A stretch of 64,000 bases of DNA from an uncultured Chloroflexia bacterium. GTDB lineage: Bacteria > Chloroflexota > Limnocylindria > Limnocylindrales > CSP1-4. The notes below the pieces were generated by a model. It had not been told where the DNA came from and ran no database searches. It saw only the letters and a list, made by a program, of their open reading frames with translations. Numbering within the stretch: the first letter of the stretch is position 1; each line of letters begins with the position of its first letter. Location of the stretch: assembly GCA_963718085.1 (NCBI GenBank), contig CAVQYA010000001.1:196811-260810 (forward strand), in the 5' to 3' direction. The position numbers were made by a program, and so were the translations under genes. This document shows, one piece after another, positions 1 through 64,000 of this stretch.

Positions 1-73
1 CCGCCGGGAACCCGGCGCGCCGGTCGCTGCCAGTCTCCATCGCACCAGACACTTCCAGGAGGAACCCGAATCC

Positions 74-1705
<1,632 letters not shown>

Positions 1706-1723
1706 TCTCGACGCAGCACACGC

Positions 1724-1761
1724 GAAGGGGGTCCCGGCCGGGAACGGCCGGGACCCCCTTC
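1724..1761. terminator. Intrinsic-terminator-like hairpin shared by convergent groEL and the downstream lipoprotein gene
   Basis: Perfect 17-bp inverted repeat GAAGGGGGTCCCGGCCG / CGGCCGGGACCCCCTTC around a GGAA loop, 19 nt after the groEL stop. No U-tract, which is common in high-GC genomes. Confidence 0.55.
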
Positions 1762-1957
1762 CGATTCGCGGCCAACGCCCAGGGCGTGGCGGAGGGCTCG
1801 CTGCTCGCGCCCGGCCGGTCCGGGCGGCCGCCAGGCCATCGGCCCGGCGTGACGCCGGTCCGGGCCGCACTGGGGCGATGCACGTGCGCCAGCGTCAGGC
1901 CTGCGGCGACCTGGAGTCCGGGCTCGCGCGTGTCGGTCGCCCTTCTCGGCGGCGGGC

Positions 1958-2770
1958 CTACTTCACCTTCTGCTTCGAGACCGACACGGCGTACGCGTCG
2001 ATCGCGTCGACGCTGGGGTAGTCGCCGTAGAACTCCCATGGCGGGGGACCGGAGGCGGGCAGCGAGAGGGACGCCGCGCAAGTCGGGGTGCTTCCGGCAA
2101 TGGTCCTGTACTGGAGGTCGTTGCCGGTCCTGGCCACGACCACCCGGACCTTCTGGGTGTACCTGTACCGGATGATCTGGCCCACTGCACCGTCGCTCTT
2201 CCGCGTGTAGGTCCCGCACGAGCCGACCTTCGCGGACTTGGCCTCGTCCACGCAGACGACGAGCTGGATGGGACCGGGCCAGAGATCGTCGAGCCACTTG
2301 ACGTTGATGTCGTAGCCATCGTGCCCGTAGCTGATGGATGGCTCGGCATACCAGGAAGAACCCCGGCCCACGATGACCAGCGGGTGGACGGTGCCGGCGT
2401 ACTTGGCTGCGTGGGGTATGGGTGTCCCCGAGCAGGCTGCCATGAGCTCGTCTTCGGTGACGCGTGGAGTCGGCGCGGGCGTCGGCGTCGGAACCGGTGT
2501 CGGCGCGACGGCCGGCGTCGGCGTCGGAACCGGTATCGGCGTCGGAACCGGTGTCGGCGCGACGGTCGGGGCCGGGGTGCCGATCGGCAGGTTCTTGCCC
2601 GGCGGCGGCGATTCGAGGATCTGGAACGGCGGCAGCGATTTCGTGGGCCCGGGCGTCGGGCTCTCGGGCGGAAGCGGGGTCACGTAGATGATGACCGGCG
2701 TGGGTGGCGCAGCGCCGGCACAGCCAGCAGCCAGCGCCGCAAGAGCCGCGTAGCAGACCATCCTGCGCAT
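1958..2770 (-). CDS. Secreted lipoprotein with a Pro/Thr-rich linker ([31 protein letters not shown]) and a C-terminal domain of unknown function
   Basis: The real start is the internal Met ([17 protein letters not shown]), a typical signal peptide plus lipobox. The ORF-track N-terminal 198 aa upstream of that Met is a GC-rich read-through. The linker is encoded by 15/30-bp tandem repeats at ~2460-2600. Confidence 0.55.
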
Positions 2771-3074
2771 CACGTCGATCTCCGTGGGACGCTCCGCTGG
2801 GCCGGTCTCGCCAGCGACCCGGCGCGGTCCCGACGGCCGATGGGTCCGCGCGTCGGGGTCCGTCGCCGGCTGGCGTGTGCTCCGGGTCATGGGACGCCGT
2901 GCGCCGCCGCCGGGCAAGGGCTGAGAGTCACGAACGGCAACGGCCGGCACCCGGGTTCTCCGCCAATCCTCGGATGGATAGCGACGGGACCGGGGGGTCG
3001 ACCCGATGCGGTACCCTGCGCCGCAGGGAACGTTGAACTCGGGAACGTCATCCACGAGCGCCGCGAGGTCGGAG

Positions 3075-4262
3075 ATGGGCGACCGCGCTCGACTGCTGTC
3101 ACTGGCGCTGGCGTTTGCCCTCGTCGCGGGGTGCGCCGGCGACGCCGGATCGCCCACCGGCACACCCGTTGAGACGCGGGTGCCCCCGACCTCCGCCGCG
3201 CCGGAAGCATCGACGAGCCCATGCGCCGTCGCGGTGACGCACCTCGCGGCGTTCACCCAGCGACTGGCTGACAGGCTGGCATCGCTGCGGCCGCTCGTGG
3301 TGGCCACCCCGTTCGACTCGGCCGGGGCAGCCGGCGCGATTCGCCTCGTGTCCGGGACGCTCACGAGCTACTCCGGGCTCGAGCGGAGGCTTGGGGCCTG
3401 CGAGGCGCTCGCGGGCCTGGGCCGGCAGGTCGGGTCTCTGACCGACCGCGCCGAGGTCGCCCTCCGGGACGCCCTGGCTGCCCCCAATCTCGATGCGAAG
3501 GTCCAGCGCGCGTCCGCCGTCGACCTGCTTGGGCTGCTGCCCGAGGTCCTGGCGCTCTCGGAAGCGGCGAAGGGCATTGCCGCCAGCCTCGGGGTCCAGG
3601 TAGCACTGGCAACGGAGCCTCCTGGTTCGGACAGGCCCGTCGGCTCGCTCGCGCCGCTGCCGACTCCGACACCGAAGCCGACACCGAAGCCGACACCGAA
3701 GCCGACACCGACGCCGAAGCCTCCGAAGGCCGCGGCCGTCGCGGCGTCCTTCTTCGGCGCGGGCGTGAAGGTCACGACATATCGGGTCACGGGCGGCACG
3801 CCGGGCGAGATCTCCCGTTCGATGTCCGCGAACGGGCCCTACAGCAGCTGGGCCGGGGCGAATGCGTCGGGCCAGACGAGGATGACGGCGAGCTACCGCT
3901 TCGTCTTCTCCACGGATTGGTCCGGGGCCTGCAGCATCGCGGTGGAGGCCAATCCGGCGGTCAAGCTGACCTACACCATCGTCCTGCCGCGCTGGAGTCC
4001 TCCATCCGGCACTTCGGCGACGACCGTCCACTGGTGGAACGACGAAGTCCACCTGATCGCGACCCACGAGAAGGCACACGTTTCCATCTACAGGACGGCC
4101 GCCAAGCGGGCGAACTCGGTCCTGGCCTCGAGCACCTGTGGGAATGCGACCAGCCGTCTCGAGCACGTCTGGGCCGACGCCAAGCGCGACAACTGCGAGT
4201 TCGACATGAAGGAGTACGGGTCGGCGCTGGGCCTGACCCTGGAATCCTGCCTCGCTCGATGA
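3075..4262 (+). CDS. Lipoprotein with a (TPKP)n linker and a C-terminal HExxH (HEKAH) putative Zn-metallopeptidase-like domain, possibly DUF922-like
   Basis: Start at the internal ATG (MGDRARLLSLALAFALVAGC, lipobox) with GAGG upstream. There is a PTPTPKPTPKPTPKPTPTPKPP linker. A conserved-looking HEKAH motif with downstream Cys residues is present. The gene is divergent from the preceding lipoprotein gene. Confidence 0.5.
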   Translation: MGDRARLLSLALAFALVAGCAGDAGSPTGTPVETRVPPTSAAPEASTSPCAVAVTHLAAFTQRLADRLASLRPLVVATPFDSAGAAGAIRLVSGTLTSYSGLERRLGACEALAGLGRQVGSLTDRAEVALRDALAAPNLDAKVQRASAVDLLGLLPEVLALSEAAKGIAASLGVQVALATEPPGSDRPVGSLAPLPTPTPKPTPKPTPKPTPTPKPPKAAAVAASFFGAGVKVTTYRVTGGTPGEISRSMSANGPYSSWAGANASGQTRMTASYRFVFSTDWSGACSIAVEANPAVKLTYTIVLPRWSPPSGTSATTVHWWNDEVHLIATHEKAHVSIYRTAAKRANSVLASSTCGNATSRLEHVWADAKRDNCEFDMKEYGSALGLTLESCLAR

Positions 4263-4314
4263 CGGCCGAATGCCGGAGGGAGCCGGCCGCCCCAGGCGAA
4301 CCAGGGAGGCTTCG

Positions 4315-4875
4315 ATGACCGACCAGCCGACCAGCCAGCCGCCCACCAGCCAGCCGTCGGTCCACCAGCCGACAGGCCGGCCTTCCGCCGACCAGCCGCC
4401 GGCCAACCAGCCATCGGCCGACCGCGCCTTCCTCGAGGTCGCCATCGAGCAGGCACGGATCGGCCGGGACGAGGGCGGGGTCCCGATCGGGGCGGCGCTC
4501 GTCGCCGACGGACGGGTCATCGGGGCCGGGCACAACCGGCGAGTCCAGCAGGGGAGCGCGATCCGCCACGGCGAGACAGACGCTCTCGAAGTCGCCGGCC
4601 GCCTGCCCGCCTCCGTCTACCGGCGGTCCACGATGTACACGACGCTGTCGCCGTGCGACATGTGCACCGGCGCGATCCTCCTCTACGGGATCCCCCGCGT
4701 CGTGATCGGGGAGAACCGGACCTTCGTCGGGGGCGAGGACTACCTGCGCTCGCGCGGGGTGGAGGTCGTCAACCTCGACTCGGACGCGTGCGTCGAGCTG
4801 ATGCGCGAGTTCATCGCCGCGCACCCCGACGTCTGGGACGAGGACATCGGGGAAGAGTCTGCCGTGGCTGGCTGA
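4315..4875 (+). CDS. Yeast-type (FCY1-like) cytosine deaminase, CMP/dCMP-deaminase zinc-binding fold
   Basis: HGE…(T/S)PCDMCTGAI zinc motif and a C-terminal …FIAAHPDVWDEDIGE, closely resembling Fcy1. ATG at 4315 with GGGAGG 6 nt upstream. The N-terminal Q/P/S-rich tail (PTSQPPTSQPSVHQP) is low complexity. Confidence 0.8.
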   Translation: MTDQPTSQPPTSQPSVHQPTGRPSADQPPANQPSADRAFLEVAIEQARIGRDEGGVPIGAALVADGRVIGAGHNRRVQQGSAIRHGETDALEVAGRLPASVYRRSTMYTTLSPCDMCTGAILLYGIPRVVIGENRTFVGGEDYLRSRGVEVVNLDSDACVELMREFIAAHPDVWDEDIGEESAVAG

Positions 4876-4976
4876 CAACCGCCTGACTGGGGGAGCCAGA
4901 ACTGCCAAGACAATGCTCGCCCACTGGTTTGACTCGGAATCTGGCCGAGCGTAGGCTGTCAGCGGAGGCAGCAGAG

Positions 4977-5195
4977 ATGCCGAACGAGACGAAGCCAGCC
5001 ATCACCCGCGACCCGGAGACCCATAGCGGAGCACCTGTATTCACGGGGACGCGGATTGCCGTAAGGGTTCTGTTTGACTATCTCGCCGACGGACAGTCGG
5101 TTGCCGACTTCGTGAAGCACTACCCGTCGGTGTCGCGCGCCCAGGCCGTCGCGGCGCTCGAAGAGGTCGAAGCGCTCCTCGAAATGACGGCGTGA
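4977..5195 (+). CDS. DUF433 family protein (antitoxin-like partner of DUF5615)
   Basis: …PVFTGTRIAVRVLFDYLADGQSVADFVKHYPSVSRAQ is the DUF433 signature. ATG at 4977 with GGAGG 10 nt upstream is preferred over the ORF-track start at 4929. Confidence 0.65.
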   Translation: MPNETKPAITRDPETHSGAPVFTGTRIAVRVLFDYLADGQSVADFVKHYPSVSRAQAVAALEEVEALLEMTA

Positions 5196-5578
5196 TCCCG
5201 ATGCGGGTCGTCCTTGACGAGGACATCCCGAGGGAACTCTCGCCGTTGTTTCGTGCCCCTGGACTGACCGTCCAGCACGTCGAGGAGATCGGACTCAAGG
5301 GCAAGACGAACGGCGAGCTGCTCTCGGTGCTGTCCGGCACCTGCGACATCCTCGTCACCGGCGACACGAACCTTGGGCATCAGCAGAACCTCCGCAAGTT
5401 CGACCTCGCCATCGTCCTGATCCACCCGCAGAGGTTGGTCGTCGATCAGATCGTGGGCCTGATCCCGCTTGCGGTCGCTGCGTTTCCGACCGCTCGGAAG
5501 CACGCCGTCACGATGATCGGCGTTTCCTGGGAGCCCGCCGACGCTGCCGCTGTCGTGGACTCGGACTCCACCGGATAG
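5192..5578 (+). CDS. DUF5615 (Mut7-C/PIN-like) protein, toxin-like partner of DUF433
   Basis: MRVVLDEDIP…ILVTGDTN motif. GTG at 5192 overlaps the upstream stop (GTGA). An alternative ATG lies at 5201. Confidence 0.6.
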   Translation: MIPMRVVLDEDIPRELSPLFRAPGLTVQHVEEIGLKGKTNGELLSVLSGTCDILVTGDTNLGHQQNLRKFDLAIVLIHPQRLVVDQIVGLIPLAVAAFPTARKHAVTMIGVSWEPADAAAVVDSDSTG

Positions 5579-5661
5579 GCAGGTCGCCGTTTGACGGGGC
5601 CGCGCTCGTGGGGCACGCTGGAAGCGACTCGTCCGCCCCCTGGACGCCGCCCGAGGGTCCC

Positions 5662-6507
5662 ATGCCCTTCCGATCCGCCGGCCGGACCGCGCGTCTGGCG
5701 CTCGCCGCCCGCCCCGCCACTCGCGCGTTCGCCGCGCTCGCGCTCATGGCGCTGGCCGTGTCCGCCTGCGGGTCGAGTGCGCCCGCGCTGACCGATCCCG
5801 GCGCGATCCTCCAGGAGGGCGCGGCCTCGCTCAGCGCCATGACGTCGTTCCACCTGCGTGGGACGGTCGACGGCGAGGTGCCCCTGGGCCTCGGCGGGGT
5901 CGGAGGCGGTGGCGGGGGCGCGGGCGGGGGCGTGCCGGTGCCGCTCGACGGGACGACCATGGACGGCGACATCGACGTGGCCGGGCGCGCTCTGGCCGTC
6001 GAGCTGATCGCCCCTGCGCTGCTCAACCTCCGCGTCAACGTCGTGGTCGCGGATGGGTCGGCTTACCTGAAGCTGCCGCTCGTCACGGGGAAGCGCTGGG
6101 TCCGCCAGTCGGCAGGTGGTGGCATCGGCGCGGATCCGACCGCCGCCGTCGCGGGCCTGGCCGCCATCCTGGCACGGCCGGAGCTGCGACCCGAGAAGCT
6201 GCCCGACACGCGCTGCACGGGCACCGACTGCTACAGCGTCCGATTCACCGTCCCGGCCGGCGAGGTGCGCGACGCCCTCGGTTCGCTCGGCAGCGCGATC
6301 CCCGGGCTGTCCGCGGACGTCGTGGGCGACGTCACGGTGACCGTTGGCGTTCGAAAGGACGATCTGCGACTCGCGACGCTCGGTCTCGACGTGCCCGCCG
6401 GCGGGACGAAGCCGCTGGCGATCAGCCTGGAGCTCAGCAAGGTCAACGAGCCGGTGACGATCACCCCGCCTCCGGCCGACCAGGTGGACGCCCCGCCGGG
6501 CGGCTGA
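5662..6507 (+). CDS. Lipoprotein (signal peptide plus lipobox AVSAC), possibly LppX/LprAFG-like, with a Gly-rich loop GGVGGGGGGAGGG
   Basis: Start at internal ATG 5662 (MPFRSAGRTARLALAARP…ALAVSAC). The family assignment is tentative. Confidence 0.45.
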   Translation: MPFRSAGRTARLALAARPATRAFAALALMALAVSACGSSAPALTDPGAILQEGAASLSAMTSFHLRGTVDGEVPLGLGGVGGGGGGAGGGVPVPLDGTTMDGDIDVAGRALAVELIAPALLNLRVNVVVADGSAYLKLPLVTGKRWVRQSAGGGIGADPTAAVAGLAAILARPELRPEKLPDTRCTGTDCYSVRFTVPAGEVRDALGSLGSAIPGLSADVVGDVTVTVGVRKDDLRLATLGLDVPAGGTKPLAISLELSKVNEPVTITPPPADQVDAPPGG

Positions 6508-6703
6508 CGACACCGGGCGGCCCCCGCCGGGGCATCCGACCGCCGCCCACGCTCCGCCGGGCGGCCGACCGCCGCCGCCGGTGGTTGACCGCCGCCGCCC
6601 GCCGCCCCGCCGCCGCCCGCCGCCTGCGCACGGTCGCCCCGCCCCGCCGACGCCCTGCCGCCCCGCCGCATGCCGCCCGGCAACCGGCCGTGAAGCGGCC
6701 GCC

Positions 6704-6709
6704 GGTACA
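6704..6709 (+). promoter_or_regulatory. Candidate -10 box TACAAT placed for a leaderless pcrA transcript
   Basis: TACAAT lies 8 nt upstream of the GTG at 6718. That is the spacing expected if transcription starts at or next to the start codon, as is common in Actinobacteria. Confidence 0.3.
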
Positions 6710-6717
6710 ATCGAAGC

Positions 6718-9655
6718 GTGGATCCCGCCCCCTCCTGGCTCGACGAGCCGCTGCCGCTTCCCGACGCCCCGCCGGAGGACGACCCGGAGGGCGGCGTCTT
6801 CGGCGGCGACGCTCCCGAACCCGGCGCCGAGCCGCGCCGGCGGCGCGGCAGCTCCCCCGGGCGCGGCAGCTCCCCCGGGCGCGGCAGCTCCCCCGGGCGC
6901 GGCAGCTCCCCCGGGCGCGGCAGCTCCCCCGAGCCAGGCAGCTCCCCCGAGCCCGACGCGGAGCCGTCCTGGCTGGCCGAGCCCGGCCCCGAACCCGGCG
7001 CCGAGACCTCCGTGCCGCCGCGCGACCGCGGCCTCGCAACGGGCGTCGCGTCGCGCGAGGAGCTGGCGGCGAAGATCACCGACCGCCTCAATCCCGGAGC
7101 AGGCCCGGGCCGTCACGACGACCGAGGGCCCGCTGCTGATCCTCGCGGGCGCCGGTTCGGGCAAGACCCGCGTGGTGGCCCACCGCGTGGCGTACCTGGT
7201 CGGCGTGAAGAACGTCGCCCCGTGGCGGATCCTGGCAGTGACCTTCACGAACAAGGCGGCCGGCGAGATGCGGGAGCGGATCGTCGCCCTCGTCGGGGCC
7301 GACGACGGCCGCAAGGTCGAGATGGGCACCTTCCACGCCCTCTGCGCCCGGATCCTCCGCCGCGACGGCGCCGCGATCGGCCTGAGCCCCCGCTTCGTGA
7401 TCTACGACACCGACGACCAGCAGAGCCTCATGAAGCAGGCCTTCCGGGACGTGGACCTCCCGATCCAGGGCGGCGCCCTCCGCCCCCGGTCGGTCCTCGA
7501 GGCGATCAGCCGGGCCAAGAACAACCTCGAGTCGGTCGAGGACATGGTCGAGGCGGCCTCCAGCCACCACGAGCGGGAGGTCGCCCGCGTCGCCACCCGC
7601 TACGCCGAGCGCCTCAAGGCCGCCGGCGCCCTCGACTTCGACGACCTCCTCGTCGAGACCGTGCGCCTCCTCGAGACGAGGCCCGAGGTGCTTGCCCGCT
7701 ACCAGGCCCGCTGGCGCTACCTCCACGTCGACGAGTACCAGGACACCAACGCCGCCCAGTACCGGATCGTGCGGGCGCTCGCGGCGGCCCACCACAACCT
7801 CTGCGTCGTGGGCGACGACGACCAGTCGATCTACGCCTGGCGCGGCGCCGACCTCCGCAACATCCTTGACTTCGAGCGCGACGAGCCCGGGGCCACGGTC
7901 GTCAAGCTCGAGCAGAACTACCGGAGCACCGCCCTGATCCTGCGTGCCGCCCACGCGGTCGTCGCCAACAACGAGGGCCGCAAGGAGAAGGAGCTCTGGA
8001 CCGAGCGCGCCGGCGGCCGGCCGATCGCTCGCTTCGAGGCCTACAACGAGGAGGAGGAGGCCGAGTGGATCGCCCGCCAGGTCGAATCCCTCCTCGGCGG
8101 CAGCGCCGGCGCGCTCACCCGGCGAGCCGACGAGACCGACCAGATGCGGGCGAAGGAGATCGCCGTCCTCTACCGGACCAACGCCCAGTCGCGGGCGATC
8201 GAGGAGGCCTTCCTGCGCTACGGGCTCCGCTACCAGCTCATCGGCGGCACCCGCTTCTACCAGCGCCGCGAGGTGAAGGACGCCCTGGCCTACCTGCGGG
8301 TCCTGCGCAGCGACACCGACGCCGTGGGCTTCGAGCGGATCATCAACCTCCCGGCGCGCGGCATCGGCGATCGGACCCTCGAGATCCTGCGGCTCGCGGC
8401 GGCCGAGCCGGAGCAGACCTACTGGAGCGGCCTCGAGCGGGCGGCCGCGGGCGAGCTGCTCCTGCTCGGGGCCCGGGCGCGGACCGCCCTCGCCGACTTT
8501 GCCGCCCTCGTGCGCCGGCTCCGGAGCCGGGTCGGCGCGCTGGGCCTGCCGGAGCTCCTCGACGAGGTGCTGGAGGCCTCTGGCTACCGGGCCATGCTCG
8601 CCGACGGCACCGAGGAGAACGAGGAGCGCTGGCGCAACCTCCTCGAGCTTCGCTCGGTCACCACCCGCTACGACGACCTCGCCCCCGACGACGCCCTCGA
8701 TCGGCTCCTCGAGGAGACGGCCCTCGTCGCCGACCAGGACGCCTACGAGGCCGACGCCGACGCGGTCACCCTGATCACCCTCCACGCGGCCAAGGGGCTC
8801 GAGTTCGGGGCGGTCTTCATCTCGGGGATGGAGGAGGGCGTCTTCCCCCACAGCCGGGCCCTCGAGGACGCGACCCAGCTCGAGGAGGAGCGCCGCCTCG
8901 CCTACGTCGGCATCACCCGGGCGAAGGAGCGGCTCTTCCTCTCCCACGCCTGGCAGCGCGCCACGTGGGGACCGCGCGGCGGAGGGCCGTCGGTTCCATC
9001 GCGCTTCCTGTTCGAGATCCCGGCCGAGCTGATGGAAGGTCCGCACCTCGCGCCGGGGGAGGGGAGCGACGCCGCGTACGACCTCGACCTCGCCTTCGGC
9101 GCCCGGCGGAGCAGCCGCTTCGGGACTGCGATCCGGGCCGGCGGCGGCGCCTGGCGGGCGGGGAGCGGCCGCCCGGGTGCACCCACGGACGGCCAGCCAT
9201 TCGTGCCCAGTCGCGATCTCGCGGCGCGCCGGCGCGCGTTCGACGCCGGGGCGCCCTCGGGGTCGCTCGCCGTGCCGGGCAGGCGCGCGTTCGGCGATCG
9301 CCCGGGCGTCGACGAGGACGCCGCCGACGACCGCTTCGGCGCCGACCTCGACCACCCCGACGCCGCGTTCCCCGAGGACCTGCCGGTGCGCCGTCTCGCC
9401 CCGCTTCCTTTGGCCGACGCCACGAGCCTGCGCCCCGGCGCCGCGCCGGCCCGCCCGGCGTCGACGTCCCGCGTCCGCGTCCCCGGGGAGCGTCTCTTCC
9501 GGGACGGCGACCGCGTCGCCCACGCCCGCTTCGGCGACGGCGTCGTGGTGACCAGCAAGCTCACTCGCGACGACGAGGAGGTCACCGTCGCCTTCCGTTC
9601 GGGCGGCGTGAAGACCCTGCTCGCCAGCATGGCCAACCTGGAGCCCGCCCGATGA
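6718..9655 (+). CDS. pcrA: ATP-dependent DNA helicase PcrA/UvrD family, with a ~125-aa low-complexity N-terminal extension and an apparent +1 frameshift at ~7094-7097
   Basis: From [29 protein letters not shown] onward the protein is collinear with PcrA to the C-terminal Tudor-like domain. The segment …EELAAKITDRLNP is in the neighbouring frame. A single extra G in CCCGGAG joins the two frames. An alternative in-frame GTG start lies at 7012. Confidence 0.85.
6845..6955 (+). repeat. Exact 18-bp tandem repeat GGCAGCTCCCCCGGGCGC, four perfect copies plus two variant copies, in-frame in the pcrA 5' region (GSSPGR)4(GSSPEP)2
   Basis: Seen directly in the sequence. The period is a multiple of 3, so it stays in frame. 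Coordinates are approximate to ±3 bp. Confidence 0.9.
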
Positions 9656-9900
9656 GCGGCGCGGCCGCCGACCAGCCCGGCGCCAGGCCGGCGCCGCCGG
9701 CCAACCTCGAGCCCGCCGGATGACGCCGACCCACTTCGAGCCTGCCGGACGACGCCGTCCGGCCCCGCACCCGGCCGCTGACCCCGGCGCACCCGGTGCC
9801 CCATGACCGACCCCACCGCCGACCGCCCGGCACCCGCCGGCTGACGCCGACCAACCTGGAGCCCGCCCCATGACCGACCCCACCGCCGACCGCCGCCGCT
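9630..9900 (+). repeat. Diverged tandem duplications of the pcrA 3' end / lldD 5' end (motifs AACCTGGAGCCCGCCNNATGA ×3 and CCCCATGACCGACCCCACCGCCGACCGCC ×2)
   Basis: Seen directly. This creates a 13-codon upstream ORF, MTDPTADRPAPAG*, whose first 8 codons are identical to the lldD start. Confidence 0.8.
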
Positions 9901-11015
9901 CGCTTCTCGCGCCGGCGCGCGAGCCGGACCCGCGGGCCCTCGCCGCGCTCAGCCTGGCCGAGCTCGCGCCGCTCGCGCGAGAGCGGATGGCGCCCGCCGC
10001 CTGGGATTACGTCTCCTCGGGGGCCTGGGACGAGATCTCGCTCGCCGAGAGCGAGTCCGCCTGGCGCGCCGCCCGGCTGCGGCCACGCGTCCTCGTCGAC
10101 GTCGCCCGCGTGGACACGTCCACGACCCTGATGGGCGCCCCGGCCTCCGTGCCGTGGGCCATCGCCCCCATGGCCGTCCAGGCGCTCGCCCACCCGGACG
10201 CGGAGCTGGCGGTGGCGCGAGCGGCGGCCGCCGCCGGCGTTCCCCTCATCCTCGCGACCCTCTCGAGCGCCTCGCTGGAGCAGGTCGCCGCCGTCGCGCC
10301 CGACGCGACGCGCCTCTTCCAGCTCTACGATCAGCACGATCGGGGAGTGGCCCGCTCGCTCGTGGAGCGGGCCGCCGCGGCCGGCTACCGGGGGCTGGTG
10401 GTGACGGTCGACCTCCCCGTCCTCGGCCACCGCGAGGCGGATCGCCGCAACGCGTTCACCCTGGACTTCCCGCTGGGGAACCTACCGGCGGGCCGCCCGG
10501 GCGCCGAGGAGGCGATCGTCGAGGGCGCCCTCGCCCGCCTCGACGGGATCGGCGGCGACTCCACCCTCACCTGGACGGACATCGAGAAGGTCGCCGGCTG
10601 GTCGGGCATGCCGCTGATGCTGAAGGGGATCCTTGCCCCGGAGGACGCGCGGCGGGCGGTCGAGATCGGGGCGGCAGGAATCGTGGTCTCGAACCACGGC
10701 GGGCGGCAGCTCGACCGCGCGATCGCCCCGCTCCATGCCCTGCCGGCGATCGTCGAGGCCGTCGACGGCCGGGCCGAGGTCTGGGTCGACGGCGGCGTGC
10801 GCCGCGGGATCGACCTCGCCGTCGCTCGCGCCCTTGGCGCGCAGGGAGTGCTCGTGGGTCGCCCCGTCTACTGGGGCCTGGCGGCCGCCGGCGAGGCCGG
10901 CGTCGCGAAAGTCTGCGCCCTGCTGGCCGACGAGCTGCGCCGCGCCATGGCCCTCCTCGGCGCCCCCACGCTCGCGGACCTGCATCCCGGGATGGTGGTG
11001 CTGCCCCCCGCATAG
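9870..11015 (+). CDS. FMN-dependent alpha-hydroxy-acid dehydrogenase (L-lactate dehydrogenase / glycolate oxidase family)
   Basis: Full-length match to the LldD/GOX family (…SNHGGRQLD…, TIM-barrel FMN motifs). Confidence 0.85.
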   Translation: MTDPTADRRRSLLAPAREPDPRALAALSLAELAPLARERMAPAAWDYVSSGAWDEISLAESESAWRAARLRPRVLVDVARVDTSTTLMGAPASVPWAIAPMAVQALAHPDAELAVARAAAAAGVPLILATLSSASLEQVAAVAPDATRLFQLYDQHDRGVARSLVERAAAAGYRGLVVTVDLPVLGHREADRRNAFTLDFPLGNLPAGRPGAEEAIVEGALARLDGIGGDSTLTWTDIEKVAGWSGMPLMLKGILAPEDARRAVEIGAAGIVVSNHGGRQLDRAIAPLHALPAIVEAVDGRAEVWVDGGVRRGIDLAVARALGAQGVLVGRPVYWGLAAAGEAGVAKVCALLADELRRAMALLGAPTLADLHPGMVVLPPA

Positions 11016-11079
11016 GCGAACGCGATTGGCTCCGAGAGCGGACGTTGCGAGGCCCGAGGTCTCGGTCGTCGGCGGTGGC

Positions 11080-11388
11080 CTACGGATTCGTGAGGATGCC
11101 GTGCCGGCCGATCCGCCGCCATCGGACGGCGAGGTCGCCGTCGATCCGGATCCACTCGAACGTCGCCCGCCCGTCCGGTCCCGAGAAGCTCCACGTCATC
11201 TCGAATACTCCCGGGGCGCCCTCAACGTCCCTGACCCGCAGCGACGACGGCCAGGCGGTGGCCGGGTCCGCGGCGTAGCGCTCGCAGGCGGCGACGAACG
11301 TCGGGAGAACCTCCGCGACGAGTCGGCGCTCGCTCTCCGAGAGACGGCGTCTGTCCGCCCGGAAGGCGTCGGTGACCTCGAACTTCAC
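11080..11388 (-). CDS. Putative toxin (102 aa, uncharacterized, possibly RelE/ParE-like) of an AbrB-type TA pair
   Basis: Its ATG overlaps the upstream antitoxin stop (ATGA). It is small and basic (…WRRIGRHGIL). I do not recognise the family. Confidence 0.4.
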   Translation of the reverse strand: MKFEVTDAFRADRRRLSESERRLVAEVLPTFVAACERYAADPATAWPSSLRVRDVEGAPGVFEMTWSFSGPDGRATFEWIRIDGDLAVRWRRIGRHGILTNP

Positions 11389-11683
11389 CGGGCGGCGTCA
11401 TCGGCGGCGAAGAGAGCGTCCAGCCCTTCCAGCCCGTCGACAACGGTCGTGCGTCCGGCCGCGACGTCCGCATCCGCTTCGCGCTCCATCGTCTGCCATC
11501 GATCGGTCCAGAACCACGCCTGGTCCGCGGGTACCGCGACGACGGGGACCAGCTCGATGCGACCGTCCTCGCCCTCGACCAGCTTGATCTGGGCGTTGGC
11601 CTGATCGAGGTGGAGGCGACGACGCAGATCGGCGGGAGGGCGATGGTGCCGCGGGACTGGATGGTCAACAGGTGCGTCTTCAT
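11385..11683 (-). CDS. AbrB/MazE/SpoVT-type antitoxin, apparently frameshifted (−1) at ~11630-11633
   Basis: The N-terminus MKTHLLTIQSRGTIALPP is in one frame. …DLRRRLHLDQANAQIKLVEGEDGRIELVPVV continues in another frame. Together they reconstruct the canonical swapped-hairpin barrel motif. One missing G in CCGCCG|ATC joins them. Confidence 0.6.
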
Positions 11684-11901
11684 GCGTTGCAGCATAGCAG
11701 TATTGCGGCGCTCGTCCGGATACGTGCCCGGATCGGAGCCAGCCGGATCGACAGGAGCGTGGCAGCAAGAGGGTCGGATCTGCGAACCACTTCGCTCGGG
11801 CGTTGCCCCTGCGTCGACGACTGGCCGATGGTCACGCCCGATCGGCCGGGCGGACACGTTCGGCAGGTGACTCCGAGCCAGGCGCGCCGTAGGCTTGATC
11901 A

Positions 11902-12930
11902 ATGAGCGAGGGAGATCGGCCTCACGGACCTTCAGGCGAGGTCGTCGTCTACGAAACGCCCGATGGGCGCGCGCGGGTCGAAGTCGTCGTCGGGGACGAG
12001 ACGGTCTGGCTGACCCAGAGGCAGATGGCGGACCTGTTCGACGACCACGATCCGACAACGTCGGCTTGCACATCGAGAACGTCGTTCGCCGAGGGAGAGC
12101 TCGACGGAGGGGGCAACTATCGAGGATTCCTCGTAGTTCGATCCGAGGGAGGTCGTCAGGTCCGCCGGCGCATCCAGCACTACAACCTCGACGTGATCAT
12201 CTCCGTCGGCTACCGCGTCAAGTCCAGGCGCGGCACCCAGTTTCGAATCTGGGCGACGAACACGGTGCGGGATCACCTCATCCAGGGCTTCACGCTCAAC
12301 GAGAAGCGCCTGCTGGCGAGAGGCGTGGAGTTCGACCAGGCCGTCGCCCTGCTGTCATCGACGCTGCGCAACCAGGAGCTCGTCACCGACGAGGGCCAGG
12401 CCGTCCTCGAGGTGGTCCAGCGGTACGCGCGCTCGTGGCGGATGCTGCGCGCCTTCGACGAGGACCAGCTCTCGTCCGCTCCTGACGGGACCGCCGTCCC
12501 GATCGCCTCACTCGACATCGGGTCGGCGCGGGCGACGATCCGCACCCTTCGCGACGACCTGGTCGCGCGCGGCGAGAACCCGGGGATGCTCGGCCAGGAG
12601 CGCGGCGACGCCCTCGAGTCGGTCCTGCTCAACATCGAGCAGACGTTCGGCGGCGAGGCGCTCTACCCGACGATCGAGTCGCGGGCCGCGCACCTGCTCT
12701 ACTTCGTCATCAAGGACCACCCACTCTCCGACGGCAACAAGCGGACGGGGTCGCTGCTGTTCCTCGACTACCTGCGCCGGAACAGCGCGCTGCTGGGGTC
12801 CAACGGCCGGCCGCGTTTCTCGGACACCTCGCTCGTCGCGCTCGCGCTGCTCGTCGCCGAGAGCAAGGCGTCGCACAAGGATCTCGTGGTCCGCCTGATC
12901 CTCAACCTGCTGGCCGAGGATCGCCCGTAG
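11902..12930 (+). CDS. RhuM-family N-terminal domain fused to a Fic/DOC domain (HPLSDGNKRTG)
   Basis: The RhuM core (…SEGGRQV…YNLDVIISVGYRVKS.RGTQFRIWAT) is followed by a Fic motif HPxxDGNxR. A compensating −1/+1 indel pair at ~12052-12086 converts the expected …DNVGLHIENVFAEGEL into …DPTTSACTSRTSFAEGEL. Confidence 0.7.
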   Translation: MSEGDRPHGPSGEVVVYETPDGRARVEVVVGDETVWLTQRQMADLFDDHDPTTSACTSRTSFAEGELDGGGNYRGFLVVRSEGGRQVRRRIQHYNLDVIISVGYRVKSRRGTQFRIWATNTVRDHLIQGFTLNEKRLLARGVEFDQAVALLSSTLRNQELVTDEGQAVLEVVQRYARSWRMLRAFDEDQLSSAPDGTAVPIASLDIGSARATIRTLRDDLVARGENPGMLGQERGDALESVLLNIEQTFGGEALYPTIESRAAHLLYFVIKDHPLSDGNKRTGSLLFLDYLRRNSALLGSNGRPRFSDTSLVALALLVAESKASHKDLVVRLILNLLAEDRP

Positions 12931-13025
12931 CGGTCACCACTCTGGGACGAGGCGCGATGCCGCGGTTCGAGGCCGACGCCACCGTCGGCCCCCCCGCGCC
13001 GACCCACCGTCGGCCCCCCTCGCGC

Positions 13026-13121
13026 GTATTCCGAGAAGGAGTACCGGGGCTTCAACGGCCCCGACGCCACCGTCGACGTCCCCCGTATTCCGAGAAGGAG
13101 TACCGGGACCTCAATCGTCCC
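13026..13121. promoter_or_regulatory. Two tandem copies (58 bp apart) of a conserved 19-nt box GTATTCCGAGAAGGAGTAC followed by a hairpin with a compensatory base-pair change
   Basis: Copy 1 stem is CGGGGC…GCCCCG (13045-13063). Copy 2 stem is CGGGAC…GTCCCG (13103-13121). G→A on one arm is matched by C→T on the other. They lie in the 840-bp intergenic region upstream of ligA. Confidence 0.5.
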
Positions 13122-13190
13122 GGTGTGATCCCGATTTGGCCGTGGCCTGTCGGATCAGGGCCGCGCCGATGCTGTGGAGGTCTGCCGCGC

Positions 13191-13580
13191 GCGTCACGAC
13201 CTGGGCGGCCACGCGCCCGGGTGCTTGCTAGACCTACTCGGCATACCGCGGTCCGGGGACCCAGCGACTGCTCGGCCTTCCTGCCGCTCGAGATCCGTCG
13301 CGACATCGAGAGCCGCGCGGACGAGCCGCGATGCCGCGCCCCTCGCTCCGGGCGGCGCAGCCGATCGGCCATGGTCTGCCTCGCGCGTCACGACCTGGGC
13401 GGCCACGCGCCCGGGTGCTTGCTAGACCTACTCGGCATACCGCGGTCCGGGGACCGAGCGACTGCTCGGCCTTCCTGCCGCTCGAGATCCGTCGCGACAT
13501 CGAGAGCCGCGCGGACGAGCCGCGATGCCGCGCCCCTCGCTCCGGGCGGCGCAGCCGATCGGCCATGGTCTGCCTCGCGC
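13191..13580. repeat. Direct repeat of a 195-bp unit ×2 (about 99% identical)
   Basis: Seen directly. GCGCGTCACGACCTGGGCGG recurs at 13191 and 13386. The whole unit is repeated. Confidence 0.9.
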
Positions 13581-13715
13581 CGCCCAGCGCACCCGATCGA
13601 CCATGGTCTGCCTCGCGCGGCCCAGCGCACCCGATCGACCATGGTCTGCCTCGCGCGGCCCAGCGCAGCCGATCGACCATGGTCTGCCTCGCGCGGCCCG
13701 TCGCAGCCGATCGGC
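13563..13715. repeat. Four tandem 38-bp units, each carrying the perfect palindrome GACCATGGTC next to CGATCG
   Basis: CCATGGTC recurs at 13563, 13601, 13639 and 13677. The array directly precedes the ligA start. It has no spacer-like unique sequence, so it is not a CRISPR. Confidence 0.85.
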
Positions 13716-13770
13716 CGCGGTCCCTCTCGCTCCGCGCGGCCCGGCCGATCGATCGATAGACTCCGGATCG

Positions 13771-16603
<2,833 letters not shown>

Positions 16604-16614
16604 GGGTGCCGGCA

Positions 16615-16642
16615 GTCACCGGTGCGAACCGGCACCGGTGAC
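16615..16642 (+). terminator. Terminator-like hairpin after ligA: perfect 11-bp inverted repeat GTCACCGGTGC-GAACCG-GCACCGGTGAC
   Basis: Seen directly. It lies 12 nt after the ligA stop. Confidence 0.55.
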
Positions 16643-16699
16643 TCGTGGAACTTTCGTACTGGCCTTGCAGTACGGGGTGGACCCTCGTACCATCCGCCC

Positions 16700-17386
16700 A
16701 TGGATACCTCCGGGAAGACGGGTCCTCGTCGGGTTGTCCAGGCCGGACAGGGACTTGTCGAATACGCACTTATCCTGGCTCTTATAGCAGTAGTCGCCAT
16801 TTCTGGAACTCTCTTCCTGGGCAAGGAGATTTCCAAGGTACTGGCGAACATGGGGTCAAGCGTCGGCGGGGTCGCCGGTGTGACGCAGACGGGGACGCAG
16901 ACCACCACGACGACGACGTCCGCCGAAGCCTGCAGGGCGGCCGGTAAGTACTGGTATCAGGACGCCTGCCACGACCAGAAGGGTGCCGCGAGCAACTACA
17001 AGACCGCCGACGACTGCTGGGCGGTCGGCTACTGGTGGCGTGAGAGTTCGAATGTTGTCCAATGCCGTGACAACAAGGGCTCGGCGGACGACTACTTGAA
17101 CCAGGCCGACTGCCAGAGGCCAACAGTCGGCTTCCACTGGTACAACGGCGACTGCCACGACAACTCTCCCGACGCGTGGGACATCAACAACAGCGGTGAC
17201 TGCGCGGCGTACAGCTTCTCCTGGTGGACCCTGGGAAAGTCCGCCCCCCCAAACGACGGCTGTCACCCGACCAGTCAGCTCGCCTATTCCTCCACCATGA
17301 ACAGGACGACCTGCGAGGCCAACGACTGGTGGTGGCATGACGTGTCCTGGCCCTCCAGCGACCACTGTGATTCCTCCCATCCCTAG
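16700..17386 (+). CDS. Flp/Fap-type pilin-like protein with a ~190-aa C-terminal Cys/Trp-rich repeat domain
   Basis: Leader MDTSGKTGPRRVVQAG, then G|QGLVEYALILALIAVVAISG (Flp motif with Glu +5, Tyr +6, hydrophobic helix). Five Cys-bracketed W/Y/D/N-rich modules follow. GC is visibly lower than the flanks. Confidence 0.6.
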   Translation: MDTSGKTGPRRVVQAGQGLVEYALILALIAVVAISGTLFLGKEISKVLANMGSSVGGVAGVTQTGTQTTTTTTSAEACRAAGKYWYQDACHDQKGAASNYKTADDCWAVGYWWRESSNVVQCRDNKGSADDYLNQADCQRPTVGFHWYNGDCHDNSPDAWDINNSGDCAAYSFSWWTLGKSAPPNDGCHPTSQLAYSSTMNRTTCEANDWWWHDVSWPSSDHCDSSHP

Positions 17387-17880
17387 TAGGGAGCGGCGTG
17401 ACCCGGCCCCGGAGCCCGGGTCCGCCATCATCGGGAGATCGCAACACTCTCGCGGGCCGGCGTAGAGCCCGTCGCGAACCCGGCCCGCCCGGCACCCACT
17501 GAGATCGAGCTGGTCCTCCCCGAGGGCCAGCTCCTTCGATTCCGGGCGGACTTGCGGTCACTGCCCGCCTCAATACGCAGGCCGGTCGTCCCGCCGGCCC
17601 CTGCGTCCTGGGTTCGAGGGCATTCGCCCGCCACCTTCCGACCGCGCGGCCCCGGCCGACCTCGGAGGACGAGTCGGCGCCCGCCCCGCTGGGCATCAGG
17701 CCTGACCCGCAGCCAATTCGGCGTCGGGGACCGGACCGATCACGGCGACCACGTCTCTCCGGCGAGCGACCGTGATCGGACTCAGGTCACAGGCTGAGGC
17801 GGAATTCACCCCCCGTCGTTCCATCTTCAACAGCCGACGGAGTGCCGATCGCGGCCCGAGAGGGCGATCGGCGGCCCCTG

Positions 17881-19098
17881 TCATCCGACGTAGTTGCCTT
17901 CCAGGAAGAGCGCCGTCATCAGTCCCAGGAACGTGAGCGACAGCAGCAGCCAACCCCTGTGGAAGAGTGGCCGGCGACCGGCGATCGCGAGCACAACGAA
18001 GCAGGGAAACAGGACAAGGAGGTACCTCATCGTCGACATCAGGGGCCAGGCCGTCTGCTGAGTCAGGGTGAGAGCGAGCTGCGGGACGACGTACAGCGAG
18101 TAGCTCGCGGGCAGGCGCCGGAGGCCGGCAATCGCCAGGGCGGTGAATCCGACGAGTGCCAGGGCGTTCAATAGGGTGATGGGGTCGTCGTGCCGGAATG
18201 CCCAGTCCAACGCCTGACCGATGACGTCCCAGGGAAGGCGCGCTCCGGTAGAGGCCCAGGTTGCGTGCGAGTCGAAGTAGGGCTGATCCAGCACGACGAC
18301 CGTATACGCAACGTACGAGAGGTAGCCGACCGCCGGGCTGGCCATCGCGATTGCCGGTGTCAGGTTGGGTCGGCCCAGGCGAGGGGTGCCCGGCTGCCGC
18401 GCCCGCCAGTAGTCGCGGAGCGCGACCGCTGCCTCCCACCCGATTGGCAGAACGAGCAGCAGTCCCTGCGGTCGGGTCAGCGCGGCGACCAGGCCGGCCA
18501 CGGCGGCGAGCCCCCAGCGATGACGTCGCGCCCCCACGATTGCCCACACCGCGCCGGCCAGGAAGAGCGCCTCCGTGAACGGCGCGAAGAAGAAGAAGGC
18601 AACCGGGAATACCGCGACGTAGAGGACGGCTCGGTCTGCCGTGGCGCCATCGAGATCTTCACGTACCAGTTGCCGGAGACCGGTGAGTCCGAGCACGAAG
18701 GCAACCGCGTTGACCACCAGGCCGGCCAGCGGGATGTCGCCGCCCAGGACGATCGATGCGACACGCATGAGGAACGGCAGGAGCGGAAAGAAGTTGGTGG
18801 AGGCCGTGCCTGCCTCGTAGCCGTAGGCCGCGATCTTCGCGTACCAGCAGGCGTCCCAGTGCTGCCAGACCCCGACGAGCGGGAAGGCGATCCCGCGATC
18901 GGCGAGCGGCGGGAAGGTTGTCCACCCGTTGATGACCAGGTCCGAGTTGCACGGGCCCGGCACCAGACCCTTCATCATGAGGAAGCCGGCGATCAACCCG
19001 AGGCCGATCCGGAGGACGAACCACAGCCGCACGGCGGCGGCAAGTCCCTCCGGAAGGCGATCGACACGTCGCCTGATCCTACCGATGAGGGCCTTCAT
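17881..19098 (-). CDS. Polytopic membrane glycosyltransferase (PIG-V / DUF2029-like mannosyltransferase family)
   Basis: About 10 predicted TM segments, with the DACWY and NFFPLLP motifs typical of actinobacterial PIG-V-like mannosyltransferases. The family call is tentative. Confidence 0.5.
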   Translation of the reverse strand: MKALIGRIRRRVDRLPEGLAAAVRLWFVLRIGLGLIAGFLMMKGLVPGPCNSDLVINGWTTFPPLADRGIAFPLVGVWQHWDACWYAKIAAYGYEAGTASTNFFPLLPFLMRVASIVLGGDIPLAGLVVNAVAFVLGLTGLRQLVREDLDGATADRAVLYVAVFPVAFFFFAPFTEALFLAGAVWAIVGARRHRWGLAAVAGLVAALTRPQGLLLVLPIGWEAAVALRDYWRARQPGTPRLGRPNLTPAIAMASPAVGYLSYVAYTVVVLDQPYFDSHATWASTGARLPWDVIGQALDWAFRHDDPITLLNALALVGFTALAIAGLRRLPASYSLYVVPQLALTLTQQTAWPLMSTMRYLLVLFPCFVVLAIAGRRPLFHRGWLLLSLTFLGLMTALFLEGNYVG

Positions 19099-19532
19099 CT
19101 AGCCGCCTGAGCACGGTTTGGGGCAGGCGAGGGGACCGCCCGAGAGGCGGTCCCCTCGAGCATCGCGGCGCCCGAGGTGAAATGGCCGTCGAGCGTTCGC
19201 ACGTGGTGCTCCTGGTTCGGAATCGCCTGCATTCCGTCTCTCGCGTTCCTGGACGCGCGGATGCGAGAGTAGCCCAGAACCGGGGGTGAATCGGCGCGGA
19301 ACTCCCTTCCGGCGGTCGGCGGTTCCCTCAGCTCGGCCGCGCCACGAGGTGGGAGTCCGTGGCCGCGCGTGGATCTCCCGCGCAGGCGGAACAGCCAGTC
19401 CGGTACGCTTGGCCGCGTTGCCTGCCGCCCGGGAGACCCATCGGTGCCGATCGCCGCACGGACGCAGGGAAGGCACCTGCCCTCGCCGCCGACCGGGCAG
19501 TCGGCGGGCGACCCGGCTTGTCGAGCGGTGAC

Positions 19533-20889
19533 ATGACGGCCACGCCGACCTCGGGCCTCGTCGACGACCGGGGCGCGACAGGGGCTGATCCCGGCGAGCC
19601 GGCCGTCCCGTCGTCGCGGCGGCGTCGCCTGTTCGAGCGCATCCGGCGGAGCCTGGGCGATCCGAGGGTGCTCGTTCGCGCTGCTGCTGATCGCGGCCCT
19701 GATCGTGCGGATCGCGTGGCTGACGGTGCCCCAGGGGTCGCTCATCTTCGACGAGTCCTACTACGTCAACGCGGCGCGGGTGCTGCTCGGCTGGACCGTC
19801 CCGGCCGACGCTCCGTACGCGGGCGCACCCATCGGGCTGGATCCCAACAGCGAGCATCCGCCGCTCGGGAAGCTGCTGATGGCGCTGTCGATGGCCGTCT
19901 TCGGCGACAACGGCCTGGGCTGGCGGCTGCCCAGCGTCATCGCCGGGATGATCGCGCTGGTCGCGGTGTTCGGGATCGTTCGCGCCACCGGGGAGTCCGC
20001 GCGACTCGCGCTTCTCGCCGTGGCCTTCCTCGCCTTCGAGAACCTCACGCTGGTCCACGGCCGGATCGGGACCCTGGACATGCTGGTCCTCGCGCCGATT
20101 CTGGTGGGCGCCTGGCTGGCCCTGCGCGGCCGGTGGGCCGCGGCGGGAGCGGCAACCGGTCTCGGGATGCTGATGAAGCTGACCGCGCTGTACGGCCTGC
20201 TGGCGCTGCTGATCATGCTGGCAGTCGCGCTCTGGGTGACGTGGCGTCGACAGCGCCGTCTGCGATTCCCGGATCTGCGCCCGGCCGCGATGGCGCTGAT
20301 CGCTTTCTCGATCGTCACCATCGGAGGCCTGTGGCTGCTCGACATGCGGTTCTCGAGCTACGCCAACCCGGTCGAGCACCTGCAGCACATGATCCAGTAC
20401 GGGGCCAGCCTGGCCCGGGGTGCGGCCGAGCCGGGGGTCTGCGCCGGCGCAGACAGTTCCCCGCTGCAGTGGCTCTTCAACGAGTGCGAGATGACCTACC
20501 TGCGCGTGAACGAGACGGTGGCGAGCGGAGAAGTGATCGTGTCTGTCCGCTCCACGATCGACTTCCGCGGCGCGATGAACCCGATCCTGATCGGCTCCCT
20601 GCCCGCCGCGTTCGCGGTCGCCGGCTGGCTCGCCTGGAAGCGGCGCAGCCGCCTGGCCGGCTGGAGCCTCGTCTGGGCGGCCGCCAACTACCTTCCGTAC
20701 GTGGCGATGGCGCTCGTCTCGCAGCGGGTGACGTACATCTTCTACTTCCTGCCGGTCGTCCCGGCTCTCGCCGTGGCGGCCGCCCTCCTCCTGCGTCGCT
20801 GGCGCCTGCCGAGGTTCGTGACCGTCGCGTACGTGGCCCTCTACATCGTCGGCTTCGCGGCGTACTTCCCGTTCCGCCAGATCCCGTGA
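19533..20889 (+). CDS. Protein O-mannosyltransferase / PMT-family (GT39-like) membrane glycosyltransferase, with an apparent +1 frameshift at ~19673
   Basis: …LIFDESYYVNAARVLLGW…PIGLDPNSEHPPLGKLLMAL is the PMT signature. The N-terminal 46 aa from ATG 19533 are in the adjacent frame. One extra G in CTCGTTCGCG joins them. Confidence 0.65.
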
Positions 20890-21176
20890 CCCTGGGCGTG
20901 CCGTGCATTCGCCCGAGGCGCGGCCGGCCACCATTCGCAAGCGTCTGGCTCGAAGCGGCCGCGCTCGCCTGCCTGTTCGCCCGGCGACGCGTGGAGCGGC
21001 CTGACGGGACTCAACCAGCGATCGGCCGGTCGGCGCGCTGCGTGCCTGGTCTCCTTCACCGACCTCGATCACGCATGTGCGTCGTGTTCGAGATCGATGC
21101 GCTGCTTGTCCACCCACTCCACGGCCTTGTCGAGCGTCGCCCCATAGCCGGGCGAGGTCGTTGAACTCCTCCCGAT

Positions 21177-21680
21177 TCACGCCCCCGCCCTCCGGGCTCC
21201 CCACCACTCGATGAACCCGTTCGTGATTCGCGCGCGCTCCTCGTCCGAGAGGAGGTCGCTGAAGGGTGACGTGTTCCGGAGGACGGCCGCCTCCTCGTCG
21301 TGCCGGGTGAGGGTCGCCATGACGGCCTCGGCGCCCTGCTCGAGCACCCGGGCCCACCGGTCGGCGAACCAGGCGAGGTGGTTGTCGCCGCCCATCTCGG
21401 CGAGCCTGTTCGCGGCCAGATCCCGGGCGCGGCCCCAGTCGAGCGCGACATGGGCGGCCTGGACGCGGCCCGACCACAGTTGCAGGAGGTGGGACCCGTC
21501 GACGGAGCGCCCGTGCTCGCGGCCCGCCAGGTAGGCGTCCACCGTTTCGCGCCGGACGCGGCGGTGCTTGCCGACCCGGAAGGAGGCCATCCGGCCGGCA
21601 TCGCAGAGGTCGACGACGTGCTGGCGGGACGCGCCGATCAGGCGCGCGACCTCGCCAGTCGATAGCAGCCCGTTATTCAC
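21177..21680 (-). CDS. Excisionase/MerR-like HTH (HTH_17-type) protein with an uncharacterized C-terminal domain, copy A
   Basis: LLSTGEVARLIGASRQHVVDLCDAGRMASFRVGKHRRVRRETVDAYL is an excisionase-family HTH. GTG start with GGAGTG upstream. It is divergent from abiEi. Confidence 0.5.
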   Translation of the reverse strand: MNNGLLSTGEVARLIGASRQHVVDLCDAGRMASFRVGKHRRVRRETVDAYLAGREHGRSVDGSHLLQLWSGRVQAAHVALDWGRARDLAANRLAEMGGDNHLAWFADRWARVLEQGAEAVMATLTRHDEEAAVLRNTSPFSDLLSDEERARITNGFIEWWGARRAGA

Positions 21681-21777
21681 CGCAACCACTCCAAGCACCG
21701 TAACCACAACGGTTCGCGCCAATCTTGCCCCAGCCGCAGGGCGCTGTCGAGGGAGAGTGCCACTCGCCGACATCGGA
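21197..21777. repeat. Copy A of a ~585-bp direct repeat, ~98% identical to 25397-25980
   Basis: About 12 mismatches. The differences cluster at the HTH gene start. The repeat contains most of the HTH regulator gene plus its upstream region. Confidence 0.9.
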
Positions 21778-22601
21778 TGACTCGCAGGATCCTTGCGCCG
21801 AGCATGTCATTCATGCATGATGTCCACATGAGTCTTGATAACCTGCATGAACGACAGGTCATCTCGATCGCCAAGACCGAGCAGGCGATGAGCTGGCTGG
21901 TCGCGCACGGACCTCTCGTCGTCGACCCGCCGCTGCCAGCGTGGATCACGGACCGCCTCGTGACCGCGCAGCGGGTCATGCGTCTGCGACGCGGCGTGTT
22001 CCTGGTTCCCGGCGACGATGGACGCCTGCCATCGCTCCCCCGGGCGATGGATCTCCTTGATCCGGCGGGCTACGTGACCGGGCACGGGGCCCTCGCCGCA
22101 CAGGGGCTCAACGATCAGGACGTGTCGCACTGGTGGGCCGCCGCCGGTCGCCGTCAGGCCGACATCTCCTACGGTCTCTACCGCGCCCACTTCGTCTTCT
22201 CACCCGAGTCGGCGCGAGTCGGTCAGCAACACGTCGTCCCGTACGAAGGCGACCGCGTTCGCATGGCGACGCCGACCCAGGCCCTCGTCGATGAGGCACG
22301 CCTCATCCCCTTCGGCTTCGACTGGGTCGAGACGGGCCGGGTTCTGCGCAACGCGGTGGAGATCGGGCGGACCGCCGAGACCGGCGTCCTGGAGCTGCTC
22401 TCGGCGCAGCCTTCACTGGCCGCCACCCGGCGGCTCGGCCTGCTCTTCGAGCTGGTCCGCGGGGCGCCGGATCCCCGGCTTCTCGCCGCTGCGCGACGGA
22501 ACCTGACCGTCTCGCGGATCGTTGGTGACGAGGAAATCGATGAGACCTGGCGGATCACCCTGCCGCATGACCGGGCGCGGATCGCTCGAGGGATGAAGTG
22601 A
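21777..22601 (+). CDS. abiEi: AbiEi-family antitoxin / transcriptional regulator (type IV TA, abortive infection)
   Basis: About 274 aa, with an N-terminal wHTH and an …RLRRGVFLVP motif. Its stop overlaps the abiEii GTG (GTGA). Confidence 0.6.
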   Translation: MTRRILAPSMSFMHDVHMSLDNLHERQVISIAKTEQAMSWLVAHGPLVVDPPLPAWITDRLVTAQRVMRLRRGVFLVPGDDGRLPSLPRAMDLLDPAGYVTGHGALAAQGLNDQDVSHWWAAAGRRQADISYGLYRAHFVFSPESARVGQQHVVPYEGDRVRMATPTQALVDEARLIPFGFDWVETGRVLRNAVEIGRTAETGVLELLSAQPSLAATRRLGLLFELVRGAPDPRLLAAARRNLTVSRIVGDEEIDETWRITLPHDRARIARGMK

Positions 22602-23426
22602 CGAGCCGTAGGCGCGAGGACGCGCCCAACCTGCGAAATCGGCGTACGCCGCGCGGCGGCAGAGGCCAACGTCGCGGTCAACGAATACGAACGCGCCATC
22701 GTGCTCGGCCAGGTCGCCGAGCTGCTCGCGCTCCACCCGCAGATCGGGGGCCGGATCGCCTTCAAGGGCGGGGCGGTCATGACACTCTTCGACCAGAGCC
22801 CCCGCCTGTCGCGCGACCTCGACGCCGTCCTCGTTTCCGGCGGCGGGATCACGGAGAAGATGGTCCGCGAGGCGCTGGGTACGCCGTCCGCGAAGAAGGT
22901 GGTCGTGCGGATCGACCGCTTCGTCACTGTCGATGGGGACGCGATCAGGTTCCCTCTCGTGGTCTGTCGCCCCTTCTCCGGACAGGGCCAGATCGATGTT
23001 CAGATCAGCATCAACTGGAGCAGCCCGCTCCTGTGCGACCCCGAGTTCGGAGAGTTCGAGGTCGGCGGACGCAAGGTGACGCTGCGACTGATGGCTCGGC
23101 GCGAGCGGCTGGCGGAGAAGGTACGGGCGTTCCTCGACCGCGGCGAGGATCGTGACGCCTTCGATCTCTCCCACTACGTCGAGCGAGGACTCCGGGCTGA
23201 CGAGTGGAAGGATTTGCCGCGTCTCGTGTCCGAGAAGTTGCGCGTGGATCCGGACATACCGGCGGGGACGGATCTGCACGCGCTCTTCGACCGACAGCTC
23301 GAGGAGATCGGGCTGGTGTGGGGCACCCGCGGCGGATTGACGCTGATGCGCGCCCGTCCCTCCTGGGACGTCGTGCGTCCGCGGATTGCCAGCCTCCGGC
23401 GCTACGTTCCCGCCAGCAAGGCCTGA
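22598..23426 (+). CDS. abiEii: AbiEii/AbiGii-family nucleotidyltransferase toxin, with an apparent +1 frameshift at ~22655
   Basis: The AFKGGAVMTLFDQSPRLSRDLD motif is present. The N-terminal 19 codons from GTG 22598 (…APNLRNRR…) are in the adjacent frame. One extra G in GGCGGC joins them. Confidence 0.7.
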
Positions 23427-23554
23427 CTCCTTGCCTGCGCCGCGGCCGAGGGTCGATGCCGGCGACCCCGCGCCGCTCGGCGAGCTCCTGCGCCCGCCGC
23501 GCCCGCCGCGCCCGCCGCCCCGTGCCCGCCGCCCCGCGCCGCCCCCCGAGCCGC

Positions 23555-23835
23555 TTTCCTCGCTAATGCGTCGCCCCGTACCGCTATCCCGGAACCGGGA
23601 CCGCGGACGGCGCCGGCGCGCCGCCCGCGCGGCGTCCGGGCCCACGTGGAGCCGGTCATGGCGGGCGATTCCCTCGCCAGTGCGTCGCCGGCGGAGCATT
23701 GGCGAGGATCGTGGCGCCCGGCCCGGGTTCCACGCCGCCGTCGGGGGGCGCCCTGCGCGGCCAATCCCGGATAGTGGTACCGGGACGAACATTGGCGAGG
23801 ATCGCCGGCGTGGGCGGGGCGAGAACGCTCGCTGC
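23555..23835. repeat. Palindromic repeat element, family B copy 1 (termini TTCCTCGCTAATGCGTCGCC … GGCGGAGCATTGGCGAGGA)
   Basis: Internal inverted repeats are present. It is about 80% identical to 27785-27960. Confidence 0.7.
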
Positions 23836-23842
23836 GACCTTC

Positions 23843-25255
23843 CTACGACCCGAGCAGCCATGCGAGGAGCGCGGACGGGACGGCGAGTATGTCCCCGTCG
23901 AGTGCGAGCGCGCGGCGGGTAGCGACAACACCACCGACACCTCGAGCCGCGATCGCCCGGCTGGCACCGCGCCAGCCCGTGTCCACGTACTTGGACTCGA
24001 AGCCGAGCCCCAACCGCGAGCCGACGAAGTCGATCTCGGTCCTCGAGTTCGGGTTCACCCAGTACCGGACCTCGGCCATCTCGACGAATGCGCCCTGCAT
24101 CTCGCGCTCGATCGAGCGATGCATGGCGAGCGCCATCTGCTGCTCGCTGACGTTGGCGACCGCCGGCTCGACCGCACCTGGATCCACGAGGTGAGGCAGT
24201 CGCGCCAGTAGCGGGTCCGTGAAGTAGAACTTCCGCTGTGCCTTCACGTTCGGCCGGCCGTCGTTGTCCTTGTAGCAGCGGAAACCGAGGAATGCGGTCA
24301 CGAGCTCGGTTATGCGTGCGTCGGCCTGCTCGTTGTCGGTGAAGCCCACGTCGCGGGCCAGGTCGGAGAGGTTGATCGGGCCTGAGAGTGAGATTGCCAA
24401 TCGCTCGATGAAGGCGAGAGCCTCCGGTGGCGTGGTCCTCATCGAGCGGAACGCTTCTCCTCGGACGACATTCCAGAGGTCGCGAACGAAGGCTGGGGCG
24501 ACGTCGCCGGTGTCCATGAACGAGGAGACAGCCTTCGGGTACCCGCCGACGTGAAGGTAGTTCTCCCAGGCGTCGGCGAGCTGGGGGATGAACACCTGGA
24601 GCTCCTCGAGGAGCGGCGGCGCGTCGGAGAACACGTCCCGCGGCCGCAAAGGCGGGATGGAGGGGACATTGGCGTCCGCGCCCGTCACGGCGCAAAAGGA
24701 GCGGAACGACATCGGGAGCAGGAGGCGATCGCCCGCATCGGCCGGCTCGCCGTGGCGGCCGGCCAGGTTGGCGACTCCGTCCTGGATCCCGGCCGACGAT
24801 GACCCGGTGAGGACGACACAGTCCTCGCGGAATGCCGTCGTGTCCCGCTCGTCCTTGACGATCGCGTGCCAGTTGTCGATCGCGGTGATCTCGTCGATGA
24901 ACCAGTAGCGCGGCGCTGCGATGGCGGGAAAGCGGCTCCGCCCGAGGTGGAGCATCCGCCGGAGGTCATCGCCCCGGAGCCCGTCACACGAGAAGTAGAG
25001 GATGGAGCGCGGGTTGGCGGCCCCTGACACGGCCGCCGCGACGGCTCGCTTCAGCTCGACACTCTTGCCGACGCGGCGTTGACCGAGCAGCAGATAGAGC
25101 CCGTTGGGCCGGATGTCAGCCAGAGGCGCCGGCTCGTACACGATGGAGGCTGCACGGACCGCCTTGAGGTCCGGATCGTCCCGCTCCCAGCCGGCCGGAT
25201 CGCGCCACCAGGTGCACTTTTCGGAGAGCCGGGCGAAGAGTTGCGCGTCGTTCAT
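23843..25255 (-). CDS. AAA+ ATPase, COG1373 type (AAA_14 plus DUF4143)
   Basis: Walker A LLLGQRRVGKS, a Walker B-like WFIDE, and a C-terminal DUF4143-like region. It lies 31 bp downstream of HTH copy B on the same strand. Confidence 0.7.
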   Translation of the reverse strand: MNDAQLFARLSEKCTWWRDPAGWERDDPDLKAVRAASIVYEPAPLADIRPNGLYLLLGQRRVGKSVELKRAVAAAVSGAANPRSILYFSCDGLRGDDLRRMLHLGRSRFPAIAAPRYWFIDEITAIDNWHAIVKDERDTTAFREDCVVLTGSSSAGIQDGVANLAGRHGEPADAGDRLLLPMSFRSFCAVTGADANVPSIPPLRPRDVFSDAPPLLEELQVFIPQLADAWENYLHVGGYPKAVSSFMDTGDVAPAFVRDLWNVVRGEAFRSMRTTPPEALAFIERLAISLSGPINLSDLARDVGFTDNEQADARITELVTAFLGFRCYKDNDGRPNVKAQRKFYFTDPLLARLPHLVDPGAVEPAVANVSEQQMALAMHRSIEREMQGAFVEMAEVRYWVNPNSRTEIDFVGSRLGLGFESKYVDTGWRGASRAIAARGVGGVVATRRALALDGDILAVPSALLAWLLGS

Positions 25256-25286
25256 GGATCCGCCAACGGGAGTCTGGCCCTGGCTG

Positions 25287-25880
25287 TCATGTCGGCAGAC
25301 AGGGTATCTCTTTTGCCGTCATGTCGGCAGACAGGGTATCTCTTGTGCCGTCAGGCAAGATCATAGCGACTGAATCCGCACCGTCAAGGGGCCGGTCTCC
25401 CCACCAGTCGATGAACGCGTTCGTGATTCGCGCGCGCTCGTCGTCCGAGAGGAGGTCGATGAAGGGTGACGTGTTCCGGAGGACGGCCGCCTCCTCGTCG
25501 TGCCGGGTGAGGGTCGCCATGACGGCCTCGGCGCCCTGCTCGAGCACCCGGGCCCACCGGTCGGCGAACCAGGCGAGGTGGTTGTCGCCGCGCATCTCGG
25601 CGAGCCTGTTCGCGGCCAGATCCCGGGCGCGGCCCCAGTCGAGCGCGACATGGGCGGCCTGGACGCGGCCCGACCACAGTTGCAGGAGGTGGGACCCGTC
25701 GACGGAGCGCCCGTGCTCGCGGCCCGCCAGGTAGGCGTCCACCGTTTCGCGCCGGACGCGGCGGTGCTTGCCGACCCGGAAGGAGGCCATCCGGCCGGCG
25801 TCGCAGAGGTCGACGACGTGCTGGCGGGACGCGCCGATCAGGCGCGCGACCTCGCCAGTCGATAGCAGCTCAGCAATCAC
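25287..25880 (-). CDS. Excisionase/MerR-like HTH protein, copy B (variant N-terminus VIAELL… and a longer C-terminus)
   Basis: Same as copy A inside the repeat. The 3' end lies outside the repeat and encodes a different tail. Confidence 0.5.
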   Translation of the reverse strand: MIAELLSTGEVARLIGASRQHVVDLCDAGRMASFRVGKHRRVRRETVDAYLAGREHGRSVDGSHLLQLWSGRVQAAHVALDWGRARDLAANRLAEMRGDNHLAWFADRWARVLEQGAEAVMATLTRHDEEAAVLRNTSPFIDLLSDDERARITNAFIDWWGDRPLDGADSVAMILPDGTRDTLSADMTAKEIPCLPT

Positions 25881-25980
25881 CGCAACCACTCCAAGCACCG
25901 TAACCACAACGGTTCGCGCCAATCTTGCCCCAGCCGCAGGGCGCTGTCGAGGGAGAGTGCCACTCGCCGACAGGGCGGGG
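25397..25980. repeat. Copy B of the ~585-bp direct repeat
   Basis: See copy A. Confidence 0.9.
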
Positions 25981-26208
25981 CGCCCGCCGGTTCGGAGGGT
26001 GGCGCAGAATGAGCCGCGACTACGAGGAGAGCGGCGCGCTGTGGCGCTCGTACCTCGAGCAGGCACGATCGCGGGCCGGAGCGCTTGCCGCCCACCTGCG
26101 ACCACGGTGACCAACCGCGGGGCGCGGTGGGCCCCGCGCCGCCCCCGAGCCGCCCGACCCCGCGCCACCGCCCCGCCGCGACCCGCGCCGGCGCTCGGGT
26201 CCGACGTC

Positions 26209-27486
26209 CTATGGACCGAGAAGGGCAGCCGGGACGACCCCGATCCCGTCTGGTCGTCGGTAGGCGTAGGGGCCCGTTGACACGATGATGGCGTCGAGCA
26301 GGTCGGCACCGATCCGATCCCGGAGCCAGAGGAGGTGCTTGACATCATCGTCGCCGATTGTCTGGGCGAGCTTCACCTCGACAGCCACCACGCGACGGTC
26401 GGCGCGTTCGACGACCAGGTCGACCTCACGGTCTCCATTCTGCGTTCGGAAGTGACCGACCCGCGCCTCGGCTGCCTGGGCGTAGACGCGAACGATCAAG
26501 GTCACGAGCGATTCGTACAGGGCGCCGAAAAGAGTCCCGTCGCGTGGCCCGAGCGGCCCAGCCCCGGTCCCGTCGAGCAACGCGCCGACGGCGACACCTC
26601 GGAGTCGCGCGGCGAGGCCAGGGTCAACGAGGTGGTGCTTCGGCGACTGGATGAGCCTCGAGAGGTCGTTCCCCTGGGGGTTCCACGCCGGCAGCGGCTC
26701 GATCAACCAGAGGCGCTCGAGGGTGTCGAGCCAATGCAGGACCGTGACCTTCGCCGGCTTCTCGGCATGCCCGGCCGTCGAGGCATCGCGGATCTTCTCG
26801 TAGGACGTCGTCGAGCTGATTGCGCAGGCGTAGGCCGCGATCCAGCGCCGGAGAGCGGCATGATTGCGAATGGCGAGTCCCCCCAGGTCCCGAACATCCG
26901 TGTCGACGATTCGCTCGACGTAGCCGTCCAGCTGGGCGCGGATTGCACGCTCGGGAAGGTCTCGGAGGCCGGGGAAGCCCGACGCCACGATCTCGTGAGC
27001 GTATTGCTCGGCGGCCACGGTGGTCTCGCCGTCGAGTGTCGGTTTCAGCCCGGTCAGGAGATCGGCCAGGCTCACCGACGGCACCCCGACTCCGCGTTCA
27101 GCGAGGGTCATCGGGCGCATGCGGAGCGAGATGATCCGTCCCGCGCCCGTGTGGGTTGGCGGGTTCGCGGGTGACGCGGACCCTGTGAGGAGGAACTGGC
27201 CGCCGACGGGATTTGCATCCACGGCCCGGCGAACGACATCCCAGGTCTCGCGCATGAGTTGCCACTCATCGACGAGGACCGGGCGAGGCGCAGTCACGAT
27301 CCGCTCGGGATCTGCCTCGAGCACCGCGCGCACCGCTGGCTGGTCGAGTCGGAAGGACGTCGCGGCGCGAGCAGTCGCGGTCTCGGTCTTGCCGACGGCG
27401 CGGGCACCTTCGATGGCGATCGCCGCAACCCCGGGCATGAGCTCGTCGAGCTCGTTGTCCACGATGCGTCGCCGATAGTCCGCCAT
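26209..27486 (-). CDS. Second AAA+ ATPase, COG1373 type (AAA_14 plus DUF4143)
   Basis: Walker A IEGARAVGKTE, Walker B VLVDEWQ. Start at the internal ATG 27486 (MADYRRRIV…) with GAGGAA upstream. Confidence 0.7.
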   Translation of the reverse strand: MADYRRRIVDNELDELMPGVAAIAIEGARAVGKTETATARAATSFRLDQPAVRAVLEADPERIVTAPRPVLVDEWQLMRETWDVVRRAVDANPVGGQFLLTGSASPANPPTHTGAGRIISLRMRPMTLAERGVGVPSVSLADLLTGLKPTLDGETTVAAEQYAHEIVASGFPGLRDLPERAIRAQLDGYVERIVDTDVRDLGGLAIRNHAALRRWIAAYACAISSTTSYEKIRDASTAGHAEKPAKVTVLHWLDTLERLWLIEPLPAWNPQGNDLSRLIQSPKHHLVDPGLAARLRGVAVGALLDGTGAGPLGPRDGTLFGALYESLVTLIVRVYAQAAEARVGHFRTQNGDREVDLVVERADRRVVAVEVKLAQTIGDDDVKHLLWLRDRIGADLLDAIIVSTGPYAYRRPDGIGVVPAALLGP

Positions 27487-27784
27487 CGATTCCTCGCCGT
27501 TCCGCTTGCAGGCCCGCCCGTGCCTGACGACCTCCTGTCCCGGTGGCTCGTGAACTGTACCATTCGCAGGCAGCGCACCATACCATCCGCAGATGTCGCG
27601 CGATACTCTCGGCAGCATTCGGCGCGGGTCAATCGGGGCGGCGGACTTGGCGGACTCGGCGAGCGGCGCGCTCCCGCGCCGCGGCCCCCGCGCCGTCGTC
27701 CCCTCGCCCCGAGCCGCCGTCCTCGCCCTGCCCGTCCCGCGCCGCCACGCCTGCCGCCCCCTCGCCCTCGCCCGTCGCGCCCTC

Positions 27785-27960
27785 GGCCCTTTTCCTCGCT
27801 AGTGCGTCGCCCTGTACCGTTAACCCGGAAACGGGGCCGCGGACGGCGCCCGTGCGGCGCCCGGGCCCACGTGGAGCCGGTCGCGGCCGGCGATTCCCTC
27901 GGCAGTGCGTCGCCTGCGGAGCGTTAGCGAGGATCGCGGGACCCGGGCCGGGGTTCCACG
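27785..27960. repeat. Palindromic repeat element, family B copy 2
   Basis: TTCCTCGCTAGTGCGTCGCC … GGAGCGTTAGCGAGGA, with the same internal architecture as copy 1. Confidence 0.7.
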
Positions 27961-28015
27961 CCGTCGCCAACCTCGAGAAGATGTGCCGAACGTGCCCTCA
28001 GCCACTGGTGACCCG

Positions 28016-28348
28016 ATGACGATGCACGCCGGCCTGGCGAGTGGCCGCTGGTGGACGCTCACGCTCGCCGAGCAGCTCGGCAACGCCGGGGCCGACGTCG
28101 GCCGCGCGATCCGGGCCAGGCGGGATGGCGACCAGGAGCGTTTCGACGCGGCCCTCGGTCGGGCGCTCGAGCTGCTCGACCTGACCCTCGCGGATCCGCG
28201 CTGGCGCGGCCCTCGCCTTCGCGAGATCGCGCGCACGCGGGAGGTCGTCTGCGACCTCCTGGTCGGGGACAACGTCTACGAGTCGACGCCCGAGTCGCTC
28301 GACGCCTACTTCCTCGCCTTCGCCATCGCGGCGCGACGCGACAGGTAG
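28016..28348 (+). CDS. Hypothetical protein (110 aa), convergent with abiEii-2
   Basis: ORF with ATG at 28016. No recognisable family. Confidence 0.35.
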   Translation: MTMHAGLASGRWWTLTLAEQLGNAGADVGRAIRARRDGDQERFDAALGRALELLDLTLADPRWRGPRLREIARTREVVCDLLVGDNVYESTPESLDAYFLAFAIAARRDR

Positions 28349-28397
28349 CGGGGGGCCCACTCTGGGCGCGCCAGGCCCCGACGTCCTCCTCGGCCGG

Positions 28398-29258
28398 CTA
28401 CGCCTGTGCGATTCTTCGGACGAGGTCGGCGACCCTTCCTGCGGCCACGTTCACGTCGGTGATCGGGAAGGCAGTGTCGCCCGCTACGCGTGCAAACGCC
28501 TCGCGCCAGCCTGGAAACACGGTGACCACCGGCGGCCAGGCCTGCTTGCCCCGCAGCGAGAAGACCTCCTCGCACGCCGCACGGACCTGCGACCAGTTGC
28601 GGCCACCGATCAGCTCCTCGAGCAGCAGGAGGTCGATGAGGTCCCGGAACCGGTCGTTCTCCTTGTGCTCGAGGATCTCGGTGCATGCGTGGAGCTTCTG
28701 GGCAACCTGGTGGCGAACCGGGAGGCAGGGGACGTCGCCCTGCGTCTCGAGGCCGAAGACCGACAGGTCTGGCGCGGGCGGGACGTAATCGATCCCGACG
28801 GGGTTGCCGGAGTCGCCTTCGGCAGGGGACACCTCGAGCGCCACTGTGCCCCAGGGCCTGGTTCCGTAGCGGATCCTGAGCATGATCCGCAGGGCCCCCG
28901 TGGGGCCGATCGGCTCAGGTCGGCCGGCCGCCACGACGAACTCGCCGATCGGGTGCCGCCTGGTCTCGTCGAGCACGTCCCGCAGGCTTGCCAGGTCCTG
29001 CCGGAAGGCGGCGTCGTAGTCCCTGGAGGCACGGGCCCGGCTCCCGAATCGCAGCTCCATGGCAACGCCGCCCTTGAGAACGAAGAGCGGCACCTTCTCC
29101 TCGTCGATCAATTGCGACAGGACGGCGGCCACGACCATGAATGAGAGGCTCCGGCGCGCCCGGTCGACCGCAAGACCGTCGGCGCGGGCCTTGGCGAGGA
29201 CCCACTGCTCGAGCGTCCTCGCGGTCCGCGGAGGGCCAGGTTTCGGGAAACCGGGCAT
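28398..29258 (-). CDS. abiEii: Second AbiEii-family nucleotidyltransferase toxin
   Basis: FVLKGGVAMELRFGSRARASRDYD motif. ATG 29258 overlaps the upstream abiEi stop by 1 nt. The ORF-track N-terminal 198 aa is read-through. Confidence 0.7.
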   Translation of the reverse strand: MPGFPKPGPPRTARTLEQWVLAKARADGLAVDRARRSLSFMVVAAVLSQLIDEEKVPLFVLKGGVAMELRFGSRARASRDYDAAFRQDLASLRDVLDETRRHPIGEFVVAAGRPEPIGPTGALRIMLRIRYGTRPWGTVALEVSPAEGDSGNPVGIDYVPPAPDLSVFGLETQGDVPCLPVRHQVAQKLHACTEILEHKENDRFRDLIDLLLLEELIGGRNWSQVRAACEEVFSLRGKQAWPPVVTVFPGWREAFARVAGDTAFPITDVNVAAGRVADLVRRIAQA

Positions 29259-29836
29259 CAGATCGCTGCCGCGGCTGTCAGCTGGCGGAGCCGCTGGGCC
29301 AGGAGCGCCCTCTCGATCGCCTGCTCGTCCCGCGTCGACAGGAGGCCTCGCCGCGCGGCGGCTCCGCGGGCTTCGTCGATGAATCGTCGCCCGACGTGCG
29401 TCTCGATGCCGTCGATGATTGCGCGAGCCGGAGTGACGATCGCCAGGCCCTCGTGCCAGGTGACGTCGTCGTCGAGGTCGAGATCGCCCCGATGGATCGT
29501 CAACCATGCCGGCAGGTCCCTGCGGATGCGGAGACGCCGCGTGACCGTTACGTGGATCGTGGCCGGGTTGATGTCGCACAGGTCGTAGAGGTCGAGGGCC
29601 GTCTCGTGGCTCAGGACCGCGCCGGGGACGCGCAGGAGAGCCTCCTGGTGCTGCTCGAGCGGATCCCCGGCAAGCTCCGGCACGCGATAGACGCCGCGTG
29701 CGATGCGCTCGAGGACCCCGCGGTGCGCGAGCTGAACGAGCGTGAGCCTCGTTCCGCCGACCGCGAGCGCGTCCGCAGGCGTTAGGAGACCGTGCTGCTC
29801 GGTCGCGAGGGGCAGCAGCCGCCGGTACATGGTCAT
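29258..29836 (-). CDS. abiEi: Second AbiEi-family antitoxin (short, 192 aa)
   Basis: N-terminal …HGLLTPADALAVGGTRLTLVQLAHRGVLERIARGVYRV (AbiEi_4-like wHTH). Confidence 0.6.
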   Translation of the reverse strand: MTMYRRLLPLATEQHGLLTPADALAVGGTRLTLVQLAHRGVLERIARGVYRVPELAGDPLEQHQEALLRVPGAVLSHETALDLYDLCDINPATIHVTVTRRLRIRRDLPAWLTIHRGDLDLDDDVTWHEGLAIVTPARAIIDGIETHVGRRFIDEARGAAARRGLLSTRDEQAIERALLAQRLRQLTAAAAI

Positions 29837-29995
29837 GGCAGAAGTATAGCATTACGCGATACTATTGGCGACAACTCCTGCTTGCCGCGGCGGCCGTATC
29901 TCGAATTGGATCCGGTTGTTGGCCGGCAGCGATCGTCCGCGGTCGCGACGCCTTTCGGCGGGGCCACGATGCCCGCTCCGCTATCATCGAGGGCC

Positions 29996-30301
29996 ATGGG
30001 GACCCTCACCCGCGCCGATGTCGAGCATGTCGCGCACCTCGCCCGCCTCGGCCTGGCCGACGAGGAGCTGGCGCGCCTCGAGGGGCAGCTCAACCACATC
30101 CTCGAGCAGTACGAGATACTGGCGCGGCTCGACACGGACGCCATCCCGCCTACTGCCCAGACGATCGAACTGGAGAGCATCCTCCGCGAGGATGTCGCGC
30201 GGCCGTCGCTGAGCGTCGACGAGGCGCTCGCCAACGTGGCCGAGCGGTACGGCGACCACGTCGTGGTGCCCGCCATCCTCGGCGGCGAGCAGGCGAGCTG
30301 A
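29996..30301 (+). CDS. gatC: Glu-tRNA(Gln)/Asp-tRNA(Asn) amidotransferase subunit C
   Basis: LTRADVEHVAHLARLGL…EELARLEGQLNHILEQ is the GatC signature. Confidence 0.85.
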   Translation: MGTLTRADVEHVAHLARLGLADEELARLEGQLNHILEQYEILARLDTDAIPPTAQTIELESILREDVARPSLSVDEALANVAERYGDHVVVPAILGGEQAS

Positions 30302-30438
30302 CCGGTGGTCGATCGAAGCCTGACCCGCGCGCGCGCCGACGTCGCACGCCTCGCCCGCGTCGCGCGTGCGCGCGCTTGCGAGCCCATTGCACGCCTCGCC
30401 CGCCTCGCCCGCGTCGCCCGCGAGCACGGGGCCTGACC

Positions 30439-32029
30439 GTGGCCGACCGCAGCCTGACCCGCCTCGCCGCCCACGAGATGGCCGGCCGCCTGCGGGCCGG
30501 CGAGATCTCGGCCCGCGATCTGGCGACCGCCCACCTCGACGAGGCCGAGGCCGGCAACGCGGCGCTGAACGCCTGGCTCGTCATCGATCGCGAGGGCGCT
30601 CTCGCCGCCGCCGACGCCGCCGACACCCACCTGGCCGCGGCCCGCGCGGAGGGCCCGGCCGCCCTTGCCGCATTGCCGCCGCTGTGCGGCGTGCCCGTCG
30701 GCCTCAAGGACCTGGTCACCGTTCGCGGCGGCCAGTGCACCGCCGGCTCCCGAATCCTGGCGGGCTACGTCGCCCCCTTCGACGCCCACGTCACCGAGCG
30801 CCTGCGCGACGCCGGCGCCGTGATCATGGGCAAGACGAACATGGACGAGTTCGCCATGGGCTCCTCCACCGAGCACTCGGCCTACGGACCGACCGCGAAC
30901 CCGTGGGACCTCGACCGCGTGCCCGGCGGGAGCAGCGGCGGGTCCGCGGCCGCGGTCGCGGCGTTCCACGTCCCCCTCGCCATCGGCACCGACACCGGCG
31001 GCTCGATCCGCCAGCCGGCCGCGCTCTGCGGGATCGTCGGCCTGCGACCGACCTACGGCCGGGTCAGCCGCTACGGGATCGTCGCCTTCGCCAGCTCGCT
31101 CGACCAGGTCGGGCCGTTCGGGCGCGACGTCCGGGACGCCGCGCTCCTCCTGCACGCCGTCGCCGGGCGCGACGAGCGCGACTCCACGTCGGCCCCGATC
31201 CCCGTTCCCGGCGAGCTGCTCACCCTGCCCGCGTCCGACGACGAGGCCGCGGGGGCCCTGCGGGGCGTCCGCCTTGGCCTGCCCCGCGAGTACTTCGTGG
31301 CCGGCATGGAGCCGGGCGTCGAGGCACGCGTCCGCGAGGCGGTCGCGATCCTGGAAGCCGCCGGCGCCGAGATCGTCGACGTCAGCCTGCCCCACACCGA
31401 GTACGGCCTGGCGACCTACTACATCGTGGCCCCGGCCGAGGCGTCGGCGAACCTCGCCCGCTACGACGGGATCCGCTACGGCCACGCGGTCCGCGACGGG
31501 GACGTCCTCGCGAACTACATGGCGACCCGTGGCAGCGGGCTTCGGGGCCGAGGTGAAGCGCCGCATCATGATCGGAACGTACGCGCTCTCGGCCGGCTAC
31601 TACGACGCCTATTACGTGAAGGCGCAGAAGGTGCGGACCCTCATCAAGGGCGACTTCGACGCCGTCTTCGGGGCGGGCATCGACGCCCTCGTCGCGCCCA
31701 CCAGCCCCTCGGTCGCCTGGCCGTTGGGAGCCCGGATGGACGACCCGGTCGCGATGTACCTCTCCGACGCCTGCACGCTGCCGGTCAACATGGCCGGGCT
31801 GCCCGGGATCTCCGTTCCCTGCGGCCTGTCCGACGGCCTCCCGGTGGGGCTCCAGCTCATCGGCCCGGCGTGGAGCGAAGCCCGCCTCCTCGCCCTCGGC
31901 CGCGCCTGGGAGGGGATCACTGCCGGGGCCGCGTGGCGCGGCATGGAACCCACGGGGCTGGCCGCCTCGTCCGATCCGGCCGGGCGCACCCCGGCCCAGC
32001 GAGCCGCCGCGCTCGCGGGAGGGCACTGA
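30439..32029 (+). CDS. gatA: Amidotransferase subunit A (amidase signature), with an apparent +1 frameshift at ~31547
   Basis: [15 protein letters not shown]…[13 protein letters not shown] is the amidase signature. The C-terminal part ([25 protein letters not shown]…) is in the frame of ORF 31274. One extra G in AGCGGGCTTCGG joins them. GTG start at 30439, with an alternative ATG at 30478. Confidence 0.85.
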
Positions 32030-32030
32030 C

Positions 32031-33308
32031 ATGTCCGAGACGAACCGCCCGATCAGCCACGACCGCGGCCAGCTCTCCGACGCGCCTGGGTCCGCCCGCC
32101 CGCGGCTGGCCGAGCCCGTCCTCGCCGCCCGCCCGCCGCTGGCCGAGCGTGCCCTCTCCGCCCGGGTCCGGGCCGTCCCCCCGTCGGGCATCCGCCGCTT
32201 CTTCGACATCGCGGCCACGATGGAGGACGTCATCAGTCTCGGAGTGGGGGAGCCCGACTTCGCCACGCCGGCCCAGGTGATCGAGGCCGGTATCGCCAGC
32301 CTCCGCGCCGAGCGGACCCACTACACCAGCAACTACGGCACTATCGAGCTGCGCCGGGCGATCGCCGCCCACCTCGAGCGCCGCTACGGCGTCGCCTACG
32401 ACCCGACGACCGAGATCCTCGTCACCGTCGGCGCGTCGGAGGCCGTCGACCTCGCCCTGCGGGCCACGATCGACCCGGGCGACGAGGTCATCCTCCACGA
32501 GCCCTCGTACGTCGCCTACGTCCCGGCCGTCGTCTTCGCAGGGGGGACCGTCCGCCACGTCTCCACCCGCTTCGAGGACGACTTCGCCCTGGACCCCGCT
32601 GCGGTCGAGGCGGCGGTGACGCCGCGGACGAAGTCCCTCTTCCTCGGCTTCCCCTGCAACCCGACGGGCGCCGTCCTGCCGGTCGCGGCCCAGGACGAGC
32701 TCGCCGCGATCGCCGTCCGCCACGACCTCCTCGTCTACTCGGACGAGATCTACGACCGCCTCGCCTACGGCGGCTACCGCCACCGGGCGATGAGCGCGCT
32801 GCCCGGCATGCGCGAGCGGACGATCCTGATGGGCGGCTTCTCCAAGGCCTACGCGATGACCGGCTGGCGGGTCGGCTACGTCTGTGCCCCGGCCGGGATC
32901 CTCGAGGGGATCGTCAAGGTTCACCAGTACGGGATCATGTCGGCGCCGACCACCGCCCAGGACGCTGCTTTGGTGGCGATCACCGGCGCCGAGGCCGACG
33001 TTGAGTCGATGCGCGCCGAGTACGACCGCCGCCGGCGCCTGGTCGTCGACGGCCTCAACGCCCTGGGCCTCGCCACGTTCGAGCCGCGGGGCGCCTTCTA
33101 CGCCTTCCCCCGGATCACGTCCACCGGGCTCGACGACAACGCCTTCGTCGAGCGGCTGCTCACCGAGGAGCACGTGGCCGCGGTGCCGGGAAGCGCCTTC
33201 GGCCCGTCGGGCGCCGGGCACGTGCGGATGTGCTACGCGACGAGCTACGAGAAGCTCGAGGAGGCGTTGGGTCGGATCGGCCGTTTCGTGGCGCGGACGC
33301 GCGGGTAG
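32031..33308 (+). CDS. PLP-dependent class I/II aminotransferase (aspartate aminotransferase-like)
   Basis: …GFSKAYAMTGWRVGY… (Lys-PLP site) and overall AspAT-like collinearity. The ATG overlaps the gatA stop (TGACATG). Confidence 0.8.
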   Translation: MSETNRPISHDRGQLSDAPGSARPRLAEPVLAARPPLAERALSARVRAVPPSGIRRFFDIAATMEDVISLGVGEPDFATPAQVIEAGIASLRAERTHYTSNYGTIELRRAIAAHLERRYGVAYDPTTEILVTVGASEAVDLALRATIDPGDEVILHEPSYVAYVPAVVFAGGTVRHVSTRFEDDFALDPAAVEAAVTPRTKSLFLGFPCNPTGAVLPVAAQDELAAIAVRHDLLVYSDEIYDRLAYGGYRHRAMSALPGMRERTILMGGFSKAYAMTGWRVGYVCAPAGILEGIVKVHQYGIMSAPTTAQDAALVAITGAEADVESMRAEYDRRRRLVVDGLNALGLATFEPRGAFYAFPRITSTGLDDNAFVERLLTEEHVAAVPGSAFGPSGAGHVRMCYATSYEKLEEALGRIGRFVARTRG

Positions 33309-33659
33309 CGCAGGGGCCGCGTCGGCGCCCGGACGCGCGGGCAGCGCGGGAGCCACCACGGCGGCTGCCCCGCGGGGGTAACGCAGGTTGCTCCCACCGA
33401 CGGCCTCGTCGGTGAACGCCAATTCCAGCAGCACGCCTGCTCGGATTCGACTCCGCCGAGCTCACGGTTCCCGGCGAAACGCCGGTTCGGCGGGAAGTCC
33501 ACGCTCCGAGCGCGCAGCTTCGAGCAGACCGGCCGCTGAAGCCGGGCTTCGGCGTCCGGGCCCGCGCGTCAGTGAAGCGCCTTCCGACCGTGCCGCCCCG
33601 GATGGCGTTTGCGTCGAGGCTGGCGCGGAGGGCGCTGACTGAGGCTCGCCGTCGGCCGG

Positions 33660-34235
33660 ACCACGCGGGAGTAGCACCCGCCGCGTGATGACCGTGTGCG
33701 CATCGTCGGGGCATCAGCCAGGCATCTGGCTCGCCGTCGGCCGGACCACGCGGGAGCAGCACCCGCCGCGTGATGACCGTGTGCGCATCGTCGGGGCATC
33801 AGCCAGGCATCTGGCTCGGCGCCCTGCGGCGTGCCCGCCCTGCGGCGTGCCCGCCCTGCGGCGTGCCCGCCCTGCGGCGTGCCCGCCCTGCGGCGTGCCC
33901 GCCCTGCGGTGGGCCCGACGCGGTCACCGAGCAGCCCGACGGGATCGCTCAGGAACGCCCGCTGGATGCTTGATGCGCGCTTGATGCGGCCACGGTCATC
34001 AGTTGGGGGCAACGGTTCCCCGGTGGTCAGGGTCAAGCCCTGCCGGCACGACCATCCAGGGGCCACGGCGATTCGGGGGCCCGTGATTCTCACGCGGCGG
34101 GATGGCGCGCGTGCTCGGCGCGGCTCCGGCGCGGCTCCGGCGCGGCTGGCGCGCGGCTCGGCGCGGCTCCGGCGCGGCTCCGGCGCGGCTCCGGCGCGGC
34201 TCCGGCGCGGCTCCGGCGCCCTCGATCCTCCGGGC
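33660..34235. mobile_element. Complex palindromic MITE/REP-like element, family A locus 1, with internal 85-bp ×2, 15-bp ×6 and ~11-bp ×9 tandem arrays
   Basis: The left core GTGATGACCGTGTGCGCATCG(T/C)CGGGGCATCAGCC (×2) is the inverse complement of the right core GATGCGCGCTTGATGCGGCCACGGTCATCA. It shares GGTTCCCCGG…GTGATTCTCACGCGGCG with locus 2. Confidence 0.55.
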
Positions 34236-34237
34236 GG

Positions 34238-35161
34238 TCAGGTTCGGCCGTCCGGGTCGGGCGGGGCTGGACAGGCGATGGCTCTCTTGGCCCGGTACAT
34301 CGCCACGTCGGCGGCCTTGAGCAGCTCCTCCGCGTCGCGGCCGTCGTCGGGATACACGCCGACCCCGATGCTGACCGTCACCGTCGCGGCGCCGCCCGGC
34401 AGCGCGAACGGCTTGCCGACGGCGGCGCGGATCTTGTCGGCGAGCGCGATCGCGTCGGGGCCGGCCCGGAGCGACTCGAGGAGTATGACGAACTCGTCGC
34501 CGCCGATGCGGGCGACGGTGTCGGCCGCTCGAAGGTTCTGGGCGAGCCGCTCTGCGATCCCGCGGAGCACCAAATCACCGACGTCGTGTCCGCGCGAGTC
34601 GTTGATCCACTTGAAGCCGTCGAGGTCGATGAAGAGGATCGCGAAGCTCGTCCTGTATCGCGCCGCCCGGACCAGGAGCTGGTTCAGGCGATCGAACATG
34701 AGGAAGCGATTCGGCAGCCCGGTGAGCGTGTCGTGCGTGGCCAGGTGCTCCAGGGTGATCTCGGCCCGCTTCAGCTCGTTGATCTCCCGCGTGATGCCGA
34801 GAAGCCCAACGACCTTGCCCGCCGAGTCGTGTAGCGGCGTCTTGGTGGTGAGGGTCCAGTTCACCTGGCCGTTCTCGAGCTGGCGGCTCTCCGTCAGGCC
34901 GATGATCGGTAGATCCGTCTCCATGATTCTCAAGTCGTCCAGCATCGTTCTCTGGCCGAAGTCCTGGCCGAACAGCTCGATGTCGGTCTTGCCGACGAGC
35001 TCCGCCGGATCTGCGTAGCCAAGGTCCCGTGCCATCTTCCGGCTCACGCGCAGCAGCCGGCACTGACGATCCTTGAAGTAGATGCTGTCGACCAGCGTCT
35101 CCATCAGGGAACGGAAGAGGAAGTCATCGTCCAAGGAAACGGAAGGCGACATCGTGATCAC
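34238..35161 (-). CDS. PAS-GGDEF diguanylate cyclase
   Basis: RIGGDEFVILL GGDEF motif. An N-terminal PAS-like region is present. Confidence 0.85.
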   Translation of the reverse strand: MITMSPSVSLDDDFLFRSLMETLVDSIYFKDRQCRLLRVSRKMARDLGYADPAELVGKTDIELFGQDFGQRTMLDDLRIMETDLPIIGLTESRQLENGQVNWTLTTKTPLHDSAGKVVGLLGITREINELKRAEITLEHLATHDTLTGLPNRFLMFDRLNQLLVRAARYRTSFAILFIDLDGFKWINDSRGHDVGDLVLRGIAERLAQNLRAADTVARIGGDEFVILLESLRAGPDAIALADKIRAAVGKPFALPGGAATVTVSIGVGVYPDDGRDAEELLKAADVAMYRAKRAIACPAPPDPDGRT

Positions 35162-35317
35162 CCTCTGGTGGGCCTGGATCCTGGGCTCCCGTCGTTGCGT
35201 CCATGATGACCCTTCAGCCGCGGCATGTTGCGGCGTGGGCGTCTACCGCAGCGGCTGGGTCGAGGCGCGCCGCGCTGCAAGCCGGCCGGTGCGGCGGCAT
35301 CGCTCGGGACGTGCCGG

Positions 35318-36358
35318 TCAGGATCGCGACCGACCGAACTCGATGACCTCGGACAGGAATCCGTGGGCCATGCACGTCACGGTGTCGGCGCCGCCGTAGT
35401 AGATCGTCAGGCGATCGGTTTCGCGGTCGAGGAGGGCGGCGCAGGGGAAGACGACGTTCGGGACGTCGCCCACCTGCTCGTACGGCACCTGGGGGGAGAG
35501 CAGGTAGTCGCGCGGCCGCGAGAGGACCCGCCAGGGCTCCTCGAGATCGAGGAGAGCCGCGCCCATCGAGTAGACGAAGCCGTTGCACGACGTCAGGACG
35601 CCGTGGTAGAGCAGGAGCCAGCCCTGGTCGGTCTCGATCGGCGTCGGGCCCGCCCCGACCTTCGTCGAGTCCCAGCTCCACGGCCGCGGCGCCATGACGT
35701 GGCGATGGCGGCCCCAGTGGACGAGATCCGGGCTCTCCGAGAAGAAGATGTCGCCGAACGGCGTGTGCCCGTTGTCGCTGGGCCGATTGAGCATGGCGTA
35801 GGCGCCGCCGATCCGACGCGGGAACAGGACCCCATTGCGATTGAACGGCAGGAAGGCGTTGTCGAGCTGGTGGAACGTCTCGAAGTCGCGGGTCCAGGCG
35901 ATGCCGATCGTGGGGCCGTGGTAGCCGTTGCACCAGGTGACGTAGAAGCGGTCCTCGAGCCAGGTCACCCGCGGGTCGTAGGCGTGCTCGAAGGTGCCCT
36001 GGATCTCGGTCACCCGGCCCTCGGCGGCCCGGAACCTGATCGGCTCGGGGTCGATCTGCCAGGCGACCCCGTCGACGCTCCTGCCGACGTGAAGGTTCAT
36101 CGTGCGCGCGGTGTCGTCGACGCGGAAGACCCCCGCGAAGCCATCGCCGAAGCGGACGACGGCCGAGTTGAAGATCGAGTTGGAGCGCGGCAGGTGGTCG
36201 CGCCCGATGATCGGGTTGCGGCTCGAGCGCCACACGACGGCCGCACTGCCGGCCGGGCGGTCCTCCCACGGGATGGCGGCGGGTCCGCCGGGTCCGACGG
36301 CGGCGCTGCCGGTCGGGCGATCCTCCCACGGGATGGCGGCGGGTCCGACCTCGGTCAC
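35318..36358 (-). CDS. GH130-family glycoside phosphorylase/hydrolase (beta-mannoside type)
   Basis: …[35 protein letters not shown]… is the GH130 signature. GTG start at 36358 overlaps the GH1 stop (GTGA). A 51-bp tandem duplication sits at the 5' end (AAIPWEDRP(T/A)GSAAV ×2). Confidence 0.8.
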
Positions 36359-37722
36359 CGGGCGATCTCGCCGATCTCGCCGATCTCGCCCGTCCGGGCC
36401 ACCGCGGCCAGGTAGCGCCCGCTGTCGCGCACGCGGCGTTCCTGCGTCTCGAAGTCGACGTGCACGATCCCGAATCGCTGGGCGTAGCCCTCGGCCCACT
36501 CGAAGTTGTCCATCAGCGACCACACGAAATACCCCCGCAGCGGCACGCCGTGCTCGATCGCCGTCCGCGCGGCGGCGAAGTGGCGCCGCAGGAAGTCCAC
36601 CCGCGCCGGGTCACGCGTCGGATCGGCGGGATCGAGGTCGAACGCCGCCCCGTTCTCGTCGACGTAGAGCGGCAGGTCGCCGGTGCGCGAGGCAACGAGC
36701 TCGAGAATTCCGGTCAGCCCCTCCGGGTAGATCTCCCAGCCCATTCCGGTGGCCTCACGGTCGGGCCGGGGAGCGAGGGGCGGCAGGAGCGGCGAGCGCT
36801 CGAGGGTCCGGGTGTAGTAGTTGACGCCCATGAAGTCGAGCGGCGCGGCGATCGTCGCCATGTCGCCCGCCCGTACCTCGTCGCGCCGCCACCCGAGCGT
36901 GCGGACGGCGTCCTCGGGGTAGTCCCCGCCGGTCAGCGGGTCGAGGAACCAGCGGTTGTAGCGAGCGTGCGCGAGCGACGCCGCCTCGACGTCCAGGGGA
37001 TGCTCGCTCGCCGGGAGATGCGGCTCGAAGTTCAGGACGATCCCCGCCTGGAGCCGGGGAGCGGCGGAGCGAATGGCCTGCATGGCCGTCCCGTGGGCCA
37101 GCAGGAGGTGGTGGGCGGCGGCCAGCGCGGCCGCCGGATCGGTCCGGCCGGGAGCGTGGATCCCCAGGGCATAGCCGAGGTGCGATGAGCACCACGGCTC
37201 GTTCAGAGTGGCCAGCGTGGCCAGCCGGTCGCCAAGACGCCGGGCGACGACGTCCGCATAGCGGGCGAACGCCTCCGCGGTCGCCCGGACCGGCCAGCCG
37301 CCGGCGTCCTCGAGCGCCTGGGGGAGGTCCCAGTGGTAGAGGGTCGCGTGTGGCTCGATCCCGCGCTCGAGGAGGGCGTCGACGAGCCGGTCGTAGAAGT
37401 CGAGGCCGGCCTCGTTCACCGCGCCGCTGCCGACCGGCAGGATCCGCGGCCAGGCGATGGAGAAGCGGTAGGCGTCGAGGCCCAGCTCCGCGATCAGGGC
37501 GATGTCGTCCCGGAACCGGTGGTAGTGGTCGCAGGCGACGTCGCCGCTGTCACCGTCGCGGATACGGCCGGGCGTGTGCGAGAAGCGGTCCCAGATGCTC
37601 TCGCCGCGTCCGTCCTCGTGCGTCGCGCCCTCGATCTGGTAGGACGACGTCGAGGCTCCCCATGTGAAGCCGGGGGGGAATCCTGGGCTGGACACGGCGC
37701 GCTCCTTTGGAACCGCTCTCAT
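36355..37722 (-). CDS. GH1 beta-glucosidase / beta-mannosidase
   Basis: [18 protein letters not shown], and YVDENG…ITENG-like catalytic Glu motifs. The C-terminal [11 protein letters not shown] comes from a 9-bp ×3 repeat. The start is uncertain, either 37722 or 37764. Confidence 0.85.
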
Positions 37723-37845
37723 CTTGAACGTGGACTGTGGCGACATTCTACACGCCACAAGCACCTGTTGATAACCCTCTTGACACCAATTCGCAACCGG
37801 ATATGCTGGAAGCGCTTTCAGTCAGGTCATTCCACGAGGTGCAGT

Positions 37846-38796
37846 TTGGCACGCACGCTCGACGACGTGGCGACCCTCAGCGGCGTCTCGAGGGCAACCG
37901 TCTCCCGGGTCATCAACGGTGGCCCCGTCGCGGAGGCGACGCGTCAGAAGGTGGTCGCGGTCCTCGAGGAGACCAGCTTCCGGCCCAACGCCGCCGCCCG
38001 CACCCTGGCGTCGGGGCGCTCCGGCGTGGTCGGGGTCGTGATGCACGTCGATCCCCACTTCCTCTTCCGGGACCCGTACTTCACGCAGCTGCTCCAGGGA
38101 CTCAGCGACGCCCTCGCCGAGCAGGAGATCGGGATGATGCTGTGGCTGGGGCATCGCTCCAAGGAGGAGACCCTCGAGCGGATCCAGTCGATCGGCCTCC
38201 TCGACGGCGTCGTCGTGACCGCCCATACCCTCGACGACCCGCTCGTCGACGGCCTCCTCGCCTCGCCGCTGCCGACCGTGCTCATCGGCCACCGGCGCGC
38301 GGACCGCAAGGCCAGCTACGTCGACGTCGATCACGTCCACGCCGCCGACGCGGTGACCTCGCACCTTGCGTCGATCGGGCGCCGGCGGATCGGCCACGTG
38401 ACGGGGACGCGGGGGACCGTCGCGGCCGAGGACCGCATCGAAGGCTACCGGCGGGCCATGCACCGCGCCGGGCTCAGGACCACCGGTCTCGTCGTCGACG
38501 GCGACTTCAACCGCGCGACCGGCATGGCCGGCGCCGCGACGCTCCTCGACGCCGGGGCCGACGCGATCTTCTGCGCCAACGACGCGATGGCGGCGGGGGC
38601 CCTCGAGACGATCCACGCCCGGGATCTCCGGGTGCCGGAGGACGTCGCCCTCGCCGGCTTCGACGACCTCGATTTCTCGGCGCTCCTCGACCCGCCCCTC
38701 ACGACCGTCCGCCAGGGCGTTCGGGAGCAGGGCGCCGAGGCGGCGCATGCGCTCCTCCAGCTCGTGAACGACCCCGACGGGGGCCCCGCCGCGTGA
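37846..38796 (+). CDS. LacI-family transcriptional regulator
   Basis: …TLDDVATLSGVSRATVSRVING is the HTH, followed by a periplasmic-binding-like sugar domain. TTG start inferred. Confidence 0.75.
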   Translation: MARTLDDVATLSGVSRATVSRVINGGPVAEATRQKVVAVLEETSFRPNAAARTLASGRSGVVGVVMHVDPHFLFRDPYFTQLLQGLSDALAEQEIGMMLWLGHRSKEETLERIQSIGLLDGVVVTAHTLDDPLVDGLLASPLPTVLIGHRRADRKASYVDVDHVHAADAVTSHLASIGRRRIGHVTGTRGTVAAEDRIEGYRRAMHRAGLRTTGLVVDGDFNRATGMAGAATLLDAGADAIFCANDAMAAGALETIHARDLRVPEDVALAGFDDLDFSALLDPPLTTVRQGVREQGAEAAHALLQLVNDPDGGPAA

Positions 38797-38916
38797 TCCT
38801 GCCGACGGAGCTGGTCATCCGGCAGTCGACCGTGGGAGGTGTGCCGCGCGCGTGATCGGCGTTCAGTTCGTCCACGACGGTGGAAGGTTGTTGCGAGGAC
38901 AAGGAGGAGATCAGGG

Positions 38917-40692
38917 ATGACAAGAACTCAGCGGCTGCTCGCCGTGCTCGCGGTCGTGAGCCTGGCGACGGCGGCATGCTCGACGGGGGCGTCGCCGACG
39001 CCCGCGCCATCGGCTGGGGCGACCGCGGCCCCGACCGCGGCCCCCACGGCCGCCCCGACGCCGGCCCCGACCCAGGCGACCACCGAGAGCTACCCGCGGG
39101 CGGAGACGCTCTACACGACGGGCAAGCAGTGGGGTCCGCCCTCGACGTGGAACCCGCTCGACCCGAACTCCGCGATGGGCGTGGTCGGCCTCCAGTACGA
39201 GACGCTCTTCCTCTTCGACCCGCTGGCCGACAAGTTCGAGCCATGGCTGGCCGAGAGCGCGTCGTGGACCACCCCGACCGAGTACACGATCAAGGTCCGC
39301 TCGGGCATCAAGTGGAGTGACGGCCAGCCGCTGACCGCCGCCGACGTGGCCTTCACGATCGGCCTGGCGAAGATCAAGGTCGTCGGTTCCAACATCTGGA
39401 CCTACGTGACGGACGCGACGGCGACGGACGACACGACCGTCGTCGTGAAGTTCAAGGACCCGGCCTACCAGCAGTGGGCTCTCTGGACGTACAACAGCCC
39501 GATCGTGCCCAAGCACGTCTGGGAAGCCAAGGCCAACGAGGACATCCTCAAGGACACCAACGCCAACGGCGTCGGATCCGGCCCCTACATGTACAAGACG
39601 GCGGCCGAGGACCGGATGGTCTGGATCCGCAACGAGAACTGGTGGGCCAAGAGCGCCCTCGGCCTCGAGGCCAAGCCGAAGTACATCGTCGACATCGTCA
39701 ACGGCGCGAACAACGTCGCGCTCGGTCGCCTGATGCAGGGCGACTTCGACCTCAGCAACAACTTCCTGCCGGGCGTCGCGACGCTGGTCGACAAGGGCTA
39801 CGTCTCGACCTACTACAAGACGGCCCCCTACATGCTGTCGGCGAACACGGCCTGGCTCGTCACCAACGACCAGAAGGCGCCGCTCGACGACAAGGAGTTC
39901 CGCAGGGCGATCGCGTGGGCGGTCAACGTCCCGGACATCGTCAACAAGGTCTACGGCAACATCGTCAAGGCCGCCGACCCCACGGGCCTCCTCCCGAGCT
40001 GGGACAAGTACATCGACGCCGCCCAGCGCGACGCGCTCGGCTTCAAGTACGACCCCGCCAAGGCCAAGCAGATCCTCGACGCCGCCGGCTACAAGAAGGG
40101 CGGCGACGGGTTCTACACCGCCAAGGACGGAGCGGCGATCAAGCTCACGATCATGGTTCCCAGCGGCTGGTCCGACTGGGAGGCTGCCCGTGACGTGATC
40201 GTCTCCAGCCTGAAGGCCGTCGGCATCAACACCGAGGCCAAGGTCGTCGACTACAACGGCCTGGTCGCAGCCCGGAACGCGGGCGACTTCGACCTGGTCC
40301 TCAACAACGAAGTCCAGATCTCCAACTCGCCCTGGACCTACTACGACTACATCTTCCGCCAGCCGCTGATGTCCGCCGAGGGCAGGAACCGGAACTTCGG
40401 CGGCTACGAGAACCCGGCCGCCTGGGCCCTCGTGCAGCAGCTGGACAAGACGCCCGTCGAGGACGCCGCGGCGCAGAAGGCGATCACGTCCAAGCTCCAG
40501 AAGGTCTTCCTCGAGGACCTCCCGGTCATCCCGCTGTGGTACAACGGGCTCTGGTCGCAGGTCAGCAACGTCGTCTGGACGAACTGGCCGTCGGACGAGG
40601 GCGCGCACATCCTCCCCGCCACCTGGAACGGCTACTGGCAGATGGGCGCCATCAAGATGCTCACCAACCTCCAGCCGGTCCCGGCCCAGTAA
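38917..40692 (+). CDS. ABC transporter substrate-binding lipoprotein, family 5 (oligopeptide/oligosaccharide type)
   Basis: ATG 38917 with AAGGAGG upstream. Signal peptide plus lipobox LATAAC. Overall SBP_bac_5 architecture. Confidence 0.8.
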   Translation: MTRTQRLLAVLAVVSLATAACSTGASPTPAPSAGATAAPTAAPTAAPTPAPTQATTESYPRAETLYTTGKQWGPPSTWNPLDPNSAMGVVGLQYETLFLFDPLADKFEPWLAESASWTTPTEYTIKVRSGIKWSDGQPLTAADVAFTIGLAKIKVVGSNIWTYVTDATATDDTTVVVKFKDPAYQQWALWTYNSPIVPKHVWEAKANEDILKDTNANGVGSGPYMYKTAAEDRMVWIRNENWWAKSALGLEAKPKYIVDIVNGANNVALGRLMQGDFDLSNNFLPGVATLVDKGYVSTYYKTAPYMLSANTAWLVTNDQKAPLDDKEFRRAIAWAVNVPDIVNKVYGNIVKAADPTGLLPSWDKYIDAAQRDALGFKYDPAKAKQILDAAGYKKGGDGFYTAKDGAAIKLTIMVPSGWSDWEAARDVIVSSLKAVGINTEAKVVDYNGLVAARNAGDFDLVLNNEVQISNSPWTYYDYIFRQPLMSAEGRNRNFGGYENPAAWALVQQLDKTPVEDAAAQKAITSKLQKVFLEDLPVIPLWYNGLWSQVSNVVWTNWPSDEGAHILPATWNGYWQMGAIKMLTNLQPVPAQ

Positions 40693-40779
40693 GCTCGGCC
40701 ATGTGACCCCTCCTCCCGCCCGGCGGGAGGAGGGGTATTCCATCAGCGCCACCGGGGCCGGGGGCGATCGGGAGACCGC

Positions 40780-41772
40780 GTGCGACGCTACTTCGGGCGG
40801 AAGCTCTTCATCTACCTGCTGACCTTCTGGGTCGCGGCGACGATCGACTGGATGATCCCGCGGTTCATGCCGGGCGATCCCATCCAGAGCCTGCTGTCGC
40901 GGACGCAGGTGGCCCCGGAGGCGGTCGGCGCCCTCATCGCCTACTACCGGGATCTCTTCGGCCTGGACCAGTCGATCCCCCAGCAGTACCTCAACTTCTG
41001 GGCTGCCCTCGCCCACGGGGACCTGGGGCGCAGCGTCTACCTCTCCGGCCGGCCGGTGGTCGACGTGATCATGGCCGCCCTGCCGTACACCCTGGCCCTC
41101 CTGATCCCGGCGATCCTTCTCAGCTGGTGGGCCGGGAACAAGGCCGGGGCGATCGCGGCCCGCCGGCGCGTGCTCGACAACACGGTCCTGCCGGTGGGCT
41201 ACATCCTCACGGCGACCCCGTACATGTGGCTGGCGATCATGCTGGCCTGGATCTTCGCCTCGCTCCTGGGCATCTTCCCGATCTCCGGTGGCTACAGCTA
41301 CTCGCTGGAGCCCTCGCTCAGCTGGACCTTCATCGGCGACCTCGCCGCGCACTGGGTCCTGCCGTTCGCCTCGCTCTTCCTCGTGATGTTCGGCGGCTGG
41401 GCGATCGGGATGCGGAACATGATCATCTACGAGCTCGACGCGGACTACTCGCGCTACCTGAACGCGCTGGGGGCGCCGACCAGCCTCGTCCGCAGGTACG
41501 CCTTCCGGAACGCGGTGCTGCCCCAGGTCACCGGCCTCGCCCTCCAGCTGGGCGTAATCGTCTCCGGGGCGCTCGTGACCGAGATCGTCTTCTCGTATCC
41601 GGGCATCGGCAAGCTGCTCCTGGCGGCCGTCCAGAACCAGGATTACTTCCTCCTGCAGGGCATCTTCCTGTTCATCATCATCGGCGTCCTCATCGCCAAC
41701 TTCGCCGTCGACATCGCCTACGTCCTCATCGACCCGCGGACGCGGGTCGGGATGCGCGGGGGCACGGCATGA
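40780..41772 (+). CDS. ABC transporter permease (DppB/OppB-like)
   Basis: BPD_transp_1 topology with conserved EAA-like loop. Confidence 0.8.
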   Translation: MRRYFGRKLFIYLLTFWVAATIDWMIPRFMPGDPIQSLLSRTQVAPEAVGALIAYYRDLFGLDQSIPQQYLNFWAALAHGDLGRSVYLSGRPVVDVIMAALPYTLALLIPAILLSWWAGNKAGAIAARRRVLDNTVLPVGYILTATPYMWLAIMLAWIFASLLGIFPISGGYSYSLEPSLSWTFIGDLAAHWVLPFASLFLVMFGGWAIGMRNMIIYELDADYSRYLNALGAPTSLVRRYAFRNAVLPQVTGLALQLGVIVSGALVTEIVFSYPGIGKLLLAAVQNQDYFLLQGIFLFIIIGVLIANFAVDIAYVLIDPRTRVGMRGGTA

Positions 41773-42677
41773 CCGGACCCCTGCCGGCGGATGCCGTGGC
41801 GCCGCTCGATCGTCCCGCCTCGGAGTCGGTCGGCCGCGCGCGGGAGATCCGGTACTTCGCGCTGCGCAGCAAGAAGGTGCTCGGCGCCTCGTTCGTGCTG
41901 TTCGTGCTGCTCGCCATCGCCGTGGTGGGACCCTTCCTGCGACCCGGGGACCCCAACGCGTTCGTTGGTCCGCTCGGGGCTCCCCCTTCTGCGGAGTACT
42001 GGTTCGGGACGACGACCTTCGGCCAGGACGTCTTCGCCCAGTTCGCCAACGGCCTGGTCGCCACCTTCGTGGTCGGGATCCTGGGCGGCGGAGTGGCGGC
42101 CCTCATCGGCATGGTCGTCGGGTTCGTGGCGGGATACCGGGGCGGCGTGGTCGACGAGATCCTCAACATGCTCACCAACGTGGTCCTCGTGATCCCGACC
42201 CTGGCCATCCTCATCGTCGTGACGGCGTACCTGCAGGCCCGCGGCCTGATCCTCGAGGCCGCCTTCATCGGCCTGACCTCGTGGCCGTGGGCGGCGCGGG
42301 CCATCCGGGCCCAGACGTTCTCGCTCAAGACGCGGGAGTTCGTGGATCTCGCCCGGATCAGCGGCGCGTCCAGCCTCCGGGTCGTCTTCCGCGAGATCGC
42401 CCCGAACATGAGCTCCTACCTCTTCATGACCTTCATCCTGCTGTTCGGCGGGGCCATCCTCATCGCTGCATCGCTCGACTTCATCGGGCTGGGCCCCACG
42501 GAGGGCACCTCGCTCGGCCTGATGATGTACAACGCCGTCGCCTGGAGCGCGCTGCAGCTCGAGATGTGGTGGTGGTTCATCCCGCCCGGGATCGGGATCA
42601 CCGCGATCGTCGGCGCCCTCTACGTCATGAACGTGGGGCTCGACGAGATCTTCAACCCCCGGCTGCGGGAATCCTGA
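41768..42677 (+). CDS. ABC transporter permease (DppC/OppC-like)
   Basis: ATG overlaps the upstream stop (ATGA). Typical DppC N-terminus and permease core. Confidence 0.8.
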
Positions 42678-42678
42678 G

Positions 42679-43629
42679 GTGAGCCTCGAGGTCGCGGACC
42701 TGCGGGTCTACTACCGGACGCTGGCGGGCGACGTGAGGGCGCTCGACGGGGTCACCTTCGACGTGGCCGACGGCGAGATCATGGGGCTGGCCGGTGAATC
42801 CGGGTGCGGCAAGTCCACCCTCGGCAACAGCCTGGTCCGCATCGACGGCCGGATGCGCTACGTCGAAGGTCGGGTCGTCCTCGACGGCGTCGAGCTCCCG
42901 ATCACGGACAGCCGGGCGATGGACCGCTTCCGCTTCAGCGACATCTCGATCATCCCCCAGTACGCGATGAGCGCCCTGAACCCCACCCGCAAGATCGGGA
43001 AGATGGTCGCCGAGCTGGTCGAGTCGCGGGGCACCCCGTTCCGGGAAGTGCGGGACGAGCTGTCGCGGCGCCTTCAGCTCGTCGGGCTCGGCACGGACGT
43101 GCTCGACCGCTACCCGATCGAGCTATCCGGGGGCATGAAGCAGCGGGTGGTGATGGTCATCTCCACGCTTCGCGACCCGTCGCTGCTGATCGCCGACGAG
43201 ATCACGTCCGCCCTCGACGTGTCGAGCCAGAAGGCCGTGGCCCAGACGCTCGTCGAGTTCCGTGACCGGGGGTTCGTGACGAGCATGATCGTGGTCACCC
43301 ACGACGTCTCGATCCTCTACCAGATCGCCGACACGCTCACCGTCATGTACGCCGGCAAGCTCGCCGAGAAGGCACCCACCGACGTGATGATGGGGGCGCC
43401 GCTCCACCCCTACACGCGCCTCCTGGTCTCGTCGCTGCCCGAGATCGGAGTCCGCTTCGAGGAGAAGCGCCTGGCGGGCATCCCGGGCGCCCCGCCCTCG
43501 CTCCTGAACCCGCCCGCCGGCTGCCGGTTCCGGGATCGCTGTCCGCTCGCCTTCGAGAAGTGCGGCGAGGAACCTCCATTCGTGGAAGTGGAAGCGGGCC
43601 ACGCCGTGGCGTGCTGGAAGGCGACCTGA
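42679..43629 (+). CDS. ABC transporter ATP-binding protein (DppD-like)
   Basis: Walker A GESGCGKST, signature LSGGMKQR. C-terminal oligopeptide-type extension. Confidence 0.85.
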   Translation: MSLEVADLRVYYRTLAGDVRALDGVTFDVADGEIMGLAGESGCGKSTLGNSLVRIDGRMRYVEGRVVLDGVELPITDSRAMDRFRFSDISIIPQYAMSALNPTRKIGKMVAELVESRGTPFREVRDELSRRLQLVGLGTDVLDRYPIELSGGMKQRVVMVISTLRDPSLLIADEITSALDVSSQKAVAQTLVEFRDRGFVTSMIVVTHDVSILYQIADTLTVMYAGKLAEKAPTDVMMGAPLHPYTRLLVSSLPEIGVRFEEKRLAGIPGAPPSLLNPPAGCRFRDRCPLAFEKCGEEPPFVEVEAGHAVACWKAT

Positions 43630-43630
43630 G

Positions 43631-44596
43631 ATGCTGACGCTGGACCGGGTGAGCAAGAGCTACCGTGTCGGGCTGTTCGGCGGCTCCGAGCTCCGGGCCG
43701 TGCAGGACGTCTCCTTCGGGATCCAGCCGGGCGAGGTCGTCTCGCTGATCGGCGAGAGCGGCAGCGGCAAGTCGACGATCGGCAAGATGATCCTGCGGCT
43801 CCTCACGGTCAACGGGGGCACGATCACCGTAGACGGCGTCGACATCGCCGGCCTGGGCGGCGCCGGCCTGCGGGCGTACTACCGGTCCGTGCAGGGCGTC
43901 TTCCAGGATCCCTTCAGCTCCTGCAACCCGATCTTCAAGGTCGACCACCTCTTCAGCCTCCTGCGCGACGTCTACTTCGGCGGACTCGGCGAGGCGGAGT
44001 GGCGGACCCGGCAGGCCGCGGCCCTGGTCGCGGTGAACCTCGAGCCCGGCCAGGTCCTCCACAAGTTCCCGCACCAGCTGAGCGGCGGCCAGCTGCAGCG
44101 GCTCCTCATCGCGCGGGCGCTCCTCCTCGAGACGCAGTACCTCGTGGCCGACGAGATCATCAGCATGCTCGACGCCTCGACGCGGATCGACGTGCTCAAT
44201 CTCCTGGGCGATCTCAAGGCTCGCGGCCTGGGCATCCTGTTCATCACCCACGACCTGTCGCTCGGCAACTACATCAGCGCGCGAACGGTGATCCTCCGTC
44301 GCGGCCGGATCGTCGAGATGGGCGCGACGGCCAAGGTCTTCGGCAACCCGCTCCATCCGTACACGAAGATGCTCCTGGCCTCCGTGCCGCACCTCCACGA
44401 CCGCTGGGGGAAGGAGGGCGAGGTCGCGGCCGCCTGGGCGGCCGCCGCCACGGCGTCGGCGGCTGGACCATGCCTCTACCATGCCGCGTTCCCCTCCGGC
44501 GACGAGCGGCCGGGCGACGACCGTCCGGCCCTGGCGACGATCGAACCTGATCACCTCGTCGGCTGCTGCCGTGCGGAGGGCGAGGGCGCCTGCTGA
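43631..44596 (+). CDS. ABC transporter ATP-binding protein (DppF-like)
   Basis: Walker A GESGSGKST, signature LSGGQLQR. Confidence 0.85.
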   Translation: MLTLDRVSKSYRVGLFGGSELRAVQDVSFGIQPGEVVSLIGESGSGKSTIGKMILRLLTVNGGTITVDGVDIAGLGGAGLRAYYRSVQGVFQDPFSSCNPIFKVDHLFSLLRDVYFGGLGEAEWRTRQAAALVAVNLEPGQVLHKFPHQLSGGQLQRLLIARALLLETQYLVADEIISMLDASTRIDVLNLLGDLKARGLGILFITHDLSLGNYISARTVILRRGRIVEMGATAKVFGNPLHPYTKMLLASVPHLHDRWGKEGEVAAAWAAAATASAAGPCLYHAAFPSGDERPGDDRPALATIEPDHLVGCCRAEGEGAC

Positions 44597-44739
44597 TTTC
44601 CTGGGCCGGCCGCCCGGTCTCCTCCACGGGCGGCCGGCCCGCTCCCTCGGCCTGGACCGCGCCCCCAGCCGGCTCGCTCCCTCGGCCGGCGGGCGGCCGA
44701 TCGAGCGGCGCTGACACTGTTGGACGACGCGGCCTCGGC

Positions 44740-45135
44740 CTCGTCATGTGATGACCGTGTGCGCATCGCCGGGGCATCAGCCGGGCAACGGGCCGCCGAC
44801 CGGCCGGGCGACGCGGCCCTCGGCCTCGTCATGTGATGACCGTGTGCGCATCGCCGGGGCATCAGCCGGGCAACGGGCCGCCGACCGGCCGGGCGACGCG
44901 GCCCTCGGCCTCGTCATGTGATGACCGTGTGCGCATCGCCAGGGCATCAGCCGGGCATGTGCACGTACACTTCTGGCGGCATGCCCGACGCCGTCGCCGA
45001 GCGGACCGTCGCCGTCGCCGAGCAGCGCGCGTCGCTGGACGCCTGATGCGCGCTTGATGCGGACACGGTCATCACCTTTGGCCGGGGTTCCCCGGGAGCC
45101 ATGGCCATTCGGGGCCGTGATCCTCACGCGGCGCG
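44740..45135. mobile_element. Complex palindromic MITE/REP-like element, family A locus 2 (85-bp unit ×~2.6 plus inverted right core)
   Basis: CGTCATGTGATGACCGTGTGCGCATCGCCGGGGCATCAGCCGGG units. Right end CCTGATGCGCGCTTGATGCGGACACGGTCATCAC … GTGATCCTCACGCGGCG. It lies immediately upstream of gatB. Confidence 0.55.
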
Positions 45136-45682
45136 CACGGGTTGTCCCCGGACGGCAGATCGTGGCTGCGCGGGCAGGGCCGCGATCCCTATGCCACACT
45201 CCCGCCCATGGGTGTCCTGCTCGTGACCTGCGGATTCGTGCTGACCGGCGTGGGCTCCTGGTCCGGCTATCGGAATGCGCGGGACGCGGTGACCCCGGCC
45301 GTCCACGACGGCGACCCGACGCGCTCGGCGATCGACGGCGCCCGGCCGCTCCTTGCCCGGCGCGCAGCGCGCCGGTTCGCACGCTCGCTGGCCGTCGCGG
45401 CCGTCTGGCTCGCCCTCGCCCTGTACGGGGTCTTCCTCGTCTCGGCCGGCACGATCCTGGGCGGGCACCCGTGAGCGCCACGCTCAACGCCCTCGAGCGG
45501 CGCGGCGGACATGGACGGGCACGACTGGCACGATCCTGGGCGGGCACGCGTTGAGCGCGGCGGCCCTGGGCGGGCACGAGCCAGGGCGGGCACGCGTGAG
45601 CGCCGCGACGCCGGCCGTGCGCGGGTGAGCGCCGCGACCCCGGCCGTGCACGCATGAGCGCCACGCCCCCGGCCGTGCACGC

Positions 45683-47191
45683 ATGAGCGCCGCGACCCCC
45701 GCCCTCGAGCGCTACGAGGCGGTCATCGGCATCGAGGTCCACTGCCAGGTCCGGACCGCGAGCAAGATGTTCTGCGCCTGCGCCGTGCCGCCGACCGACG
45801 CTGCCCCGAACACCCACACCTGCCCGGTCTGCCTGGCCCTGCCGGGCGTCCTGCCCACGATCAACCGCGCGGCGGTCGAGCACGTCCTCACGACCGGCCT
45901 CGCCATCGGGGCGACGGTGCCGGCCGCCACCCGCTGGGACCGCAAGAACTACTTCTACCCGGACCTGCCCAAGGGCTACCAGATCAGCCAGTACGACCTG
46001 CCCCTGGCCTCGAACGGCTCGCTCACGGTGGACACGTCCGAGGGACCCGTCCGGATCGGGATCACCCGCGCCCACCTCGAGGAGGACACGGCAAAGCTCG
46101 TCCACGCTGCCGGCCCCGACGGGCGCCGGGTGAGCCTGGTCGACTTCAACCGCGCCGGCGTGCCGCTCATGGAGATCGTCACCGAGCCCGACATCCGGAC
46201 CGCAGAGCAGGCCCGCCGCTACGCGGAGGAGCTGCGGCTCCTGCTGCGGACCATCGACGTCTCCGACGCCGAGATGGAGAACGGGCAGATGCGGGTCGAG
46301 GCGAACGTCTCGCTCCGGCCTCGGGGGACGGAGCCGTTCGGCATCCGGACCGAGGTCAAGAACATGAACTCGCTGCGGGCGGTAGAGCGCGCGATTGCCT
46401 TCGAGATCGAGCGCCAGGCGGCCGCCCTCGACGCCGGCGAGACGCTTCGCCAGGAGACGCGCGGCTGGGACGACGGCGCCGGGGCGACCTACGTCATGCG
46501 GGTCAAGGAATCCTCGGACGACTACCGCTACTTCCCCGAGCCCGACCTGCCGCCGCTCCACCTGGACCCGGAGTGGCTGGACGCGCTGCGGGCCGCGCTC
46601 CCGGAGCTGCCGGCGGCCCGCCGGGCGCGCTACGTGGGCGAGCTCGGCCTCTCCCCGTACGACGCCGCCGTGCTGACCAGTGACGAGGCGATGAGACGCG
46701 CCTTCGAGGCGATTCGCGCGGCCGGTCCCGCCCTGCCCGCGAAGGACGTCGCGAACCTGGTGACCGGCGACTACGGCCGGGCCCTGAAGGAAACCGCGGC
46801 GCGAAACGCTGCCGGCCTCGCCGGTCGCGCCGACGCCGCGTCGCTTGCCCACGTGCTCGGCGAGGTGCTCGCCGGGCGGCTCTCGCGGCCGAACGCGAAG
46901 GAGGTCGTGGCCGAGCACGTCGCCGGCGGTGCCGCGGCGCCCGGGATCATCGCCGCCCGGGGCTTCGCCCAGATCTCGGACGCGAGCGCCGTGCGTCGCC
47001 TCGTGGCCGAGGCGATCGTGGCGAACCCGGCCGCCGTCGAGGACTACCGAGCCGGCAAGTCCCAGGCAGTCGGCTTCCTCGTGGGCCAGGTGATGAAGGC
47101 GTCGCGCGGCCGGGCCAACGCGGCGCTCGTGCAGGCGGCCCTCCGGGAGCGGCTGGGGCCGCCGGCGCCGGCCGACGAGGGTCCCCGGTGA
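45683..47191 (+). CDS. gatB: Amidotransferase subunit B
   Basis: …ERYEAVIGIEVHCQVRTASKMFC… and full-length GatB collinearity. Confidence 0.9.
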   Translation: MSAATPALERYEAVIGIEVHCQVRTASKMFCACAVPPTDAAPNTHTCPVCLALPGVLPTINRAAVEHVLTTGLAIGATVPAATRWDRKNYFYPDLPKGYQISQYDLPLASNGSLTVDTSEGPVRIGITRAHLEEDTAKLVHAAGPDGRRVSLVDFNRAGVPLMEIVTEPDIRTAEQARRYAEELRLLLRTIDVSDAEMENGQMRVEANVSLRPRGTEPFGIRTEVKNMNSLRAVERAIAFEIERQAAALDAGETLRQETRGWDDGAGATYVMRVKESSDDYRYFPEPDLPPLHLDPEWLDALRAALPELPAARRARYVGELGLSPYDAAVLTSDEAMRRAFEAIRAAGPALPAKDVANLVTGDYGRALKETAARNAAGLAGRADAASLAHVLGEVLAGRLSRPNAKEVVAEHVAGGAAAPGIIAARGFAQISDASAVRRLVAEAIVANPAAVEDYRAGKSQAVGFLVGQVMKASRGRANAALVQAALRERLGPPAPADEGPR

Positions 47192-47265
47192 GCGTCAGCG
47201 GGTGCGGCATCGTCGTCGGAGCCTCTGCCGCCCGGCCGCCGCGTGTCCCCGACGGGGGTCCCCGG

Positions 47266-47549
47266 TGAGCGTCGTCGGATACGCCATCGTCGTCGCGGGC
47301 GTCGTCCTCTTCGCCCTCGGCTATGCCCGCGCCCGCGACCCGTGGCGCCGCTACCGGGGGCTGAAGGCGCAGGACGCGAACGCCGCGCGCTATCGAGCCT
47401 GGCGCGGCGGGGCCTCGTCGGCAGGGGAGGGCAAGACCGGCGCGTCGGTCGCGATGGCGATCCTTCGCCGCGAGATCCGCACCTGGGCTGCCGTCGCCGC
47501 GCTTGGCGTCGGGCTCGTGATCGTCGGCTACATCGTCGCCACGAGCTGA
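47266..47549 (+). CDS. Small membrane protein (2 TM), hypothetical
   Basis: GTG start inside a duplicated 18-bp motif GGGTCCCCGGTGAGCGTC that also forms the gatB stop region. Hydrophobic helices present. Confidence 0.35.
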
Positions 47550-47747
47550 GGCGGGCCGCATACGGCGTCGATGTCGGGAAGATTGCACGCGCCATCCCGC
47601 GACGTGCATACTCCTGTTCAACCGGACCACCGGCCCCCAGATCGCGCCACCGCACGAAGCGGGACGCGACCACCATTGACGCCCCGCAGCTCCCGGCCGT
47701 CGCCCCCCCGGCCGTGACGCGCGGGCCGCGCAAAAGGAGGAGAGTCC

Positions 47748-48896
47748 TTGCGCACGCCTCGTGGGCTGCTCGTCACTTTCGCAGCAGCCTCCATCCTGTT
47801 CGCCGCCTGTGGCGGCGGCGCCACCCCCACCCCGGCCCCGACGGCCGCTCCGACTGCGGCCCCGACGGCCGCTCCAACGGCGGCCCCGACCCCGGCCCCC
47901 ACGCCGGTCCCGACCGCGGCCCCGCCCTCCGTCGCCCTGGCCTGCGAAGTCAGCGACACCGGCGGCATCGACGACAAGGGCTTCAACGCCAACGCCTGGA
48001 AGGGCATGGAGGACGCCAAGGCCGCCGGCATCGCCAAGGAAGTCAAGTTCCTGGAGTCGACGGCAGAGACCGACTACGCCCGGAACATCGACACGTTCAT
48101 CGGCGAGAAGTGCGACATCATCACGACGGTCGGCTTCCTGCTCGGTGATGCCACGGCGGCCGCCGCGAAGGCGAACACCGGCGTGAAGTTCTCGATCGTC
48201 GACTTCGCCTACGACCCGACGATCCCGAACGTCCTGGGCCTCACCTTCCAGACCGACGAGGCGGCGATGCTCGCCGGCTACCTCGCGGCCGGGATGAGCA
48301 AGTCCGGCGTCGTCGGCACCTTCGGCGGCATCAACATCCCGCCGGTCACGATCTTCATGGACGGCCTCGCGGCCGGCATCAACTACTACAACAAGGAAAA
48401 GGGCACCAAGGTCAAGCTGCTCGGCTGGGACGCAGTCAAGAAGGATGGCTCGTTCACGGGCGACTTCTCCGACAAGGACAAGGGCAAGCAGCTCACCGCG
48501 GGCTTCATCCAGGAAGGCGCGGACATCATCGTCCCGGTCGCCGGGCCGGTCGGCCTCGGCGCCGCCGCCGCCGTCCAGGAGGCGAAGGCCCAGGGCGTCA
48601 TGCTCATCGGCGTCGACACGGACCAGTTCGTCTCGGCACCCGAGTACGGCGACGTCACCCTGACCTCGATCATGAAGCGGATCGACAACGCGGTCCTGGC
48701 GTCCGTCAAGGCAGTTGCCGACGGCACGTTCGCAGGCGGCGTCTACGTCGGCACCCTCGCCAACGAGGGCGTCGGCCTGGCCCCGTTCCACGATTTCGAC
48801 GCCGCGGTTACGGCCGACCTCAAGGCGGGGATCGACGCCCTCAAGGCGAAGATCATCGACGGGTCGGTCAAGGTCTCCGCCTACTTCGCGCCCTAG
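47748..48896 (+). CDS. BMP-family (PnrA/Med-like) ABC transporter substrate-binding lipoprotein, probably nucleoside-binding
   Basis: Lipobox LFAAC, an APT-rich linker, and BMP-family core. TTG start with AAAGGAGG upstream. Confidence 0.75.
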   Translation: MRTPRGLLVTFAAASILFAACGGGATPTPAPTAAPTAAPTAAPTAAPTPAPTPVPTAAPPSVALACEVSDTGGIDDKGFNANAWKGMEDAKAAGIAKEVKFLESTAETDYARNIDTFIGEKCDIITTVGFLLGDATAAAAKANTGVKFSIVDFAYDPTIPNVLGLTFQTDEAAMLAGYLAAGMSKSGVVGTFGGINIPPVTIFMDGLAAGINYYNKEKGTKVKLLGWDAVKKDGSFTGDFSDKDKGKQLTAGFIQEGADIIVPVAGPVGLGAAAAVQEAKAQGVMLIGVDTDQFVSAPEYGDVTLTSIMKRIDNAVLASVKAVADGTFAGGVYVGTLANEGVGLAPFHDFDAAVTADLKAGIDALKAKIIDGSVKVSAYFAP

Positions 48897-48958
48897 CGGA
48901 TCTCCGCTTCCAGCGCGGCCTCTCAGTCATCGAGCGGCGCCCTCCGGGGCGCCGCTCG

Positions 48959-50592
<1,634 letters not shown>

Positions 50593-50596
<4 letters not shown>

Positions 50597-51888
50597 GCGA
50601 GCCCGGGTCGGGCGCGTTGCCGCTCGCGGTCCCGGAGGAGGACCTCCCGGCCCCGGCCTCGGCCGCGGCTCCCGAGGAGCGCGGGTCCGGCCGCGTCGCG
50701 AACCTGGCCCGCCGCGCCCTGGTCCCGTTCCTGTCGATCGTGACCGCGTTCATCGTGGGCGCCCTCGTGATCATCTTCTCCGACCCCGCCACGCTCAAGC
50801 TCCTCACGAGCGACCCCCTGGCAGCCGCCCAGCGCGCCATCGGGCAGGTCGCCAGCGCCTACTCGGCCCTCCTGACGGGCGCGCTCGGGAATCCCGGGCA
50901 GATCGTCAACGCCCTCGCGTCGGGGGAGCAGAGGCAGATCGCCCGCGCGTTCGTGCCGATAAGCGAGACGATCCTGAACGCGACGCCGCTGATCTTCACC
51001 GGGCTCTCGGTGGCCCTCGGCTTCCGCTCCGGCCTCTTCAACATCGGGGCCGAGGGCCAGCTCTACATCGGCGCCATCTTCGCCACGTTCGTCGGCTTCT
51101 CGGTCACCGGGCTCCCGATCTTCATCCACCTGCCGCTGGCGGTGCTCGCCGGCTTCGCGGGCGGGGCCCTGTGGGGCTTCTTCCCGGGCTTCCTGAAGGC
51201 ACGCACGGGAGCCCACGAGGTGATCGTCACGATCATGCTCAACTACACGGCCTTCCGGGTGCTGGACTGGGTCCTCAAGACGAACGTCTTCCAGCGCGAG
51301 GGCCGCAACGACCCGATCTCGAAGTTCGTCGAGGTTTCTGCCACCTTCCCGCGCTTCGTCGACGACGCCGCGCTGCGGGCCAACTTCTCGACGCTGCTCG
51401 CCCTCGTCGTCGCGCTCGCCATCTCGTGGCTGCTCTTCCGCTCGATCCGCGGCTTCGAGTTCCGGGCAGTCGGCCTCAACCCGGGGGCAGCGCGCTACGC
51501 GGGCATGAACATCGGGCGCACGATGGTCCTCACGATGCTCATCTGTGGCGGGCTGGCCGGCCTGGCAGGCACGACCCAGGTGCTCGGCCCGAGCCGGACG
51601 CTCACGCCCGGCTTCTCGCCGGGCTGGGGCTTCGACGGCATCGCCGTCGCCCTGATCGGCGGGTCGCGCCCGCTCGGAGTCGTCCTCGCCGCCTTCCTCT
51701 TCGGCGCCCTGCGCGCCGGGGCGACCCCGATGCAGGCCGCGACCGGGATCCCGATCGACCTCGTCGTCGTGATCCAGGCCCTGGTCATCATGTTCGTCGC
51801 GGCGCCGGCGCTCGTGCGCGGGATCTACCGCCTGCGGACCGGGCACGCCACGGGCATCGAGGTCTTCGCGAAGGGGTGGGGCTCGTGA
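50593..51888 (+). CDS. ABC transporter permease (BMP-system, BPD_transp_2-like)
   Basis: Polytopic. Overlaps neighbours by 4 nt. Confidence 0.75.
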
Positions 51889-53153
51889 GCGCCGCCACCG
51901 CTCTCGCCGTCGAGGCGCGCCCCGCGGGGCTGACCCGCCAGCGCGTGCTCGGGATCGTCTACCTGGTCCTGGCGGCGGCCATCGCGGTGATCTTCACGAA
52001 GGTGCCCGACGGCGCCCAGTCGACGTTCGGGCTCAACCTTGGCCCGAGCCCCGCCGTCAGGCTGCCGGACTTCGTCATACCCAGCGCGATCACGGCCTGG
52101 GTCCTGGCGGCGCTCTGCGCGTTCAGCGGCGCCGTCCAGCTGGTGCGCGGGTTCGGGACACGCTGGGCCGCCGTCCTCGGCCTGGTGGCCCTCGCGTTCA
52201 CCTTCGGCTTCCTGACCTGGGCGACGGCCGACAAGTCGGTCTCCCTCGTGGGCATCCTCCAGACCACCGTCCAGCGGGCGACCCCGCTTACGTTCGCGGC
52301 GATCTCCGGCCTCCTGTGCGAACGGGCCGGCGTCGTCAACATCGCGATCGAGGGGATGCTGCTCGCAGGCGCCTTCACCGGCGCCGTCGTCGGCAGCATC
52401 GCGGCCAACCCCTGGGTGGGGGTACTGGGGGCCGCCCTCGTGGGAGCCGCGCTGGCCTGGGTCCTCGCGGTCCTCGCGATCCGCTACTTCGTGGACCAGA
52501 TCATCGCGGGCACGGTCATCAACATCTTCGCCCTCGGCATCACGAGCTTCCTGTCGGCGCGCGTGCTGCAGACGAACGCCGCTCTGAACAACCCGCCGCG
52601 CCTCACCCCGTTCCCCATCCCGATCCTCGCCGACATCCCGATCCTGGGCCCGATCCTGTTCAACCACAGCGTGTTCGTGTACGGGATGTTCCTCCTCGTG
52701 ATCGTGGTCAACATCGCCCTCTTCCGGACCCGCTGGGGCCTGCGCGTGCGCGCGGTCGGCGAGCATCCCAAGGCGGCCGACACGGTCGGCATCAACGTCC
52801 TCCGCACGCGCTACACGAACGTGGTCATGGCCGGCATGGTGGCCGGGATCGGCGGCGCCTACCTGACGATCGGGTCCACCGGCAGCTTCGACCAGAACAT
52901 GTCCGCCGGCCGCGGGTTCATCGGCCTGGCGGCCATGATCTTCGGCGGCTGGAACCCGGTCGGCGCCTTCCTGGCGAGCCTGGTCTTCGGCTTCGCCGAC
53001 TCGCTGCAGGCGCGCCTCTCGATCCTCGGCGTGCCCATCCCGTCCGAGTTCCTCCTGATGCTGCCGTACATCGTCACGATCATCGTGGTTGCCGGCCTCG
53101 TCGGCCGGGTCCGGGCGCCCGCGGCCGACGGCAAGCCGTACCGCAAGGAATGA
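51885..53153 (+). CDS. ABC transporter permease 2 (BMP-system)
   Basis: GTG overlaps the upstream stop (GTGA). Polytopic. It lies inside ORF-track entry 50499..53153 in the correct frame. Confidence 0.75.
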   Translation: MSAATALAVEARPAGLTRQRVLGIVYLVLAAAIAVIFTKVPDGAQSTFGLNLGPSPAVRLPDFVIPSAITAWVLAALCAFSGAVQLVRGFGTRWAAVLGLVALAFTFGFLTWATADKSVSLVGILQTTVQRATPLTFAAISGLLCERAGVVNIAIEGMLLAGAFTGAVVGSIAANPWVGVLGAALVGAALAWVLAVLAIRYFVDQIIAGTVINIFALGITSFLSARVLQTNAALNNPPRLTPFPIPILADIPILGPILFNHSVFVYGMFLLVIVVNIALFRTRWGLRVRAVGEHPKAADTVGINVLRTRYTNVVMAGMVAGIGGAYLTIGSTGSFDQNMSAGRGFIGLAAMIFGGWNPVGAFLASLVFGFADSLQARLSILGVPIPSEFLLMLPYIVTIIVVAGLVGRVRAPAADGKPYRKE

Positions 53154-54193
53154 GCGCGGAGGGGACCGCGGCCGCCGCACCCGGCGCCTCCGCCGCGTAC
53201 TCCGCCGCCGCCCCGGCGATCCCGGTTCACCCGGCGGCGGCCGACGCCGGTGCCCGCGGCGCCCCGCGGCCCATCATCCTCGACTGCGACCCGGGGCACG
53301 ACGACGCGCTGGCGATCACGCTCGCCCTCGCCCGCCCCGAGCTGCACCTCCTCGGCATCACCACGGTCGGCGGCAACTCGCCGCTGGCCAACACCACGCG
53401 CAATGCCCTCCGCGTGCTGGCGCTGCTCGGCCGGAGCGACGTCCCCGTCGCGCCGGGGGCCGAGCGGGCGCTCCTCCGCGACAACTGGATCCCGGTGGAG
53501 TTCCACGGCGAGAGCGGCCTCGACGGGGCGGACCTGCCGGAGCCGGCCGCCGCCCCGCGTCCCGAGGGGGCGCTGGCGCTGACGGAGGCGCTGCTGGCGG
53601 GCGCCGGGCGGCCGGTCACGCTCGTGGCGACCGGCCCCCTGACGAACGTGGCCCTCCTCCTGCGCGCCCGACCTCGGATCAGCGAGGGCATCGAGAGGAT
53701 CTGCCTGATGGGCGGCTCGCTGGGGGAGGGGAACACGACCGCGGCCGCGGAGTTCAACATCTGGCAGGACCCGGAGGCCGCCGCGATCGTCTTCGGCAGC
53801 GGGATCCCGATCTCGATGATGGGGCTCGACGTCACCCACCGGGCGCTCTTCCTGGAGCCGGACGTGGCGCGCCTCGAGGCCCTGGACACCCGGATCGCCC
53901 GCGTCTGGGTGGACCTCCTCCGCTTCTTCGCGATCTACCACCGCCGCCGCTACGGCTGGGACGGATCGCCGATCCACGACGCCGTCGCGGTGGCCCACCT
54001 GGCGGTGCCCGGCCTCGTGACGACGCGGCTGCTCCGTGTCGACGTGGAGACCGCCGGCGACCTGACCCGGGGCCGCACGGTCGCCGACCCCGAGGGCCTC
54101 CGGCAGCTCCCCGCGAACGTCGAGGCCGGCGTCGACATCGACCGGGCGCAGTTCGTGGACATGCTGGTGGAGGCGATCGCCTCGTTCGGCTGA
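53150..54193 (+). CDS. Nucleoside hydrolase (inosine-uridine preferring, IUNH family)
   Basis: DCDPGHDDALAI Asp-cluster motif. ATG overlaps the upstream stop (ATGA). Confidence 0.85.
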   Translation: MSAEGTAAAAPGASAAYSAAAPAIPVHPAAADAGARGAPRPIILDCDPGHDDALAITLALARPELHLLGITTVGGNSPLANTTRNALRVLALLGRSDVPVAPGAERALLRDNWIPVEFHGESGLDGADLPEPAAAPRPEGALALTEALLAGAGRPVTLVATGPLTNVALLLRARPRISEGIERICLMGGSLGEGNTTAAAEFNIWQDPEAAAIVFGSGIPISMMGLDVTHRALFLEPDVARLEALDTRIARVWVDLLRFFAIYHRRRYGWDGSPIHDAVAVAHLAVPGLVTTRLLRVDVETAGDLTRGRTVADPEGLRQLPANVEAGVDIDRAQFVDMLVEAIASFG

Positions 54194-54229
54194 GCGGCGG
54201 AGCGGCGCGGATCGCCCGTCCGCGACGCC

Positions 54230-54614
54230 TCAGAGAATGCCGCGGCGCAGCTCCCCGAGCCGCGCGTCCGAGATCCCCAGGTGGTGCGCGAGCTCGTGGC
54301 GCAGCGTCTCCTCGACGCCGGCGACGAGCGCCGCCGGGCCGTGGTACGAGCGCTCCAGGGGCCCACGGTAGAGAGTGATCACGCTGGGGACGGCGGCGTG
54401 GCCGGCACCGAGCACCGTCCGGGGCACGCCCCGGTAGAGGCCCAGGAGCCCCGCTGCCCCGGTCGACGCGAGCTCCTCGGCCGTCGCCTCGTCGGCGACG
54501 ACGACCGCCACCGTCGTCAGCTGGGCCCGGTACTCGCTCGGGGAGGCGCTCGATCGCGGCAGCCAGGGCAGTCTCGAAGAGGTCGGGGCCATCGGCACCC
54601 TCGCGCGCGTCCAT
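54230..54614 (-). CDS. COG3824-type minimal Zn-metallopeptidase (HExxH: HELAHH), with an apparent frameshift at ~54540
   Basis: The N-terminus MDAREGADGPDLFETALAAAIERLP… is in the frame of ORF 53832..54614. The C-terminus …EYRAQLTTVAVVVADEATAEE…RHELAHHLG is in the frame of ORF 54230..54751. One extra C in CTCCCCGAG on the coding strand joins them. Confidence 0.6.
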
Positions 54615-54771
54615 GCCCGCAGCGTACTCGTGCCCGTCCGATCCGTCCGGCGGGCGACGGCGCGACGCTGCTGATGGCGGTGTCGGCGCCCGACGCCGGA
54701 CCGCTCACAATCCTCATGACTCCCGGGCAACAGATAGACACGAAGCCACAATTCGACGATAATCCACCGGT

Positions 54772-55209
54772 ATGACGAAGCCGCGCGACAGCCACTCCTC
54801 CCGCCTTCGGGTCGGCCAGGCCGCCGAGATGCTGGGCGTCTCGATCGAGACGCTGCGCCGCTGGGAGGCCGAGGGTCGTCTCCGGATGGAGCGGTCCGCG
54901 GGCGGGCAGCGACTCGTCGCGATCGAGGAGGTCGCGCGCCTGCTCGACGCCCACCGGAAGGCCTCGATCGATCGGCCGATCGTCGCCCAGTCGGCGCGCA
55001 ACCGGTTCGCGGGCATCGTCACCCGGATCGAGCGCGATCGTCTCGTCGCCGTCGTGGAGGTCATCGCGGGTCCGCATCGAATCGTCAGCCTGATGACTGC
55101 CGAAGCGGTCGAGGATCTCGACCTCAAGGTCGGCGACGAGGCGGTCTGCGTGGTCAAGGCGACCAACGTCATCGTCGAGATCCCGTCATCCAGGGAGTCG
55201 CGCCCATGA
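54772..55209 (+). CDS. MerR-type HTH fused to a TOBE/Mop molybdate-binding domain (putative molybdate-responsive regulator)
   Basis: HTH LRVGQAAEMLGVSIETLRRWEAEGRL. C-terminal SARNRFAGIVTRIE…KATNVIV Mop motif. Confidence 0.7.
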   Translation: MTKPRDSHSSRLRVGQAAEMLGVSIETLRRWEAEGRLRMERSAGGQRLVAIEEVARLLDAHRKASIDRPIVAQSARNRFAGIVTRIERDRLVAVVEVIAGPHRIVSLMTAEAVEDLDLKVGDEAVCVVKATNVIVEIPSSRESRP

Positions 55210-56080
55210 GTCCCCGCCCCGCCGCCCTCGTCGCCATGCTGGCCCTCGTCCTTGGGGGCTGCGCGAGCGGCGGGTCGCCTGCGCCGAGCAGCCCTCCCGC
55301 GACGCCGGCGGCTCCGGCGTCGAGCGCGCCCGCGACGGCGGCGCCTGGCACCACCGCGACCCCGGCGGCCAACGTCAACCTGACGATCTACGGTGCGGCG
55401 TCGCTCAAGGGCGCGCTCGAGAAGGCCAGGACCGCGTACGAGGCGGCTGTCCCGGGCGTGACGCTGACGATCTCGACCGACTCCTCGTCAGCGCTCGAGA
55501 CGAAGATCGAGCAGGGCGCCCCCGCCGACGTCTTCCTTTCGGCGGACACCTCCAACCCGAAGAAGCTCGTCGACGCAGGCTTCGCCGATGGCGCCCCCGT
55601 CAACTTCGCCGGCAACAAGCTGACGGTCATCGTGCCCGCCGGCAACCCCGCGGGCATCACGACGCCCGCCGACCTCGCCAGGGCCGGCGTCAAGGTGATC
55701 GCGGCCGGCGACGCGGTGCCGATCACGAAGTACGCGGGCCAGCTCGTCGCCAACCTCGCGAAGGAGCCAGGCTACCCGGCCGACTTCGTCGCCCTCTACG
55801 CGGCGAACGTCGTCTCGAAGGAGGACAACGTCAAGGCCGTGGTCGCCAAGATCGAGCTCGGCGAGGGCGAGGCCGGCATCGTCTACGTCACCGACGCGAA
55901 GGCCTCGACGAAGGTCGCGACCGTCGACGTGCCCGACTCGGCGAACGTCCTCGCGTCCTACGACGGCGTCGTCGTGAAGGGGTCCGCCAACGCCGCCGCG
56001 GCCCGGGCCTTCCTGGCCTGGTTCGCCGGGCCCGCCGGCCAGGCGATCCTCACGAGCTTCGGGTTCCTGCTGCCGACCAC

Positions 56081-56084
<4 letters not shown>
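55206..56084 (+). CDS. modA: Molybdate ABC transporter substrate-binding protein
   Basis: Signal peptide plus lipobox LGGC. ModA-like collinearity (…GAASL…ADVF…). Confidence 0.8.
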
Positions 56085-56962
<878 letters not shown>

Positions 56963-57059
56963 TGCAATTCGCGGGGCGTCCCCCGGGGCTCGTCGCGTGG
57001 CGTCGTCTGGCGCTGATCCCGGACTGCGGCTCCCCGGCGGGACCGCCGCCGTCGGTGGC

Positions 57060-57917
57060 TCAGTAGCCCACCGAGGGCAGGTAGGCGCCCACCGGCTCCT
57101 GGTAGAGGCCGATCGTCATCATGTTCAGGACGAAGAAGACCCGCAGGCCATGGGCCAGGCTCCAGCGGAAGAGATCGGTGTTGGCCAGGGGGACGAGATA
57201 GCCCGGCGTGCCGAACTCCCGCGCGGCACCGATGAGCGCCTGTAGGTCGTCGGTGGTCTCGGCCACCGAGTGGGAGAAGTAGGTGATCCCCGTCGTGTAG
57301 CCGGTGATGCGCCCCAGGCGCTCCACGACGCCCAGGGCGCCGTCGGCGAGCGCGTCGCGCACCTCGCCGGCGCGGTCGTGCCCGTGCACCCGGACGCACA
57401 GGGCGTTGCAGGCATCCACGTCGGCCTTCGTCGCCGCCCGAACCGCGTAGCCGGGGAAGGCGAGGCCCAGGGGCTCCCCGTACATCGCCGCGAACGAGCC
57501 CCGGACGTCCATGCCGAGCTTCGCGTACAGGCTCAGGGAGCGGTTGTGGAAGGAGAGCTGGAGCAGCCGGACGCCCGGGGCACGTCGCTCGGCGGCCCGG
57601 GCGAGCATGGCGTCCATGAGCGCGCGGCCAACCCGACGATCCTGGGCCGCCGGATCGACGCTCACCGGCCCGATGGCCGAGATGATGGAGCGCTCGTCGA
57701 GGAAGCTGCTGCCGACGATGCGGCCGTCGCGTTCCGCGACGACGCCGTGGATGTCCGGATGGGCGATCAGCCAGCGGATGGGCCCGGTCGCCGCCTCGAT
57801 TGACGGGAAGTCCGGCGGGAAGCCGTGGCTCGTCGAGACCGTCGCGAACGCCTCGTAGCAGATGCGCCCGCACTCCTCCGCGTCGGCCGGCACCGCGGGG
57901 CGCAGCGTGAGGTCCAT
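57060..57917 (-). CDS. GNAT-family N-acetyltransferase (two-domain)
   Basis: Acetyl-CoA-binding-like …RRVGRALMDAMLARA… motif. Confidence 0.6.
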   Translation of the reverse strand: MDLTLRPAVPADAEECGRICYEAFATVSTSHGFPPDFPSIEAATGPIRWLIAHPDIHGVVAERDGRIVGSSFLDERSIISAIGPVSVDPAAQDRRVGRALMDAMLARAAERRAPGVRLLQLSFHNRSLSLYAKLGMDVRGSFAAMYGEPLGLAFPGYAVRAATKADVDACNALCVRVHGHDRAGEVRDALADGALGVVERLGRITGYTTGITYFSHSVAETTDDLQALIGAAREFGTPGYLVPLANTDLFRWSLAHGLRVFFVLNMMTIGLYQEPVGAYLPSVGY

Positions 57918-58129
57918 TCGCAGTCTCCGATCGCGGCTTCGTGAGCCATCAGGCGGCCCCTCTCCACCCGGGCCGATCGTAGCGGCGCGATCGCCGGCCA
58001 GTCAATGCGGCCAGATCCGCCGCGCGCCTGGACGATCACCCCCGCGCTGCCGCAGCGGACAGGTCCGTCGGCTGCGAGCCGGATGCCTCGCCGGTGCCGA
58101 GCTGTCTGCGCCGGTACCATTGACTTCCC

Positions 58130-61100
58130 GTGACGACCCTCGCCCCGAACGACTTCACCCACCTCCACGTCCACTCGGAGTTCTCCCTCCTCGACGGCCT
58201 CGGCCGGATCGGCGACCTCGTCGACGAGGCGGAGCGGCTCGGGTTCGACTCGCTCGCCCTGACCGACCATGGCGCCCTCTACGGCGCCGTCGCCTTCTAC
58301 CAGGCCGCCCGGGCCAAGGGGATCAAGCCGATCATCGGCGTGGAGACGTACGTCGCCCGCCGCTCGATGCGCGACCGCGAGGGCAAGGCGGACGCCCAGC
58401 CCTTCCACCTTGTCCTCCTGGCGAAGGACCTCGTCGGCTACCGGAACCTCTGCCGGCTCCTGACCGACGCCCACCTCGACGGCTACTACTACAAGCCGCG
58501 CATCGACCGGGAGCACCTGGCCCGCCACGCCGAAGGCCTGGTCGGCCTCTCCGCCTGCCTCAGTGGCGAGATCCCCAAGGCGCTCGAGGTCGACGACTGG
58601 GAGGCGGCCCGACGCCTCGCCGGCGAATACGGCGACATCTTCGGGAAGGGCAACTTCTTCCTGGAGCTGCAGGACCACGGGATTCCCGAGCAGGCCCGCC
58701 TCAACGGGCAGCTCCTCCGCCTGGCGCCGGCGGCCGGCCTCCCCCTCGTGACCACGAACGACCTCCATTACGTCCACAAGGCGCAGGCGGAGGCCCACGA
58801 CGTCCTGTTGTGCGTGGGGACCGGCAGCAACCTCGACACGCCCAACCGGATGAAGTTCGAGGGCGCCGAGTTCTACCTGAAGTCCGCGGCCCAGATGCTG
58901 GCCCTCTTCCCCGACCAGGTCGAGGCCCACCGGAACACGCGGCGGATCGCCGAGATGGTGGACCTGGAGCTGCCCCTCGGCCAGCTGCGGATCCCGCACT
59001 TCCCGGTGCCCGAGGGGGAGACCGTCGAGAGCTGGCTGCGGGCCGAATGCGAGCGCGGCCTGGCCCGCCGCTACGGCACCGTCACGCCGGAGCTCCAGGC
59101 GCGGCTGGACTACGAGCTCGGGACGATCACCCGGATGGAGTACTCGGGCTACTTCCTCATCGTGGCCGACTTCGTCCGCTTCGCCCGCGAGCAGGGGATC
59201 CAGACGACCTGCCGGGGAAGTGCCCCCGGGTCGATCGTCACCTACACCCTGGGGATCACCCCGGTCGACCCCATCCACTACCAGCTGCCGTTCGAGCGTT
59301 TCCTCAACCCGGACCGGGTCACGATGCCGGACATCGACGTCGACTTCGAGGACGGCCGGCGGGACGAGGTCATCAACTACGTCAGCCGCAAGTACGGCGC
59401 CGACCACGTCGCCCAGATCATCACCTTCGGCACGATGCTGGCCCGGGCGGCGATCCGCGACGTGGGCCGTGTCCTGGGGCACTCCTACGGCGACGTCGAC
59501 CGGATCGCCAAGGCGGTGCCGAACCAGCTCGGGATCCGGCTCGACGAGGCCATCCAGCTCAGCCCCGCGCTGAAGGAGATGCACGACGGGGACCCGGCGG
59601 TCCACCGGATCATCGACTTCGCGAAGCAGCTGGAGGGCGTGGCCCGCAACGCCTCGACCCACGCGGCCGGCGTCGTGATCAGCCGCGAGCCCCTGGCCGA
59701 GCTGATGCCGCTCCAGAAGGCGACCAACTCCGACGCCGCGATGACCCAGTACGAGATGCACGGGATCGAGGCGCTGGGGCTCCTCAAATTCGACTTCCTC
59801 GGCCTGTCGAACCTGACGATCCTGCGGGCCGCGGTGGACCGCATCCGCGAGCAGCGCGGCGTCGAGATCGACCTCGAGCGGATCCCCCTCGACGATCCGA
59901 CCACCTTCGCCCTCCTCGCCTCGGGCGAGACGACCGGCGTCTTCCAGCTGGAGTCGGCGGGGATGCGGCGCTACATTCGCGAGCTTCGCCCGACCTCGGT
60001 CTACGACCTCGCCGCCATGGTCGCCCTCTATCGCCCGGGGCCCATGGAGAACATCCCGGCCTACATCCGGCGCAAGCATGGCCAGGAGAAGGTGACGTAC
60101 CTCCACCCGCTCCTCGAGCCGTTCCTCGAGCGGACCCACGGGATCTTCGTCTACCAGGAGGACATCATGGCCGCCGCGACCGCCCTCGGTGGCTTCAGCG
60201 GCCCCGAGGCGGACACGCTCGGTTATGCCATCCGCAAGAAGAAGTCGAGCGTGCTGCGCTCGATGAAGGACCAGTTCGTGAGGCAGGCCGCCGAGCGCGG
60301 CGTGCTCCCGCACACGATCGACGCCGTCTTCAAGGCGTTCGAGCCCTTCGAGCGTTACGGCTTCAACAAGGCCCACGCCACCACCTACGGCCTCGTGGCC
60401 TACCAGACGGCGTACCTCAAGGCGAACTACACCGTCGAGTACATGGCCAGCGTCCTGACGGCCATCCGGGACACCGCCGAGAAGGTGGCCGCCGCCGTGG
60501 CCGAGTGCCGCCGGCTCGGCATCACCGTCCTGGCGCCCGACGTCCACGCCAGCCACCTGGAGTTCACCGTGGAGGGGCCGGCGATCCGCTTCGGGCTGCT
60601 GGCCGTGAAGAACGTGGGGCAGGGCGCCATCGAATTGATCATCGCGGCCCGCGAGAGCGAGGGCCCCTTCAGGTCGTTCGCCGACTTCTGCAACCGGATC
60701 GATCTCCGGCTGGTGAACAAGCGCGTGCTCGAGTCGCTCGCCAAGGTGGGAGCGCTCAACGCCTTCGGGCACCCCGCCCAGCTCCTCGTCGCTCTCGACG
60801 ACGTTCTCGCCGCGGCCCAGGCCGACCAGCGCGAGCGCGCCTCGGGCCAGATCAGCTTCTTCGACCTCGCGGCGGAGCCGGGCTCGCTCGAGGCAGCGCT
60901 CCCGGCGGCCACGGAGGTCCCCGTGCGCGAGCGCCTCCGCTGGGAGAAGGAGCTCCTGGGCCTCTACCTGTCGGATCATCCTCTCGGCGAGGTTGCCGAA
61001 CGGATCGGGAAGTTCGTGACCGCCTACTCGGGCGAGCTGAAGGACGAGACCCTCGAGGGCCAGCGGGTCGTCGTCGGCGGGGTCGTGACCGGCGTCCGGA

Positions 61101-62119
61101 TGGTGGTGACGAAGACGCGCTCGACCATGGCCGTGGCGACGCTCGAGGACCTCCAGGGCGCCGTCGAGGTGGTCATCTTCCCGAAGCTCTACGAGCAGAC
61201 CGGGCCGACCTGGCAGGAAGGCGCGATCCTGCTCGTCGCCGGCCGCATCGACCACCGGGGCGAAGAAGTTTCCCTGCTCGCCGACCTGGTGCGCGACTTC
61301 GATCTCGCGGCGACGGGCGGGGAGGAGGCCTTCGCAGCGGAGGTCGCGACCGCCGACAGGGGCCGGCCGCGGGGCCGTCCCGGCGCGAACGGCAACGGCA
61401 ACGGGCACGGGCAGGGCGCCGGTGCCGGGCAGGGGTCCGGCAGGGGCGCGCCGGGGCGGGCGCCGGCCCCGCCGCCGACCGCGGGCCCGCTCCGCCGGGA
61501 CGCGCCGCCGACCTCCGCCCCGGCTGACGCGAGCGGGGCGCCGCCGACCGCGGGCCCGCTCCGCCGGGACGCGCCGCCGACCTCCGCCCCGGCGGGCGCG
61601 GCCGGCGCGACGGCGCTCCCCGCGGTCCCTGGGCCCGTGTCCGCGGCCGTGCCCGTGTCCGCGGTCGTGCCCGCGTCGGCGCCTGAGCCCAGGCCAGGGT
61701 CGTCGGAGCCCGGGTCGCCGGAACCGGCCGGCCTCGAGGTCGCGGCCCCGGACCGCGAGGAAACGCCCCTTCCCGAAGAGGCGCGCGTGGCGGCGCTTGA
61801 CGCGGCCGCCGCTCCGACCGCGCCGCGAGAGGCCGGCCCGGACGGCCGCCTGCACGTCCGCTTCGCGGCCGGCATCCCGGCCGATGAGCTCCAGGCGGCG
61901 ATGGCCGAGGTCCGCGACGTCCTGCGCAACCGCCCCGGCGCCACGCGCGTCACGATCCACCTGCCGCAGGGAGCGGGACGCCCGGCCCTGCCGATGGAGC
62001 TGCGGGCCGGCGTCGCCTATGACGCCGAGCTGGCCGCCGAGGTGGCCCGCCGGCTGCGCGCGGGCCTCGTCGACCTGGCCCTCGCCTCAGATCCGGAGGG
62101 CCTCGCCCCCCCGGGGTGA
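58130..62119 (+). CDS. dnaE: DNA polymerase III alpha subunit with a ~170-aa Gly/Pro/Ala-rich insertion near the C-terminus
   Basis: PHP domain (HLHVHSEFSLLDG), the polymerase core, and an OB fold are all collinear with DnaE1. The insertion contains a 51-bp exact tandem repeat (PPTAGPLRRDAPPTSAPA ×2) at ~61470-61580. Confidence 0.9.
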   Translation: MTTLAPNDFTHLHVHSEFSLLDGLGRIGDLVDEAERLGFDSLALTDHGALYGAVAFYQAARAKGIKPIIGVETYVARRSMRDREGKADAQPFHLVLLAKDLVGYRNLCRLLTDAHLDGYYYKPRIDREHLARHAEGLVGLSACLSGEIPKALEVDDWEAARRLAGEYGDIFGKGNFFLELQDHGIPEQARLNGQLLRLAPAAGLPLVTTNDLHYVHKAQAEAHDVLLCVGTGSNLDTPNRMKFEGAEFYLKSAAQMLALFPDQVEAHRNTRRIAEMVDLELPLGQLRIPHFPVPEGETVESWLRAECERGLARRYGTVTPELQARLDYELGTITRMEYSGYFLIVADFVRFAREQGIQTTCRGSAPGSIVTYTLGITPVDPIHYQLPFERFLNPDRVTMPDIDVDFEDGRRDEVINYVSRKYGADHVAQIITFGTMLARAAIRDVGRVLGHSYGDVDRIAKAVPNQLGIRLDEAIQLSPALKEMHDGDPAVHRIIDFAKQLEGVARNASTHAAGVVISREPLAELMPLQKATNSDAAMTQYEMHGIEALGLLKFDFLGLSNLTILRAAVDRIREQRGVEIDLERIPLDDPTTFALLASGETTGVFQLESAGMRRYIRELRPTSVYDLAAMVALYRPGPMENIPAYIRRKHGQEKVTYLHPLLEPFLERTHGIFVYQEDIMAAATALGGFSGPEADTLGYAIRKKKSSVLRSMKDQFVRQAAERGVLPHTIDAVFKAFEPFERYGFNKAHATTYGLVAYQTAYLKANYTVEYMASVLTAIRDTAEKVAAAVAECRRLGITVLAPDVHASHLEFTVEGPAIRFGLLAVKNVGQGAIELIIAARESEGPFRSFADFCNRIDLRLVNKRVLESLAKVGALNAFGHPAQLLVALDDVLAAAQADQRERASGQISFFDLAAEPGSLEAALPAATEVPVRERLRWEKELLGLYLSDHPLGEVAERIGKFVTAYSGELKDETLEGQRVVVGGVVTGVRMVVTKTRSTMAVATLEDLQGAVEVVIFPKLYEQTGPTWQEGAILLVAGRIDHRGEEVSLLADLVRDFDLAATGGEEAFAAEVATADRGRPRGRPGANGNGNGHGQGAGAGQGSGRGAPGRAPAPPPTAGPLRRDAPPTSAPADASGAPPTAGPLRRDAPPTSAPAGAAGATALPAVPGPVSAAVPVSAVVPASAPEPRPGSSEPGSPEPAGLEVAAPDREETPLPEEARVAALDAAAAPTAPREAGPDGRLHVRFAAGIPADELQAAMAEVRDVLRNRPGATRVTIHLPQGAGRPALPMELRAGVAYDAELAAEVARRLRAGLVDLALASDPEGLAPPG

Positions 62120-62159
62120 CCAGGGCCGGAAGCTCCCGGCCCCCGGCTCCAGCGGGCGC

Positions 62160-62756
62160 TCATCCCCCAGGCCGCGCGCCCTCGCGGACGGCCCGTGCGG
62201 CGCGCACGACCGAGAGCTGGTCGCGGTGCTCCGTCCGGATGGCATCGAAGTCCGCCGGCTCGATCTGCATCTCGGCCGCAATCGCGTTGAGGACGGCGAT
62301 CTCCGGCGAGGAGATCTCGTCGTTCGCGGCGGCGACCAGGAAGCAGGCCCGCATGACGGCGAGGCGCTGGTCAGGCGTGGAGACCCGCATGAACTCACGG
62401 GTCACGAGGTAGTCCTCGGTCGAGCCGAAGAGGCGCGCCTGCTGGCGCGCGATCTCGACGACGATGACGGCCTCCGCCTCGGAGACGCCGCTCTGCTCGG
62501 CGAGGGTCCGTTGCATGAGGGCGATCTCCTCGGGCGAGATCGTCATGTCGGCGTTGGCCGCCCGGCTCACCACGTACGCGGCGCCGGCGAGGAGACGGGC
62601 GCGATCGGGCGGCATCGCCTCCAGACGCGCCACGATCCTGCGAACGGTCGCGGTCTCGTCGGCAGAGGGGGGAGCGGCCGGGTTGGCCGCGGCGTCGGCG
62701 GGCGCTCCGCTCGGCGGCGTCTCGGTTCCGCCGAAGAGGCGGCGCAGGAAGGACAT
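62160..62756 (-). CDS. TerB-like (tellurite-resistance TerB / DUF533-type) protein
   Basis: Repeated …ISPEEIALMQRTL… / …ISSPEIAVLNAIA… TerB-type helices. Confidence 0.55.
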   Translation of the reverse strand: MSFLRRLFGGTETPPSGAPADAAANPAAPPSADETATVRRIVARLEAMPPDRARLLAGAAYVVSRAANADMTISPEEIALMQRTLAEQSGVSEAEAVIVVEIARQQARLFGSTEDYLVTREFMRVSTPDQRLAVMRACFLVAAANDEISSPEIAVLNAIAAEMQIEPADFDAIRTEHRDQLSVVRAARAVREGARPGG

Positions 62757-63002
62757 GGTCGAAGGCTCCGTGGTCGTCGCGGGTCTGGATCCTGCGGAGC
62801 GTACCGCAGCACGGCCGGTCCTACGCCGTCAGTGGGGCCTTCGCCCGCGCCATGCGCCGACCCACCAACCGGCGCGTCCGACCCGGCCACGGGGGTCCCC
62901 GTCCCGCGCCACGCACCGACCCACCAACCGGCGCGTCCGACCCGGCCACCCCCCCCGGGCGACGCGCCAGCCCAGCCTGGCCGACGCTGCCGTTACGCGG
63001 GA

Positions 63003-63713
63003 TCAGGAATCCCGGGGTGAATCCCGGCGCGGCCCGCCCCCCAGGTCGAGCCCCAGCTGGTCGGGGGAGGGGAGCGGCGGGGGCGCATCGGGACGGCGGG
63101 TGTGCGAGCGTCGCCGGCCCTTCACACCCTCGGCGAGGAGGGGGGCGCCGACGACCGCCGCGAGTCGCTCCGCGAGCGGCCACCACTCGAACGAGTCGGT
63201 GATCTGTGAGGCGGGGATCGTGATCAGTCGCTCGGGGCGGACGAAGCGGGGGAGAACGTCGTCGAGAATTGCCTCGATCTCGTCGCGGAAGGAGTCGCTC
63301 GTGCTGCGGATCCCGTCCTCGCGCAGCGCGATGTCCGGCGTCAGGCGCACGACGAGGTCGTATGTCGAGCCCCACGCACGGACCAGCGGTTCCGCGGAGA
63401 ACCGGTCGGTCATCCCGCACGCACGAAGGTAGTAGGCGTAGTTGTCGACCGCGCCGCGGTCGGTGACGAGCACCTCGGCCTTCGGTGCCAGCTCCAGCTC
63501 CTGCCGGATCTGGCTGACGAGCACCCAGAGTTGGGCCTCGCCGGTCGCGGTCTCGTTGATTCCCAAGGGGTTGTCGCGGACCACCTCGCGCCCGAACTCC
63601 ACGGATCGGCCGGCGCGCTGGATGGTGTGGGCGAAGGCGTAGGCGGCCGTCGTCTTGCGGATCCCGTGGGAGCCGACGAAGGCGATCTTGGCGCGGCGGG
63701 GCCAGGCGGTCAC
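63003..63713 (-). CDS. P-loop NTPase (AAA_28 / NadR-kinase-like)
   Basis: Walker A KIAFVGSHGIRKTT. The low-complexity C-terminal tail may reflect another frameshift. Confidence 0.5.
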   Translation of the reverse strand: MTAWPRRAKIAFVGSHGIRKTTAAYAFAHTIQRAGRSVEFGREVVRDNPLGINETATGEAQLWVLVSQIRQELELAPKAEVLVTDRGAVDNYAYYLRACGMTDRFSAEPLVRAWGSTYDLVVRLTPDIALREDGIRSTSDSFRDEIEAILDDVLPRFVRPERLITIPASQITDSFEWWPLAERLAAVVGAPLLAEGVKGRRRSHTRRPDAPPPLPSPDQLGLDLGGGPRRDSPRDS

Positions 63714-63804
63714 CCGACGAGCGTACCGGGTTCGGCGGGCAGACGGGCGGCGGGCGGGCGGCGAGTGCGTCGGCAGTGAGCGGGCCGGCGCGGACCCGCG
63801 CGCG

Positions 63805-63860
63805 CCCTACGGGGCGCCGACGCCCTACGGGGCGCCGACGCCCTACGGGGCGCCGAGCGC
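63805..63860. repeat. Exact 18-bp tandem repeat CCCTACGGGGCGCCGACG ×3
   Basis: Seen directly, near the window edge. Its context is incomplete. Confidence 0.8.
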
Positions 63861-64000
63861 GTCGCTGAAGAATCCCGCGAGTCGGGTCTCGTACTCGGCC
63901 GTGGCGCAGTAGGCCGCCTCGACGTGGTGAGCACAGGGGACCATCCATGCTTCGTAGCCCGGCACGGACCGGGCCACGACCGCGGCGAGGTCGGTCCCCT

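Follow-up and report, generated by a model that had tools for sequence, protein, structure and literature searches.

Upstream of the ligase gene ligA, in a 64,000-nt stretch of Chloroflexota DNA (here called the window), lie two copies of a short sequence box, each followed by a hairpin. The locus raises the question of whether this pair is a structured RNA or operator that serves ligA, as an initial annotation had proposed, or came about in another way. The 19-nt box, GTATTCCGAGAAGGAGTAC, occurs exactly twice in the 64-kb window, both times on the plus strand (13026–13044 and 13085–13103). A fuzzy search of the window at up to 3–4 mismatches returned no further copy, and shuffles gave a chance expectation of 0 copies. 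The exact 19-mer at 13026 and 13085 bears out the claim of a box common to two sites; the spacing, put at 58 bp, is 59 nt from start to start, with a gap of 40 nt between the boxes. The features of the locus are compiled in Table 1.

The GC content of the box is 47% against a background of 72%. An inverted repeat had been noted within it, and the half-sites GTATTCC and GTACTCC do agree at 6 of 7 positions, 5 bp apart. For the plus strand of the box, the predicted fold is a GAGAA loop on a stem of 7 bp, one of them U.G (hairpin A), which is present in the MFE structure of all three contexts in which the box was found, namely the two window copies and a third copy on a metagenome contig (L038) described below. 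The single non-Watson-Crick position of hairpin A is U.G on the plus strand, which is sense to the preceding RhuM/Fic gene, and A.C on the minus strand. Behind each box there is a hairpin (B1 and B2) with the paired G to A and C to T difference that had been reported. Folding energies were compared with those of shuffled sequences on both strands, and the plus strand was further below the shuffles than the minus strand in each set (z of −3.1, −1.9 and −3.6 versus −0.7, −1.7 and −1.2).

Table 1. Positions of the features discussed in the text (window coordinates).
Feature	Position	Strand	Description and basis
Degenerate copy of the first 20 nt of ligA	11829..11848	+	ATGGTCACGCCCGATCGGCC; putative left island junction; L038/ligA three-way alignment, BLAST
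RhuM/Fic/DOC-family gene, 342 aa	11902..12930	+	Pfam PF13310 and PF02661, weak TIGR01550 match, clear GC3 signal, homologues
25-nt tandem repeat, x2.1	12972..13014	+	GCCGAC..GTCGGC hairpin twice, with a C-run behind each
Unit 1 of the 59-nt duplication	13020..13078	+	C-rich lead-in, box, hairpin B1, CGACG..CGTCG hairpin; repeat finding, self-BLAST, pairwise alignment
Box copy 1	13026..13044	+	GTATTCCGAGAAGGAGTAC; imperfect 7-5-7 palindrome, predicted to form hairpin A
Hairpin B1	13045..13063	+	CGGGGC-ttcaacg-GCCCCG; MFE fold and pair counts
Unit 2 of the 59-nt duplication	13079..13137	+	most L038-like unit, 84% identity to L038 1228-1293
Box copy 2	13085..13103	+	same sequence as copy 1
Hairpin B2	13103..13123	+	CCGGGAC-ctcaatc-GTCCCGG; A:T pair where B1 has G:C
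194-nt unit, x2.1	13179..13580	+	99% identical; each with 15-aa remnant PSDCSAFLPLEIRRD
38-nt unit, x5.7	13535..13752	+	palindromes CGATCG and GACCATGGTC; array stops at conserved ligA leader
True ligA start	13771..13790	+	ATGACCACGCCCGACCTGCC; putative right island junction

The likeness of the two sites extends past the box over a whole unit of 59 nt. Positions 13020–13063 are 84% identical to 13079–13122, a hairpin in front of the box, CGACGCCACCGTCG, is also common to both units, and the overall identity of the two diverged units is about 77–84%. Because the similarity spans the whole unit, the two copies represent a tandem duplication: the two boxes are two units of a lineage-specific, head-to-tail 59-nt repeat. 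The initial annotation had argued for function rather than random duplication; what is found is a tandem duplication that is one of four arrays stacked in the same spacer.

This 840-nt spacer (12931–13770) is made almost wholly of tandem arrays and a gene remnant. Its four arrays (25-nt x2, 59-nt x2, 194-nt x2.1 and 38-nt x5.7) have internal identities that range from 77% to 99%. A third, degraded copy of the 25-nt repeat at 13062–13075 begins unit 2 of the 59-nt duplication, and elsewhere in the 64 kb the GCCGAC..GTCGGC palindrome has one match only, which is likely due to chance. The peptide PSDCSAFLPLEIRRD in the 194-nt array is the C-terminal remnant of a 166-aa gene (p166) found upstream of ligA in the relative L035. 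Some 38-nt units carry GGCCATGGTC or GGCCGCGGTC in place of GACCATGGTC, a self-complementary double change from CCATGG to CCGCGG is seen within this array, and 38-nt units are also present in L038 (positions 1–66). Arrays with a period of at least 15 amount to about 36 bases per kb in the window versus 3–6 per kb in the loci of the relatives L022, L023 and L035, and this region of the window's genome is unusually prone to tandem duplication. It is well supported that the 59-nt duplication is young to middle-aged and arose in a locus and a genome that duplicate readily. The sequence comes from a long-read assembly with frequent indel errors, which makes the lengths of the C-runs beside the boxes unreliable; the substitutions that define the unit copies far exceed the assembly error rate. 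The spacer is without codon-position signal (no GC3/GC2 periodicity at 12949–13848), whereas the flanking genes have a GC3 of 0.9–0.98 and a GC2 of about 0.45.

Which gene do the boxes belong to? The first box lies 96 nt after the stop codon of the RhuM/Fic gene (12930), and the boxes are 650–745 nt upstream of the ligA ATG (13771). By its LigA homologues the organism belongs with the Limnocylindria-like Chloroflexota. In relatives the core gene order is pcrA-ligA-gatCAB with a variable pcrA-ligA junction: upstream of ligA there is nothing but a 10-nt gap after pcrA in L037, an FMN_dh gene with a 12-nt gap in L023, FMN_dh and two reverse genes in L036, HTH_17, p166 and p71 in L035, and unrelated genes in L022. 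The pcrA-ligA junction is a hotspot for insertions in this lineage of Chloroflexota. In the window, 2.75 kb have been added between FMN_dh and ligA, consisting of two minus-strand ORFs, the RhuM/Fic gene and the repeat spacer. BLAST, fuzzy search and a covariance model all failed to detect the box upstream of ligA in these five relatives, where homology to the ligA upstream region begins just 17 nt before the ATG. The added 2.75 kb and the absence of the box in the relatives imply that the box is not a conserved ligA leader, and the regulator upstream of ligA that had been claimed finds no counterpart in the five relatives' ligA upstream regions. A TAGACTC motif 10–12 nt before the ligA ATG is conserved whatever the upstream gene (window 13754–13770; L023, L035, L036); in L023 the FMN_dh gene uses the TAG of this motif as its stop codon.

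Based on the left junction in L038 and the degenerate ligA start at 11829, the segment 11849–13770 (about 1.9 kb) appears to behave as a RhuM/Fic island that entered ligA 20 nt behind its start and has a direct copy of the ligA 5' end on either side. The two boxes lie in the non-coding tail of this RhuM/Fic island. The island flanks resemble an att-type duplication, and no recombinase or integrase was present among the scanned island ORFs. Between FMN_dh and the RhuM/Fic gene, two adjacent, overlapping small ORFs of 99 and 102 aa are found on the minus strand (11080–11684). The first of them starts with MKTHLLTIQSRGTIALPPDLRRRL and is AbrB/SpoVT-antitoxin-like by eye; searches against Pfam and NCBIfam gave no match for either.

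The closest homologue of the RhuM/Fic protein, P0122 (85% amino acid identity), is encoded on L038, a contig of 1458 nt from the metagenome JGI 3300063078 that provided the third copy. Its order is 38-nt units, ligA leader, ATGACCACGCCCGGCCTGCC (the first 20 nt of ligA), RhuM/Fic upstream region and gene, a single unit of the 59-nt type, and a reversed segment. The single unit is located 77 nt after the RhuM/Fic stop, and the copy number is therefore 2 in the window versus 1 in L038. A 22-nt core, CGTATTCCGAGAAGGAGTACCG, which around box copy 1 covers 13024–13045 and includes the flanks of the box, is identical at 22 of 22 positions in L038 and both window copies. By contrast, hairpin B of L038 (CCGAGAC..GCGCCGG) has three of six pairs broken and none compensated, and the upstream GC hairpin is also degraded. 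Only the near-palindromic CGTATTCCGAGAAGGAGTACCG is unchanged in all three known copies, whereas hairpin B, the GC hairpins and the 'compensatory' pair are local. As for the reversed segment, 100 nt of non-coding sequence (13172–13271, and also 13373–13450) are 89–91% identical to L038 1359–1458 in the opposite orientation relative to RhuM/Fic. This segment holds a 35-nt identical block, GCCCGGGTGCTTGCTAGACCTACTCGGCATACCGC, folds no better than shuffles, and has a boundary that coincides with the end of the L038 contig.

The argument for a functional RNA had been built on the compensatory change in hairpin B. With the L038 copy it fails, because the stem changes found there are uncompensated, an outcome that the annotation itself had named as refuting, and a covariation score calculated for the three sequences was matched by 338 of 500 shuffles. 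Hairpin A is invariant across the three copies from two genomes and thus offers no covariation for or against pairing. A general caution follows: a lone compensated pair that distinguishes two paralogous copies does not amount to covariation, and the addition of one homologue was enough to overturn the pairing argument.

Conservation of the core itself is a different matter. Between the local units a 24-nt run is identical though 16 of 70 aligned columns differ (P ~0.007; 0.016 for an ungapped 44-nt alignment), a run test that is post hoc, whereas the comparison with L038 is independent and was made on a pre-specified 22-nt block. Given 11 differences in the 67 surrounding aligned columns, 22 unchanged columns in L038 have a P of ~0.008; P is ~0.014 if the third-codon identity of the adjacent gene (82.4%) is taken as the neutral rate and ~0.08 with the overall gene identity (89%). 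The alignable non-coding flanks of L038 and the window are 60–84% identical. We regard this as moderate evidence, drawn from sequence comparison, that the core is either kept by selection or unusually immutable. Of the functional element that had been postulated, the part that stands is a box better conserved than its surroundings; hairpin B shows no sign of constraint.

Attempts to place the box in a known class were negative. Rfam gave no match over 13020–13130 at E values up to 10, and no match at gathering score in the whole window or in L038. A covariance model derived from the two copies found no further copy in the window or in eight related loci (best non-self E 0.12–0.3); fuzzy search and covariance model likewise yielded no dispersed copies of the box, hairpin B or the unit in the 64 kb. 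The exact 19-mer has eight matches in 185,579 species genomes and 13 in JGI metagenomes, all in unrelated coding sequences; many of these correspond to 'WYSEKEY' of rpsC, and none has the hairpin. Among viral contigs, a degenerate box+CCGGG pattern produced three chance matches, whereas the 22-mer of the core gave 0, as did a 32-mer from the conserved neighbouring block. BLAST of 12931–13180 against plasmids and phages gave no match.

Further candidates were rejected. CRISPR arrays consist of identical repeats separated by unrelated spacers and usually contain three or more repeats; here there are only two, and the sequences around the boxes are homologous to each other and thus not spacers. 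An integron attC site is an imperfect inverted repeat directly behind a cassette ORF, bounded by the core sites R'' (RYYYAAC) and R' (GTTRRRY), and no complementary RYYYAAC/GTTRRRY pair is present in 12931–13140 or in L038 1168–1350. Descent from a decayed copy of the ligA leader or of an att site was dismissed since local alignments were no better than those of shuffles (P 0.15–0.97).

We infer that the core serves the island, and not ligA, as a short cis element. The reading that we prefer, tentatively and as one possibility among several, is that of an RNA stem-loop in the 3' UTR of the RhuM/Fic gene. The core would be transcribed together with RhuM/Fic and would fold into the 7-bp stem with its GAGAA loop in the 3' untranslated region. 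There it might provide a signal for the 3' end, for stability or for processing, or bind a sequence-specific factor, and the 59-nt duplication would merely have doubled it. We favour the stem-loop because the U.G pair is on the sense strand, the element is placed just after the stop codon and far from any start, and the hairpin is predicted in three contexts. With 77–96 nt to the stop codon and more than 600 nt to any start further down, its location suits a 3' UTR more than it does an operator. The core is not a canonical terminator because it lacks a U-tract: a scan of 12700–14000 for intrinsic terminators found 0 sites, and the hairpins are followed by C/G-rich sequence. The box was absent behind the RhuM/Fic homologues of L027–L034, L039 and L040, in which homology stops at the stop codon. 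Since it is found neither behind the equally close L027/L028 homologue nor behind the more distant ones, RhuM/Fic does not need the box.

Almost as likely as the RNA reading is one in terms of double-stranded DNA, although by itself it, too, is improbable rather than probable. The palindrome may be bound by a dimeric protein of the island or its neighbours, as an operator, recombination site or partition site, with two sites 59 bp apart. Stem, loop and flanks are all invariant (22 of 22 positions, three copies), as would be expected for sequence-specific recognition, and the box combines dyad symmetry with a composition richer in AT than the background. HTH_17 and AbiEi-type regulators are encoded nearby, and beside the box L038 and the window differ by the inversion of the 100-nt segment. 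An operator would be at odds with a scan of 12700–14000 that found no sigma-70-like promoter and with the more than 600 nt that separate the box from the next start downstream; moreover, the RhuM/Fic upstream region does not contain a half-site, and the 59-bp spacing is out of helical phase. For recombination the scanned island ORFs include no recombinase, and the 5-bp spacer and odd total length would be atypical of a core site for a tyrosine or serine recombinase.

It is also conceivable, if rather unlikely, that the core has no function at all and that a junk unit was doubled by replication slippage, with the box the same in all copies because it is young or less mutable than its GC- and homopolymer-rich flanks. 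Four arrays and a remnant, with identities from 77% to 99%, indicate an ongoing process, and the difference in copy number between the window (2) and L038 (1) is in line with it. The paired G:C to A:T change would then be due to chance or to a single templated event (quasipalindrome template switch). A rough estimate of P for one compensated pair among seven differences is ~0.1, hairpin B is not kept in L038, and the neighbouring 38-nt array offers a second self-complementary double change (CCATGG to CCGCGG). Template switching has been documented to generate and preserve perfect hairpins when no selection acts on their pairs (PMC8794818), and would offer a mutational explanation for the paired change of hairpin B. 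More difficult to reconcile with neutrality is the pre-specified 22-nt block, which is unchanged in L038 (P ~0.013 at ~82% third-codon or non-coding identity) and the paralogous units, too, have their longest stretch of identity there. GC-to-AT mutation bias would, by our own estimate, cut the mutation rate of the box by just about one quarter, which likewise speaks against the neutral explanation.

It is tempting to go further, and we do so only as a long shot. CGTATTCCGAGAAGGAGTACCG might be a cis element not described before, belonging to a family of RhuM/Fic islands whose integration site is the 5' end of ligA in Limnocylindria-like Chloroflexota. It would serve either as a 3'-UTR stem-loop that controls the mRNA of the toxin-like gene or as a recognition site for an island-encoded protein, with the duplication as one case of an adaptive change in copy number.

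A coding origin, with the box as part or remnant of a coding sequence that reads YSEKEY in one frame, is very improbable. In its favour, a hand comparison of copy 2 with L038 counts 4 synonymous and 4 non-synonymous differences in the codons that come next, RDL(N/I)R(P/A)G.., and copy 2 is in frame with the C-terminal remnant of p166 at 13260–13304. However, there is no GC3/GC2 signal, the unit length of 59 nt is not a multiple of 3 and puts the two copies in different frames, and in L038 translation from the in-frame ATG would pass through the box in a different frame. A tblastn search with p166 matched its last 15 aa only. Nor does a 358-aa ORF (12957–14033) that covers the box have a Pfam match or a homologue among 5.8 billion proteins.

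Least credible, and largely refuted, is the initial proposal of a ligA riboregulator, attenuator or anti-SD element: the boxes share strand and upstream location with ligA, AAGGAG is partly sequestered within hairpin A, and 12990–13135 has a plus-strand folding z of −3.6, but they are 650–745 nt from the ATG in an inserted island, are absent from the ligA upstream regions of five relatives, have no Rfam match, and are followed in L038 by a broken hairpin B. An SD/anti-SD device, for which a start codon would be expected 5–10 nt behind the SD-like motif, was rejected in particular since none of the three copies has an ATG, GTG or TTG within 20 nt after AAGGAG and the spacer is without GC3 periodicity.

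The wider neighbourhood of ligA has peculiarities of its own. Relative to its homologues, the ligA gene (13771–16600) contains a 572-nt insertion (14161–14732) that is Pro/Ala/Glu-rich and internally repetitive; it begins after 'GLGLPPA', is followed by a 13-residue protein motif, and looks like a real, expanded linker. The ligA frame changes three times (at the insertion, near 15920 and near 16089), and frame changes are also present in pcrA (near 7095) and gatA (near 31540). They are more likely to be assembly indel errors than signs of pseudogenes. About 13 kb between ligA and gatC (16600–29996) are absent in relatives, in which the ligA-gatC gap measures 35–480 nt. The products encoded there are AbiEii and AbiEi (type IV TA), an AAA_14/DUF4143 ATPase, a PMT_2 glycosyltransferase and an HTH_17 protein, with a near-duplicate HTH region at 25725–25862; the region has the look of a defence or accessory island.

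Further downstream a dispersed element is present in two copies (~33680–34100 and ~44740–45130). Its left motif, TGATGACCGTGTGCGCATC, is the inverted repeat of the right motif, GATGCGG(C/A)CACGGTCATCA, and the conserved sequence continues beyond. The left end is tandemly duplicated at both sites (85 nt x2.1 and x2.8), and arrays of 16 nt x6, 11 nt x10 and 29 nt x3.9 adjoin the element. It may be MITE-like or a structured RNA; it has no Rfam match at gathering score.

Our analysis contributes to the interpretation of a feature whose general weight is small: the box pair is a local tandem duplication in a decaying accessory island and not a regulator of an essential ligase. The by-products, that is, the insertion hotspot, the apparent duplication of the ligA start by one island and a region with about ten times more tandem arrays than in relatives, may be more interesting than the box.

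How does the feature compare with known systems? With intrinsic terminators and stabilising stem-loops of 3' UTRs it has in common that sense-strand stem-loops occur within 100 nt of a stop codon. Unlike in terminators there is no U-tract, the weak, AT-richer hairpin is conserved while the strong GC hairpin B is not, and an efficient terminator at this place would cut ligA off from read-through. Operators of dimeric regulators (e.g. toxin-antitoxin systems) are likewise imperfect inverted repeats of about 19 bp, with an invariant sequence and a repeated site; the box, however, is not at a recognisable promoter or gene start. REP and BIME elements are short, GC-rich, imperfect palindromes just downstream of a gene that could form hairpins in the mRNA, as is the case here, but REPs are high-copy dispersed families, whereas no further box, hairpin B or unit occurs in the 64 kb. 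MITEs, too, are dispersed in many copies, and carry terminal inverted repeats and a target-site duplication. In quasipalindrome template switching (PMC8794818), paired changes on both arms keep complementarity, as in the G:C to A:T change of hairpin B and in CCATGG to CCGCGG. It is a mutational mechanism and not an element class, and is a candidate for the changes seen here.

The last comparison is with intergenic VNTRs such as those of the mycobacterial MIRU type. Here, only two diverged units are present, and within the 64-kb window they are not part of a dispersed family. MIRUs have overlapping small ORFs, of a kind that the 59-nt units do not contain. Shared with VNTRs are the intergenic location, units with lengths in the tens of bases that follow one another head to tail, a copy number that varies between related genomes (2 versus 1), and several arrays stacked at one locus. 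The feature is an intergenic tandem repeat specific to one lineage, in which no more than a small palindromic core is conserved.

Follow-up and report, generated by a model that had tools for sequence, protein, structure and literature searches.

Does a small gene that stands apart from any pilus genes encode a genuine Flp pilin, and if so, what might be the role of the Cys-rich extension that follows its pilin part? We considered this question for an open reading frame (ORF) in a 64-kb stretch of DNA (64,000 nucleotides, referred to here as the window) from an uncultured soil Chloroflexia bacterium of the Limnocylindria. The ORF, labelled flpX in this report (protein FlpX), had been described in a first-pass annotation, made from the letters alone, as a solitary Flp-type pilin carrying a Cys/Trp-rich repeat domain.

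The open reading frame

The ORF is present as described at 16700-17386 on the forward strand, within a stop-to-stop frame of 16622-17386, with its ATG at 16700, its stop codon at 17384-17386, and a product of 228 amino acids. The mature protein would have 212 residues, 173 of them past the Flp helix. The repeat domain had been put at about 190 residues, which is too long, as the whole extension past the Flp module measures 173 residues (a 20-residue linker and about 153 residues of repeats). The same architecture is seen in about ten independent metagenome or MAG assemblies, ruling out an assembly chimera. The deposited annotation (P0001) gives a product of only 178 residues, which begins at Met51 and lacks the pilin part; a look-up of this annotated product gave nothing on record. 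The Met51 start of the public record is an annotation error that hides the pilin nature of the protein.

The Flp prepilin module

The N-terminal 55 residues divide into two parts:

16700..16747, + strand: class III (prepilin) leader, residues 1-16, MDTSGKTGPRRVVQAG, with the G/XXXXEY motif and predicted cleavage after G16
16748..16864, + strand: complete Flp pilin module, residues 17-55, QGLVEYALILALIAVVAISGTLFLGKEISKVLANMGSSV, one predicted alpha-helix

The leader and motif can be read from the sequence just as the first-pass annotation had them (G16/Q-G-L-V-E21-Y22, with Glu at +5 and Tyr at +6), and the hydrophobic stretch that it had pointed out, ALILALIAVVAISG, is equally plain. Residues G16, Q17, G18, L19, V20, E21 and Y22 do not vary among 11 homologues, and the leader and motif as a whole are invariant or nearly so. 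AF2 predicts a helix over residues 17-51. The assignment to Flp_Fap (PF04964) stands as a match but falls below the threshold, at 17.6 bits (E=0.0033) where the gathering score is 32.2; of 11 family members, six match PF04964 at E<=0.01, the best with E=4.8e-6. A profile of the family N-termini finds the Tad pilin PilA of Caulobacter in the PDB (8u1k, E=1.9e-7; 8u2b, E=7e-7; mature residues 4-39), and FlpX as a single sequence matches the Caulobacter Tad pilin structure at E=0.015. The JGI annotation also calls the FlpX homologues Flp.

Ordinary Limnocylindria Flp proteins end exactly at the position of V55, so that the Flp part of FlpX is colinear with their full length; the 185 ORFs with an Flp motif in related loci are about 56 residues long at the median, compared to 228 for the FlpX precursor. 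Every position conserved in polymerising Flp pilins is kept, including Glu5 and Tyr6. These sequence comparisons support the assignment of the FlpX N-terminus as a genuine Flp-type (type IVc) prepilin module.

The linker and the repeat modules

Past the Flp helix, the protein continues as follows:

16865..16924, + strand: Gly/Thr-rich linker, residues 56-75, GGVAGVTQTGTQTTTTTTSA; pLDDT below 50 at residues 50-71
16919..16981, + strand: repeat module 1, residues 74-94, Cys78-Cys90; module HMM 26.9 bits; AF2 helix and hairpin, pLDDT about 96
16988..17077, + strand: repeat module 2, residues 97-126, Cys106-Cys122; module HMM 5.8 bits; AF2 helix and hairpin, pLDDT 86-95
17084..17167, + strand: repeat module 3, residues 129-156, Cys138-Cys152; module HMM 24.7 bits; AF2 helix and hairpin, pLDDT about 87
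17174..17275, + strand: repeat module 4, residues 159-192, Cys168-Cys188, with a long hairpin loop; module HMM 8.0 bits; low AF2 confidence, pLDDT 46-72
17285..17386, + strand: repeat module 5, residues 196-227, Cys205-Cys223, plus C-terminal HP and the stop codon; module HMM 10.1 bits; AF2 helix and hairpin, pLDDT 54-67

The linker is likely a flexible spacer with predicted capacity for O-glycosylation, for which its stretch TQTGTQTTTTTT may be a site. The linkers of the homologues are Thr-, Pro/Thr- or Gly-rich and differ in length, with Thr-rich linkers found across the family.

The five aromatic modules bracketed by Cys are as had been claimed: all ten Cys are C-terminal and form five C-x(11-19)-C brackets. 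A module HMM for which only unrelated, non-Flp proteins supplied the modules (169 in all) matches five of the five FlpX modules, with 52.8 bits compared to a maximum of 4.2 in 200 composition-preserving shuffles, and the FlpX repeats thus exceed chance. They belong to an uncurated 26-residue repeat, with the consensus CEDYTTQADCEAAGCYWYNGACHSTP, which occurs in many large extracellular proteins. FlpX follows its unit pattern, D-C-x-A-G-x-Y-W-Y-x(2-14)-C-H, consisting of a Cys-bearing helix and then an aromatic hairpin ending in Cys; many members have four Cys per unit, and FlpX is a two-Cys variant. A phmmer search of the FlpX C-terminal part against 1.84 billion proteins gave 34 matches at E<=1e-3, seven of them at E<=1e-10. 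The large repeat-bearing proteins have C-terminal membrane anchors and weak, sub-threshold matches of the PKD or beta-propeller type. The module fold and the disulfide pairing are predictions from an alignment of seven sequences, by which each module is probably closed by one disulfide. The paired Cys, the occurrence of the repeat in membrane-anchored proteins and the AF2 models of modules 1-3 (pLDDT 86-96) are evidence for an extracytoplasmic character of the extension.

The C-terminal part has no match to any curated family in Pfam or NCBIfam, and the NCBIfam search was equally empty for the repeat-bearing relatives. A fold search with the repeat domain found no match in the PDB, nor did any fold or sequence match point to a ligand. 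Nothing was found by a PDB sequence search with the repeat profile, or with a two-module alignment profile against a word index of 5.8 billion proteins. No repeat-bearing relative was seen in viral contigs, and exact-protein scans of GTDB species genomes and JGI metagenome contigs (sets that do not hold the source genome) returned no close relative. The repeat string occurs in no paper that our literature search found. The top distant match (P0018) was rejected as a relative, as its repeat is a different, SprB-like unit. The adhesin or carbohydrate-binding function proposed at first is something that we can only infer from the sequence. The repeat, which in other proteins has the appearance of a stalk that joins a head domain to a membrane anchor, may therefore be structural instead of ligand-binding.

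Variation between close relatives

The 171 nt that encode the Flp part are about 99% identical between close relatives (99.4% to L082 and 98.8% to L085 at the DNA level), and the flanks are 74-92% identical, while the repeat part cannot be aligned as DNA and is about 30% identical as protein. DNA similarity breaks at the linker, ending at about 16870 against L082 and about 16921 against L085. The near identity of the Flp part and the similarity of the flanks, set against unalignable repeats, lead us to regard the repeat domain as a hypervariable cassette. Its replacement may occur by homologous exchange between strains. By tblastn, the window holds no other copy of the flpX repeat and no silent cassettes, and there is no reverse transcriptase among the scanned ORFs; silent cassettes, a diversity-generating retroelement (DGR) and recent internal duplication were thus rejected as sources of the variation. 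DNA repeats within flpX are only 65-85% identical over 13-30 nt.

Base composition

The gene had been placed in a lower-GC islet of roughly 50-60% GC. The drop is real, with 61-63% in 300-nt windows at the ORF against 75-81% in the upstream ligA, but the range given applies only to the first 165 nt (about 55%) and not to the whole ORF (61.9%). The Flp part has a GC3 of 0.58, compared to 0.92+-0.06 in 179 ordinary flp genes, while the repeat part has a normal, host-like GC3 of 0.85 and is rich in aromatic residues, Asn and Asp. We attribute the drop to the unusually low GC3 of the one and the amino acid composition of the other. A foreign low-GC islet was rejected, given the GC3 of the repeats and the position of the gene at a conserved ligA-gatC junction.

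The locus

The following features lie around flpX:

16615..16644, + strand: hairpin with a 12-bp stem, AGUCACCGGUGC-GAACCG-GCACCGGUGACU, 12 nt past the ligA stop
16665..16693, + strand: promoter-like TTGCAG - 17 nt - TACCAT, ending 6 nt before the ATG
17435..17545, + strand: decayed duplicate of the first ~35 gatC codons, 89-93% identical in L082-L085
17881..19098, - strand: convergent GT-C glycosyltransferase, PIG-V/Mannosyl_trans2-like (PF04188, E=5.6e-5, 23.1 bits against a cut-off of 22.4)
19705..20889, + strand: PMT_2/GT87-type GT-C glycosyltransferase (PMT_2, E=1.4e-16; 73% identity to L001 by tblastn)

The neighbours agree with the first-pass annotation: upstream is the end of ligA, with its BRCT domain and a stop codon at 16601-16603, and downstream is the convergent glycosyltransferase gene. 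Of the ligA terminator hairpin that it reported, the 12-bp hairpin is present but has no U-tract. The fold of 16600-16702 has -54.1 kcal/mol (z=-3.7), and the core GGTGC...GCACCG is invariant in five to six related loci. A generic promoter and terminator scan made no calls and saw no canonical terminator, and Rfam gave only a sub-threshold chance match on the hairpin in 16300-18000. The hairpin is possibly a terminator or insulator of ligA.

Across six loci, both hexamers of the promoter-like element are conserved (TTGyAG/TTGAAG and TACCAT/TACTAT) and the spacer is variable. The promoter proposal is based only on this conservation, and a generic sigma-70 scan passes over the element (7 of 12 matches). 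No Shine-Dalgarno sequence is found upstream of ATG16700. Because the element ends so close to the ATG and a Shine-Dalgarno sequence is absent, the sequence suggests that the flpX mRNA may be leaderless, starting at or near A16700.

The conserved 150 bp past the stop codon were considered as an RNA element, which was rejected, as they are the decayed duplicate of the gatC 5' end. Aligned to the true start of gatC, both in L001 and in the window, this duplicate scores 49, compared to a shuffle maximum of 27. It marks an ancestral ligA-flpX-gatC junction, conserved and common to related genomes, and is the conserved sequence that flanks the variable cassette on its 3' side.

Both glycosyltransferases could be related to the linker. 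The enzyme at 17881..19098 is a candidate partner for its glycosylation, and the PMT_2 enzyme at 19705..20889 is a candidate protein O-mannosyltransferase for a Thr-rich linker. In L001 the flpX homologue is directly followed by the PMT_2 homologue, and a GT87 gene lies inside a tad operon of the lineage (L030). The glycosyltransferase link is weak, as the nearest of these genes is convergent and L083 has a Fic gene downstream instead.

Tad machinery in the window and the lineage

That flpX is solitary and has no tad genes nearby holds for the whole window, in which a single Flp motif occurs. Neither tad genes nor an A24 peptidase turned up when 51 ORFs of the window (those whose GC by codon position is coding-like, and other long ORFs) were scanned with Pfam, and the RcpC, CpaE, CpaF, TadB and TadC proteins of a related tad operon had no tblastn match in the window at E<=0.01. 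Elsewhere in the lineage the machinery is frequent, with flp-rcpC-cpaE-cpaF-tadB-tadC in 41-43 of 80 Limnocylindria flp loci. One MAG, MFD05442.bin.2.238, has both a tad operon (L030), which includes short flp genes in tandem, and a one-module extended Flp that stands alone (L002). Short A24 peptidases are found near flp genes in two soil metagenome contigs whose taxonomy is unassigned (L125 and L128). Our literature search returned nothing on pili of Limnocylindria and nothing that joined the terms 'Flp pilin', 'Chloroflexi' and 'Tad'.

A proposed role and its alternatives

The reading that we prefer, and to which we would give about an even chance, is that FlpX is a type IVc (Flp/Tad) pilin of modular build and that Tad pili display it. 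We infer each step of the mechanism. The gene would be transcribed from its own promoter, probably as a leaderless mRNA, and the prepilin would enter the membrane via its hydrophobic helix and lose its 16-residue leader after Gly16 to a TadV/CpaA-type A24 peptidase encoded elsewhere. The N-terminal 39 residues of the mature protein, a complete Flp helix, would be polymerised into Tad pili by CpaF, TadB, TadC and RcpC, which are conserved in Limnocylindria. Because the C-terminus of a Tad pilin lies on the filament surface, the linker and the rod of about 150 residues, made of five helix-hairpin repeats, would project outward, either at the tip or as a sparse decoration of the shaft. The neighbouring PMT-like GT-C enzymes would probably O-glycosylate the linker, and the exposed rod, rich in Trp, Tyr, Asp and Asn, would offer a strain-specific surface for binding or recognition. 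The apparent swapping of the rod as a cassette between conserved flanks in close relatives would be consistent with diversifying selection on an exposed structure. The helix-only packing of Tad pili may tolerate a 17-kDa appendage only at the tip, and we found no report of an assembled Flp pilin with a C-terminal domain.

The alternative that survives best, although we consider it unlikely, is that FlpX is a cell-surface glycoprotein that borrows a pilin-type signal, its helix staying in the cytoplasmic membrane or in a pseudopilus stub, its glycosylated linker spanning the wall and its rod standing on the cell body. An analogue exists in the 'bindosome' of archaea, whose sugar-binding proteins have class III signal peptides. 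This would fit a gene that is unlinked to any tad operon and whose leaderless, own-promoter layout suggests tad-independent regulation, a long flexible linker of the kind typical of wall-spanning regions, and a repeat that in other proteins is a stalk adjoining a membrane anchor. A plain anchor, however, would not need to keep all of the conserved Flp positions and remain colinear with a complete pilin, nor would it need the extreme sequence conservation of the Flp part.

It is less probable still that FlpX is an alternative major pilin, forming whole filaments with a rod on every subunit and replacing the short Flp under some conditions. Its Flp helix is complete, a flexible linker of 20 residues could let the domains splay outward, T4a and T4b major pilins carry globular domains of 100-150 residues (PMC10710030), and the way in which the exposed domain is replaced from strain to strain recalls the variation of major pilins. 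Such filaments, on the other hand, would have to pack 17-kDa appendages densely on a 5-nm, helix-only filament, and extended Flp versions with several modules are rare in metagenomes. Furthermore, in the one MAG in which both loci could be read the tad operon has short flp genes of its own, so that the extended gene appears to be an extra copy.

We think it very improbable that FlpX is a Cys-rich peptide or toxin of the bacteriocin kind, secreted and freed of its leader, and that this Flp-like leader serves only for export. It is small and Cys-rich, has a cleavable leader and is hypervariable between strains, as many toxins are, but the hydrophobic helix would stay on the mature protein after cleavage at G16, so FlpX would not be released; the window has no immunity, modification or dedicated export genes, and the repeat is found mainly in large structural surface proteins.

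Scarcely credible, finally, is a correct Met51 start, with the Flp-like stretch untranslated and the product a cytoplasmic Cys/Trp-rich protein, or the ORF a pseudogene: the public record does begin there, and because ligA shows frameshifts the assembly contains errors, but the first 55 codons stay in frame and encode a conserved protein sequence in over ten independent assemblies, FlpX and L001 differ by 24 synonymous and 14 non-synonymous codons (with many synonymous changes among distant members), a domain with ten paired Cys is unlikely in the cytoplasm, no convincing ribosome-binding site lies at a suitable distance upstream of Met51, and the promoter-like element is immediately 5' of ATG16700.

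Returning to FlpX as a displayed modular pilin, a broader proposal, which we make tentatively and regard as possible more than probable, is that FlpX and its relatives are an undescribed class of 'display' Flp pilins, each consisting of a Tad helix, an O-glycosylated linker and swappable, disulfide-stapled repeats. They would give Tad pili strain-specific surfaces for adhesion, kin recognition or phage evasion, with exchange anchored on the ultra-conserved, codon-atypical 5' segment and the 3' flank, and the repeat would be a new, widespread extracellular fold family.

Significance

Flp pilins are treated as minimal pilins (PMC10710030), and the specificity of Tad pili is currently explained by tip complexes of the TadE/F/G type (PMC12075869). 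If FlpX is assembled, an Flp helix fused to a displayed domain would extend the modular-pilin principle (PMC8179133) to type IVc pili, and FlpX would serve as a naturally occurring scaffold, evidence that cargo can be attached to the Flp C-terminus. The hypervariability of an exposed domain on a pilin points to strong selection of biotic origin, by phages, predators or neighbours, in the Limnocylindria carriers, a class represented here solely by metagenome-assembled genomes from soil and sediment. The analysis also exposes a widespread extracellular repeat that is missing from Pfam and NCBIfam and has no PDB match.

Comparison with known systems

The repeats resemble the furin-like repeats of R-spondin (PF15913), in which short tandem beta-hairpins stapled by disulfides form an elongated rod, and which are the top sequence and Foldseek match to FlpX, although neither match is significant (E=0.02 and 15.6 bits against a cut-off of 28; Foldseek E>=2.9). 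The number and spacing of Cys differ between the two, and the FlpX unit opens with a short Cys-bearing helix.

In the Neisseria pilE/pilS system and among the Pseudomonas pilin alleles, the exposed C-terminal part of the pilin is replaced behind a conserved N-terminal part. The arrangement in flpX is similar, with a 5' segment and a 3' flank bracketing a C-terminal region that differs fully, although, unlike Neisseria pilE/pilS, the flpX window holds no silent cassettes or other copies.

The Tad tip complexes, TadE/TadF/TadG and the KilL/M/N proteins of Myxococcus, are like FlpX in exposing variable, disulfide-rich C-terminal domains, and they occur in paralogous, interchangeable forms, some of them encoded off the main cluster (PMC12075869). 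Distance from the cluster has a further precedent in the orphan Myxococcus gene kilP, a functional gene that came to light in a search of the whole genome (PMC12075869). TadE/F/G-type proteins, however, have an alpha1 helix with a beta domain and form heterotrimers from three adjacent genes, whereas FlpX has an Flp helix and a repeat rod in place of a globular head. FlpX does not match TadE (PF07811) even at E<=10, and it has no adjacent pilin-like genes.

With the Flp/Tad major pilins (Caulobacter PilA, PF04964), FlpX shares the G/XXXXEY motif, Glu5, Tyr6 and a single helix that is first hydrophobic and then polar. Known Flp pilins consist of the helix only and lack a globular domain (Caulobacter, 45 residues when mature; Myxococcus, precursors of 59-97 residues; PMC10710030, PMC12075869), and FlpX is far larger than the usual Flp size of about 40-90 residues with nothing beyond the helix.

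The first-pass annotation did not recognise the design as a known one, which is correct only in part: modular pilins and variable Tad tip pilins are precedented (PMC8179133, PMC12075869), but none was found on an Flp module. We found no description of an Flp-based modular design, though modular pilins are known in other pilus classes, and the term 'Flp' is absent from the paper that describes them (PMC8179133). They include PilB (with a vWA module) and PilC (with a lectin module) of Streptococcus sanguinis and CofB of ETEC; they are thought to sit at the tip or, given a flexible linker, on the shaft, and they are the main route by which adhesive functions are added (PMC8179133). They have a globular pilin domain and were surveyed by IPR012902, while FlpX has a bare type IVc Flp helix of 39 residues. 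Pfam gives FlpX no N_methyl match (IPR012902/PF07963) and only weak ones to Flp_Fap, Furin-like_2 and Class_IIIsignal (E=0.45). The graft in FlpX differs too, being an uncurated Cys-repeat rod encoded far from any pilus locus. The overall plan is nevertheless the same as in the modular type IV pilins, with a pilin module bearing a class III signal (residues 1-55), a linker (residues 56-75) and a non-pilin module (residues 76-228).

Reading frame and start codon of flpX

The forward-strand frame of flpX is open from 16622 up to a stop at 17384-17386, and from the ATG at 16700 it encodes the 228 residues of FlpX. The protein begins with MDTSGKTGPRRVVQAG and continues with QGLVEYALILALIAVVAISGTLFLGKEISKVLANMGSSV, the predicted leader cleavage falling between the two; the leader is polar with Gly at -1, and Glu at +5 and Tyr at +6 precede a hydrophobic-then-polar stretch. 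The public record of the product (P0001) lists only 178 aa, with Met51 as the first residue. That start is almost certainly wrong, and the shorter product has next to no chance of being correct, because in about ten independent assemblies (those of P0002-P0011 and P0025) the frame of the 55 N-terminal codons is continuous with that of the repeat domain, because a Cys-paired domain would require export, and because neither ATG, at 16700 or at Met51, is preceded by a Shine-Dalgarno sequence. In addition, the N-terminal segment differs from the most distant member, on the related MAG contig L001, by 24 synonymous and 14 non-synonymous codons, so it is translated. One candidate element lies close upstream:

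16665-16693, forward strand: promoter-like TTGCAG-17 nt-TACCAT, 6 nt upstream of the ATG at 16700

Both hexamers are kept in the six loci compared, with a variable spacer. We offer this promoter, and the leaderless flpX mRNA that it would imply, as a hypothesis, since a generic promoter scan makes no call there.

Unlike flpX, which is intact and agrees with its homologues, the adjacent ligA (13525-16603) is spread across at least three reading frames:

13525-14751: ligA piece, with a Pro/Ala/Glu-rich tail of about 190 aa inserted in the adenylation domain
14787-16205: ligA piece, adenylation, OB and Zn-finger domains
about 15997-16100: ligA piece
15707-16603: ligA piece, HhH and BRCT

The ligA of L001 is likewise fragmented. 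The split suggests either long-read indel errors or a true pseudogene, and because of it the assembly probably carries indel errors. Tandem DNA repeats also extend from just upstream of ligA into its start (13179-13752):

13179-13580: 194-nt unit, 2.1 copies, 99% matches
13535-13752: 38-nt unit, 5.7 copies

A pilin module joined to Cys repeats

The Flp-type N-terminus recognized in the first-pass annotation stands on its motif, on the single helix that AF2 predicts for residues 17-51, and on a profile of 13 N-termini (the FlpX family and ordinary Limnocylindria Flp proteins), which matches the Caulobacter Tad pilins 8u1k (E=1.9e-7) and 8u2b (E=7e-7) over mature residues 4-39 and has no other meaningful match. 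What did not hold is a Pfam call for FlpX alone, as Flp_Fap scores 17.6 bits (E=0.0033) over residues 20-53, under its gathering score of 32.2; the model matches 6 of 11 FlpX relatives (best E=4.8e-6). The last residue of ordinary Limnocylindria Flp proteins aligns exactly with V55 (...VGNSV-stop), so FlpX reads as an entire Flp pilin with a C-terminal addition. Known Tad pilins are helix-only, their C-terminal half forming the filament surface (PMC10710030).

The addition starts with a linker predicted to be disordered (residues 56-75, GGVAGVTQTGTQTTTTTTSA), a position where the segments of relatives vary in length and are rich in Thr, Pro/Thr or Gly. The five modules and ten Cys described earlier are confirmed: all ten Cys are C-terminal, in brackets at 78-90, 106-122, 138-152, 168-188 and 205-223, which would presumably be closed by disulfides. 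A repeat HMM built solely from non-Flp repeat proteins (consensus CEDYTTQADCEAAGCYWYNGACHSTP) matches all five units and scores 52.8 bits, where 200 shuffles reach at most 4.2. Residues 76-228 are high in Asp (18), Ser (17), Trp (12), Asn (11) and Tyr (8). The C-terminal part modeled alone with AF2 from shallow alignments (7-11 sequences for the predictions) reaches pLDDT 75.4 and pTM 0.54, with units 1-3 at 86-96, and the model shows every unit as a short helix bearing the first Cys and then a beta-hairpin with the second Cys on its second strand.

When residues 74-228 were searched in 1.84 billion representative proteins, 34 matched at E<=1e-3; P0024 and P0025 are further Flp family members, and the remainder are mostly large proteins. 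In the repeat-bearing proteins (within P0019-P0050) an extracellular unit of 26-30 residues recurs 3-10 times in tandem; it exists in two-Cys and four-Cys forms, FlpX having the former. A Candidatus Paceibacterota MAG is among the carriers, and a few of the large proteins match PKD or beta-propeller types weakly, below threshold. The repeat, in FlpX as in these proteins, is not covered by any model in Pfam or NCBIfam, and its profile matched no sequence in the PDB.

Several Limnocylindria MAGs and soil contigs carry a commoner extended Flp with one module (L002:10019, L039:10019, L089:1849, L159:371). The mature protein is 86-80 aa, with a Pro/Thr/Ala linker and then C-TAAGY-x-W-x-KPKPAH-C, and the genomic contexts differ from that of flpX.

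Genomic context and divergence

The window is core chromosome. It carries groEL, pcrA/uvrD, ligA, flpX, two GT-C glycosyltransferases, an AbiE/HTH_17/AAA_14 island, gatC, gatA, an aminotransferase, a GGDEF gene, GH130, GH1, ABC transporters, gatB and dnaE. Contig L001 is syntenic (uvrD-ligA-flpX(127 aa)-PMT_2-gatA...). Features around the gene include:

11902-12930: RhuM/Fic-domain gene, upstream of ligA
17435-17545: decayed duplicate of the gatC 5' end (first ~35 codons, ~110 nt), directly 3' of the flpX stop
about 29999-30301: true gatC
L083:1235-2314 (related locus): Fic gene, directly downstream of the flpX homologue

The ligA-flpX junction collects accessory genes. Because the gatC remnant, kept in 5 of 5 related loci, directly follows the flpX stop, flpX occupies the old ligA-gatC junction. 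With the true gatC at about 29999, the intervening 12 kb (~17.6-29.9 kb) looks as if it had been inserted later into the 5' end of gatC. Two GT-C genes, two HTH_17 genes, AbiEii/AbiEi pairs and two AAA_14+DUF4143 genes lie in this stretch, where no integrase was seen.

The repeat part diverges in the manner of a hypervariable cassette.

Identity to the window of two related loci (L082; L085)
ligA 3' end: 88%; 92%
intergenic region: 74%; 85%
Flp-coding 171 nt: 99.4%; 98.8%
repeat domain: DNA similarity undetectable; undetectable
~150 nt after stop: 90%; 89%

Homology with relatives breaks within the linker, the repeat domains are ~30% identical at the protein level, and family members have between 1 and about 6 modules. 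There are no silent copies in the window and no recent internal DNA repeats within flpX.

The proposed lower-GC islet survives as a drop in GC, 61.9% for the flpX ORF against 75-81% in upstream ligA, but not as an islet: the deficit stems from a GC3 of only 0.58 in the Flp-coding 165 nt (16700-16864; 0.92+-0.06 in 179 ordinary flp genes) and from the AT-leaning amino acids of the repeat part, whose GC3 of 0.85 is normal for the genome (0.80-0.95 in its genes). Despite its low GC3, the Flp segment is more conserved (~99%) than its flanks (74-92%). A recent sweep, a role as recombination anchor, or constraint on the 5' end of the mRNA, if that is leaderless, could lie behind both traits.

Tad machinery in the lineage

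As the first-pass annotation had stated for the vicinity, neither Pfam nor tblastn with a related tad operon found Tad components in the 64-kb window. The best 80 genomic relatives of the N-terminal module are all Chloroflexota MAGs, about a quarter labeled Candidatus Limnocylindria/Limnocylindrales and the rest mostly 'uncultured Chloroflexia'. In 41-43 of the 80, short flp genes, often tandem, are followed by rcpC/cpaB, REC-CpaE, cpaF, tadB and tadC, with CpaF mostly 83-92% identical across loci. Individual loci are:

L030:10001-17640: tad operon with HisKA_3 kinase, tandem short flp, rcpC/cpaB, REC-CpaE, cpaF, tadB, tadC, DUF192 and GT87 glycosyltransferase
L002: extended Flp between a GGDEF gene and ymdB
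L039: extended Flp near an acid phosphatase gene
L001 and window: extended Flp after ligA

The GT87 gene hints that Flp glycosylation belongs to the system; no secretin was seen in the L030 operon. Two contigs from soil metagenomes, of unassigned taxonomy, have short A24 peptidase genes close to flp. The extended Flp genes (L001, L002, L039 and the window) are always away from tad operons. L002 and L030 belong to one MAG, which thus has a standard Tad system as well as a solitary extended Flp. Orphan Flp pilin genes can function; in Myxococcus the orphan kilP encodes the Kil Tad pilus's major pilin (PMC12075869).

Interpretation and comparison with known systems

The best-supported reading, in which our confidence is about even, is that FlpX is a modular type IVc pilin. 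A TadV-type peptidase would process it, the lineage's Tad machinery would take it up for polymerization via the complete Flp helix, and the linker, probably glycosylated, would project with the repeat rod from the pilus tip or shaft, where the rod might have a binding function. The main rival, unlikely but of real weight, is a membrane- or wall-anchored surface protein merely borrowing a pilin-type signal; in its favor, many of the large repeat-bearing proteins have a membrane anchor at their end, and against it, FlpX keeps a complete Flp helix. That FlpX is a full alternative major pilin is improbable, and that it is a secreted toxin is a very remote reading.

In comparison with Flp pilins, FlpX has the motif and the helix but exceeds them in size and scores below the Pfam threshold. 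Its design would work like that of the modular pilins, such as Streptococcus sanguinis PilB and PilC, and CofB (PMC8179133), and would be functionally parallel to the variable Tad tips formed from TadE/F/G or KilL/M/N (PMC12075869). It differs from the former in lacking an N-methyl-type signal and from the latter in lacking a TadE domain, its pilin module being a bare Flp helix in both comparisons, and for these reasons FlpX belongs to neither set.

Follow-up and report, generated by a model that had tools for sequence, protein, structure and literature searches.

Palindromic repeats at both edges of a sugar cassette that splits a Chloroflexota gatCAB operon belong to a dispersed, MITE-like intergenic family

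In the 64,000-nucleotide stretch of DNA analyzed here (the window), from an uncultured Chloroflexia bacterium, gatC and gatA are separated from gatB by a block of about 11 kb, and copies of one complex repeat lie at both edges of that block. The question is whether the repeats brought the block in or settled there afterward. An earlier note on this DNA had taken the first view, reading the block as a self-contained insertion mediated or marked by MITE-like elements. The organism, a member of the Chloroflexota rather than an actinobacterium, has a GC content of 71.5%. The best matches of its GatB are 91% identical, and the few named ones are mostly "Chloroflexi bacterium" or "Ca. Limnocylindrales."

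The genes at the locus are listed in Table 1. Pfam searches identified the amidase/GatA, class I/II aminotransferase, PAS-GGDEF, GH1, SBP_bac_5, both permeases, both ATPases, and GatB, while GH130, LacI, and GatC were identified by tblastn with the annotated orthologs of relative L190; the cassette content given previously was thereby confirmed. The placement of gatB directly after the right repeat had to be corrected, as a conserved membrane ORF of 88 amino acids and a stuttered copy of the junction between this small ORF and gatB intervene. Apparent frameshifts occur in gatA (near 31540), ligA, and LacI, and GC-rich tandem arrays are numerous in the window.

Table 1. Window coordinates of the two operon halves, the inserted genes, and the parts of the repeat copies
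Feature	Position	Strand	Remarks
Upstream operon half	29996-33308	+	gatC 29996-30298, gatA 30439-32023, aminotransferase gene to 33308
Left copy, 85-bp tandem units (x2.1)	33643-33818	+	98-99% identical; each carries GTGATGACCGTGTGCGCATCGTCGGGGCATCAGCC; forward arms 33687-33715, 33772-33800
Left copy, loop array (16 bp x6.1)	33820-33917	+	CGCCCTGCGGCGTGCC
Left copy, distal loop segment	33918-33967	+	68% identity to right-copy loop
Left copy, inverted arm, type B	33972-34000 (about 33968-34003)	-	Minus strand reads GATGACCGTGGCCGCATCAAGCGCGCATC
Left copy, B-side outer flank/post-arm module	34001-34100	+	AGTTGGGGGCAACGGTTCCCCGG ... GTGATTCTCACGCGGCG
11-bp array (x10.4)	34107-34219	+	GCGCGGCTCCG; abuts left copy, just before PAS-GGDEF stop codon
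PAS-GGDEF gene	34238-35161	-	Left cassette edge; by gene order, added in the window lineage only
Conserved sugar cassette	35327-44596		GH130(-), GH1(-), LacI(+), SBP_bac_5, 2 permeases, 2 ATPases(+)
Ancestral GC-rich hairpin after ATPase gene, terminator-like	44603-44640	+	Also in L190, L116, L118
Right copy, 85-bp tandem units (x2.8)	44725-44957	+	Forward arms at 44750, 44835, 44920
Right copy, loop	44958-45044	+	
Right copy, inverted arm	45045-45073 (45033-45075)	-	77-81% complementary
Right copy, post-arm module	45074-45135	+	CCGGGGTTCCCCGG mini-palindrome ... GTGATCCTCACGCGGCG
Downstream operon half	45208-47191	+	Small ORF 45208-45474, stuttered junction 45443-45720, gatB 45683-47191

The two repeat loci, at 33643-34235 and 44725-45135, are indeed copies of one composite element in the same orientation, built as described before from 85-bp units with a common core of about 40 nt, an inverted copy of that core at the right end, and a post-arm module. 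A 21-nt core occurs in the window five times exactly in forward orientation and once inverted (≤3 mismatches), against 0 occurrences in 100 shuffles. An arm profile scan of the whole 64 kb found seven arms, all within these two loci. Forward arms number two in the left copy, where each 85-bp unit consists of an outer flank plus the arm, and three in the right copy. The stretch GGTTCCCCGG...GTGATTCTCACGCGGCG extends to 34100 on the left and GGTTCCCCGG...GTGATCCTCACGCGGCG to 45135 on the right; past the right copy the ancestral spacer resumes at CGCACGGGT, and the hairpin after the last ATPase gene is its left limit. The short-period arrays reported earlier are real, with a period of 16 rather than 15 bp in one and 10.4 rather than about 9 units of 11 bp in the other, and they accompany the left copy but not the right; other family members have comparable short tandem repeats in their loops. 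Between the two copies the arms are 86 to 93% identical, whereas the unit flanks and loops are only 49 to 68% identical. The copies are probably old paralogs of one repeat family.

Comparison with relatives bears on the order of events. In L187, L188, and L189, gatC, gatA, the aminotransferase gene, the small ORF, and gatB are contiguous, with overlapping stop and start codons. Since these relatives keep the operon intact, the sugar cassette must have been inserted, splitting gatCA from gatB, and on gene order the block is a genuine accessory insertion into an ancestral, translationally coupled operon. That part of the earlier account stands. The PAS-GGDEF gene, which it had counted as part of one cassette, is by the same comparison a further addition, found in the window lineage only; at its position L116 and L191 have a GH94 gene. 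The gene order of the cassette proper is common to the window, L116, L117, and L190, and fragmented versions occur in L118 and L191.

The repeats have a different distribution. In L190 the GH130-GH1-LacI-ABC cassette occupies the identical position, yet its two junction spacers, 4 and 85 bp long, contain no repeat, and L116 and L117 have no element between the last ATPase gene and the small ORF; the junction spacers of these three relatives (4, 85, 58, and 206 bp) are all repeat free. An arm scan of about 134 kb of relatives' loci, covering both intact-operon and cassette-bearing relatives, found no arms, and the single element that might have been expected at the junction in the cassette-free relatives is absent from L187 to L189. 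Because cassette-bearing relatives have such spacers without repeats, the repeats probably neither mediated nor mark the cassette insertion but colonized intergenic gaps later. This is the very observation that the earlier note had named as counting against its proposal. The sugar cassette would already have been in place between the aminotransferase gene and the small ORF, and the two intergenic gaps opened by its insertion would later have taken up the repeat copies. We regard it as very improbable that the elements are the ends of a MITE-bounded composite mobile unit, having mediated the 11-kb insertion between gatA and gatB or remaining as its scars. Two homologous copies in direct orientation exactly at both cassette edges, around a cassette that is truly inserted relative to L187 to L189, are what such a unit would look like, but the same-site cassettes of L190, L116, and L117 carry no element, the left element lies outside the extra PAS-GGDEF gene that those relatives lack, and there is no transposase in the window or adjoining the copies examined. 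Moreover, the copies are not fresh ends of one event because they have diverged outside the arms. It is striking that within the 64 kb no copy occurs except at the two cassette edges; we tentatively attribute this placement to the long intergenic gaps that were available there or to copying at short range.

Beyond the window, GATGMCCGTGKSCGCATCNNNNGSGCATC, a signature of 29 nt, is matched exactly on 68 metagenome contigs (JGI metagenomes) and at both arms of locus L079 of a Chloroflexota metagenome-assembled genome, the latter representing one Chloroflexota genome; no match was found on viral contigs. After de-duplication, the metagenome contigs contain 31 distinct paired loci, a count made across contigs. 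The repeats are thus dispersed and MITE-like, as had been suspected, and form a real, lineage-restricted family of palindromic intergenic repeats. It appears to be undescribed, a polar two-arm repeat of uncultured high-GC Chloroflexota (Limnocylindria-like). Each member has two nonidentical 29-nt arms in inverted orientation, types A and B, of the form GATGC-N8-GCATC-N6-GCATC. The type-A end is a flank of about 25 nt followed by the arm GATGCCCcTGTCCGCATCaCGgGgGCATC, and the inverted type-B end is the arm GATGCCCGTGGCCGCATCAaGCGCGCATC followed by a flank of about 30 nt. All pairs with both arms typable are A plus inverted B, never A-A or B-B. Arms are frequently multiplied in tandem, the extra typable arms being same-type duplications, and strains can differ in arm number at a given locus. 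Conservation extends into the outer flanks and is gradually lost 25 to 30 nt outside the arms. The loop, of 45 to 160 nt, varies between loci and often contains short tandem repeats, in several of which GCATC recurs every 11 nt. All members are intergenic, 50 to 190 nt from genes in tandem, convergent, or divergent arrangement, and their neighbors are unrelated core genes (for example, uvrB and uvrA, MeaB and 3-HCDH, or isocitrate dehydrogenase). No credible ORF was found in the short members.

This recurrence bears on the possibility that the repeats reflect local low complexity or are an artifact of a GC-rich, indel-prone long-read assembly, to which the frameshifts and many GC-rich tandem arrays in the window might point. 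The same arms, flanks, and tandem-arm architectures recur on the 68 contigs, which come from a separate collection, and arms recur at six loci described below; together with the absence of core matches in the shuffles, this leaves that explanation with practically no chance, and for the arms we reject it. The exact unit counts (2 versus 3) could be assembly dependent.

A second possibility is that the elements are classical MITEs, nonautonomous derivatives of a DDE-type insertion sequence mobilized in trans via their terminal inverted repeats and without a host function. They are small, noncoding, and intergenic, end in inverted 29-nt arms with partly complementary outer flanks, are present or absent between close relatives, and differ in arm number between strains. 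However, comparison of the right copy with the empty sites of L190, L116, L117, and L118 revealed no recognizable target-site duplication, and none was evident at the ends of family members, although fuzzy boundaries could hide a short one. Loops are unrelated between loci, so that the length-wise similarity of true MITE copies is missing, and no autonomous parent insertion sequence was found. The arms are consistently of two different types, viral contigs carry no copy, and the sole gene-carrying copies encode, in a conserved chromosomal neighborhood, not a transposase but a helix-turn-helix (HTH) protein, whose link to the repeats would have to be coincidental. We therefore consider a classical MITE rather unlikely.

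The palindrome itself could act in RNA if transcripts of the upstream operons folded it into a long hairpin, which might stabilize the 3' untranslated region, terminate transcription (intrinsically or as a roadblock), or be processed by RNase. For the right copy the hairpin is thermodynamically plausible (DNA dG, -77.9 kcal/mol; z = -3.8), which is a point against the explanation we favor. Both window copies are downstream of operons, the right one after the ancestral terminator-like hairpin. Eight of nine distinct codirectional loci read A to B along transcription (P of about 0.04), and an RNA function or single-strand (replication-linked) insertion would account for this bias more naturally than duplex binding. 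Folding, which the earlier note had suggested examining, gave the left copy no more stability than shuffled sequence has (z = -0.9), and single arms likewise fold like shuffled sequence (z from -1.1 to +1.1). Arm-arm covariation is absent (204 matches observed versus 199.6 ± 5.9 with shuffled partners), and the mismatches between A and B arms are conserved. Elements also occur between divergent genes, T-tract terminators were not found, and Rfam gave no match over the whole window at gathering thresholds and only chance-level miRNA matches at an E value of ≤1 over both repeat loci. A structured RNA is, in our judgment, quite unlikely. Because the arms do not covary, they look like putative protein-binding sites rather than a selected stem, and they appear to be under selective constraint. 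Each arm would be a candidate site comprising a GATGC-N8-GCATC dyad and a third GCATC one helical turn off, kept for sequence-specific binding and not for base pairing.

A candidate ligand is suggested by the gene-carrying copies. In six of six distinct genomes, a pair of arms brackets a small XRE-type HTH gene, the forward one 55 to 160 nt upstream and the inverted one 18 to 93 nt downstream, with HTH identity down to about 60%. The protein, of 107 to 124 amino acids, matches solely HTH_31, HTH_19, and HTH_3 in Pfam, and a PDB profile search matches it to HigA, HipB, C-protein, and 434-type HTH proteins; neither search gave a Y1_Tnp/HUH transposase match. The neighborhood is conserved as sortase-HTH-nuclease/helicase. 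A TM0106-type RecB-like nuclease/SF1 helicase gene adjoins the HTH gene in five of the six genomes, and on three contigs an element follows the nuclease/helicase gene. The polarity of the HTH locus is opposite to the prevailing A-to-B order along transcription. This lineage-specific, single-copy HTH gene would encode the likeliest arm ligand. By analogy with REPIN-RAYT, the repeats and the gene might even form a vertically inherited partnership built on another protein, in which the HTH protein recognizes the A and B arms and the nuclease/helicase could copy or maintain the elements, but we hold this stronger version to be unlikely. The bracketing could merely reflect two insertions at one favored locus, or an RNA-level role.

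On balance, we favor with moderate confidence the explanation that the copies are old, paralogous members of a family of the REPIN/BIME/MITE kind, that is, noncoding, polar, palindromic intergenic repeats, that settled here after the cassette insertion, with arms that are putative protein-binding sites. This confidence applies to the explanation as a whole. Tandem arm units and loop arrays would have arisen by slippage or unequal exchange. Because the copies are direct repeats about 11 kb apart, they could now permit recombinational loss of the cassette; the repeats and the fast-changing arrays are likely hotspots of such loss, of assembly errors, and of strain-level length polymorphism. The split of gatCAB is thus explained by the older sugar-cassette insertion, the repeats being later settlers and not its cause. 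Of wider interest is the family, whose arms behave like conserved putative protein-binding sites and always bracket the small HTH gene. If the HTH-arm link is functional, it would extend the REP/RAYT idea of a resident gene with dispersed cognate repeats to a nontransposase DNA-binding protein and would give a way into studying how genomes are structured or genes regulated in a phylum of which little is known. If the partnership proved true, Chloroflexota would have a domesticated repeat system of a new class.

Among known systems, an integron attC or gene-cassette array was rejected: inspection found no GTTRRRY-type core in the A or B consensus, copies are single between core genes (such as uvrB and uvrA), and no integrase occurs in the scanned window ORFs. 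A composite transposon likewise has two homologous elements in direct orientation around an accessory gene block, but the flanking copies here are noncoding and diverged, and the cassettes of L190, L116, and L117 are element free; we reject it, and the element-cassette association is secondary. Correia elements of Neisseria and ERIC are MITE-type elements, 100 to 400 bp, noncoding, and palindromic, and true MITE copies are normally alike over their full length. The present family shares the noncoding palindrome, inverted ends, intergenic location, presence/absence polymorphism, and a potential effect on neighboring expression. It differs in that no target duplication, conserved interior, cognate insertion sequence, or transposase was found and in that its arms appear selectively constrained. 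The BIMEs of enterobacteria are protein-binding platforms (IHF and gyrase) and, like the present elements, are mosaics in which palindromic units, alternating or directly oriented, cluster together with other short motifs between genes of unrelated function. They are unrelated in sequence to the present family, whose arms are longer (29 nt plus a flank of 25 to 30 nt) and whose long loops abound in short tandem repeats; protein binding, known for BIMEs, is here predicted from sequence. Another close comparison is with the REPIN or REP-RAYT systems (REPtrons) and the related TIRtrons (PMC3116915; PMC3337134; PMC3733652). A REP unit is an imperfect palindrome of 20 to 40 nt tagged GTAG or CGTC (PMC3733652), whereas neither arm consensus, A or B, has such a tag, an arm by itself makes no convincing hairpin, the two arm types are consistently different with highly variable spacers, and the product of the bracketed gene is a small HTH protein of the XRE type that lacks the HUH/Y1 transposase motif. 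What the two have in common is a short repeat arranged in intergenic, spacer-separated inverted doublets at many loci, tandem and mosaic multiplications, restriction to one lineage, and a single-copy, syntenically conserved chromosomal gene bracketed by the dispersed repeats' own kind.

The best relatives of the window GatB come from uncultured Chloroflexota and share at most 91% identity with it; few are named, mostly as Chloroflexi or Ca. Limnocylindrales. Three relatives, at loci L187, L188, and L189, encode GatB proteins 80 to 86% identical to that of the window and carry gatC-gatA-aminotransferase-(small ORF)-gatB contiguously, with overlapping stop and start codons. This arrangement is the ancestral operon, and its intact state in these three relatives means that the sugar block of the window has genuinely been inserted, between the aminotransferase gene and the small ORF. 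The view of the earlier note that an accessory block of ∼11 kb splits gatCAB is thus upheld, and the gene content given there was borne out by Pfam and by tblastn with annotated orthologs. The same block, comprising GH130, GH1, LacI, SBP_bac_5, two permeases, and two ATPases, stands at the same position in five relatives, and is fragmented in two of them (L118 and L191). An extra GH94 gene lies at the left cassette edge of L191 and L116, where the window has a PAS-GGDEF gene; in the 334 nt that separate the aminotransferase gene from the left repeat locus, a tblastx search for leftover GH94 sequence gave compositional noise only.

The palindromic repeats at the two cassette edges of the window had been thought to mediate or mark this insertion, an idea that fails on three cassette-bearing relatives without the repeat. 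In L190, the left junction is 4 bp from the aminotransferase stop to the GH130 stop and the right junction is 85 bp from the last ATPase gene to the small ORF; the right junction is 206 bp in L116 and 58 bp in L117. The repeats thus have no causal or marker role. A relaxed pattern scan and an arm profile together found no repeat arms in ∼134 kb of eight relative loci. Because the cassette occurs in relatives without the elements, it is older than they are; the elements were gained later, in the window lineage, within the two intergenic gaps. On the right, the inserted material lies between an ancestral post-ATPase hairpin (44603 to 44640, then ...CTCCCTC) and an ancestral CGCACGGGT...TGCCACACTC spacer; no target-site duplication was recognizable at this junction, and alignment of filled with empty sites gave no clean boundary. 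No tRNA gene came up in a tRNA scan, which rules out tRNA-linked integration.

The two composite loci themselves are seen in the sequence as described earlier, with minor corrections. The first short array has a period of 16 bp rather than 15 bp, the two short arrays occur in the left copy only, and gatB does not directly follow the right element, as an 88-amino-acid (88-aa) ORF (45208 to 45474) and a stuttered small-ORF/gatB junction (45443 to 45720) intervene. A 21-nt core occurs in the window five times as an exact forward match and once in inverted form, compared with no match in 100 shuffles, and a family-arm profile scan of the 64 kb gave exactly seven arms, each of them in one of the two copies. 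Other readings of the repeats were set aside. An ORF of 42 codons passes through the final unit of the right copy, but on inspection the left copy does not keep the frame, and the unit length of 85 bp is not divisible by 3. A CRISPR-like reading, with 40 conserved and 45 variable nucleotides, is contradicted by "spacers" that are identical within a locus, which makes the 85-bp units tandem duplications. Rfam gave no matches at gathering thresholds in the window and nothing beyond chance-level miRNA matches at an E value of ≤1 in both repeat loci. The genome GC content is 71.5%, and scans for sigma-70 promoters and intrinsic terminators, uninformative at 71% GC, gave no match.

Features of the two repeat loci and of the block between ligA and gatC (window positions)
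Feature	Position	Remark
Left copy, 85-bp units ×2	33643-33818	units 98 to 99% identical
Left copy, 16-bp ×6 array	33820-33917	after 85-bp units, before short unique segment
Left copy, inverted arm	∼33968-34003	after short unique segment
Left copy, post-arm module	to 34100	GGTTCCCCGG at start, GTGATTCTCACGCGGCG at end
11-bp ×10 array	34107-34219	ends 18 nt before PAS-GGDEF stop
Right copy, 85-bp units ×2.8	44725-44957	then loop
Right copy, inverted arm	45033-45075	77 to 81% complementary to each forward arm
Right copy, post-arm module	to 45135	same module as that of left copy
PMT_2 glycosyltransferase	19537-20889	
AbiEii toxin-like genes ×2	22602-23426; 28398-29852, minus strand	
AAA_14/DUF4143 ATPase	23843-25318	minus strand

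Several further irregularities were seen in this neighborhood. In L116 and L117, the small ORF and gatB are translationally coupled through a clean GTGA overlap. The corresponding junction of the window is tandemly stuttered, with 16- and 29-bp periods in ∼4 to 5 diverged copies; a start-like motif, (G/A)TGAGCGCC, is retained in each copy, and the copies together place gatB ∼210 nt from the small ORF. Repeats of the GGGCGGGCACG type at 45561 to 45613, upstream of gatB and derived from the small-ORF 3′ end, match the reverse complement of the left-loop 16-bp array at ∼75% over 53 nt; either an inverted copy or a GC-rich coincidence could explain the likeness. Apparent frameshifts split gatA (∼31540) into two frames and ligA (13771 to 16585) into four pieces and affect the LacI C terminus (∼38790). 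Breaks of this kind in essential genes point more to an indel-prone (long-read) assembly than to pseudogenes, and similar gene fragmentation occurs in L118, L191, and the HTH-gene locus L195. Compared with its L190 ortholog, ligA also carries a Pro/Ala/Glu-rich low-complexity insertion of ∼190 aa after about residue 130 (14160 to 14733). Directly upstream of ligA is a second complex repeat region (13179 to 13752), in which 194-bp units (×2.1, 99% identical) run into a 38-bp ×5.7 array, unrelated in sequence to the palindromic repeat family. The ligA and gatC genes are adjacent in L189 and L190 and 13.4 kb apart in the window (∼16600 to 29990), where the intervening block is a second accessory insertion. 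It contains repeats ∼4.2 kb apart (21192 to 21491 and 25392 to 25691, 98% identical).

The proposal of a dispersed, MITE-like repeat family was confirmed outside the window. A first scan of reference genomes with a 19-nt degenerate core gave at least 115 loci, mostly chance matches, and among the matches listed only L079, from a Chloroflexota metagenome-assembled genome (MAG), extended beyond the 19-nt pattern. A 29-nt signature, GATGMCCGTGKSCGCATCNNNNGSGCATC, built from four arm variants and with a chance expectation of ∼0, was found on 68 metagenome contigs, mostly from one metagenome set (contig names Ga03152xx), and on no viral contigs; de-duplication left 31 distinct paired loci. A typical member consists of ∼25 nt of conserved outer flank, a 29-nt arm, a loop, an inverted arm, and ∼30 nt of flank. 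The loops are 45 to 160 nt long, unrelated between loci, and frequently contain short tandem repeats, several with 11-nt periods containing GCATC. Two arm types recur, each with its own flank, A (GATGCCCcTGTCCGCATCaCGgGgGCATC) and B (GATGCCCGTGGCCGCATCAaGCGCGCATC), and every pair with both arms typable combines A with inverted B; extra arms, where typable, are same-type tandem copies (AAB′, AB′B′, BBA′). The GGTTCCCCGG module of the window corresponds, in variant form, to the B-side flank of three metagenome loci (L119, L123, and L182). Members are intergenic, 50 to 190 nt from genes, in every gene-orientation context. Their neighbors are core genes such as uvrB and uvrA, MeaB and 3-hydroxyacyl-CoA dehydrogenase, cytidine deaminase and isocitrate dehydrogenase, glycogen synthase and phosphorylase, ArgRS, and Dak1. 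These are functionally unrelated, which rules out a regulon-specific operator and makes the family a generic intergenic repeat. The uvrB/uvrA element was seen at the same locus in three samples (L137, L149, and L162) in near-identical form, so copies can be stable across populations.

The palindromic layout raises the question of whether the arms act as a stem or as protein-binding sites. A long hairpin is possible for the right copy (DNA ΔG of −77.9 kcal/mol, z = −3.8); for the left copy, the predicted fold does not surpass that of shuffled sequence (z = −0.9), and single arms form no significant hairpin. Arm-arm covariation was absent at the variable positions of 42 unique pairs, with 204 matches observed versus 199.6 ± 5.9 with arms of different elements; the observed number was reached in 513 of 2,000 shuffles. 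Fixed differences separate the A arms from the B arms, which leaves conserved mismatches in a putative stem. Between the window copies, the arms are 86 to 93% identical and the unit flanks and loops 49 to 68%. Together, these results favor arms kept as sequence motifs, each a GATGC-N8-GCATC dyad with a third GCATC 11 nt further on. Such dyad geometry is typical of the sites of dimeric HTH proteins (XRE-type operators), and the family arms may be sites of this kind. The elements run from A to B along transcription in eight of nine distinct co-directional loci, the right window copy included (P ∼ 0.04); this bias would fit an RNA role or strand-specific insertion and counts against a purely duplex-binding view.

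A candidate for a protein that binds the arms as sequence motifs comes from the family itself. In L079, the inverted arms are 552 nt apart and flank a small ORF, and there and in the metagenome loci L161/L178 the long "loop" encodes an XRE-type HTH protein of 113 to 124 aa, 74% identical between them. The protein family is small (30 clusters), and its members share a conserved WINDGPAWD tail at the C terminus. They are similar to HigA, HipB, C-protein, and 434-type DNA binders and lack HUH/Y1 and DDE features. Four further genome groups carry the gene, three of them in a conserved sortase-HTH-nuclease/helicase neighborhood, in which the last protein (1,204 to 1,257 aa) joins a TM0106 RecB-like nuclease to an SF1 helicase and is followed by DUF4328 in L194 and L195; in L192, the neighbors differ. 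The HTH gene is bracketed in all six distinct genomes, at HTH identities down to ∼60%, by a forward arm 55 to 160 nt upstream and an inverted arm 18 to 93 nt downstream. PADLOC and NCBIfam placed the HTH protein and the nuclease/helicase in no known defense system, with partial helicase-domain matches only. Elements also lie immediately downstream of the TM0106-type nuclease/helicase gene, the one next after the HTH gene, in L120, L176, and L177; L161 and L176 share one contig, so that in that genome the HTH-helicase pair has elements on both sides.

RAYT genes are bracketed by their REPs, in REPtrons, or by TIRs, in TIRtrons (PMC3733652; PMC3116915; PMC3337134). The same signature is seen here at an HTH gene, with the difference that the bracketed gene is not a transposase, and because of this combination we regard the HTH protein, by analogy, as the putative cognate arm-binding protein. 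The family differs from REP-RAYT systems in that the GTAG/CGTC tag is absent, the arms do not form hairpins, and a Y1 transposase is missing. It differs from classical MITEs in that the interior is not conserved and a parent IS was not found; a target duplication was not recognizable at the element ends, whose boundaries are fuzzy enough to hide a short one. It likewise fails the defining tests of composite transposons and of integron attC sites. Literature searches brought up no account of repeats of this kind in Limnocylindria or Chloroflexi. In the way it works, the family is like REPIN-, BIME-, and MITE-type repeats, and the wider interest lies less in the cassette than in this apparently undescribed repeat family, which is invariably associated with an HTH gene.
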